From Chthoniobacterales bacterium (GTDB taxonomy: Bacteria > Verrucomicrobiota > Verrucomicrobiia > Chthoniobacterales > Chthoniobacteraceae), in contig JBBQJR010000001.1 in NCBI GenBank assembly GCA_038326125.1, forward strand, positions 1 to 32,033: 32,033 bases of DNA. The letters are read 5' to 3'. The first letter of the stretch is position 1; each line of letters opens with the position of its first letter. The notes under the pieces are model-generated. The model ran no database searches and was not told where the DNA came from. It saw only the letters and a program-made list of their open reading frames with translations. The position numbers and the translations under genes are program-made. Of the stretch, positions 1-32,033 are shown one piece after another.

Positions 1-1615
1 TGCCGAGCGCCTCGTGCGTCACACTCACATCGCGGCCCGCCATGAAAAGATTCTCGATGTTCCGCGAATAGAAGCAGCGGTATGGCACCGGGTAGCCGTG
101 CTTTTTGTCCACGCTCTTGTCGAAGACCGCCTTTGAAATAAACGGATCCTCGCTCACCGCGCCCTTCGCGAATTGCTCCTTCGGGTAATGCAGATCGATA
201 TCCCACGTCGTCGGCACCGTACCGTCGGGAAATTCCTTTTTCTCCGCGATGTCCTCGCGCGTGAGCACCACGTCGCCGAGCAATTGCCGGCTCTCGCGCG
301 GCCCGCCGATGTAGGCAACCCACTCGAGCTTGGCATTCGCGTGCTCCGCCTTGCCGCCGCCATTTTTCATCGCGTTAAACGCGCCGTAAATTGCGCGGAA
401 ATTCCAATCGCGCATGTCCTCGAGGCCGAGGATCGGATGCTTGTTGAAACCGCTCTCCCAAAACCACTGCGCGTGGAACCGCTGCGGATACGGAAAGTCG
501 TCCATCCCGAGCGGCAGCGCCCACGGCACCGCGGGAAAAGTGGACGGCTGCCCGGCATCCTTCCACCGCCACATGTTCGACATGCCGAGATGCTCGCTCT
601 CGCGAATCGTGTGCTCCGCCCCCGCGAGCGCGCCGATGGTCGCGTGCCCCGTCGCGTCGCAGAAGAGCCGGCCGGCAAAACGCCGCTTCATCCCCGAACG
701 CACATCGAGCGAAATCACCGCGGCGATGTGCTGTTTTTCCAGCATTTCCACGCCGGTCACATGGTTGTTGAAAAACAGCGCGATGTTCTTTTCCGCGCGC
801 ACGAGCTGCTCCTTTTTGTCGTCGCCGAACTCCTCATATTTTCCCGGCGATTCCTTCGCGACGTCCTGAAACTCCTCCACGATCTCGCCGAGATTCGGAT
901 ACTTCCCGCGCCGCGTGCCGCCCATCGCCCACACGCGCACCTCGCTCGATCCATTGCCGCCGAGCACCGCGCGATCCTGCACCAGCGCGACTTTGCAGCC
1001 CATGCGCGCCGCGGAAATCGCCGCCGCCGTGCCGCCGTAGCCGCCCCCCACGACAACGAGATCAAACGTGCCGGCTTCTTCCGGTTTCTCCGGAAAGCCC
1101 AGCGCCTCGCGCCGCCACGGATCATTCGAATCGTTTGCATTCGGCGGAGTGAACGCCGCATCCTGCGTGAAAAAAATCGCGTCGCACCTGCCCTCGAAAC
1201 CCGTGAGATCGTGCAGCGCCAGCGGCGTCTCCGTATTCGTGATTTCGATCGTGCCGCCATCCTGCCACGACCAAGCCTTTCCTTTCGTGCCAAACGTCTC
1301 GGCCAGCGGCTTCCCATCCACGACCACTTGGAATTTCCCCGGCGCGCCCGGTGCGTTCCAACGCGCCACCCAATCGAGCGTGCGCACCCACACGCGGTAT
1401 TTCCCGGTTGCCGGAAATTTCACCGCCGTCGTCGCATCCTTCACCGGCACGCCCATGCCGTGCGCGAGGAGATACGGCGAGCCCATGCTCTCGATAAATT
1501 GCGTGTCGAGCGACCAGCCGCCGTGATCGCGGAAACTCTCAGCCTCCACGAAAAGCTGATCGGCGGCGAATGCGCTGCTGCCGAGGGCCGCGAGCGCGAG
1601 GAGGGATTTTTTCAT
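1..1615 (-). CDS. Exported FAD-dependent oxidoreductase with an N-terminal carbohydrate-binding-like domain. The 3' end runs off the left window edge.
   Basis: Absent from the ORF track because there is no stop inside the window. The minus-strand ATG at 1613-1615 gives MKKSLLALAALGSSAFAADQLFVEAESF (signal peptide). It continues to DLVVVGGGYGGTAAAISAARMGCKVALVQDRAVLGGNGSSE (GxGxxG FAD fold), and the frame stays open to position 1. The + ORF 173..2071 is its Arg-rich antisense shadow. Confidence 0.85.
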   Translation of the reverse strand, partial: MKKSLLALAALGSSAFAADQLFVEAESFRDHGGWSLDTQFIESMGSPYLLAHGMGVPVKDATTAVKFPATGKYRVWVRTLDWVARWNAPGAPGKFQVVVDGKPLAETFGTKGKAWSWQDGGTIEITNTETPLALHDLTGFEGRCDAIFFTQDAAFTPPNANDSNDPWRREALGFPEKPEEAGTFDLVVVGGGYGGTAAAISAARMGCKVALVQDRAVLGGNGSSEVRVWAMGGTRRGKYPNLGEIVEEFQDVAKESPGKYEEFGDDKKEQLVRAEKNIALFFNNHVTGVEMLEKQHIAAVISLDVRSGMKRRFAGRLFCDATGHATIGALAGAEHTIRESEHLGMSNMWRWKDAGQPSTFPAVPWALPLGMDDFPYPQRFHAQWFWESGFNKHPILGLEDMRDWNFRAIYGAFNAMKNGGGKAEHANAKLEWVAYIGGPRESRQLLGDVVLTREDIAEKKEFPDGTVPTTWDIDLHYPKEQFAKGAVSEDPFISKAVFDKSVDKKHGYPVPYRCFYSRNIENLFMAGRDVSVTHEALG

Positions 1616-1672
1616 GGGAGAATTTTCGGGCGGAAGGATCTGGCGCGACGAGAGGCGGAGACAAGCGCCGAA

Positions 1673-2104
1673 CTATTTTGCCGCCGGCTTCGCCTCGACC
1701 GGCTTGCCCGCCGCCTTCCAGCCGTTGAAGCCGGACTTCAGATGGAAAATCTCCGCGCCTTTTTGCGCCGCCGCGATTTTCACGACGGCCTTCGAACTGC
1801 GGTTGCCCGCCGCGCAATGCACGATCAGCGGCTTGTCCGCCGGCAGCGCGGCAACCTTCGTTTCAAAATCATCGCCGAGAAAATCCACGTTCACCGCTCC
1901 CGGGATGTGCCCTTCCGCAAATTCATCCGGCGTCCGCACGTCCACCACGAGCGCTGTTTTTTCCTGCATCAGTTTCGCCGCCTCGTCCGGCGTCACGTCC
2001 TTCACCGCTGCGGCCGTCGGCAATTTTTGCGTCGGCTCGATGGCCGTCGCGTGCGGCGCGAAATTGAGTGAGACGGCGAGAGCGAGGGCGGCGAGGATTT
2101 TCAT
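1673..2104 (-). CDS. Exported single-domain rhodanese-like sulfurtransferase
   Basis: I chose the internal ATG at 2102-2104, giving MKILAALALAVSLNFAPHATA (signal peptide). The rhodanese core is VVDVRTPDEFAEGHIPGAVNV, with active-site loop HCAAGNRS. Confidence 0.85.
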   Translation of the reverse strand: MKILAALALAVSLNFAPHATAIEPTQKLPTAAAVKDVTPDEAAKLMQEKTALVVDVRTPDEFAEGHIPGAVNVDFLGDDFETKVAALPADKPLIVHCAAGNRSSKAVVKIAAAQKGAEIFHLKSGFNGWKAAGKPVEAKPAAK

Positions 2105-2230
2105 GGCAGAAGCAAAGCGAATCTCGCCGCGATGGCAACCCGGCTCGCGGGTGCGGCGCATGAAAATCGCGAGAGCCGCGAACTTGCACTGGCAAGCGGA
2201 CGCGCGCATCGTCTTAAAACAACGTCATCC

Positions 2231-2785
2231 ATGGTCCTCGAAATCGTCCAATACGGAAATCCGGTGCTCCGCGCGAAGGGCCTGCCCGTCAGCCACGGCG
2301 ATGAGCGTGCGCGCAAGCTCGCCGACGACATGCTCGAGACGATGCGCGCGGCCAATGGCGTGGGTCTCGCCGCACAGCAAATCGGCGTGCCGATCCAGCT
2401 CACCGTCATCGACGTGAGCGGCGTCGAGGACCGCCCGAGCGAAATGATCGTCGAGGGCAAGAGCGTCGGCATCGCCGAATTCATGCCGCTGATCCTCGTG
2501 AATCCAATCATCGAACTCGGCAAGGAAACCGAGGAAGGCGTCGAGGGCTGCCTCAGTTTTCCGGAGCTGAATGGTGACATCGTTCGCGCGACTTCAGTCA
2601 AAGTGAAGGCGAGGAGACTCGACGGCTCGCCCATCGAATTCGAGGCGCGCGGCCTCCTTTCCCGCGCCGTGCAGCACGAGGTGGATCATCTGAATGGGAT
2701 CCTTTTCATCGACCGGATGAACTCCGCCGTCCGCACCAGCCTCGCCGGCAAACTCAAACGTCTGCAGAAAAAATCGCGCGGGTAG
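2231..2785 (+). CDS. def: Peptide deformylase
   Basis: All three PDF motifs are present: GVGLAAQQIG, EGCLSFPE and HEVDHLNG. I chose the ATG at 2231 (MVLEIVQYGNPVLR) over the upstream alternative start at 2132. Confidence 0.95.
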   Translation: MVLEIVQYGNPVLRAKGLPVSHGDERARKLADDMLETMRAANGVGLAAQQIGVPIQLTVIDVSGVEDRPSEMIVEGKSVGIAEFMPLILVNPIIELGKETEEGVEGCLSFPELNGDIVRATSVKVKARRLDGSPIEFEARGLLSRAVQHEVDHLNGILFIDRMNSAVRTSLAGKLKRLQKKSRG

Positions 2786-2834
2786 TGCCGGGTGCGCCTG
2801 CGGAGATTGGTCGCGCTTTTCGCGACTGCGGATT

Positions 2835-2927
2835 GTGACTGGTGACTGGTGAATAGTGACTGGTGCTGCCGCTCCACGCGATTCGCGCAGACAGGAGACA
2901 GATCACTTTTCACCAGACACCAGTCAC
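2835..2927. repeat. Long hairpin with arms made of tandem heptamers, between the convergent 3' ends of def and rodA. Possible bidirectional terminator.
   Basis: Left arm 2835-2853 is gtgactggtgactggtgaa. Right arm 2909-2927 is ttcaccagacaccagtcac. They pair over 19 positions with 1 mismatch, and the loop is 55 nt. A further gtgactggtg copy lies at 2856-2865. Confidence 0.6.
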
Positions 2928-2932
2928 CGCTT

Positions 2933-4060
2933 TCACTTTTCCGCCGCTTCCTCGGGCTCGCGGCGCGAATGCACCCACACGCTGTTCACGAGGCCGAAGC
3001 TGAACATGAGCATCAGCGCGAACGTCCCGCCGTAGCTCACGAGCGGCAGCGGCAGTCCTGTGATGGGCATCAGCGCGATCGTCATGCCGATATTTTGAAA
3101 GACGTGGAAAAAAACCTGCGCGGTGATTCCACCGACAATGAGGACGCCGAAAAGATCGCTCGCTCGCGCCGCGGTGAGCATGCACGCGATCACGAGCACG
3201 CCAAACGCGCCGATCAGCGTGACGCCGCCGAGGTAGCCCCACTGCTCGCCGATCGTTGCGAAAATGTAGTCGGTGTGCGCCTCCGCCGCGGGGATGAGCC
3301 CGAGTTCAAGCTGCGTGTCTGGCGCCTTGAACCCTTTCCCGCGAAGGCCCGCCGAGCCGATGGCGATCAGCGATTGGTTCACGCCGTAGCTCGTGCCGCG
3401 CGGATCTACATCGGGATCGAGAAACGTGACCACGCGATCGCGCTGGTACGGCTTCAATCCAAAGTTCATTTTCAGCGGAGCCAGCGTCAGCCCCGCGAGC
3501 ACCACCAACGCCATCCAGCGGATAGGCAGTCCGCTCAAAAACAGCAGCGCCAACAGCACCGGCACCCAAGCGATGGTCATACCGAGATCGGGCTGTTTCA
3601 TGATGAGCACCATGGCCGGCGCGGCGATAATCCCGGTGCCCGCGATTCGGATCGCCGGATGCCAGCGCCGCGCATAGCTAAGAAAAAGCGCGATGGTGAG
3701 GATGCCGCCCACGGCAGCCATTTGCCCCGGCTGGAAAGGTGGCATGCCCGGCAGCTTCAGCCAGCATTTGGCGCCGTTCACCTCCACGCCCCGGCTCGTG
3801 TAGGTGAGCGCGACCAGCACAAGGCTCACGAGGTAAAATGGCACCGCCAACCATTTCGCCCAATGGTAATCCACCAGCGAGACCACGAGAAAAACGACGA
3901 AACCCACGCCCACAAACATCGCCTGACTTTGCCAATACCTCGCGTTCGGATGCAGATACGAAGCTCCATTGATGAAGAGCACACCCGCGAGTGAAATCGC
4001 GAACACCGCCGCGAAAAGCAGCCAGTTCATGCCGAGCAATTTCCGGAGAAGCGGAGTCAT
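2933..4060 (-). CDS. rodA: SEDS-family peptidoglycan polymerase (RodA/FtsW family, RodA-like)
   Basis: Polytopic membrane profile. Conserved blocks: KQPDLG, YQRDRVVTFLDPDVDPRGTSYGVNQSLIAIGSAGLRGKG, HTDYIFA and PLPLVSYGGT. I chose the ATG at 4058-4060 (MTPLLRKLLGMNW). Confidence 0.85.
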   Translation of the reverse strand: MTPLLRKLLGMNWLLFAAVFAISLAGVLFINGASYLHPNARYWQSQAMFVGVGFVVFLVVSLVDYHWAKWLAVPFYLVSLVLVALTYTSRGVEVNGAKCWLKLPGMPPFQPGQMAAVGGILTIALFLSYARRWHPAIRIAGTGIIAAPAMVLIMKQPDLGMTIAWVPVLLALLFLSGLPIRWMALVVLAGLTLAPLKMNFGLKPYQRDRVVTFLDPDVDPRGTSYGVNQSLIAIGSAGLRGKGFKAPDTQLELGLIPAAEAHTDYIFATIGEQWGYLGGVTLIGAFGVLVIACMLTAARASDLFGVLIVGGITAQVFFHVFQNIGMTIALMPITGLPLPLVSYGGTFALMLMFSFGLVNSVWVHSRREPEEAAEK

Positions 4061-4106
4061 CGTCGAACGTCCCGCAGCCCGGTAAATTTTCCGAAATTGG
4101 GGTTTG

Positions 4107-4194
4107 AAACGCAGAGACGCAGAGACGCAAACCAAAATGAAGCCTGCGGTGACACCTGCTTTGTCGTCCTCCGCGTCTCTGCGTCTCCGCGTTT
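4107..4194. repeat. Long hairpin with arms made of tandem octamers, between the ABC ATPase 3' end and the rodA 5' end
   Basis: Left arm 4107-4128 is aaacgcagagacgcagagacgc. Right arm 4173-4194 is gcgtctctgcgtctccgcgttt. They pair over 22 positions with 1 mismatch, and the loop is 44 nt. Confidence 0.6.
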
Positions 4195-4219
4195 AACTTC
4201 CGCCCTTTGGTCCATGCGC

Positions 4220-5008
4220 TCAGGCAAACTTCGGCACCGCCGCGAGCAGCTTCCGCGTGTACTCGTGCTGCGGGTTTTCGTAAATTTGCTCCGCGGACGC
4301 GCTCTCCACGATTTTGCCGTGATACATCACCAGCACCTGATCGCTGATGTGTTCCACCACCGCGAGATCGTGCGCGATGAAAAGATACGTGAGGCCGAGC
4401 TCGTCCTGCAAATCCTGGAGCAGATTCACGATTTGCGCCTGCACGCTCACATCGAGTGCGCTCACCGGCTCATCGCACACGATGAACTCCGGCTTCACCG
4501 CCAGCGCGCGCGCGATGCCGATGCGCTGCCGCTGCCCGCCGCTGAACTCATGCGGATACCGTTCCATCATCTCCGGCTTCAAGCCGACCTGCTTCATCAG
4601 TTCCGCCACACGCGCCCGCCGATCCTCGCGCGTCATCGCGGGAAAATGAATCTCCAGCGCCTCGCCGACGATTTGGAAAATCGAAAGCCGCGGATTCAGC
4701 GAACCGAACGGATCCTGAAAAATCATCTGCATCCGCCGGCGATATGGCCGAAATTTTCCTTCGCGCATCGGCAGCACATCGCGCCCCTCGAACAGAACCT
4801 CGCCCGCAGTCGCCGGGATCAGTTTCAGCAGCGCGCGGCCGATCGTCGTTTTCCCGCTCCCGCTCTCGCCCACGAGCCCGACGGTCGTGCCGCGCTCGAC
4901 GGCAAATGAAACATCATCCACCGCCTTCACATCATCCGTGTGCCGTCGGAAAACACCGGTGCGGATCGGAAAATAAACTCTGAGATGGCGGACTTCGAGC
5001 AGTGGCAC
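4220..5008 (-). CDS. ABC transporter ATP-binding protein, oligopeptide/dipeptide (OppF/DppF) type
   Basis: Walker A GESGSGKT, signature FSGGQRQR, Walker [13 protein letters not shown] and H-loop FIAHDL. The start is a GTG at 5006-5008. Confidence 0.9.
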
Positions 5009-5062
5009 GCGCGTGTGTCCGCGCTCGCGTGGTCGCTGTCAAGCGGAGCAGGCGCGAGGGAA

Positions 5063-5156
5063 GACAGCCGTCCCGGCTGTCCGGTCGCACGGGCGTGCCG
5101 CCTGCGGAAAAACAGGCTGGAAGCCCGTTTGCTAAGACAGGCGGGACGCCTGTCTT
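5063..5156. repeat. Cluster of three short GC-rich hairpins (REP-like) in the intergenic region
   Basis: H1 (5063-5081) is gacagccg-tcc-cggctgtc. H2 (5110-5130) is aaacaggct-gga-agcccgttt, with 1 mismatch. H3 (5134-5156) is aagacaggcg-gga-cgcctgtctt. H1 is the H3 motif in the opposite orientation with a compensatory base-pair swap. Confidence 0.65.
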
Positions 5157-5162
5157 CCGTCC

Positions 5163-6665
5163 TCACTTCGTCGCGAGCGGCAGCGCGGCGAGCTGATGAG
5201 GGGACGCGCCCATTTTCAGCCGCGTGCCGTCGGTACTTTTCAAAATGAGACTCGCAGCCATCGTCTGCACGGCGGCGGCGAGGCGCGCGTCGTCGGGGAA
5301 GATTTTCGCCAGCGTGATCAGTTCCGGCAGCGCCTCGACAGTGAGGCCCATCGCGTCGAACTCATCGAGCAGCGCGCGAGTCGCGGGCTTCGCGACCAAC
5401 TCAACTTCGCCGCGTTTGCCCGCAGGCAGCGCGGTCGCGAGATCGCCGAGCGCGCGCAGGATGATGAGATGATAGACCGTGCGCGCGTTGTGCGGGTCGA
5501 GCCAGCGGCCATTCGGCGCCTGCCCCGACGCGACACCGACGCGGAATTTCCGCAGTGCGCCGTCGAGATATTTCGCGTCGCCCGTCACGCGCGCCGCGTG
5601 CGCGAGCAGCGAGTCGGAGAACGCGTTGTAGTTGAAATTTGCGCAACACGGCTGGCCGAGCGCCCAGTCCGCGGCACGCAGGCCGGCGCGTTTCCACTCG
5701 TCGCTGTGATGGAGTTCGCCCGCGAGCAGGAGCGCGGTGCCGCACAGCCCGGTGTCGAACTGCGTGCCGCCATCCGGTGCCGCCGAGACGACCCAGCCGT
5801 CGCGCACCGCGATTCTTCCCTCGGCGAGCGCCTTCGTGATCATGTCGCCGAAGCGGATGTTTTTCCCGCGCAAATCGGGAAAGGGAAAATGCCCCTCGGG
5901 CTGCTGCATCGCCGTGAGGATGCCCGCGAGTCCGCGCGTGAGCCGGTCGAGCGCGGCGAGATCGCCGGGGCGGTGCTTCCCCGCGAAAGGACGAATCATG
6001 ACCACGCCGCGCAGGATGTACGCGTAGGTGCGCGCCATTTTATCCGGCAGCGGCCTGCCCTCGGACAGCGTGCGGTTCAGTTCGGTCTCGCTCTTGAGCG
6101 CGTCGAGGAAAAGGTTCGCCGCCTCGGCCTCCGTGAATGATTTCGGCGGCACTTTGCTCCCAGCGCGGCGTCCGTCTGGCACGCCCGCCTGCTCGCCGAG
6201 AATCGCGCGCATCTCCTCCGTGACCGCGCGCACGGCGGCGGAGTTGTCCGACTTCATCGCGGTGTCGAGCTTTGGCCCGACGGGCTTGAGCTTTTCGAGC
6301 ATCGCCGCGTTCGGATGAAAGAGCGGCTGTCCCGCCATGGACCAGCCGCCAGGATCGAGACCGACGGACTGCTCGACTTTGCGCAGCTCATCGTCCGCGT
6401 CCGCCGGCAAGCCGCGCTTGAAATCGCGCCTGAGTTTTTCCACGCTTTCGACGAGCGTGTGGTCGTTGGTCTCACGCGCGATCTGCATCGCCATGCGGAC
6501 GCGTGCCTCGGCGTCTGCCACGGTGAGAGTCGCTGCGCCGCACATGGCAATCAACGGCGCGCTGAGAAGGAGGGCAGGGAGAAATTTTTCATGGAGGCGA
6601 TTTCGTTCGATGGCTGTGCGTACTTGGAGACGCGCGCAGAGACGGAAAATTACATGAAGCCGCAA
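5163..6665 (-). CDS. Exported hypothetical protein with a helical-repeat (alpha/alpha-toroid-like) C-terminal half. Start uncertain.
   Basis: GC3-rich 500-aa ORF. It has a hydrophobic leader KFLPALLLSAPLIAMCGAATLTVADA and repeated helix-pair patterns (GLCGTALLLAGEL, NYNAFSDSLLAHAARVTGDAKYLDGA, TVYHLIILRALGDL). The only in-frame upstream start is the TTG at 6663-6665. A better ATG at 6590-6592 is one nucleotide out of frame (see findings). Confidence 0.7.
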   Translation of the reverse strand: MRLHVIFRLCARLQVRTAIERNRLHEKFLPALLLSAPLIAMCGAATLTVADAEARVRMAMQIARETNDHTLVESVEKLRRDFKRGLPADADDELRKVEQSVGLDPGGWSMAGQPLFHPNAAMLEKLKPVGPKLDTAMKSDNSAAVRAVTEEMRAILGEQAGVPDGRRAGSKVPPKSFTEAEAANLFLDALKSETELNRTLSEGRPLPDKMARTYAYILRGVVMIRPFAGKHRPGDLAALDRLTRGLAGILTAMQQPEGHFPFPDLRGKNIRFGDMITKALAEGRIAVRDGWVVSAAPDGGTQFDTGLCGTALLLAGELHHSDEWKRAGLRAADWALGQPCCANFNYNAFSDSLLAHAARVTGDAKYLDGALRKFRVGVASGQAPNGRWLDPHNARTVYHLIILRALGDLATALPAGKRGEVELVAKPATRALLDEFDAMGLTVEALPELITLAKIFPDDARLAAAVQTMAASLILKSTDGTRLKMGASPHQLAALPLATK

Positions 6666-6758
6666 CGCGGCTTTACGGCGTGGGCGCGCTCGGCAGAGCG
6701 CGGCGGCGCGGGCCTCCGCCCGGTGCCTAACGGTGCTTCTGTTCGCGCCCAGAGCGTC

Positions 6759-6965
6759 TCAGCGCCATTCGAGTTTGTCGATGAACAGGTCGAACTCGCG
6801 CAGCTTTTCATGCTGCTCCTTGAGCGCGACGAGCACGCCTTCGTTCGTCTTTTCCCGCGCGGTCACCATGCCCATCGAGAAGCCGTGGCGTTCCTTTTCG
6901 CCGGGTTTTTTCCAGTGGTAAAAAACGCGGGCCCGGAAAGTTGGTGCGCTGTTTTCGTCGCTCAT
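6759..6965 (-). CDS. Small hypothetical protein (68 aa)
   Basis: The ATG at 6963-6965 gives MSDENSAPTFRARVFYHWKKPGEKERHGFSMGMVTAREKTNEGVLVALKEQHEKLREFDLFIDKLEWR. Third-position GC bias matches neighbouring genes. I recognise no family. Confidence 0.5.
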   Translation of the reverse strand: MSDENSAPTFRARVFYHWKKPGEKERHGFSMGMVTAREKTNEGVLVALKEQHEKLREFDLFIDKLEWR

Positions 6966-7013
6966 GGGCTGATGAATCAAATAATTGCGCCGCGGCGGCA
7001 AGGACGGAGCGCG

Positions 7014-9398
7014 CTATTTTTCCACCGTGAAAATGAGCACGTATCGCTGCGGGACGAACTGCGCGTAGGTGGAAAATTTGAACCCGTAGTGCGTGAGCTG
7101 CGCGATGAGCATTTCCTTCGCGATGCGCGGGCCATAGTAGCCGCCGGCCTTGTCGGGCAGCGGCATATTGTCGGCGATGACGAGCTTGCCGCCGGGCTTG
7201 AGCGCCTTGCGCAGGCTGCCGACGAAGCCGTCCTTCACATACTCGATCGAATTCACGTAGGTCGCGTGGTAGAGCGAGCAGAGGAAGGCCATGTCAATCG
7301 AGTTTTCCGGCAGCGTGGCGTCGTTTTCCTTCGAGAGGACGGTCTTCACATTCGTGATGCCCGCGGCCGTGGCGGAGCGGTGCAGATTTTCGAGCTGATC
7401 CTTCACGAGGTCCAACGCGAGCACACTGCCGGTTTTGCCAACCATGTCTGCGAATTTGAACGTGAAATATCCCGCGCCGCTGCCGACATCGGCGATGGTC
7501 TGGCCGGGCTTGATGTCGAGGGCGCCGAGCATTTGATCCGTGTGCTCCCATTCGCCGCGGCGCGGGTTCATGAAGACGAGGTATTCCCACCACTCGATGA
7601 GCGTGTCCGAACTGATGTCGAGCGGCAGCAGCGGATACGGCGCGGGGAGCGCGTCCTCGAGTTCGGTCTGTTTCTCCTCGGCGAGGACCACCGGCCCGCC
7701 CTTGTTGGCGTTGCGCGTCGCCGTGAGCGTCCGCGGGGAGGACGGCGTGAGCGCTTCCGCGATGAGCACGCCGAGGCCTTTCTCACGCTCCAATTCTTTT
7801 TTACTCAGATCTTCGAGGATGGGTTTCAGCTCTTCGAGGACGTACTTGTTTTTGAGATACGTCGTCAGCCTTTTGAAATCGTCGCCGGCAAAAAATGCGA
7901 CGTAGTCCGCGACGAGCGGATTCGGGATCAGCTTCGCGCGCTCCGCCTCGGGCGTGAGCGCGTAGTCGCAGAACCATTGCAGAGCGGAGTACTCGTCGCC
8001 GATGCGCTCCTTCGGGATGAGCGGGGTGTAAAGTTCGCGCGCGGCTTTCAATTTCACCGCGTCCTTTTTGCGCAGCGCCTCAAGCATCGCCTCGGCAGCG
8101 GCGCGGCCCGCATTCGTGTAGGTCGCGGAGGTGCCGGGAAGCTGCGCTCGGAGCAGCGAGCGCTGCGAGAGCACGCGGATTTTTCCGGCGTCGCCATCCA
8201 CGATCTCGGCGATGCCGGGGGTGGCAGGGATTTTGTGCAGGTCATGCACGACGATGCCGCCCTCGGGGATGCTGAGCTTCGGAGCGTCTGGCACCTTTGC
8301 CCCAGCCGCCGGCGCGTCGGCGCGCAATTTGAAAGTGAGCATGTAACGCTGCGGAATGAACTGGTGCGTGCCGACGAGTTCAAAGCCCATGTGCCGGAAC
8401 TGGCTGATGATCAGTTCGCGCGCGATGTATGGGCCGTGGTAGGGGAGCTTGCCCTCGACCGGGCCGTTGTCCACGAGGACGAAACGCGCGCCGGGATTCA
8501 TGATGGCCTTCACGCTGCCGATCATCTCGGCGCGCTCCTCGTCGGTCATGATCGCGTAGAGATTGTGGTAGAGCGAGCACATGAAAATGAGGTCCACTTT
8601 CTCCGGCACGCCGATGTTTCCCTCGCGCGGCATGACGGGCACGACGTTCGGGATGTGCAAATCGCCGATCACTTTTTTCAGGTAAATGAGGTGATCGTTG
8701 TTGTTGTCGATCGCGAAAACTTTTCCGGTCGGCCCGACGAGCTTCGCAAACTGGAAGGAAAAATAGCCGGGGCCGCTGCCGATGTCGGCGACCTTCTCGC
8801 CCGGCTTCAGCTCGAGCGCGGCGATCATCTTGCTCGTCTTCTCCCAAGCCTCGCGGCGCGGATTTGCAAAGAGGATGAAGTCCTCCATGAAGCGGCTGCG
8901 AGTCGCGGAATCCGGATCCTGTTTTGCACCGGGGATTTCGTCGAGGTGATATTTGCTGCGGATGAATTCGCGGAAGTTCTTCCAGTTGTCCGCCGCGAGA
9001 AAATTGCGGAAACTGCGGACGAATGGGTCGGCGAGGAACTCGTCGTTGCGCACATGCTCCGGCGCGAGTTCGCATTCCATGAGCCACTGGAGCGCGGTGT
9101 ACTCGCCGCCGAAATTTTCATCCGGAATGATGCGCGCGTAAATCGTGATCGCGTTTTTTGCCGCACCGCGATCACCTTTTTCCAAGAAATCAAGGATGCT
9201 GCGCGCAGCATCCTTCCCGCCTTGCGTGACGTCGAAAGAATCCAAACTGCCCAAGTGGATGAGCGAGGATTTCGAAGTGACATTGATGACCGTGTCCGCC
9301 GACACCGCGGTTTTTTCGTCGGCAAATCCGACGGAGGGAACCAAGGCGAGAACGGCGAGGAAGGAGAAGAGCGGACGGCGAAACGCCACGGTTTTCAT
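7014..9398 (-). CDS. Sec-exported protein made of two tandem modules, each a helical domain plus a class I SAM-dependent methyltransferase
   Basis: The ATG at 9396-9398 gives MKTVAFRRPLFSFLAVLALVPSVGFA/DE (signal peptide). Module 1 has LKPGEKVADIGSGPGYFSFQFAKLVGPTGKVFAID ... FIPQRYMLTFKL. Module 2 has IKPGQTIADVGSGAGYFTFKFADMVGKTGSVLALD ... FVPQRYVLIFTVEK. The upstream helical parts are also paralogous (GGEYTALQWLMECELAPE versus GDEYSALQWFCDYALTPE). Confidence 0.85.
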   Translation of the reverse strand: MKTVAFRRPLFSFLAVLALVPSVGFADEKTAVSADTVINVTSKSSLIHLGSLDSFDVTQGGKDAARSILDFLEKGDRGAAKNAITIYARIIPDENFGGEYTALQWLMECELAPEHVRNDEFLADPFVRSFRNFLAADNWKNFREFIRSKYHLDEIPGAKQDPDSATRSRFMEDFILFANPRREAWEKTSKMIAALELKPGEKVADIGSGPGYFSFQFAKLVGPTGKVFAIDNNNDHLIYLKKVIGDLHIPNVVPVMPREGNIGVPEKVDLIFMCSLYHNLYAIMTDEERAEMIGSVKAIMNPGARFVLVDNGPVEGKLPYHGPYIARELIISQFRHMGFELVGTHQFIPQRYMLTFKLRADAPAAGAKVPDAPKLSIPEGGIVVHDLHKIPATPGIAEIVDGDAGKIRVLSQRSLLRAQLPGTSATYTNAGRAAAEAMLEALRKKDAVKLKAARELYTPLIPKERIGDEYSALQWFCDYALTPEAERAKLIPNPLVADYVAFFAGDDFKRLTTYLKNKYVLEELKPILEDLSKKELEREKGLGVLIAEALTPSSPRTLTATRNANKGGPVVLAEEKQTELEDALPAPYPLLPLDISSDTLIEWWEYLVFMNPRRGEWEHTDQMLGALDIKPGQTIADVGSGAGYFTFKFADMVGKTGSVLALDLVKDQLENLHRSATAAGITNVKTVLSKENDATLPENSIDMAFLCSLYHATYVNSIEYVKDGFVGSLRKALKPGGKLVIADNMPLPDKAGGYYGPRIAKEMLIAQLTHYGFKFSTYAQFVPQRYVLIFTVEK

Positions 9399-9623
9399 AG
9401 GTAAAAATTTTCGGCGCGGGAGAGTGGACGCGCCGATGCCGGGATGCAATCGCAACCTCACATCCCCCCTATTCGCAGCGGCGGAAACCCCAAGTTTGAA
9501 CAGAAGCGTGTCGTGAAAACTCGCTGCAGAAACGACTCAGCCGTGACCCGAAGGTGCGCTCGGAGGTGCAAATCTGCGCGAACTTCCGCCCGCGCCTACG
9601 GACGGAAGCGGCGCTCGCCGCAG

Positions 9624-11135
9624 TTAGAACAGCGACTGGTTGAGATACGGATTCAACGGCCCCTCGGCGTAATCTTCCCGCGGATACGGGATGAAATCGG
9701 TGTTGTGGAACTGCTGCGCGACTTCGTCGGCGAAGAACGCTCCGAGCGTGGTGACGCCGATGGCGCGTTCCGTTTCATACACGAGTCCGTGCGCCTTGAG
9801 CGCGTCGATCTTGCCGCGGAAAACTTCGTCCATCGGCAGGCCGGTGAGACGGCGGTAATTCGCCATGCGCACGTTGCGGTTTTTGATCGGCAAGACGATG
9901 GCCCAGCGCGCCTGATCGTCGGCGTTGCGCCGGTAGCCGCGGTTGATCGGCAGATGTCCGCTCTCGATGGACGAGTAGTATTCGTCGAAGTTCTGCGTGC
10001 AGAGCGCGAAGCGGTCGCGCAGGCTGCTGAACGCGGTTAAGCCAATCCCGATCTGGTCGAACTGCACGCAGCACTGGTTGTGCGCGTACACCGAATAGTC
10101 GCCCCGACGGCGCGAGAAGACGCGGCGCAGGTTTTCGGTGTAGCCGTAGTGGTTCAGCATGAGGATGGCCGCCTGCTTCATGATGAACTGCGTCTCGTTG
10201 TCGGGATATTCCTCCGGTTTGTTGTTGACGTAGTTTTTCACCGCGCCCTGGTGGTCGCCGTAAGCCTCGACCTTCAGACGATAGAGCTGAATCTCATGCA
10301 CACCGAGCTGGCAGGCTTCCTCGATCACGTCGAGCCAGTTGTCCACAGTCTGTCCGGGGTAGCCGAAAATGAACTCGATGTTGACCATGAAGCCCGCATC
10401 CAGCGTCTCGCGAATCGCCTGCAGCGCCTCGTTCTTGCCGTGGTGGCGGCCCATTTTCTTGAGGATGGACATGTTCAGCGATTGCACGCCGATGGTCAGC
10501 CGGTCCACGCCGTATTCGCGCATGAGCGCAAGGCGCTTTTCGCCATCGGGACCGATGAGCGTGTTCGGATCGACGTCATAGTTAAACTGACGGCAAATCG
10601 AGAGGTCCACGCGCTCGACGAAGCCGACGAGAAACCGCTCAAACTGATCCGTGGTGAGGAACGTCGGCGTGCCCCCGCCGACGAGGACCGAGCGCGCCTT
10701 GATGCGATCCACGCCGAGGCGGTCGCGCCAGATATCCGTCTCCTTCATGAAGGCGTTGATGTATTTCTGCTTCTCGTCCACCTGCGGGCCGAGTTTCACG
10801 GGATAGTGGCAGAAGACGCAGTGCGAATTGCAAAACGGCACGTGCGCATACACATCCACCGCGCCATCGGCGGGCAGCGTGTAGCCTTCGAGCAGCTCGT
10901 CGTCGCTCATCGGCGGATACATCGTGATCGGCGGATAGTGGACGGACGGGTAAAAATCGCCACGCTTGTTCACGAGGCCGGCGTCGCGCACGCGGTGGAA
11001 ATCCTCCAGCCGCTCCTTCGCCTTTTCCACGAGCGCGGCGCGGTCGAGCGGGCCAGCGTCCCACGTCGGCGGAAGTTCGTGAGGCGCGAGGAGCTTGGGG
11101 TTGATGGCTGTGGGGTCGAGCAGTGCTGCGTTCAT
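9624..11135 (-). CDS. Radical SAM protein of the HemN/HemW/class C methyltransferase-like family
   Basis: HVPFCNSHCVFCHYP (CxxxCxxC, 10809-10832), VLVGGGTPTFL and a long HemN_C-like C-terminal region. The ATG is at 11133-11135. Confidence 0.85.
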   Translation of the reverse strand: MNAALLDPTAINPKLLAPHELPPTWDAGPLDRAALVEKAKERLEDFHRVRDAGLVNKRGDFYPSVHYPPITMYPPMSDDELLEGYTLPADGAVDVYAHVPFCNSHCVFCHYPVKLGPQVDEKQKYINAFMKETDIWRDRLGVDRIKARSVLVGGGTPTFLTTDQFERFLVGFVERVDLSICRQFNYDVDPNTLIGPDGEKRLALMREYGVDRLTIGVQSLNMSILKKMGRHHGKNEALQAIRETLDAGFMVNIEFIFGYPGQTVDNWLDVIEEACQLGVHEIQLYRLKVEAYGDHQGAVKNYVNNKPEEYPDNETQFIMKQAAILMLNHYGYTENLRRVFSRRRGDYSVYAHNQCCVQFDQIGIGLTAFSSLRDRFALCTQNFDEYYSSIESGHLPINRGYRRNADDQARWAIVLPIKNRNVRMANYRRLTGLPMDEVFRGKIDALKAHGLVYETERAIGVTTLGAFFADEVAQQFHNTDFIPYPREDYAEGPLNPYLNQSLF

Positions 11136-11186
11136 AGGGCGGTAGGATTCTTTGTTTGGGGAAGGTTGCGGAAAAGGTGGGGAAAG

Positions 11187-12236
11187 TTAAATCAGCGGCG
11201 CTTTGCCGAAGCGCAGGTCCGTTTTGCCGACCATGTCTTCGCAGCGCGCAAAGCCGGGCGAGCAGCGGTCCGTGGAATAGATCGGGAACAGCTTTTTGAA
11301 CTGCTCGGGCGTGCCATCGTGAATCGTCACGGTGTTCGCGCCGGCCATCAGTCCGAAAACCTGTCCGCCCGGCTTGCCCCGCTCGAGGCAGCTCGTTGTG
11401 GGCATCAGCCGCTTCGGATACATGATGCGCATGAGGGCCATTTGGTTGAGCGCGATTTCCACATCGCCCATCGGCTGGTCGTGGTAGTTGCACATTTCGC
11501 CGGGGATGAAAACGGTGCAGCTCATCATCGAGAGATCGAATTTCCCGAGCAGTTCAATGTCATCAATCACGTCGTCGAGCGACTGCCCAGGCATGCCGAC
11601 CATGTTGCCGGTGCCGACTTTGTAGCCGATGTCCACGAGATCCTGCAGGCAGGCGAGGCGCTGGTCGAGCGTGTCGCTCGGCTTCCAAGTCGAGTAGAGC
11701 GACGGGCTCGACGATTCAAATTTCAGGATGTAGCGGTCCGCACCCGCTTCCTTCAGCCGGACGTATTGGTCGTGGCTGAGATTGCCCATGCACAGGATGA
11801 TTTCGAGATCCACGTGGCGCCGCTTGATTTCCGTGCAGCACTTCGCGGCGTAATTGACGAACGTATCCGAGTCGTTTTCGCCTGACTGCAGCAGGATCAC
11901 CCGGCGGCCCATCGAGTATAAAAAGTCCACCTGCTCCATCAGCGGATCCATCTTGATCACGTAGCGCTTCAGCTTCGATTCCTTGGCCATGCTGCAGTAG
12001 TTGCAGCTCTGCTGGCAGACATTCGAAAGCTCGATCACGCTGCGCGTCTCGACCTCTTTCGCGGGCCAAACGGCATCGCGCCGCTGCCGAGCCAGCGCAA
12101 ACAGCTCTGCCTGCTGCGCCCCCCTCGCCAAGAGGCCTCGCCGGAGCGTCTCTCTCGAAAAATTTCCGGCCGAAAGCGCTGCCACCAGCGGCTGTGTCGT
12201 GCCAACAGTTTCGTCTTTAGTCAGGGTGGTGATCAT
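11187..12236 (-). CDS. Radical SAM protein of the HydE/PylB/BioB-like family
   Basis: IELSNVCQQSCNYCSM (CxxxCxxC, 11994-12017), VILLQSGEN, EAGADRYILKFESS and GTGNMVGMPGQS. A GGAGG lies 8-12 nt upstream of the ATG at 12234-12236. Confidence 0.85.
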   Translation of the reverse strand: MITTLTKDETVGTTQPLVAALSAGNFSRETLRRGLLARGAQQAELFALARQRRDAVWPAKEVETRSVIELSNVCQQSCNYCSMAKESKLKRYVIKMDPLMEQVDFLYSMGRRVILLQSGENDSDTFVNYAAKCCTEIKRRHVDLEIILCMGNLSHDQYVRLKEAGADRYILKFESSSPSLYSTWKPSDTLDQRLACLQDLVDIGYKVGTGNMVGMPGQSLDDVIDDIELLGKFDLSMMSCTVFIPGEMCNYHDQPMGDVEIALNQMALMRIMYPKRLMPTTSCLERGKPGGQVFGLMAGANTVTIHDGTPEQFKKLFPIYSTDRCSPGFARCEDMVGKTDLRFGKAPLI

Positions 12237-12397
12237 CTCGTCAATCCTCCGTTGTTGGGTTGGTTTTGTAAAGATTCAGTTAAGCGCGGGCAGATTTCAA
12301 GAACGAAATGTGAAAAGAGTGTAACACCGACTTGAACAGATCAGACGCCTCAACAGTCGAGCTCATTTGGAATCTCCCGCCACTAAAAACGCGGCGC

Positions 12398-13294
12398 TCA
12401 TGCGTTGCAAAGCACGACCACGCCAGCGAGCGCGGTCAGTGTGCCCACGATTTGCACCGGGGTGATTTTTTCTTTCAGCAAAAGCGCCGCCAGCGGCAGC
12501 ACGAACACCGGTTCGAGCGAGTTCAGCGTGTTCGCGATTGCCACATCCACATGGCGAATCGCGAGCAGTGACAGCCAGAATCCGCCGAAAGTCACCACCG
12601 CCACCGCGAACAAAAACGGCCCCGCGAGACCCGCCGTCCTCCCCTCGGCAAACCACGCCCGCAGGCGCCCCGTGCATACTCCCACCAGCGCGATGCCGGC
12701 CGCTCCGGCGAGCATCCGCACGCAGGTCGCCTGCATGGTCTGCTGCATCGTTTCCGCCGCGCCGCTATCGAGCCCTTGCTTCGCAAAAATTACCGACACC
12801 GCCATGCACGCGACCGAAAGCAGGCCGAGCACGATGCCCCGCGTCCGCGAACGCTGACGGTCGCCGGAAAGATTCGCCCACAGCACGATCGCCACGCCCG
12901 TGAGCACGCACGCGATTCCCAGCCACGCCCGCGGCGTCGGCCGCTCGCCGAGCCAGACGAGCGCGAGCAGCGCCGTGGCGACTTGGCCGACCATCATCAG
13001 CACCACCAGCGTCTGCGGCCCGAGATGCTGCAGCGCGGCAAAAAACAGCGTGTCCCCCAGCGCAATGCCCACCAACCCGCTCGCCACCAGCATCCCCAGA
13101 TCGTGTGTGGCGATAGTCGTGAAGCCGAGAAAAACCAGCGCGATCCCAAGCAGGACGACGCTCACCACCGCCTTCAGCAGCGTCATCGCCAGCGGCGACA
13201 TGCTTTCCCCGATGCGTTTGAAAAGAATCGCCCCGAGCGCCCAGGAAGCAGCCGAACCCAAGGCCGCCCCGATGCCGATCGCCGCTGAAGTCAT
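12398..13294 (-). CDS. EamA/DMT-superfamily transporter
   Basis: 298 aa, almost entirely hydrophobic helices, with two EamA-type halves (for example LVWLGERPTPRAWLGIACVLTGV and LLLKEKITPVQIVGTLTALAGVV). The start is an ATG at 13292-13294. Confidence 0.85.
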   Translation of the reverse strand: MTSAAIGIGAALGSAASWALGAILFKRIGESMSPLAMTLLKAVVSVVLLGIALVFLGFTTIATHDLGMLVASGLVGIALGDTLFFAALQHLGPQTLVVLMMVGQVATALLALVWLGERPTPRAWLGIACVLTGVAIVLWANLSGDRQRSRTRGIVLGLLSVACMAVSVIFAKQGLDSGAAETMQQTMQATCVRMLAGAAGIALVGVCTGRLRAWFAEGRTAGLAGPFLFAVAVVTFGGFWLSLLAIRHVDVAIANTLNSLEPVFVLPLAALLLKEKITPVQIVGTLTALAGVVVLCNA

Positions 13295-13395
13295 CGCGAC
13301 AAAGTCCCCCCGGCGGCAATTTGACCCATGCCTTAATTGGTAAGTTGCAGACTTGTTCTCACGCCTTAGTTGTCTCAGTGGCTTGGCCGACTGAC

Positions 13396-15663
13396 TTAGA
13401 ACCTAAGCTCCATGCCCACACTGACGCCGTGCGCAAAGAAGTCCGTCGTATTGGAGAGGCGCGACGGGCTCGTCGTGCTCACGCGCGGGTCCGCTTGGTT
13501 AAAGGTCTGTCCTTTGGGAATCTCGCGATTTATCTCATTACCCGGTCGCATCACATTGCTGTAGTAGAGAAAGTCGTAGGCCAGCGTCGCCCGCAACCGC
13601 GGCGACAGCGCATAGCCAATCTTAATCTGCGCTTCCGGCACCACCGCAAACTTATCCGACGAAGTGCGCCCCTCATTCGCAGGCTGCGCAAAAACGCCCT
13701 GCGTCCCCGTGGCATAGGGCGCGCTGAAATTGATCGAATAAAACCCGCCGGCCACATTTTGTATTTCATGGCTCACACCGAGCGACACCCGCGCCGTCAC
13801 ATCCACCGAGAGCCGGCCGGTCGAGTAACTCTCGCGCAGTCCCAGCGTCCCGCCGATGAACTCGTTTTTCGTCGAAAATCCATCCGTCACCACGCCAAAC
13901 TGCCCCCGGTAAAACCCCGACACTCCTTGGATTTGCGCGGTCAGGTTTAGGCTCTCACTGAGTTGCACGTAACGTACTCCCGCCAAGGCCGACAGTTCCC
14001 ACGACGGCTTGCGGTACAGACTAATGACCCCATTTAACTCCGCGCCCCATAGCTCCAGCTTATTCACCACCAACGCCGCACCGGCGATAACTCCGCTGCC
14101 GCGCGAGCGCGCCGGATCATTCGGCAGGGAGTAAGGCAGGCTGTCCTCGCCGGCGCGCACGGTCATGGTTCCGATCGTGTAGGGAATGCTGTTATAGACC
14201 GGAATGCCGAGCACCGGATTGCCAGTGTCATCGCCGTGCGAACCATAGCCTGCACTTTGTTGCTGCAAGGCAAATGCGCTCGCCTCCACGCCGAATTTGT
14301 GGTCGTCGCCGAAGGAATAGCCAAGCTTCAGCCTCAGGCCCGAGAAATTTTGAAACCGCTGATTGTCGTCCCCGCCCTGCGCCGGCGCGTGCGGTGCACC
14401 GTAGAGCACCGTGGAGTCCGCTCCATTTTGCGCCGGCACGCCGAGCAGTCCGTGATGCGTCGTCGCCACCGGCCCCGCCGAGATCAGCGGGATGGAAAGT
14501 GGCGCGTCCTTCACCCACCACATGAGATATTCCGCACCGCCGTAAAATCTCGAGGTCGGTGCCGGCGCCCACATCGGTGCCGCATCGGGACCGCTGACCA
14601 CGGACTTATAAGACTTATGCGCGGATGTCGGACTTCCCGCCTTCTCCGCGCCCGGACCAAACATCCAGGTAAGGCCCGCCCGCAGCCGGGGCCCCGGCAC
14701 GGCCTGCAATCCGCTGTTCGAGATACTTACCGGAAAATCGACGCCGATGTGCGCGGTCAGCCGGTCCTTCCAAGTGTAGGTCAGCTTCGGTCCAAAATAG
14801 ACAACCGTGAACCCCGTCGAATCCACCGGCTGATCCTTGTAAGTATCCGATCCCTTGTGTTCGCCCGAAATGGCCGCCTCCAACGCCAGCTTATAGGAAG
14901 GGTCGGAAAGCAGGAAGTAACCCGGCCCGCCGTCCCAAGTCGTGTCATTGGCAAACCTATAGCCATAGTCGCCCTCCGTGCAGATGGCATACTGCACCGA
15001 AGCATTGAAAAACGCGCGGTTGTGCGAGTAACGAAAGCTCGTGCCGAGGCGCGCATCAAAGGACCCGCTGCCAAGGGTAAGATCATAGCCGTGGATGGCG
15101 CTTTCCGCTGAGTTATTCCCGTGCGTATGCCCGTGCGTCGTGCCAAAGGAATCCAAAAGCGCACTGAGCCGCCTCGTCTCATCCGCAAGCTGCGAAGTAT
15201 CTCCCGTCGGAAACTTCAGCCCGCCCAGCAGGCTCCAAGTAAAGGAACTGTCCGCCGTGTCCTTGCGCAAAAGCAGCAGCCTCCCGACGAGGATCGCATC
15301 TCCGAGCCCCGATTCACTCCCCTGCTCGGTCCCGGTGTCACTTGGCCGGCGGAAGGTCCGGTGGATGTATGGAATATTCGCCTGCAGGCTAAAATGGTCG
15401 TTGAAGTTATATCCGAGGATGAACTGCGTGGTCGAACTCTCCAGACTCTGATTCGCCACGTTCGGAATCTCGCGCCCGTCAAGTTGCAGGCTGCCAAAGC
15501 TCGTGAACTGCTCCGCCGCCCCGGTGAACCAACTCCCCGCCGCCCCGCCGCCGGGATGGTCTCCCGTGTAAATCGCGCACAGTTCGCAAGCCTCCGCCCG
15601 CTGCATCCCTCCCGCCAGCACCAGCGCCGCCGCGCCGAGAATCCCGCCCGCCAGCGCTTTCAT
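13396..15663 (-). CDS. Outer-membrane protein fusing an N-terminal MetA/phenol-degradation-like barrel to a C-terminal BBP7-like barrel
   Basis: The ATG at 15661-15663 gives MKALAGGILGAAALVLAGGMQRAEA (signal peptide). The N-terminal half has GLGDAILVGRLLLL...LLGGLKFPTGDTS and LTLGSGSFDARLG. The C-terminal half has FYGGAEYLMWWVKDAPLSIPLIS...GLRLKLGY. The protein ends in the aromatic terminus VGMELRF. Confidence 0.75.
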   Translation of the reverse strand: MKALAGGILGAAALVLAGGMQRAEACELCAIYTGDHPGGGAAGSWFTGAAEQFTSFGSLQLDGREIPNVANQSLESSTTQFILGYNFNDHFSLQANIPYIHRTFRRPSDTGTEQGSESGLGDAILVGRLLLLRKDTADSSFTWSLLGGLKFPTGDTSQLADETRRLSALLDSFGTTHGHTHGNNSAESAIHGYDLTLGSGSFDARLGTSFRYSHNRAFFNASVQYAICTEGDYGYRFANDTTWDGGPGYFLLSDPSYKLALEAAISGEHKGSDTYKDQPVDSTGFTVVYFGPKLTYTWKDRLTAHIGVDFPVSISNSGLQAVPGPRLRAGLTWMFGPGAEKAGSPTSAHKSYKSVVSGPDAAPMWAPAPTSRFYGGAEYLMWWVKDAPLSIPLISAGPVATTHHGLLGVPAQNGADSTVLYGAPHAPAQGGDDNQRFQNFSGLRLKLGYSFGDDHKFGVEASAFALQQQSAGYGSHGDDTGNPVLGIPVYNSIPYTIGTMTVRAGEDSLPYSLPNDPARSRGSGVIAGAALVVNKLELWGAELNGVISLYRKPSWELSALAGVRYVQLSESLNLTAQIQGVSGFYRGQFGVVTDGFSTKNEFIGGTLGLRESYSTGRLSVDVTARVSLGVSHEIQNVAGGFYSINFSAPYATGTQGVFAQPANEGRTSSDKFAVVPEAQIKIGYALSPRLRATLAYDFLYYSNVMRPGNEINREIPKGQTFNQADPRVSTTSPSRLSNTTDFFAHGVSVGMELRF

Positions 15664-15858
15664 CCCGGCTCTACCGTCCGACTGCGAAACTCTCGCGGCA
15701 CCGCTCGGGCACCGGACATTTTGGGATGCGGGCCGGACGAGGCCAGGGGGGATGGAGGAACATTTGGGTCGCATGAGCGCGCACAGTATTTTCGGTCTTC
15801 ACGAATGCAATTGGCAATGTGAGCGCGGGCTCCCAAAAATAAGTTCCCCGCGTTTTGC

Positions 15859-17214
15859 TCACCGCTTCGCAGGCTCCGCGGCTTTCGCCCCGAGGCAAAT
15901 CAGGTGCTTCACCCCGCGGACGAAAATTTGGCGCTGCGCGAACGCCGGGCTCGCGAAAACTTTTTCGCCGAGCGCCGATCGGCCGAGTTCCTTAAATTCA
16001 CGCCCGGCTTCGACCGCGATCAGCGTCCCGCTGCTCGTGATGAGCACCAGCCTGCCGCCCACGATGCTCGGCGACGCATTGCAGGCTTCGTCAAAATCGT
16101 GCTCCCACTGTTTCTTGCCGTCCTTCGCGTCGTAGCAGGTCGTCACGCCCGCGTTGTTCACCACGAAAATCAGCTCGCCGTTGCTCACGGGGCTCGTCAC
16201 GTCCGGGATGCCGTCCTCCGCGATCCAGCCGAGATGCGTCTTCGTCACGTTGCCCTGGCCGTCGGGGCGGATGGCTTGCAGCTTGTTTGCCGGGCTCACG
16301 ATGAAAAGCGTGCCGCCCGCGAAGACCGGCGACGGCGTCACCTCGCCGTCGAGACAATCCGCGCGCCAGAGTTCCGCGCCGTCCTTCGGCGCGTAGGAAA
16401 TCACGAATGGGTTTGCGAGGGTGACGAGCTGCGATTTTCCGGCGGCGGCGAAAATAATCGGCGTCGCCCACGAAGCACCCACGGCGCGCGGCTGCTGCCA
16501 CACGACCGCGCCGGTCGCGCCGTCGAACGCAGTCAGCTTGCTCAGTTTGTCATCCACCTCGCCCTGATCGAACTGCACGATCACGCGATCCTCCCAAGTG
16601 AGGAGCGAAGTCGCGTGGCCGTATGGATTCTTCGGCGTGCCGAGAAATTTCGCCCACGCGACGCTGCCGTCGAAATTGACCGCAGCGAGATCGCCATTGG
16701 AAAACATCGCATACACGCGCCGCCCGTCGGTCGCGACGGTGCCCGCGGCCATGCCGCACTGGTCGGGGACTTCGGGATTCGTGTCGGGACTGCCCGCGGT
16801 CTTCGGCACGACGGTCTGCCAGAGCAGTTTTCCCGTCGAGGCATCGAAGCACATCACCACGCGCTTCGCCTCGTCGCCGCCGGAAAGAAAGACGCGGCTG
16901 CCCCACACCACGGGCGAACTGAAACCGGCCACCGGCACGGCGACGGACCACGCAATGTTCGCGCCGGTCTGCACATCGCACGTCAGCGGCACATCGCACT
17001 CCGCGCACACGCCGCCGCCCTCCGGCCCGCGGAAGCGCGGCCAGTTCGCGCGGTATTCCTCCGGCGATGGCAGGTCCGCCGCGAGCGCGACTGCGAGGCA
17101 AGCGAATGCGGAGAGCGAACGGATGAAATTTTTCCAAAAACACGCACCGCGATCAAAGAAGGACCACGGATTTCGCGGATGGCACGGATGGGAAATTGGT
17201 CTGCACGCAATCAT
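15859..17214 (-). CDS. Exported PQQ-like beta-propeller repeat protein. Start uncertain.
   Basis: Leader FIRSLSAFACLAVALAADL, then NWPRFRGP and repeated propeller blades (FDASTGKLLWQ, FDGATGAVVWQ, KDGAELWR, KDGKKQWE). The nearest in-frame ATG is at 17212-17214. A GTG at 17145-17147 would give an ideal leader but is one nucleotide out of frame (see findings). Confidence 0.8.
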   Translation of the reverse strand: MIACRPISHPCHPRNPWSFFDRGACFWKNFIRSLSAFACLAVALAADLPSPEEYRANWPRFRGPEGGGVCAECDVPLTCDVQTGANIAWSVAVPVAGFSSPVVWGSRVFLSGGDEAKRVVMCFDASTGKLLWQTVVPKTAGSPDTNPEVPDQCGMAAGTVATDGRRVYAMFSNGDLAAVNFDGSVAWAKFLGTPKNPYGHATSLLTWEDRVIVQFDQGEVDDKLSKLTAFDGATGAVVWQQPRAVGASWATPIIFAAAGKSQLVTLANPFVISYAPKDGAELWRADCLDGEVTPSPVFAGGTLFIVSPANKLQAIRPDGQGNVTKTHLGWIAEDGIPDVTSPVSNGELIFVVNNAGVTTCYDAKDGKKQWEHDFDEACNASPSIVGGRLVLITSSGTLIAVEAGREFKELGRSALGEKVFASPAFAQRQIFVRGVKHLICLGAKAAEPAKR

Positions 17215-17247
17215 CCGCACCATCCGCGCAATCCGTGCAATCCGTGG
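17164..17247. repeat. Imperfect long hairpin built from tandem 9-mers (CATCCGNNN/AATCCGTGN), between the divergent propeller genes
   Basis: Left arm 17164-17191 has three units: ccacggatt tcgcggatg gcacggatg. Right arm 17212-17247 has four units: catccgcac catccgcgc aatccgtgc aatccgtgg. The outer 9 bp pair perfectly and the inner units pair in more than one register. Confidence 0.65.
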
Positions 17248-17411
17248 TTGAATGCATCCTCGCCATCCGAGGGACGCGGAATGTCGCACCGTCGGGATCG
17301 GCTTGTCTGCGTCAGGAGTGTTCATGGCGGATCGGAAGATTTTCGGAAATGGGGCTACCATCGTCGCGGCTGCGGAGTTGTTCACGGCGCACCGCATCGG
17401 AATTTTCCACC

Positions 17412-19046
17412 ATGACCCACCCAGCCGCCCTGTCTCTCGCAATGTCCTTTTTTCTCGCGCTGTCCGCGCACGCCGCCGACTGGCCCGCGTGGGGCGGCGC
17501 GGATCTCGGGCGGAACATGGTCTCCGCGGAGAAGAATTTGCCCGACACTTTCAAGCCCGGCGAAAAATCCGCGAAGGGCGACGGGATGCTGCCGGGCACG
17601 ACGGAAAATGTCCGCTGGGTCGCGAAGCTCGGCAACCTCATCTGCGGCAATCCCACGGTCGCGAACGGCCGCATTTTTGTCGGCACCGACGACGCCAGCC
17701 TGCAGGGCGACGCGCGGCTGAAACGCACGAAAGGCGGCATGGTCTGGTGCCTCGATGAAAAGACGGGCAAGATGCTCTGGCGGCTGCCGGTGCCGGTGCG
17801 ACCGAAGGATCAGCTCCCGAAGGACGCGCACTACGGCCAGCAGAGTCTCGGCGTGTGCTCCGCGCCGACGGTCGCCGGCGATCGCGTGTATGTCGTCACG
17901 AGTGCGTGCGAAATTTTGTGCCTCGATGTGCATGGGCAGGCGAATGGGAACGACGGCGCGTTTCAGGACGAGGCGAAGTACATCGCCGGCGCGAACAACC
18001 CACCCGCGACGCTGGAAAAAACCGACGGCGACATCATTTGGAAATACGATCTCGTGAGCGAACTCGGCATCTGCCCGCACGATGTCGCGGCGTGCTCGGT
18101 GCTGGTTGATGGCGATATTTTATACTGCACTTCCGCGAACGGCGTGAACCACGAGCACACGTTTTGCCTGCGGCCAGACGCGCCGAGCTTCATCGCGCTG
18201 AATGCGAAAACCGGCAAGCTGCTCGCGACCGACACCGAAGACCTCGGCCACACGATGTGGCACTGCTTGTGGTCGCCGCCGACGGTCGGCGTGGTGCATG
18301 GAAAACGGCTCGTGTTTTTCGGCGGCGGCGACGGCGTGTGCTACGCGTTCGCGGCGCTGACTTCCGTGCCGGAGCAGCCGGTGCATTTGCAAAAAGTGTG
18401 GATCTACGATTGCGATCCGCCGAACTACCGCGACCCACTCGGCGACGGCAAACCGTTCAATTACTACGTCGGCGACAAGCGCAAAAAGTACACGACGAAC
18501 CAGAACGACGGCACCTTCCTCGGGCCGAGCGAAATCATCGCGTCGCCCGTCTTTCACGAGGGGCGGGTGTACTGCACCATCGGCCAGGATCCGATGCACG
18601 GGCGCGGGCGCGGCATCCTGCATTGCATCGATGCTTCGAAGACTGGCGACATCACGCACACCGGCTGCGTGTGGAAGTACGACGGCATCGAGCGCAGCAT
18701 CAGCAGCGTGGCGATCCGCGACGGCCTGCTCTACACAGCGGACCTCGCCGGTCGCGTGCATTGCCTCGATGAAAAAACCGGCAAGCTGCAATGGCTGCAC
18801 GACACCGAATCCGAAACGTGGAGCACGCCGCTCGTCGCGGACGGAAAAGTGTACGTCTGCACGAAGAAGAAACTCGTGACCCTCGCCGCCGGCCGGGAGA
18901 AAAAATTGCTCTCGGAAGTCACGCTCGGCTCGAGCGCCTACTCCACGCCCGTCGCAGCAAACGGCACGCTTTTCGTCTGCTCGCAGAGCTACCTCTGGGC
19001 CGTGCAAAAAGGCGCGACGCCCGTGCCGCTCGCCGCGGGCGAGTAG
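17412..19046 (+). CDS. Exported PQQ-like beta-propeller repeat protein
   Basis: The ATG at 17412 gives MTHPAALSLAMSFFLALSAHA/ADWPAWGG. Repeated blades include LDEKTGKMLWR, NAKTGKLLAT and LDEKTGKLQWL. Confidence 0.85.
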   Translation: MTHPAALSLAMSFFLALSAHAADWPAWGGADLGRNMVSAEKNLPDTFKPGEKSAKGDGMLPGTTENVRWVAKLGNLICGNPTVANGRIFVGTDDASLQGDARLKRTKGGMVWCLDEKTGKMLWRLPVPVRPKDQLPKDAHYGQQSLGVCSAPTVAGDRVYVVTSACEILCLDVHGQANGNDGAFQDEAKYIAGANNPPATLEKTDGDIIWKYDLVSELGICPHDVAACSVLVDGDILYCTSANGVNHEHTFCLRPDAPSFIALNAKTGKLLATDTEDLGHTMWHCLWSPPTVGVVHGKRLVFFGGGDGVCYAFAALTSVPEQPVHLQKVWIYDCDPPNYRDPLGDGKPFNYYVGDKRKKYTTNQNDGTFLGPSEIIASPVFHEGRVYCTIGQDPMHGRGRGILHCIDASKTGDITHTGCVWKYDGIERSISSVAIRDGLLYTADLAGRVHCLDEKTGKLQWLHDTESETWSTPLVADGKVYVCTKKKLVTLAAGREKKLLSEVTLGSSAYSTPVAANGTLFVCSQSYLWAVQKGATPVPLAAGE

Positions 19047-19062
19047 CCGCGACGCAAGAACT

Positions 19063-20088
19063 TTACCGCTCGCGCTCGAGCGAGCACGCGTGGCACGCGA
19101 AGCCCGCGCCGAACGAGACGAGCCACAGCCGATCCGGCGTGCTGCCGTTCGCGGCCAGCGCGCGCTCCGCGGCAAAAAGCACGGACGGGCTGCTCATGTT
19201 CCCGCAATCGCGGAGCACGCCCTCCGCCTCGGCGAGCTCGTGGCCGGGCAGGCGCGAGCGGATCGCGGAGAGCACATCGCGCCCGCCGGAGTGGCTGATG
19301 ATCTGCGGCGCGGCGTGGCCATTCGCACCGGGATAAAGTCCCGCGACCGCGTCGGCCGCGACGGACGGCACGGCTTTGTGCAGTTGGTTGCACAGCTTGC
19401 CATCGCGATTCACAAAACGAATTTTCTCGCGCTCCGCGGGAAGATGCAGCGACTGGAATTTGCCGAACCGCCAGCCGCCGTCCGAAGCGCCATCGAGGAC
19501 CACCGCAGCCGCACCGTCGCCAAAAAGACACAGGCTGATGAGCACGCCGGGATCATCATTCACGTAGAATGCCGCCGAGCAAATCTCCACCGCCACGACC
19601 GCCACGCGGTGACTCGGATGGACGGCGAGATAATTGCACGCGGAACGCAGCGCCGGAATCGCCGCACCGCACCCCGCGCCCGTGACGTCCACGAGATACG
19701 TCGTCGGCGAAAGTCCCGCGGCTTCCGCGATGTGGCTGCTCAAACCCGGGCAGAGATAGCCGGTGCAGGTGCAAACAAAAAGCGCGTCCACATCGCCCAC
19801 TCCGGCCTTTTCCAGCGCCGCGGCCAGCGCGCGCGTTCCGAGCCGCGCAGCTTCGCGCTCGTACGTTTCGCTGAGTTCCTGCGCGCTGCGGCCGACAAGA
19901 TTGCCCAGCTTTTCCGCCGCAAAATGCCGCCGGTCGATCCCGGATTCGCCGAGCAAAACCATTTCCAAAATATTCTGCGAGCGCTGCGTGAGGTCGCGCA
20001 CAAACGGCGCGTCGCGCAATCCCTCCCAGCACTCGCGCTGAGTCCATGAACGTTCCGGGAGGGCGGTGGCGATGCTGGCGAGCTTCAT
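19063..20088 (-). CDS. Type III polyketide synthase (chalcone/stilbene synthase superfamily)
   Basis: Cys/His/Asn triad contexts are FVCTCTGYLCPG, ISHSGGRDVL and LRDCGNMSSPSVLF. The C-terminus is WLVSFGAGF. The ATG is at 20086-20088 (MKLASIATALP). Confidence 0.9.
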   Translation of the reverse strand: MKLASIATALPERSWTQRECWEGLRDAPFVRDLTQRSQNILEMVLLGESGIDRRHFAAEKLGNLVGRSAQELSETYEREAARLGTRALAAALEKAGVGDVDALFVCTCTGYLCPGLSSHIAEAAGLSPTTYLVDVTGAGCGAAIPALRSACNYLAVHPSHRVAVVAVEICSAAFYVNDDPGVLISLCLFGDGAAAVVLDGASDGGWRFGKFQSLHLPAEREKIRFVNRDGKLCNQLHKAVPSVAADAVAGLYPGANGHAAPQIISHSGGRDVLSAIRSRLPGHELAEAEGVLRDCGNMSSPSVLFAAERALAANGSTPDRLWLVSFGAGFACHACSLERER

Positions 20089-20149
20089 TCGGCACAATCT
20101 GTAATCCAAACGGCGGCGGGTTGCGTAAAGTATTTGCCGGGTCGCATGG

Positions 20150-21160
20150 TCATCTCACTTTACGGTAAACGGATTCGAAGCGGACGAGGCCGCACGAAAT
20201 CAGCGTTGTGGCGACTTTTCTCCCGACGCGATTCATGAGCAGCGACTGCAGCACCCGCGCCCATCGCAGTCGGCGCGCAAACATTTTTCGATGCGCGCAG
20301 AAAATTTCCACGGCTGCGTCCTCCCACTTCGCCGCACCTTCGCTCCAGCGCGCGAGCGGCTCGACCGCGGCCAGCGCGCTTTGAAAAGCCATCGTCATCC
20401 CGTTGCCCGTGAATGGCGGAATCATCGCGGCGGAGTCGCCCACGGTCACGCGTCCATCGGGCCGCGCGCGCTGCCAGCCGAGGGAAAAATGGCTCACGCC
20501 TTTCAGCGATCCGGGCACCATCTGCGCGCCGCGCAAACGCTCTGCGAGACTGGCGAGACCGGCTTCCTGCGTGGCCACGGCGAGCGCGTTTCCGCCCTGC
20601 ACACTCTCGCCGCGCCGGAAGAGACCGCAGACATTCACGCGCGAATTTTCCACGCGCGTGAGGCCGACGTAGCCGCCGTTTTGCAGATGGATTTCCAAAT
20701 CCGCGCACAGCGTGAGCCCCTCGAAATGCGCCTTGAGTCCCAGCCAGCCGGACGCCTGCTTCGCGCGGCCCGCCGCCCACACGACGCCCTCGCCCGCTTT
20801 TTCCAGTCGCTCGCCGCACCGGAGTTCACCACCCGCCACCACGAAACGATCCGCGAGCGCGGCATCCAGCCAATGCCGGCTGAGCCCGTACGCCGCCGAG
20901 GGCAGCGAGCGATTCCACATCGGCCGCTGGCCGTCGAACCACGCCGTCGTCGTGTGCTTTTGCGCGGCGGAAAAAAGATCGCGAATGCCGAGGGCATCGA
21001 GGTCCGCATCCGCAATCCCGGAGATGAATTCACCGCACACGCGATGCCGCGGATAGCTCCCCGCCTCGGTCAGTTTCACGGGCACGCCGCGCGAACGCAA
21101 CGCGATGCCGAGCGAAAGTCCGGCGAGCCCGCCGCCGGCGATGGAGACCGGCCGCATCAT
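20150..21160 (-). CDS. FAD-dependent oxidoreductase/monooxygenase (geranylgeranyl-reductase-like fold)
   Basis: MMRPVSIAGGGLAGLSLGIALRSRGVPVKLTE (GxGxxG) and the GD motif VTVGDSAAMIPPFTGNGM. Its ATG overlaps the upstream stop in an ATGA (21157-21160). Confidence 0.85.
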   Translation of the reverse strand: MMRPVSIAGGGLAGLSLGIALRSRGVPVKLTEAGSYPRHRVCGEFISGIADADLDALGIRDLFSAAQKHTTTAWFDGQRPMWNRSLPSAAYGLSRHWLDAALADRFVVAGGELRCGERLEKAGEGVVWAAGRAKQASGWLGLKAHFEGLTLCADLEIHLQNGGYVGLTRVENSRVNVCGLFRRGESVQGGNALAVATQEAGLASLAERLRGAQMVPGSLKGVSHFSLGWQRARPDGRVTVGDSAAMIPPFTGNGMTMAFQSALAAVEPLARWSEGAAKWEDAAVEIFCAHRKMFARRLRWARVLQSLLMNRVGRKVATTLISCGLVRFESVYRKVR

Positions 21161-21801
21161 GCACGCACGGCACACATGCGATACGCGCCGAGGAAAGTCG
21201 CCGCGATTTTCCACTGCCAGCCGCCGAGACCGAGCGCGCGCGGCAATTCCTCGCCGAGAAAACCCGCGCGGATGCTCGTCCGCATATCGTGCCGCGTCAC
21301 ATGGCTCAGCAGCGCGAGCACGGTGAGCAGAGCGCTCTGCGCGAGGTGGAGCCGGCGGCGCGCGGGCTCGCTCGCGAGAAAAATCCGGCAATTCGCCGGG
21401 AGCTTTTTTCCGAGATGCGCGAGCGCCTTGTCCTCAAAATGATGCAGAAAAAGATTCGCAATCACGACCTCCGCCTCGGGCAGCGGAGCGGCGAAAATGT
21501 CCCCCTGCACCCAGGCGGAATCCTGCGGCCAGTCCGCCGGACGCGGCGCAAGATCGAGACCCGAGATTTGCGCGGCCTGGCAGATTCCCTGCGAGACGAG
21601 CCTCTTGCCGAAGGTGCCGTCGCCCGCACCCAGTTCCAGCACGCGCCAACCGGGCTGGATGCTTCGCCGCACTTCGCCGGCGAGGAAGCGGTGGTTACCC
21701 ATGATGGCATTGATCAGCCGCAATTCGCGGCGGCTCCGTCGCGCCGCAGGATCGTCCGCACGCAGCGTGTCGAGGATTTCCGGTTCGATGCAGCGCAGCA
21801 T
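21157..21801 (-). CDS. Class I SAM-dependent methyltransferase
   Basis: RVLELGAGDGTFG (motif I) and VIANLFLHHF. I chose the ATG at 21799-21801 (MLRCIEPEILD) because codons upstream become AT-rich at the third position. Confidence 0.8.
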   Translation of the reverse strand: MLRCIEPEILDTLRADDPAARRSRRELRLINAIMGNHRFLAGEVRRSIQPGWRVLELGAGDGTFGKRLVSQGICQAAQISGLDLAPRPADWPQDSAWVQGDIFAAPLPEAEVVIANLFLHHFEDKALAHLGKKLPANCRIFLASEPARRRLHLAQSALLTVLALLSHVTRHDMRTSIRAGFLGEELPRALGLGGWQWKIAATFLGAYRMCAVRA

Positions 21802-21996
21802 GAGTTTCACGCGAGAGTGCTTCGCAACCGCGCGGATTTTGCCCAGCCGAAATTTTGAAGTTCCGGAAGAAGTGAAATCCATGCGTGCTTTCGATCCAAC
21901 GCCTCCCGCAGCGGGCTGGATGCACGCTTTCAACTTGTCGCCGCTCGCGCCGAGGCCGATGCGGGTTTCCTTTTTCGCCACTTGCCTGCCACGGGT

Positions 21997-22038
21997 GAAT
22001 TTGGAACTCGGAATTTGAATCTCGGAACTTGGAAGGCG
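21997..22038. repeat. Degenerate tandem heptamer array (GAANTNG x6), intergenic
   Basis: The units are gaatttg gaactcg gaatttg aatctcg gaacttg gaaggcg, read directly from the sequence. Confidence 0.6.
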
Positions 22039-22061
22039 GCGGCATTGGCGAAAGAGCCGCC

Positions 22062-23651
22062 CTATTTTTTCGGGAAATCCCACACCCAATCACCGACGTA
22101 ATCCTCGTCACTGAACCTCGTGCTCTCGGGATGTTTTGCATCCAGCACGCGCTTGCCGCCGTCGTCCCGGCCATCGAAGCCGACGCTCCACAGCGCGTAT
22201 TTTCCATCCGCGGTTTTGCGATAGCCCATCGGCTTTCCGCTCATTTCATCCAGCGGCAGCGGCGTGCCGTCGGCGCGGTGCACGGCTCCGAGCGAGTCGG
22301 GATAGGCTCCTTGCGCGAGGCGGTACCGCTCGAGCGCGCAGGCGATGACGGCCTGGCTGATCAATGCCTGCGCGTAGGCCGCGCGACGCGTCACGCTCGT
22401 GGTGACCGGCGCGACCATCGCGGTGAGGATCGCCTCCGGGTGAGTCCAGACCGTCGCCTTCATGCCTTTCATTTCATCCTCGAATTCCTTCGCGGACCGG
22501 AGCGCCGCGCGCCAGTCCCCGTCGCGCAGAGGCCGCACGATGTGGTGAAGTTCCCGCTCCGCGAGAAAGGCACAACTCGCGTCGAAGAAGCCGGAAGGGA
22601 TCGCGTGCCCCGCCGCATTTGCGAGCGCGCCGCCGTCGTTGCCGCCAATCCAGCCCGGCGAGAGAATCTTCACCGCCCCGGCGCGCGTGCCCTTGATAAA
22701 TTGCAGCGAGCTCACGGCGGAGGCCAGTTCGGAGCGCGACGCGTGCAGCAGCGCGCGATGCATATCGAGGCGAGCGAGCGCGGATTCCAGTCGCGCAAAA
22801 TCATCCGCTGTCCCGGCGTGCGCGGCGCAGATTTCCCAAGTCGTGCTGCAGAGCACGGTTGATCCCGAGATGCCGACGAGCAGCCCGATCAGAAACGGAT
22901 CGTGCAGGCTCGCCTCGCTGAGCCGCGCAAGGATTTGCACGCTCTCGTGCGCCTTCGCCCAGCCGTCCTCACCCGCGCCCGCCGCCGCGATCGCGCGTAG
23001 CGCGAGCGTCCACTGCATCGCCATCACCGCGCTGTAATGCGGGAGCGCGACGGAAAAAAAGCATCCCCGGCAGTTCGCGCGTCCTCCATTCCGGCGTCCA
23101 TTGCGCCTCCGGGCGGCTCAGCCCGGCGGCGAGTTCCTGGAAAATGGCGTCGTGCTTGGAGAGCGCCGCGAGCACATCACGCGCGGGATTTCCCGAATCT
23201 GCCAGCATCGGCAGCGAGCCCTCGGTGCGCAGCGAATCGGCCAGGCTTTTCAGATCCACGCGCACGCCAGTCATCGCGCCCGTGAATTTCGGACGCGCCG
23301 GGCCTTTCGGAAGCGCCGGCAGCTTCAGCGCAGCGAGGCGCTTTCGTTTCTCGCCCGGCTCGCCGTTGTCCGGATGGTTGTCCACGACGAGCGCGAGATC
23401 TTTCAGCAGCGGGATCGCGCAGAAATTTTCCGCCTCCGGCACCGGCGCGGGCATGGTCGCGCGGAAGTCCAGCGTCTCGCTCTCGGCGCGGAACATCGCC
23501 TGCACGTCGCGCCACCGGCGCGCGCCGTTCCAGTTCATCCATGTGCAAAGCGCCAGCCAAAGTAACACGCAGATCGCGACGAAGCCGAGCAGGCTCCAGA
23601 CAACGGAGCGGAGCCAGCAGCGCTGCCAGCAGCGGTGAAAAATTTCATCAT
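22062..23651 (-). pseudogene. Membrane-anchored protein with a pseudopilin-like C-terminal motif, split by frameshifts at homopolymers. It is either a pseudogene or an assembly error.
   Basis: ORFs 22969..23568 and 22062..23027 are consecutive pieces. Removing one base from the A7 run at 23054-23060 fuses ...TRELPGMLF with SVALPHYSAVMAMQWTLALR. The N-terminal TM helix (VVWSLLGFVAICVLLWLALCTW) has no start codon in its own frame, whereas ATGATG at 23646-23651 (MMKFF) is offset by one base across the A5 run at 23638-23642. Confidence 0.7.
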
Positions 23652-23913
23652 GGCCGATTGGGGTGGAGTTTCATCTTGCGCAGAGCGCGCCGCCGAAAAG
23701 GCGCAAGCGCCGGAGGAACATGCCGGGAAAAAACGCGGATGCATTGCGAAAAATCTGCGCTGATCCGCAGTGGTGCCGCGGTGGTCTGCGGCTGGAAAAA
23801 TCAGTGCGGCAAATTGTCAGCGGACGCTCAAATCAAATTGCGAAAACCATCCCCGTGCCATCACGCTCTGCGCGAAACGAACCCGCGCTGATCACCTCAC
23901 AATTCGCCCTCCC

Positions 23914-25671
23914 ATGAACCGCCTCCTCCTCGCCTGTCTCGCGCTCCTGCCGCTTTTCGCCATCGCGGAAACGCCGCGTCCCAACGTCGTCGTGCTCCTC
24001 GCGGACGATCAAGGCTGGGGCGATCTCAGCTTCAACGGCAACACGAATATCTCCACGCCGAACATTGATTCGCTGGGCAAAAAGGGCGCGGTGCTGGAGC
24101 GCTTCTACGTGTGCCCGGTGTGCTCGCCGACGCGCGCGGAATTTCTCACCGGCCGCTGGCACCCACGCGGCGGCGTGTGGAATGTCTCGCTCGGCGGCGA
24201 GCGGCTAAATCTCTCGGAAAAAACGATCGCGGACACTTTCACCGCGGCGGGCTACGCGACGGCGGCATTTGGGAAATGGCACAATGGGATGCAGTATCCG
24301 TATCACCCGCGCGGTCGGGGCTTCGGCGAATACTACGGCTTCTGCTCGGGCCACTGGGGCGACTATTTCGACGCGCCGCTGGAGCACAACGGCGAACTCG
24401 TGAAAGGCGAGGGCTACATCGCGGATGACTTCACGAATCACGCGCTGAAGTTCATCGAGGAAAACAAGGAGCGTCCGTTCTTCTGCTACGTGCCGTTCAA
24501 CACGCCGCACTTCCCCGCGCAGGCGCCGGATGAATTTTTTGCGCCCTTCGCAAATGCCGATCTGAAAATGCGCGCGCGCAATCCGAAGCAGGAGGACCTC
24601 GCCGAGACGCGCGGCTCGCTCGCGATGACGGCAAACCTCGACTGGAACGTGGGCCGCATCCTCCGCCGCCTCGACGAACTGAAGCTCGCGGAAAACACCA
24701 TCGTGATTTACTTCAGCGACAACGGCCCGAACACCTGGCGCTGGAACGGCGGGATGAAAGGCAAGAAAGCGGGGACCGACGAGGGCAGCGTGCGCGCGCC
24801 TTTCTTCATCCGCTGGCCCGGAAAAATCGCGGAGGGAGAACGCGTCACGCAAATCGCCGGCGCGATCGATCTGCTGCCGACACTCGCGGATCTCTGCGGC
24901 ATTCCGATCATTTCGCAAAAGCCGCTCGACGGCATCAGCCTTCGCCAGTTGCTCACCCACAACATCAAAAGCGGATGGCCCGAGCGCATGATTTTCTCCC
25001 ACTGGGCGGGAAAAGTGAGCGTCCGCACGCAGCAGTATCGCCTCGATGCGGGCGGGCAGCTTTTCGACATGGTCGCCGACCCCGTGCAGGATCACGACAT
25101 TGCCAAAGAAAAACCCGAGGTCGCCGCGCGCCTCGCGAAGGCCGTGGCCGAGTACCGTGCGGATGTCCTGCCGGGAATCGCGGACAAGGAACTGAAGACG
25201 TTCACCGTCGGCTACCCCGAGTTTCCGACCACGCAGCTCCCCGCGCGCGACGGCCTCCCGCACGGCGGCGTGCAGCGCAGCGCGAAGGCGCCGAACTGCT
25301 CGTTCTTCACGAACTGGACGAAGGCCGACGACAGCATCACGTGGGACATCGAGGTCGCGACTGCGGGGAAATACGAGGCCATCGTGTACTACACCTGCCC
25401 AGCGGCGGATGTGGGATCGAAAGTCGAGCTGAGCTTCAACGGCAGCCGCATCGAGAAGACGATCACTGAGCCGCACGACCCTCCGCTTCACGGCGCGGAA
25501 CACGACCGCGCGAGACGGGAAAGCGAGTCCTACGTGAAAGATTTCAAGCCGCTCTCATTCGGCACGCTCGATCTCCAGCCCGGCCGCGGCCGGCTCACGC
25601 TCAAGGCGCTCAGCATTCCCGGCCAGCAGGTGATGGACGTGCGGCTGATCCTGCTGAAGCTTGTGAAGTGA
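23914..25671 (+). CDS. Exported formylglycine-dependent sulfatase with a C-terminal beta-sandwich-like extension
   Basis: The ATG at 23914 gives MNRLLLACLALLPLFAIA. Further blocks are VVLLADDQGWGD, the CSPTRAEFLTGR signature (24121-24135) and GKWH. Confidence 0.9.
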   Translation: MNRLLLACLALLPLFAIAETPRPNVVVLLADDQGWGDLSFNGNTNISTPNIDSLGKKGAVLERFYVCPVCSPTRAEFLTGRWHPRGGVWNVSLGGERLNLSEKTIADTFTAAGYATAAFGKWHNGMQYPYHPRGRGFGEYYGFCSGHWGDYFDAPLEHNGELVKGEGYIADDFTNHALKFIEENKERPFFCYVPFNTPHFPAQAPDEFFAPFANADLKMRARNPKQEDLAETRGSLAMTANLDWNVGRILRRLDELKLAENTIVIYFSDNGPNTWRWNGGMKGKKAGTDEGSVRAPFFIRWPGKIAEGERVTQIAGAIDLLPTLADLCGIPIISQKPLDGISLRQLLTHNIKSGWPERMIFSHWAGKVSVRTQQYRLDAGGQLFDMVADPVQDHDIAKEKPEVAARLAKAVAEYRADVLPGIADKELKTFTVGYPEFPTTQLPARDGLPHGGVQRSAKAPNCSFFTNWTKADDSITWDIEVATAGKYEAIVYYTCPAADVGSKVELSFNGSRIEKTITEPHDPPLHGAEHDRARRESESYVKDFKPLSFGTLDLQPGRGRLTLKALSIPGQQVMDVRLILLKLVK

Positions 25672-25694
25672 TCCCAGACACCCACGCTTTCGCG

Positions 25695-25740
25695 AAACCA
25701 ATCGCCCGAACCAAGCAACTCCTCGCACCGCGATTGGTTT
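25695..25740 (+). terminator. Hairpin between the sulfatase and PSCyt/DUF1553 genes. Possible terminator or attenuator.
   Basis: aaaccaatcgc (25695-25705) pairs perfectly with gcgattggttt (25730-25740), an 11-bp stem with a 24-nt loop. The T-run is only 4 nt, counting the stem end. Confidence 0.4.
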
Positions 25741-25753
25741 TGCAAGAATCCCG

Positions 25754-28699
<2,946 letters not shown>

Positions 28700-28724
28700 A
28701 CCACCATCTCCAAGTCATCGAATC

Positions 28725-29962
28725 ATGCTCGCATTCAATCGCATTCTGATTGGCATCGTTGCTTTGCTGACCTTCATCTCAATGCGTTCCGCATCTGCGG
28801 AAAAGCCTGTAAATAAAGCCGCTGCGGATAGGTCGCTGGTCCGCGAGCAGGGCGAAGTGGACAGCTTGATCGCAAGAGCGGACAGCGTGGAACTGGGCAA
28901 GATTTCCCCGCGTATTTTTCAATTCGCGGAAAAATTCCTCGCGGCGAAGCGCGACCCCGAGGCGAAGCGGTATCTGGAAATTGGTCTGCGCGGAAACTCC
29001 TGGGCACTCGAGGAGCAACTGACCCTCGGTGAACTTCTCGCGCGCTCGAGCCAGCCGGATGCGCTGCGCGAAAAGGCGGCGATGGCCCTGCGCTTGGGCG
29101 AAGAGGATGCTGTGCTCAAACGCGCCTCCGCGCTCGCCGGTCTGCCGTTGCCCGCGGCACCCGTTGCCTTTGAAAAAATCACCGGCGACGAGATCACGCT
29201 CATCCTCGTGCCGATCGGCGAGCCGGGCATTTTTGCGGTGGAGGATCTGCGCGATATTCTCGCCAGACGTCTCGGGATCAAAACCGTGGTCGCCCACTTG
29301 GACGTGAAAATCCCCCCGGCCAGCCGGACGGCGAAATCGCAATGGCTGGCCAGGACGCGAAAGCAAATTCTGGAGACGGTGCAGGAAAGGCCCGAAACCG
29401 CCCTGCAGTTGGGCCGCATGGGATTCACGAAGGCGCAATTGGAAAAGGACGACGATGCGCTGTTGTCGCTGGTGCGCAAAACGACTGAGGCGGAACAGGG
29501 AACGGATGCGCTGAAGCGGCTTGACGCGGACGTGGAAAAGCTGGCGCGGAACAAACAGTGGGATGACATCGGCATGCTGACGGCGATCCAGATTGCGACG
29601 ATTGGACGCTGCGGTCCGAAGCGCTTGGTGATGGGCGTTACGTCGTGCGATCTCTTCGGCGACAAGAGCAACTACCTGTTTGGCGTGGCCGCCACCGGCG
29701 GATTTGTCGGTGTGATTTCCACGCATCGCTTCGGGCATCGTTTCAACGAAGAGCCACCCAAACGCGAGCGGCTCAAGGAGAGGCTGCTCAAACAGGCGTT
29801 ATGCACGTTCGGTTTCAGCCTCGGTGTGCCGCGGTGCGCCACGCCGGAATGCGCGAGGGCATATCCTCAGAGCCTGCAAGAGCACGACCTGAAACCATCG
29901 ACGCTCTGCACGGAGTGCAGGAGGGGATTCGAGACCGCAATGGGCTGCAAACTGCCGACACC

Positions 29963-29966
<4 letters not shown>
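28725..29966 (+). CDS. Exported or membrane-anchored archaemetzincin (peptidase M54)-like protein lacking the catalytic His/Glu residues
   Basis: The ATG at 28725 gives MLAFNRILIGIVALLTFISMRSASA. M54-like blocks are ITLILVPIGE, SNYLFGVAATGGFVGVISTHRF and CTFGFSLGVPRCATPECAR-x16-CTEC (29802-29918). The last block matches the spacing of HEXXHXXGX3CX4CXM..CXXC but with H, E, H and M replaced. The stop overlaps the next ATG. Confidence 0.7.
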
Positions 29967-31429
<1,463 letters not shown>

Positions 31430-31430
31430 A

Positions 31431-31467
31431 AAAAAGTCCGCGCATTTCACACGCACGCCTCGCGGAT
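31431..31467 (-). terminator. Putative intrinsic terminator for minus-strand transcripts (thiC side)
   Basis: On the minus strand, atccgcg-(18 nt)-cgcggac is followed directly by U8 (the + strand A8 at 28-35 of the 314xx block). The stem is only 6-7 bp and the loop is large. Confidence 0.4.
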
Positions 31468-31718
31468 CATTGCGCCCGTCCTTTCTCCTCTCCGCGTCGC
31501 GACATCGGGCATTGGCAGGCGAAGAATTCCACGGACGACCTCAATAGGGAAATCCGCGCCAAGTATTCAAGGCGCCTGAATGCGCGACCATCAAGTCTTG
31601 GAAGCGTTTTCCACGTTTCTGCGATCAAGCGGAGGAAGTTGCCGCTAACATGCACTCGTAATTTCGCGACAGCGCGGTTCGTCAGAAATTCGAGATCATG
31701 CGCTAAGGAACGGTGCAC

Positions 31719-32033
<315 letters not shown>

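Follow-up and report, generated by a model that had tools for sequence, protein, structure and literature searches.

A conserved gene cassette of two radical-SAM enzymes, a tandem methyltransferase and a predicted membrane carrier in many bacterial phyla and in methanogens

Results

Two radical-SAM genes in a Chthoniobacterales bacterium (assembly GCA_038326125.1, contig JBBQJR010000001.1, positions 1 to 32,033, hereafter the window) raise the question of whether they form an isolated enzyme pair or belong to a larger pathway. A first-pass annotation made from the sequence alone described them as an orphan pair, HydE/PylB/BioB-like and HemN-like, without recognizable pathway partners, and likened them to NosL and NosN of nosiheptide indolic-acid formation. 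We found that the observation itself is correct in its coordinates, spacing, motifs and leader. Its interpretation is only partly supported, as the enzyme classification holds and a small-molecule route with an unknown product remains plausible, while the absence of partners and the NosL/NosN analogy are not supported.

Both open reading frames lie on the minus strand, rSAM-1 at 12236..11187 (349 aa) and rSAM-2 at 11135..9624 (503 aa), and are separated by 51 nt. Codon-position GC marks both as the real coding frames (GC3 of 0.80 and 0.84), whereas the long antisense open reading frames have the wrong pattern. rSAM-1 contains IELSNVCQQSCNYCSM, LLQSGE, GADRYILKFES and MVGMPGQS, with CxxxCxxC at C74/C78/C81, and rSAM-2 contains HVPFCNSHCVFCHYP and GGGTPTFL. 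The leader (12237..12397, minus strand) extends over 161 nt from the stop codon of an upstream EamA gene to the rSAM-1 ATG, has a GC content of 47.8% against 62.6% for the window, and carries GGAGG 9 nt before the ATG. It also contains a promoter-like block (CTTGAA ... TTAAC.GAATCTTTACAAAAC) that is conserved in four related Chthoniobacterales and other Verrucomicrobiota loci, while the rest of the leader is not. A promoter and terminator scan gave no sigma-70 consensus hit and only weak terminator-like sites, and no Rfam family matched the leader at gathering threshold or at E <= 1, which does not support a riboswitch or other RNA. A 28-codon open reading frame in the leader is not conserved in four close relatives, which argues against a leader peptide or RiPP precursor.

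Classification of the two radical-SAM enzymes

We next scored both proteins against curated family models. rSAM-1 reached 197.7 bits with HydE (TIGR03956, cut-off 254.6), 87.9 bits with PylB (TIGR03910, cut-off 348.2) and 85.7 bits with BioB (TIGR00433, cut-off 225), which places it in the HydE/PylB/BioB branch but below every cut-off, and the Calothrix and Methanothrix cassette copies also remained below the HydE cut-off (247.4 and 221.6 bits, respectively). It scored only 16 bits (E 0.004) against the NosL model (TIGR04158, cut-off 400), 58.5 bits against ThiH and 35.7 bits against HydG. The best solved relative is T. maritima HydE (3CIW and other structures), with an E value of 7e-54 over nearly the full length (about 310 residues) and with the same barrel and CxxxCxxC. 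Of the two conserved HydE methionines that handle the Fe(CO)2CN species (PMC10114646), M224 aligns with M237 and is kept in the window, being conserved only in the PVC subtype and replaced by Phe in the cyanobacterial/archaeal subtype, while M291 is Ile here and Asn in that other subtype. There are no auxiliary-cluster cysteines across the family.

rSAM-2 scored 125.4 bits against HemN (TIGR00538, cut-off 324.95), 116.1 bits against HemW (TIGR00539, cut-off 205.4) and 135 bits against ChuW/HutW (TIGR04107, cut-off 400), all below cut-off. By these scores rSAM-2 is HemN-like but not HemN, HemW or ChuW, and neither protein is a housekeeping bioB or hemN/hemW. Its highest-scoring NCBIfam model, STM4012 (NF006067), a family itself of unknown function, aligned over nearly the full length with 162 bits, far below its cut-off of 380. 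As the first-pass annotation had noted, the fourth Cys of HemN (CxxxCxxCxC; C71 of E. coli HemN) is absent and aligns with Tyr. The HemN_C-like tail needs a small qualification, since Pfam HemN_C does not hit the window protein itself; the family profile nevertheless aligns with residues 34-441 of the 457 residues of E. coli HemN (1OLT, E 8e-42), and many orthologues carry a weak PF06969 hit. rSAM-2 thus has the HemN-like fold including the C-terminal domain that is expected of a class C radical-SAM methylase, with CxxxCxxC and GGGTP invariant in the family, alongside the family's own invariant N-terminal HYPPI..Y and YAHNQCC motifs. Of the residues that contact the second SAM in HemN, Y56 is kept (Y96), whereas E145, F310, I329 and Q311 correspond to D187, Y350, F369 and A351, changes that are conservative but are read from an alignment alone.

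The two genes have conserved neighbours

Comparison of genomic neighbourhoods showed that the pair is not an orphan. In the window, the order is EamA carrier, rSAM-1, rSAM-2 and a tandem class I methyltransferase, and the same four families occur in Calothrix, Phragmitibacter and Competibacteraceae. Orthologues of rSAM-2 at least 54% identical occur in about ten bacterial phyla, including Verrucomicrobiota, cyanobacteria, purple sulfur bacteria, methanotrophs and Omnitrophota, and in methanogens. Among 80 genome loci holding such a relative, which are the best 80 of 178 hits and not a random sample, 68 have a HydE-like gene within 4.3 kb of rSAM-2 (median gap 169 nt), 56 have the same methyltransferase, with its N-domain, and 65 have a 40-57% identical EamA gene. 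Conservation of the adjacency in related genomes had been set beforehand as a test of the pair, and it is strongly conserved. At least 20 different gene orders were found with the same membership, and pairwise identities of rSAM-1 and rSAM-2 correlate (Pearson coefficient of 0.75, Mantel p <= 0.001). rSAM-1 is missing near rSAM-2 in the Firmicutes loci, in some alphaproteobacterial loci and in several Omnitrophota loci, so it is not essential to the core reaction. In the Omnitrophota loci no N-domain methyltransferase was found, although some have an unrelated class I methyltransferase nearby.

The methyltransferase gene (7014..9398, minus strand) encodes 794 aa from Met22, within an 815-aa open reading frame that runs to 9461. 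Pfam methyltransferase domains occur twice, and an AlphaFold2 model (pLDDT 83.9, pTM 0.83) predicts two units, each made of a helical N-domain and a Rossmann methyltransferase domain. Foldseek matches of the model are small-molecule methyltransferases; these matches were dominated by the Rossmann domain, and no separate match to the helical N-domain was evident among them. SAM motif I (DxGxGxG) is invariant in both halves. The methyltransferase also has 42-49% identical relatives labelled Lachnospiraceae, Oscillospiraceae and Roseburia. Its first residues read as a Sec-type signal peptide (9321..9398, minus strand; MKTVAFRRPLFSFLAVLALVPSVGFA), and homologues from bacteria with two membranes have equivalent N-terminal signal peptides or membrane anchors, whereas archaeal and Firmicutes homologues have none.

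The EamA gene (12398..13294, minus strand), directly upstream of rSAM-1, encodes a predicted inner-membrane DMT carrier of 298 aa with two EamA domains (PF00892, E 1.2e-38). It shows no specific similarity to any named transporter, the best NCBIfam hit reaching 68 bits against a cut-off of 230. We then related its presence to the predicted location of the methyltransferase in 60 loci, including the window and two Firmicutes loci. Of these, 42 have a signal peptide plus EamA, seven more have a signal peptide by eye, one further EamA locus (L039 in our numbering of the neighbourhoods) is unclear, eight have neither (five methanogens, locus L081 and two Firmicutes), and only two have a signal peptide but no EamA within the flank. 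Among these scored loci, EamA is absent wherever the methyltransferase lacks a signal peptide, although this correlation rests on only two or three independent single-membrane lineages.

Other genes are frequent extra members elsewhere. An ABC ATPase follows the methyltransferase in all five methanogen loci, and ABC-2 follows it in the one checked with Pfam, while FHA-ABC-2 fusions occur in cyanobacteria and Firmicutes and MacB-type pumps in gammaproteobacteria. A secreted LTXXQ/CpxP-like protein, often containing Cys, co-occurs in 37 loci, but it is absent from this window and the Calothrix copy has no Cys.

Discussion

The analysis establishes that the four gene families travel together across phyla in shuffled order, that their invariant core is the HemN-like enzyme plus a class I methyltransferase, and that, among the scored loci, a predicted signal peptide on the methyltransferase goes with a nearby EamA gene. 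Everything beyond this, including each chemical step, catalysis, SAM binding, transport and export, is inferred from superfamily membership and gene context. We tentatively interpret the locus as a biosynthesis-and-export cassette that has spread between distant lineages, with a probability of roughly 0.45. In this view, the two radical-SAM enzymes are its cytoplasmic half. rSAM-1 would act by HydE-type radical chemistry on a small, common, probably sulfur- or amino-acid-like metabolite, and rSAM-2 would use two SAM molecules to make a SAM-methylene radical and add a one-carbon unit to that substrate. The methyltransferase would perform the last SAM-dependent step, either methylation or resolution of an S-adenosyl adduct, so that it and the HemN-like enzyme would act as a two-step one-carbon transfer system. 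In bacteria with two membranes this last step would take place in the periplasm, the EamA carrier supplying what it needs across the inner membrane, either SAM in exchange for SAH or the intermediate itself, and a product of unknown identity would leave the cell.

Precedents exist for individual steps. In the C10P/C10Q two-component cyclopropanase of CC-1065 biosynthesis (also YtkT and Jaw5), a HemN-like enzyme encoded next to a class I methyltransferase-fold protein makes a SAM-substrate adduct that the methyltransferase resolves with loss of SAH (PMC6050322). The present cassette has the same kind of gene pairing, but it has no polyketide or other natural-product cluster around it, its methyltransferase carries a novel helical N-domain, is often duplicated in tandem and is predicted to be exported in bacteria with two membranes, a HydE-like enzyme and an EamA carrier are added, and its distribution spans many phyla and methanogens rather than actinomycete antibiotic clusters. 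HydE attacks substrate sulfur with the 5′-deoxyadenosyl radical (PMC10114646). Carriers of the DME family with the same architecture of two EamA domains, Chlamydia CTL843 and Rickettsia RP076, act as SAM/SAH antiporters across the inner membrane (PMC3104491). Those carriers import SAM into parasites; the carrier described here would have to supply the periplasm, and the link is made by architecture and by the signal-peptide correlation only. We found no precedent for SAM-dependent catalysis in the periplasm, and a Sec-exported methyltransferase cannot carry its cofactor with it.

A more far-reaching version of this model, which we consider doubtful although not excluded, is that a dedicated EamA carrier exports SAM, or an S-adenosyl intermediate made by the HemN-like enzyme, to the exported methyltransferase, such that a final, perhaps reactive or membrane-permeant, product forms only outside the cytoplasm. 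The same chemistry would run inside the cell in methanogens and Firmicutes, with an ABC-2 exporter instead, and the product would be a widespread and still unknown exported metabolite. If the periplasmic reading is right, it would show that SAM chemistry is not confined to the cytoplasm and would give EamA-type carriers a defined role.

Among the alternatives, a module for methylation and detoxification of metalloids or chalcogens (As, Sb, Se, Te, S) is unlikely but the least improbable. Here the exported methyltransferase would methylate a toxic species in the periplasm, and the radical-SAM enzymes would form or prepare a carbon-metalloid bond or a carrier thiol. This is suggested by arsenite methyltransferase models being the best NCBIfam hits of the methyltransferase (71-75 bits), by ArsM structures among the Foldseek matches, by the co-occurring LTXXQ/CpxP-like protein, by the invariant vicinal Cys pair in YAHNQCC of rSAM-2 and a conserved Cys in CS(L/M)YH in both methyltransferase halves, and by the many carriers from anoxic or sulfidic habitats. 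However, the ArsM scores are far below cut-off (263-575 bits) and cover only the generic Rossmann core, no ArsR, ars, mer or other resistance gene family recurs in the neighbourhoods, and ordinary ArsM needs no radical-SAM partner. Modification of a protein or peptide, namely the methyltransferase or the LTXXQ protein before export or an unrecognized short peptide, seems still less likely. The secreted partners do have conserved motifs of unknown role and some HemN-like enzymes, such as NosN and TbtI, act on RiPPs (PMC10114718), but the HydE/BioB/PylB-branch enzymes characterized so far act on small molecules, no SPASM or RiPP-recognition domains were found, no conserved small open reading frame was found in the one intergenic region checked, and the cassette works with different methyltransferase types in Omnitrophota.

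The isolated pair proposed by the first-pass annotation, in which a lyase-type radical-SAM enzyme makes an aromatic acid that a class C methylase then modifies, is very unlikely. rSAM-2 belongs to the same HemN-like superfamily as NosN, NocN is its second-best solved relative (E 1.5e-17) and the pair is adjacent and conserved, yet rSAM-1 is HydE-like and not NosL-, ThiH- or HydG-like, the methyltransferase and EamA co-vary with the pair, and no thiopeptide or RiPP genes or precursor peptides are present. Least likely of all are housekeeping roles, with rSAM-1 as the genome's BioB or a HydE for [FeFe]-hydrogenase maturation and rSAM-2 as HemN or HemW for heme synthesis or delivery. Public sources label relatives “biotin synthase” and “oxygen-independent coproporphyrinogen III oxidase”, and the cyanobacterial form of rSAM-1 comes close to the HydE cut-off, but the missed cut-offs, the missing fourth Cys and the incomplete conservation of the two HydE methionines argue against these roles. 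In addition, no hydA, hydF, hydG, bio or hem genes were seen among the annotated genes of the window or the families recurrent in 82 neighbourhoods, and the cassette occurs in cyanobacteria, which are not known to have [FeFe]-hydrogenase.

Full-text literature searches on HydE-like and HemN-like enzymes, EamA carriers, LTXXQ proteins and periplasmic methyltransferases found no description of this cassette. Determination of its function would correct many annotations and add a new function to both the HydE-like and HemN-like branches, and is within reach since several cultured carriers exist (Calothrix sp. 336/3, Crocosphaera chwakensis CCY0110, Cyanobium gracile, Anabaena and Bradyrhizobium sp. 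ORS 111). Among public sequencing runs, only soil and sediment DNA runs hold the window, and no RNA run was found for the Crocosphaera locus. An anti-phage role was not supported, as PADLOC gave only a generic methyltransferase-domain hit to mad2 and nothing for the other three proteins.

We also considered whether further genes of the window belong to the cassette. The open reading frame at 5163-6665 is absent from all related loci, including the closest one, and the ABC ATPase at 4220-5008 is DppF/OppF-like, with only generic similarity to the exporters seen elsewhere, such that both were rejected as members. A BBP7 outer-membrane beta-barrel porin gene upstream of EamA (13396..15774, minus strand; Pfam BBP7 E 6.6e-56) is a possible but weakly supported accessory. 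It holds the same position in the closest relative, locus L007 (83% identical), and BBP7-like genes also lie next to the cassette in loci L027 and L029.

Two radical-SAM genes and their classification

We first examined the coding capacity of the minus strand around the two radical-SAM genes reported by the first-pass annotation. Both open reading frames are present as described, rSAM-1 at 12236..11187 (349 aa) and rSAM-2 at 11135..9624 (503 aa), separated by 51 nt, and every motif attributed to them was recovered, which confirms the original observation. Codon-position GC (GC3 of 0.80 and 0.84, respectively) marks both as the true coding frames. On the contrary, the very long antisense ORFs located at 6315-9404 (+) and 10080-11885 (+) (1029 and 601 aa), opposite the methyltransferase and the radical-SAM genes, exhibit a codon-position GC pattern that is highest at position 1 and are artefacts of the high GC content. 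The leader of rSAM-1 is 161 nt long with a GC content of 47.8%, compared to 62.6% for the window, and contains a GGAGG motif 9 nt before the ATG. A conserved block within this leader at 12240-12310 (-) (CTTGAA ... TTAAC.GAATCTTTACAAAAC ... GGAGG) is shared by four related Verrucomicrobiota loci while the rest of the leader diverges, and is probably the operon's own promoter region.

Comparison with NCBIfam models places rSAM-1 nearest HydE (197.7 bits against a cut-off of 254.6), far ahead of PylB (87.9), BioB (85.7), ThiH (58.5) and NosL (16). Its best solved relative is HydE of T. maritima (E 7e-54 over about 310 residues). Of the two methionines that handle the iron species in HydE (PMC10114646), M224 is kept in the window protein but M291 is replaced by Ile, whereas both are replaced in the second subtype of the family, and the auxiliary-cluster cysteines are not conserved. 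rSAM-1 is therefore HydE-like in fold but is not a HydE. Similarly, rSAM-2 scores below the cut-offs of STM4012 (162 against 380), ChuW/HutW (135 against 400), HemN (125 against 325) and HemW (116 against 205). The profile of its family aligns with E. coli HemN across residues 34-441; the radical-SAM motif, GGGTP and, as judged from this alignment alone, most second-SAM contacts are kept, but the fourth Cys is not. The family possesses its own invariant motifs, HYPPI..Y and YAHNQCC.

Conservation of the gene cassette

Analysis of the genomic context of rSAM-2 orthologues in Calothrix sp. 336/3, a Phragmitibacter chromosome and a Competibacteraceae genome revealed the same four families together, including a HydE-like radical-SAM enzyme, a class I methyltransferase with an extra N-terminal domain and an EamA carrier. 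In the window these correspond to EamA (13294..12398), rSAM-1, rSAM-2 and an 815-aa tandem methyltransferase (9461..7014). The two radical-SAM genes are thus not orphans, contrary to what the first-pass annotation had concluded. We next scanned one genome per species and found 178 relatives of rSAM-2. The best 80, which are not a random sample, are all at least 54% identical and come from Verrucomicrobiota (in which the window is 96% identical to a Chthoniobacterales genome), Planctomycetota, Omnitrophota, Victivallales, cyanobacteria, Chromatiaceae, Competibacter, Methylococcales, Bradyrhizobium and other Alphaproteobacteria, Acidobacteriota, Desulfobulbus and five methanogens. Within 10 kb of rSAM-2, 68 of these loci contain a HydE-like gene (median gap of 169 nt), 56 contain the N-domain methyltransferase and 65 contain EamA; many of the loci that lack a partner are short contigs.

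The four genes occur in more than 20 different orders, and the conservation of membership despite a shuffled order is a strong sign of functional coupling. Pairwise identities of rSAM-1 and rSAM-2 correlate (Pearson coefficient of 0.75, Mantel p <= 0.001), indicating that the two have been inherited or transferred together. rSAM-1 comes in two subtypes, one of which is 47-65% identical to the window protein and occurs in Verrucomicrobiota, Planctomycetota, Victivallales, Omnitrophota and a few Gammaproteobacteria, while the other is 32-40% identical and occurs in cyanobacteria, Proteobacteria, archaea and some Verrucomicrobiota. Members of both subtypes that were scanned have HydE as their best match.

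Additional members were found in other loci. A secreted helical LTXXQ/CpxP-like protein of about 250 aa is part of the cassette in 37 loci but is absent from this window. Exporters are common neighbours: a DrrA-like ATPase and an ABC-2 permease follow the methyltransferase in the Methanothrix locus examined with Pfam, and an ABC ATPase follows it in all five methanogen loci; FHA-ABC-ABC-2 fusions occur in cyanobacteria; a MacB-type pump follows in Competibacteraceae; and an ABC ATPase follows EamA in other Gammaproteobacteria. The tandem methyltransferase also has 42-49% identical relatives labelled Lachnospiraceae, Oscillospiraceae and Roseburia. In the Lachnospiraceae and Roseburia loci (L087 and L089), which represent the Firmicutes version of the core, a tandem methyltransferase without a signal peptide lies with the HemN-like gene, a lipoprotein, an FHA-domain ABC-2 exporter, Ser/Thr kinases, a PP2C phosphatase (in L087) and, in one case, an ArsB/CitMHS-type permease, which suggests control by phosphorylation. 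Those loci have neither a HydE-like gene nor EamA. The invariant core is therefore the HemN-like enzyme plus a class I methyltransferase.

The methyltransferase and the EamA carrier

The methyltransferase of the window starts (Met22) with a predicted Sec-type signal peptide. Its AlphaFold2 model is confident (pLDDT 83.9, pTM 0.83) and shows two units, each consisting of a helical N-domain followed by a Rossmann domain. Foldseek matches are small-molecule methyltransferases, namely tandem plant phosphoethanolamine methyltransferases, 3DH0, TleD, CcbJ, MitM and ArsM. Both halves keep SAM motif I and a conserved CS(L/M)YH motif.

Signal peptide and EamA go together. Homologues from bacteria with two membranes have a signal peptide or membrane anchor, and 42 scored loci pair this with EamA, with 7 more having a signal peptide by eye. 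All 8 loci without a signal peptide also lack EamA, namely five methanogens, the unclassified locus L081 and two Firmicutes, and only 2 loci have a signal peptide but no EamA within the flank. Although these signal-peptide calls are heuristic and checked by eye, and the single-membrane lineages are few, the carrier therefore tracks the location of the methyltransferase, while ABC exporters occur in both situations. Carriers with two EamA domains are proven SAM/SAH antiporters in Chlamydia and Rickettsia (PMC3104491), and by analogy a role in supplying SAM, or an S-adenosyl intermediate, to the periplasm is plausible. A BBP7 outer-membrane porin located directly upstream of EamA (13396-15774, -) may be the outer-membrane exit route. 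It holds the same position in the closest relative, L007, and BBP7-like genes lie beside the cassette in two other loci, L027 and L029.

Inferred mechanism and alternative interpretations

HemN-like enzymes use one SAM to make a 5′-deoxyadenosyl radical, which converts a second SAM into a methylene radical (PMC10114718). In C10P/C10Q this radical adds to the substrate, and a methyltransferase-fold partner resolves the SAM-substrate adduct with loss of SAH (PMC6050322). HydE attacks substrate sulfur with the 5′-deoxyadenosyl radical (PMC10114646). We propose, tentatively, that rSAM-1 would prepare or modify a small, common metabolite, that rSAM-2 would add a one-carbon unit to it, and that the methyltransferase would perform the final SAM-dependent step, in the periplasm of bacteria with two membranes, followed by export of a product that our data do not identify. 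While the gene context, the sequence conservation and the association between signal peptide and EamA are observed here, all function, including catalysis, transport and export, is inferred.

The most serious alternative is metalloid or chalcogen methylation, which is consistent with the ArsM-like best hits of the methyltransferase, the LTXXQ partner and the conserved cysteines; however, these hits are generic and no resistance genes co-vary with the cassette in the neighbourhoods examined. We consider this possibility unlikely. Housekeeping roles as BioB, HydE, HemN or HemW fail the curated cut-offs and the residue tests, as judged on the cassette proteins and their neighbourhoods rather than on a whole-genome inventory of bioB, hemN or hydA genes. 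The analogy with NosL/NosN drawn by the first-pass annotation fails on rSAM-1. The first-pass interpretation is only partly supported: the assignment of the two enzymes to HydE-like and HemN-like branches stands, but not their isolation or the NosL/NosN logic. The methyltransferase (7017-9398, -) matches the PADLOC model mad2 of the MADS defence system (124 bits), but only over the methyltransferase domain, and the other cassette proteins hit nothing; neither a defence nor a RiPP reading has support.

No curated NCBIfam or Pfam family covers the cassette proteins specifically, and full-text literature searches found no description of the cassette, although a review of HemN-like proteins notes uncharacterised bacterial clades (PMC10114718). 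A class C radical-SAM enzyme with a methyltransferase partner is already known, but is combined here with unprecedented partners and, possibly, an unprecedented location.

Other genes of the region

Downstream of the cassette, a 500-aa ORF at 5163-6665 (-) lies between the methyltransferase and an ABC ATPase. It has a coding-like GC3 (0.81), an apparent signal peptide and no Pfam hit. No similar sequence was found in any related locus, and only about 390 nt separate the two flanking genes in the 96%-identical relative L007, so it is a lineage-specific insertion. The ATPase (4220-5008) is an orphan DppF/OppF-like protein followed by a RodA/FtsW gene (2933-4135), both on the minus strand (2933-5008). 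The ATPase is also found downstream of the cassette in loci L007 to L010, and the RodA gene at least in L007, but no permease gene was seen next to the ATPase.

Two divergent PQQ_2/BamB-like beta-propeller proteins are encoded at 15859-17442 (-) and 17196-19046 (+), and their longest ORFs overlap by about 250 nt at their starts. Arylsulfotransferase-type beta-propeller genes lie near the cassette in two other loci (L003 and L006). Finally, a run of minus-strand genes at 19063-23568 codes for a type III polyketide synthase/FabH-like protein (348 aa), a FAD-binding monooxygenase-like protein (413 aa), a class I methyltransferase (310 aa) and two ORFs without Pfam hits, and looks like a separate small lipid or alkylresorcinol-type cluster.

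Follow-up and report, generated by a model that had tools for sequence, protein, structure and literature searches.

A predicted exported protein of PVC bacteria with an archaemetzincin fold and a replaced catalytic zinc site

Introduction

What would a protein with the layout of an archaemetzincin (peptidase family M54), lacking the catalytic residues of a metzincin, do between a PSCyt/PSD1 gene and a DUF1501 gene? The question is raised by the window, a stretch of 32,033 nucleotides from a Chthoniobacterales bacterium (contig JBBQJR010000001.1). A preliminary description had proposed that the gene encodes a catalytically dead archaemetzincin homologue, produced in stoichiometric amounts with the DUF1501 product and functionally coupled to the DUF1549/DUF1553-DUF1501 pair. 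We find that the first part of this proposal holds and that the second is not supported.

Results

The gene and its neighbors lie as follows.

25754..28699, + strand: upstream gene, PSCyt1 + PSCyt2 (DUF1549) + PSD1 (DUF1553), 981 aa (Pfam, 49, 268, and 236 bits; 25-nt gap to 28725)
28725..29966, + strand: gene for the 413-aa TPR + pseudo-archaemetzincin protein, stop codon included (open reading frame, sequence, and Pfam PF07998)
29963..29966, + strand: ATGA stop/start overlap with the DUF1501 gene (sequence; the same overlap is found at L001)
29963..31429, + strand: downstream DUF1501 gene, 488 aa (Pfam PF07394, 491 bits; twin-arginine motif TRREFI near the N terminus, read from the translation)

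The reading frame runs from the ATG at 28725 to the TGA at 29964-29966. The longest open reading frame begins at 28650, but this start would overlap the upstream gene, so we prefer 28725, which leaves the same 25-nt gap as in the closest orthologue (locus L001). The gene is under purifying selection, with a dN/dS of 0.118 against that orthologue, and the protein has 26 homologous clusters at 50-78% identity. The strings on which the preliminary description was built are present in the window sequence with the coordinates and cysteine spacing it gave: ITLILVPIGE (aa 157-166), YLFGVAATGGFVGVISTHRF (aa 317-336), and CTFGFSLGVPRC...CTEC (aa 360-398, nt 29802-29918). Pfam likewise agrees with the domains it named in the flanking genes.

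The relationship to M54 proteins, also part of the preliminary description, is borne out by several comparisons. The Pfam profile Peptidase_M54 (PF07998) matches aa 302-401 (profile positions 97-191 of 194) with 37.8 bits against a gathering cut-off of 24.4 (E 2.7e-9), and the NCBIfam model archmetzin (NF033823) matches with an E value of 3.5e-22, its 79.1 bits falling below the curated cut-off of 145. In the PDB, phmmer retrieves the archaemetzincins 3zvs, 4axq, 3lmc, and 2x7m at E values of 5e-10 to 7e-7. For the fold comparison, the query was the predicted (AF2) rather than a solved structure of the protein, modeled with a pLDDT of 87.4; its best five Foldseek matches are all archaemetzincins (AmzA), with E values of 2e-7 to 2e-6 and target TM scores of 0.64-0.83. 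The highest score belongs to 3zvs (AfAmzA; rmsd 3.1 Å), and the alignment takes in the entire 158-160-aa AfAmzA chain. Sequence profiles and predicted structure together show that the C-terminal part of the protein is homologous to archaemetzincins, well beyond chance.

The protein divides into a putative export signal, a helical domain, and a protease fold split by an insertion.

28725..28799, + strand: Sec-type signal peptide, aa 1-25 (MLAFNR-ILIGIVALLTFISM-RSASA), read from the sequence; probable cleavage after ASA
28806..29138, + strand: TPR-like helical domain of six helices, aa 28-138 (AF2 secondary structure, pLDDT >90)
29193..29300, + strand: N-terminal part of the archaemetzincin fold, aa 157-192: strand ITLILVP, helix, strand KTVVAH (AF2, Foldseek)
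29331..29597, + strand: family-specific helical insertion of ~90 aa, aa 203-291, between protease-fold strands 2 and 3 (AF2 helices)
29613..29942, + strand: C-terminal core of the archaemetzincin fold, aa 297-406 (Pfam aa 302-401; phmmer alignments to 3zvs and 3lmc)
29802..29918, + strand: degenerate active-site and cysteine motif, C360-T-F-G-F364-S-L-G367-V-P-R370-C371-x4-C376-A-R378-x16-C395-x2-C398 (aligned with AfAmzA)

Whereas the N-terminal signal and adjoining helical region had been recognized before, the helical region measures ~110 aa and is TPR-like, and a second helical block, the ~90-aa insertion, had been missed. The TPR-like domain gives weak Foldseek matches to TPR proteins (IpgC, the Nup358 N-terminal domain, and designed TPRs), Pfam TPR matches appear at the equivalent region in distant family members, and its residue E126 is invariant across the family. 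The first part of the protease fold comprises a strand (158-164), a helix (169-183), and a second strand (186-191). Evidence for the insertion comes from the Foldseek alignments, which need 245-260 columns to accommodate targets of 158-191 aa. This region includes near-invariant residues, R201 and Q278/W279. In Pfam and NCBIfam, neither the N-terminal domain nor the insertion has a significant match at E ≤ 10, and we attributed a prefoldin match (E 0.07) to coiled-coil noise.

The signal peptide call comes from a hand-made survey of hydrophobicity and charge rather than from a trained predictor. In that survey, a hydrophobic stretch (median length, 15 aa) lies at the N terminus in 117 of 125 full-length family members; it has positive charge on its N-terminal side and negative charge on its C-terminal side and ends in an AxA-like or lipobox-like motif, the pattern of a Sec or lipoprotein signal. 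Residues 14-29 of the AF2 model have low pLDDT. The window protein is thus probably exported through the Sec pathway and located in the periplasm or envelope.

The published M54 motif is HEXXHXXGXXHCX4CXMX17CXXC, which includes a third zinc-binding histidine (PMC3427221). In the phmmer alignment, the window motif pairs with HEIGHVLGLKHC..NCVM...CRECA of AfAmzA. Four replacements are as first reported, namely H>C (C360), E>T (T361), H>F (F364), and M>R (R378); the loss of the third zinc ligand (H>R, R370) had been overlooked. G367 is kept, and the four cysteines (C371, C376, C395, and C398) remain, spaced much as in AfAmzA. The HEXXHXXGXXH signature of functional M54 proteins is therefore absent, and C376-A-R378 stands in place of the CXM Met-turn. 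Because all three histidine ligands, the general-base glutamate, and the Met-turn methionine are lost, the protein, as judged from its sequence, cannot act as a metzincin protease.

We aligned the protein over its full length with 22 homologues at 49-78% identity and with 150 representatives. Together they define an unnamed family by a signal peptide, a TPR domain, a split M54 fold with helical insertion, and a signature, S-[ST]-x-G-x3-G-x-P-R-C-x2-P-x-C-A-R-A-Y-P...E-H-D-x-K, which the window protein matches except for C in place of S at the first position (family consensus, SSxG[FH]xxG[VI]PRC..P.CARAYP). At E ≤ 1e-30 the family comprises 234 clusters (50% identity), and almost every one of the best 150 is full-length, at ~400 aa. 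None of 172 aligned members, in which we checked for a local sequence error, retains HExxH. In the family columns (n = 172), the first histidine is S in 145, the glutamate S or T in 160, the second histidine F in 97 and still H in 29, the third histidine R in 158, and the methionine R in 159. All four cysteines are retained in 150, and in one subclade the cysteine cluster is lost as well. The alignment indicates that the loss of catalytic residues is an ancestral trait fixed family-wide.

Conservation around the former active site is strong: R370, P374, R378, the ARAYP string, E386, H387, D388, and K390 are conserved at 80-99%. H387 is specific to the family, archaemetzincins having V or L there, whereas phmmer alignments show D309, S332, D388, K390, and R353 to be conserved in true archaemetzincins too. 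Invariant polar residues come from all three modules (E126, R201, Q278, and R353/R370/R378). In longer members, the additional Pfam domains are limited to TPR arrays, HEAT and ankyrin repeats, one transglutaminase-like core, and one DUF6263; Pfam reveals no enzymatic or transport fusion partner among them. The family is large, uncharacterised, and conserved across the Planctomycetes-Verrucomicrobia-Chlamydiae (PVC) group. JGI annotates it as "predicted Zn-dependent protease", and Pfam Peptidase_M54 captures it as well.

We then examined the gene neighborhood, since the preliminary description had named absence of synteny elsewhere as evidence against its proposed partnership. The sample comprised the encoding contigs of nine homologues, one scan of genome contigs, and one of metagenome contigs, the last yielding only five loci owing to the high specificity of its peptide patterns. 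The window PSD1 and DUF1501 proteins were run by tblastn on the first 20 loci, and L021-L023 were judged from Pfam gene tables. The order PSD1, gene, DUF1501 recurs only in a 78%-identical Chthoniobacterales MAG (L001/L010, plus the short contig L002), where the ATGA overlap is also conserved and the DUF1501 protein is 91% identical to that of the window. Unrelated neighbors surround the gene at 12 other independent loci (Verrucomicrobiota and one Pirellulales MAG); they include dnaE, purH, clpX, a Vgb-lyase-like gene, RHS toxins, and restriction-modification genes, among others. Loci without the arrangement come from other Chthoniobacterales, Chthoniobacter, Akkermansiaceae, Verrucomicrobiota, and Pirellulales, and no recurrent neighbor other than PSD1/DUF1501 was found across the loci fetched. 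At L012, the opposite strand carries a DUF1501 gene at a distance of 5 kb; we judged this to be chance. RHS/YD toxin genes were observed within 6 kb of the gene in three loci.

Conserved adjacency to PSD1/DUF1501 across lineages is thus absent from the loci sampled, and the linkage is a lineage-specific local quirk. In the window itself, where a sulfatase gene lies upstream of the module, we saw no promoter- or terminator-like sites between PSD1, the gene, and DUF1501, and the gene is probably co-transcribed with the operon. The stop/start overlap had been read as a sign of stoichiometric co-production; however, orthologues overlap unrelated upstream genes by 4 nt in the same way, namely dnaE (L004) and the Vgb-lyase-like gene (L009). 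Such overlaps are common in these genomes and hence are not evidence for a specific stoichiometric complex.

Discussion

The window protein shares its fold with the archaemetzincins (MEROPS M54; AfAmzA 3zvs/4axq, MkAmzA 2x7m, MlAmzA 3lmc, and human AMZ1/AMZ2), along with a sequence framework (GVT..D[LI][FY], N[FY][LV]FG.A, V[IL]S..R, ER[LV][LV]K, and G..LG), the four spaced cysteines, and [DE].D.KP before CxxC. It differs from them in its replaced zinc histidines, catalytic glutamate, and Met-turn methionine and in having a signal peptide, a TPR domain, and the insertion, the solved AfAmzA chain being a single domain. Archaeal and human AMZs are cytoplasmic and are not known to carry signal peptides.

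That such a pseudo-protease is undescribed, as had been supposed, is only partly so, because inactive archaemetzincin homologues are known in CarG (NF033824) and DUF6775. CarG of Myxococcus xanthus, the "non-proteolytic archaemetzincin-like protein" of NCBIfam, has no protease activity and acts by protein binding, and its gene is translationally coupled to that of its neighbor and binding partner CarD (PMC8156234; PMC3427221). Both CarG and the window protein are bacterial archaemetzincin homologues that are inactive, the latter by its sequence. CarG, however, lacks only the glutamate, keeping its histidine ligands (HQx2Hx2Ex2HC...) and binding two zinc atoms, whereas in the window protein the catalytic zinc site is gone altogether. 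CarG also acts in the cytoplasm as a transcription cofactor, is confined to myxobacteria, and is invariably accompanied by CarD, in contrast to a putatively exported protein with extra domains and no fixed neighbor. The CarG equivalog model (NF033824, Myxo_non_zincin) gives 65.1 bits against a cut-off of 250, histidine is missing at the three positions, and the upstream gene is PSCyt/PSD1 rather than one for a CarD_CdnL_TRCF protein. DUF6775, an archaeal, Thi4-associated group, has an archaemetzincin-like fold without HEXXHXXGXXH and keeps a Cys-rich metal site (PMC13325395). The window protein differs from its Cys3His site, archaeal distribution, and clustering with thiazole synthase genes, and DUF6775 is absent from its Pfam matches at E ≤ 10, Peptidase_M54 being the only one. 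Literature searches (Peptidase_M54/COG1913, DUF1501 + DUF1553, and pseudoprotease + metzincin) found no paper on the exported family, and M54 is not mentioned in a pseudopeptidase review (PMC11266112).

The best explanation, to which we give a probability of about 0.6, is that the protein is an exported, non-catalytic TPR + pseudo-archaemetzincin protein with a binding or scaffold role and that its linkage to DUF1501 is incidental to the family's function. It would begin with a cleavable signal peptide, followed by a small TPR domain and then the full M54 fold with its helical insertion, the family-conserved R370 and R378 occupying the places of the third histidine and the methionine. In the cell envelope, an extended peptide or protein partner would be gripped by the TPR domain and by elements kept from the substrate cleft (D309, N316-x2-F-G, and the helix of the former active site). 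The four cysteines would be structural: they would form a Zn(Cys)4 knuckle, as archaemetzincins do, or else pair into two disulfides after export. The window protein would then be one orthologue of a PVC-wide family, its place inside the PSCyt/PSD1-DUF1501 operon being no part of the family function. We infer the non-catalytic binding function, the roles of the arginines and cysteines, and the periplasmic location. Among possible functions, binding or scaffolding appears most likely, as suggested by the TPR domain, the interaction-repeat fusions, and the conserved polar residues in all three modules, and CarG may serve as a precedent for an inactive archaemetzincin homologue working purely by protein binding (PMC8156234; PMC3427221).

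An unlikely alternative is a neo-functionalised enzyme in which other conserved residues (for instance E386-H387-D388, S332, D309, or the arginine cluster) carry out another reaction on an anionic or peptide substrate. The very strong conservation around the former site, the family-specific H387, and the members that still have the second histidine would fit such an enzyme, but the residues shared with true archaemetzincins are more likely structural, and interaction repeats are fusion partners typical of scaffolds.

We regard as quite improbable that the pseudo-protease is a dedicated, translationally coupled, stoichiometric third subunit of the PSCyt/PSD1 (DUF1549/DUF1553)-DUF1501 module. 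The tight spacing and overlap in the window, their repetition in the related MAG (which leaves room for a lineage-specific functional link), the export signals on all three products (Sec-like, Sec-like, and Tat), the coupling of CarG to CarD, and the existence of DUF1501 clusters with extra genes (PMC3542564) are consistent with this view. Against it, the arrangement occurs in one of 13 other independent loci, that of the closest relative, and orthologues overlap other genes likewise. PSD1/DUF1501 pairs, moreover, are normally adjacent without such a gene and present in many copies per genome (PMC3542564), making chance adjacency easy. The window has the typical PSCyt1-PSCyt2-PSD1 gene, Tat-signal DUF1501, and upstream sulfatase of modules described in PVC bacteria (Kamneva 2012, PMC3542564; He 2017, PMC5615132), but those contain no M54-like gene, and the one interposed here is confined to one lineage. 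There is a slim chance that, in this Chthoniobacterales lineage, the ancient, PVC-wide protein became an accessory subunit of the module through translational coupling, much as in the CarD-CarG pair, and that its peptide-binding cleft, bearing two arginines where the zinc site was, clamps one of the two partner proteins; if true, this would offer the first way into the assembly of the enigmatic DUF1501 modules. An artifact, be it a decaying pseudogene or an HEXXH lost from an active protease through sequencing error, has only the missing motif in the window sequence in its favor and is rejected on the strength of the motif being degenerate in all 172 aligned members from many samples, the intact reading frame, the low dN/dS, and the confident AF2 model.

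The finding brings us no closer to the function of PSCyt/PSD1-DUF1501 modules. Its meaning lies with the family: the protease annotation misstates the function of hundreds of PVC proteins, and these ought to be left out of peptidase counts when the degradome or metabolism of Verrucomicrobia and Planctomycetes is surveyed. To the few inactive M54 homologues on record (CarG and DUF6775) the family adds exported proteins, and it offers a clean natural case, useful for studying pseudo-protease evolution, in which the catalytic zinc site of a metzincin has been wholly replaced, with two arginines, while the cysteine cluster is kept.

Homology to archaemetzincins and predicted fold

The protein encoded by the gene under study is a true homologue of the archaemetzincins. 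The Pfam Peptidase_M54 model matches residues 302-401 with 37.8 bits (E 2.7e-9; gathering cut-off 24.4), and a phmmer search of PDB sequences recovered the four archaemetzincins of known structure (E 5e-10 to 7e-7). The NCBIfam archmetzin model matches at E 3.5e-22, yet its 79 bits fall below the cut-off of 145, and with the NCBIfam CarG model ("non-proteolytic archaemetzincin-like protein") the score is 65 bits, the cut-off being 250. When the AlphaFold2 model, built from 23 homologues (mean pLDDT 87.4, pTM 0.79), was compared with the PDB by Foldseek, the best five matches were all archaemetzincins, followed by weak matches to TPR proteins; AfAmzA (3zvs) aligned across its full 158-160-residue chain with a target TM of 0.83 and an rmsd of 3.1 Å. 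The model is arranged as follows.

N terminus: signal helix
aa 28-138: six TPR-like helices
aa 158-191: protease N-subdomain, strand-helix-strand
aa 203-291: helical insertion
aa 300-406: remainder of the protease fold

Pfam TPR models match the equivalent N-terminal region of distant family members. The Foldseek alignments cover 245-260 columns for targets of only 158-191 residues, which confirms an insertion of ≈90 residues, a feature absent from the preliminary description.

Loss of the catalytic site across the family

In the published M54 motif, HEXXHXXGXXHCX4CXMX17CXXC (Graef et al. 2012, PMC3427221), the third histidine binds zinc and a Cys4 zinc knuckle is built from the four cysteines. 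Residue correspondences were taken from an alignment with AfAmzA (HEIGHVLGLKHC-SNNC-VM...CRECA), and columns were counted in 172 family sequences spanning the motif, aligned to the profile.

Table. Motif positions in the window protein and column counts among the 172 sequences
First zinc His: C360; S 145, A 16, C 4, H never
Catalytic Glu: T361; S 120, T 40, E never
Second zinc His: F364; F 97, H 29
Motif Gly: G367, kept
Third zinc His: R370; R 158
Met-turn Met: R378; R 159
Four Cys: C371, C376, C395 and C398, kept; all four present in 150
D388 column: D 171
K390 column: K 168

With C360, T361, F364, R370 and R378 in these places, all five residues required for metzincin catalysis are gone. The cysteines are spaced as in AfAmzA, with 16 residues separating position 378 from C395, and the noncatalytic M54 framework is largely preserved (GVT..DLF, SNYLFG.A, VIS..RF, ERLLKQA, G..LG, E.D.KP). 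The preliminary description had proposed both an M54 relationship and the loss of catalytic residues. The former is borne out by the Pfam, phmmer and Foldseek matches and the latter extends to one further residue, the third zinc histidine (R370); the strings it quoted are present in the sequence, with aa 360-398 corresponding to nt 29802-29918.

A word-indexed search identified 26 other clusters at 50-78% identity, nearly all of ≈400-440 aa. Searching 1.84 billion representative proteins with the family profile gave 3193 matches at E<=1e-3; tightening the limit to E<=1e-10 left 1211, and to E<=1e-30 left 234. Nearly all of the best 150 matched the whole 409-position profile. HExxHxxG occurs in none of the 172 aligned sequences, for which the family consensus reads S-[ST]-x-G-[FH]-x2-G-[VI]-P-R-C-x2-P-x-C-A-R-A-Y-P-x-S-L-x-E-H-D-A-K-x4-L-C-x2-C. 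A coherent subclade of 15 sequences (P0073, P0083, P0097, P0100, P0104, P0109-P0111, P0114, P0121, P0124, P0134, P0141, P0145 and P0173) has lost three of the four cysteines jointly (PRPTDPTSARSYP...MSEAC) while R, ARAYP and EHD.K are retained; this joint loss suggests that the Cys cluster is structural and that the role of the family does not depend on it. A new enzymatic activity, acting through E386/H387/D388 or the Arg cluster, could be imagined from such conserved polar positions, and we consider it unlikely.

Gene start and predicted export

The gene has an uninterrupted reading frame of 413 codons. The longest ORF begins at 28650, but with a 50-nt overlap with the upstream gene; the ATG at 28725 leaves a 25-nt gap after the upstream stop, yields a signal-peptide-like N terminus (MLAFNR-ILIGIVALLTFISM-RSASA/EK) and has the same relative position in the orthologue of a related MAG.

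Upstream: PSCyt1/PSCyt2(DUF1549)/PSD1(DUF1553) protein, 981 aa
28725-29966 (+): gene under study
Downstream: DUF1501 protein, 488 aa, with twin-arginine motif TRREFI

No promoter- or terminator-like sites turned up between the three genes in a simple scan; the genes probably share one transcript.

A strong N-terminal hydrophobic segment is present in 117 of 125 full-length members, as surveyed by hand rather than with a trained predictor. It has a median of 15 residues, carries mean net charges of +1.6 on its N-flank and -0.9 on its C-flank, and ends mostly in AxA-like (AQA/Q, AFA/E, ASA/E) or lipobox-like (LSGC, LFGC, LSAC) sequences, a pattern more like that of Sec signal peptides and lipoproteins than that of membrane anchors. 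Archaeal and human archaemetzincins are cytoplasmic. So is CarG, an inactive archaemetzincin homologue (PMC8156234), whereas the present family is predicted to be exported. Two disulfides occupy these Cys positions in other metzincins (Graef et al. 2012, PMC3427221), and by analogy the four cysteines may, after export, form two disulfides instead of a zinc knuckle.

Gene neighborhood

The order PSD1-gene-DUF1501, complete with 25-nt gap and ATGA overlap, is repeated in one other genome only, the Chthoniobacterales MAG JBBRPQ010000017 (L001/L010), whose three proteins are 80%, 78% and 91% identical, respectively; a short contig (L002) carries the same protein. This close match makes it very likely that the window derives from a member of the Chthoniobacterales. 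An adjacent PSD1 or DUF1501 gene is absent at 12 other independent loci.

L003, JGI metagenome contig: gene 3' of an RHS toxin gene and 5' of Fic
L004/5/16, GCA_016307145: start of the gene shares 4 nt with the dnaE stop (8001-8004 in L004/L005)
L006/13, Akkermansiaceae MAG: purH, then gene, then lnt
L007/14, another Chthoniobacterales MAG: unrelated neighbors
L008, JGI metagenome contig: adjoins rsmE-dnaJ-grpE
L009, JGI metagenome contig: 4-nt overlap with a Vgb-lyase-like gene (6001-6004); a type I restriction-modification system follows
L011, Verrucomicrobiota MAG: no PSD1/DUF1501 match
L012, Chthoniobacter MAG: sole match a DUF1501 gene 5.3 kb off, opposite strand
L015/20, Pirellulales MAG, 28% identity, same degenerate motif: gene 25 nt 3' of clpX (L015 5754-5779)
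L017, metagenome contig: no PSD1/DUF1501 match
L018, 3-kb metagenome contig, 31% identity: no PSD1/DUF1501 match
L022, JGI metagenome contig: unrelated neighbors

On L021, a short contig (3 kb) outside the 12 loci and the tblastn runs, no PSD1/DUF1501 gene was seen, and the neighboring genes have no Pfam match on record. No other neighbor recurs among the examined loci, RHS/YD toxin genes excepted. These large genes lie ≈1-6 kb upstream of the homologue at 3 of 13 independent loci (L003 973-7002; L006 1-107, the end of a 4015-aa gene; L009 1-2391), which could reflect chance in RHS-rich genomes or a tendency of the gene toward variable islands.

PSCyt/PSD1-DUF1501 pairs occur many times per genome in these phyla, often near sulfatases (PMC3542564, PMC5615132), and we conclude that the place of the gene inside such an operon is lineage-specific. 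The ATGA overlap at 29963-29966, where its stop meets the next start, is confirmed; the preliminary description had read it as a sign of stoichiometric co-production and had coupled the protein to the DUF1549/DUF1553-DUF1501 pair. Members of the family commonly overlap or closely abut unrelated genes, so the overlap reflects a general habit of these genomes and is no evidence for a dedicated complex, and the coupling finds no support beyond one lineage. That the protein is a dedicated subunit of the PSD1/DUF1501 module is accordingly improbable.

Against the 78%-identical orthologue the gene has a dN/dS of 0.118 (PSD1 0.19, DUF1501 0.14), indicating strong purifying selection. This ratio, with the same degenerate motif across 172 sequences, effectively excludes a sequencing error or pseudogene.

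Other genes in the window

173-2071 (+), 632 aa, and 6315-9404 (+), 1029 aa: candidate ORFs, no Pfam match at E<=1e-3
9624-11135 (-) and 11187-12236 (-): adjoining radical-SAM genes
13396-15774 (-), 15859-17442 (-) and 17196-19046 (+): BBP7-type putative beta-barrel porin (792 aa) adjoining two BamB/PQQ-like beta-propeller proteins on opposite strands
19063-20109 (-) and 20150-21391 (-): type III PKS/KAS III-like gene beside a weak FAD_binding_3 match (E 1.8e-7)
23770-25671 (+): sulfatase (PF00884 + SGSH_C), directly upstream of the PSCyt/PSD1 gene

The radical-SAM and PKS/FAD pairs may be small biosynthetic clusters. The window is GC-rich and has long ORFs on the opposite strand too (e.g. 7014-9461). 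L001 has two sulfatase genes, and both it and the window match the sulfatase-PSCyt neighborhood known in freshwater Verrucomicrobia (PMC5615132). Because the signal-peptide-like MNRLLLACLALLPLFAIA sits 48 codons into the sulfatase ORF, translation probably begins near 23914.

Proposed role and relation to known families

The window protein is conserved and selectively constrained, is predicted to be exported, and has an archaemetzincin fold without any catalytic residue. We infer, with a probability of roughly 0.6, that it serves noncatalytically in the cell envelope, as a binding or scaffold protein. Clues to function are the N-terminal TPR domain and the retained noncatalytic elements of the M54 cleft. 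Invariant polar residues are contributed by all three modules: E126 (100%) in the TPR domain, R201 (97%) and Q278 (99%) in the insertion, and R353 (100%), R370 and R378 in the core. Among the longer relatives scanned, Pfam added nothing but long TPR arrays, HEAT repeats, ankyrin repeats, one transglutaminase-like core and one DUF6263 (P0063). The pseudo-archaemetzincin module shares a chain with HEAT repeats in P0065 (716 aa), with 17 ankyrin repeats in P0149 (1262 aa), and with the transglutaminase-like core and TPRs in P0088 (≈1005 aa). P0103 (≈1005 aa) resembles P0088 in length and module position.

By homology the protein belongs to Pfam PF07998. Unlike archaemetzincin proteases, it lacks the His and Glu residues of the motif and the Met of the Met-turn; unlike the CarG equivalog, it scores far under the cut-off and has neither His ligands nor a CarD neighbor; and it has no Pfam match to DUF6775, a recently described archaeal archaemetzincin-like protein also without HEXXH (PMC13325395). 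Relatives are unnamed in databases or called "predicted Zn-dependent protease", and a literature search found no papers on a PVC pseudo-archaemetzincin family. Together, these points place it in a family of TPR-bearing, insertion-containing pseudo-archaemetzincins of PVC bacteria that are predicted to be exported. CarG, which acts solely by binding CarD (PMC8156234), offers a precedent for the binding role proposed here, in which the TPR domain together with the old substrate cleft would grip an extended peptide or protein, and R370 and R378 would fill the former zinc site and might bind a carboxylate.
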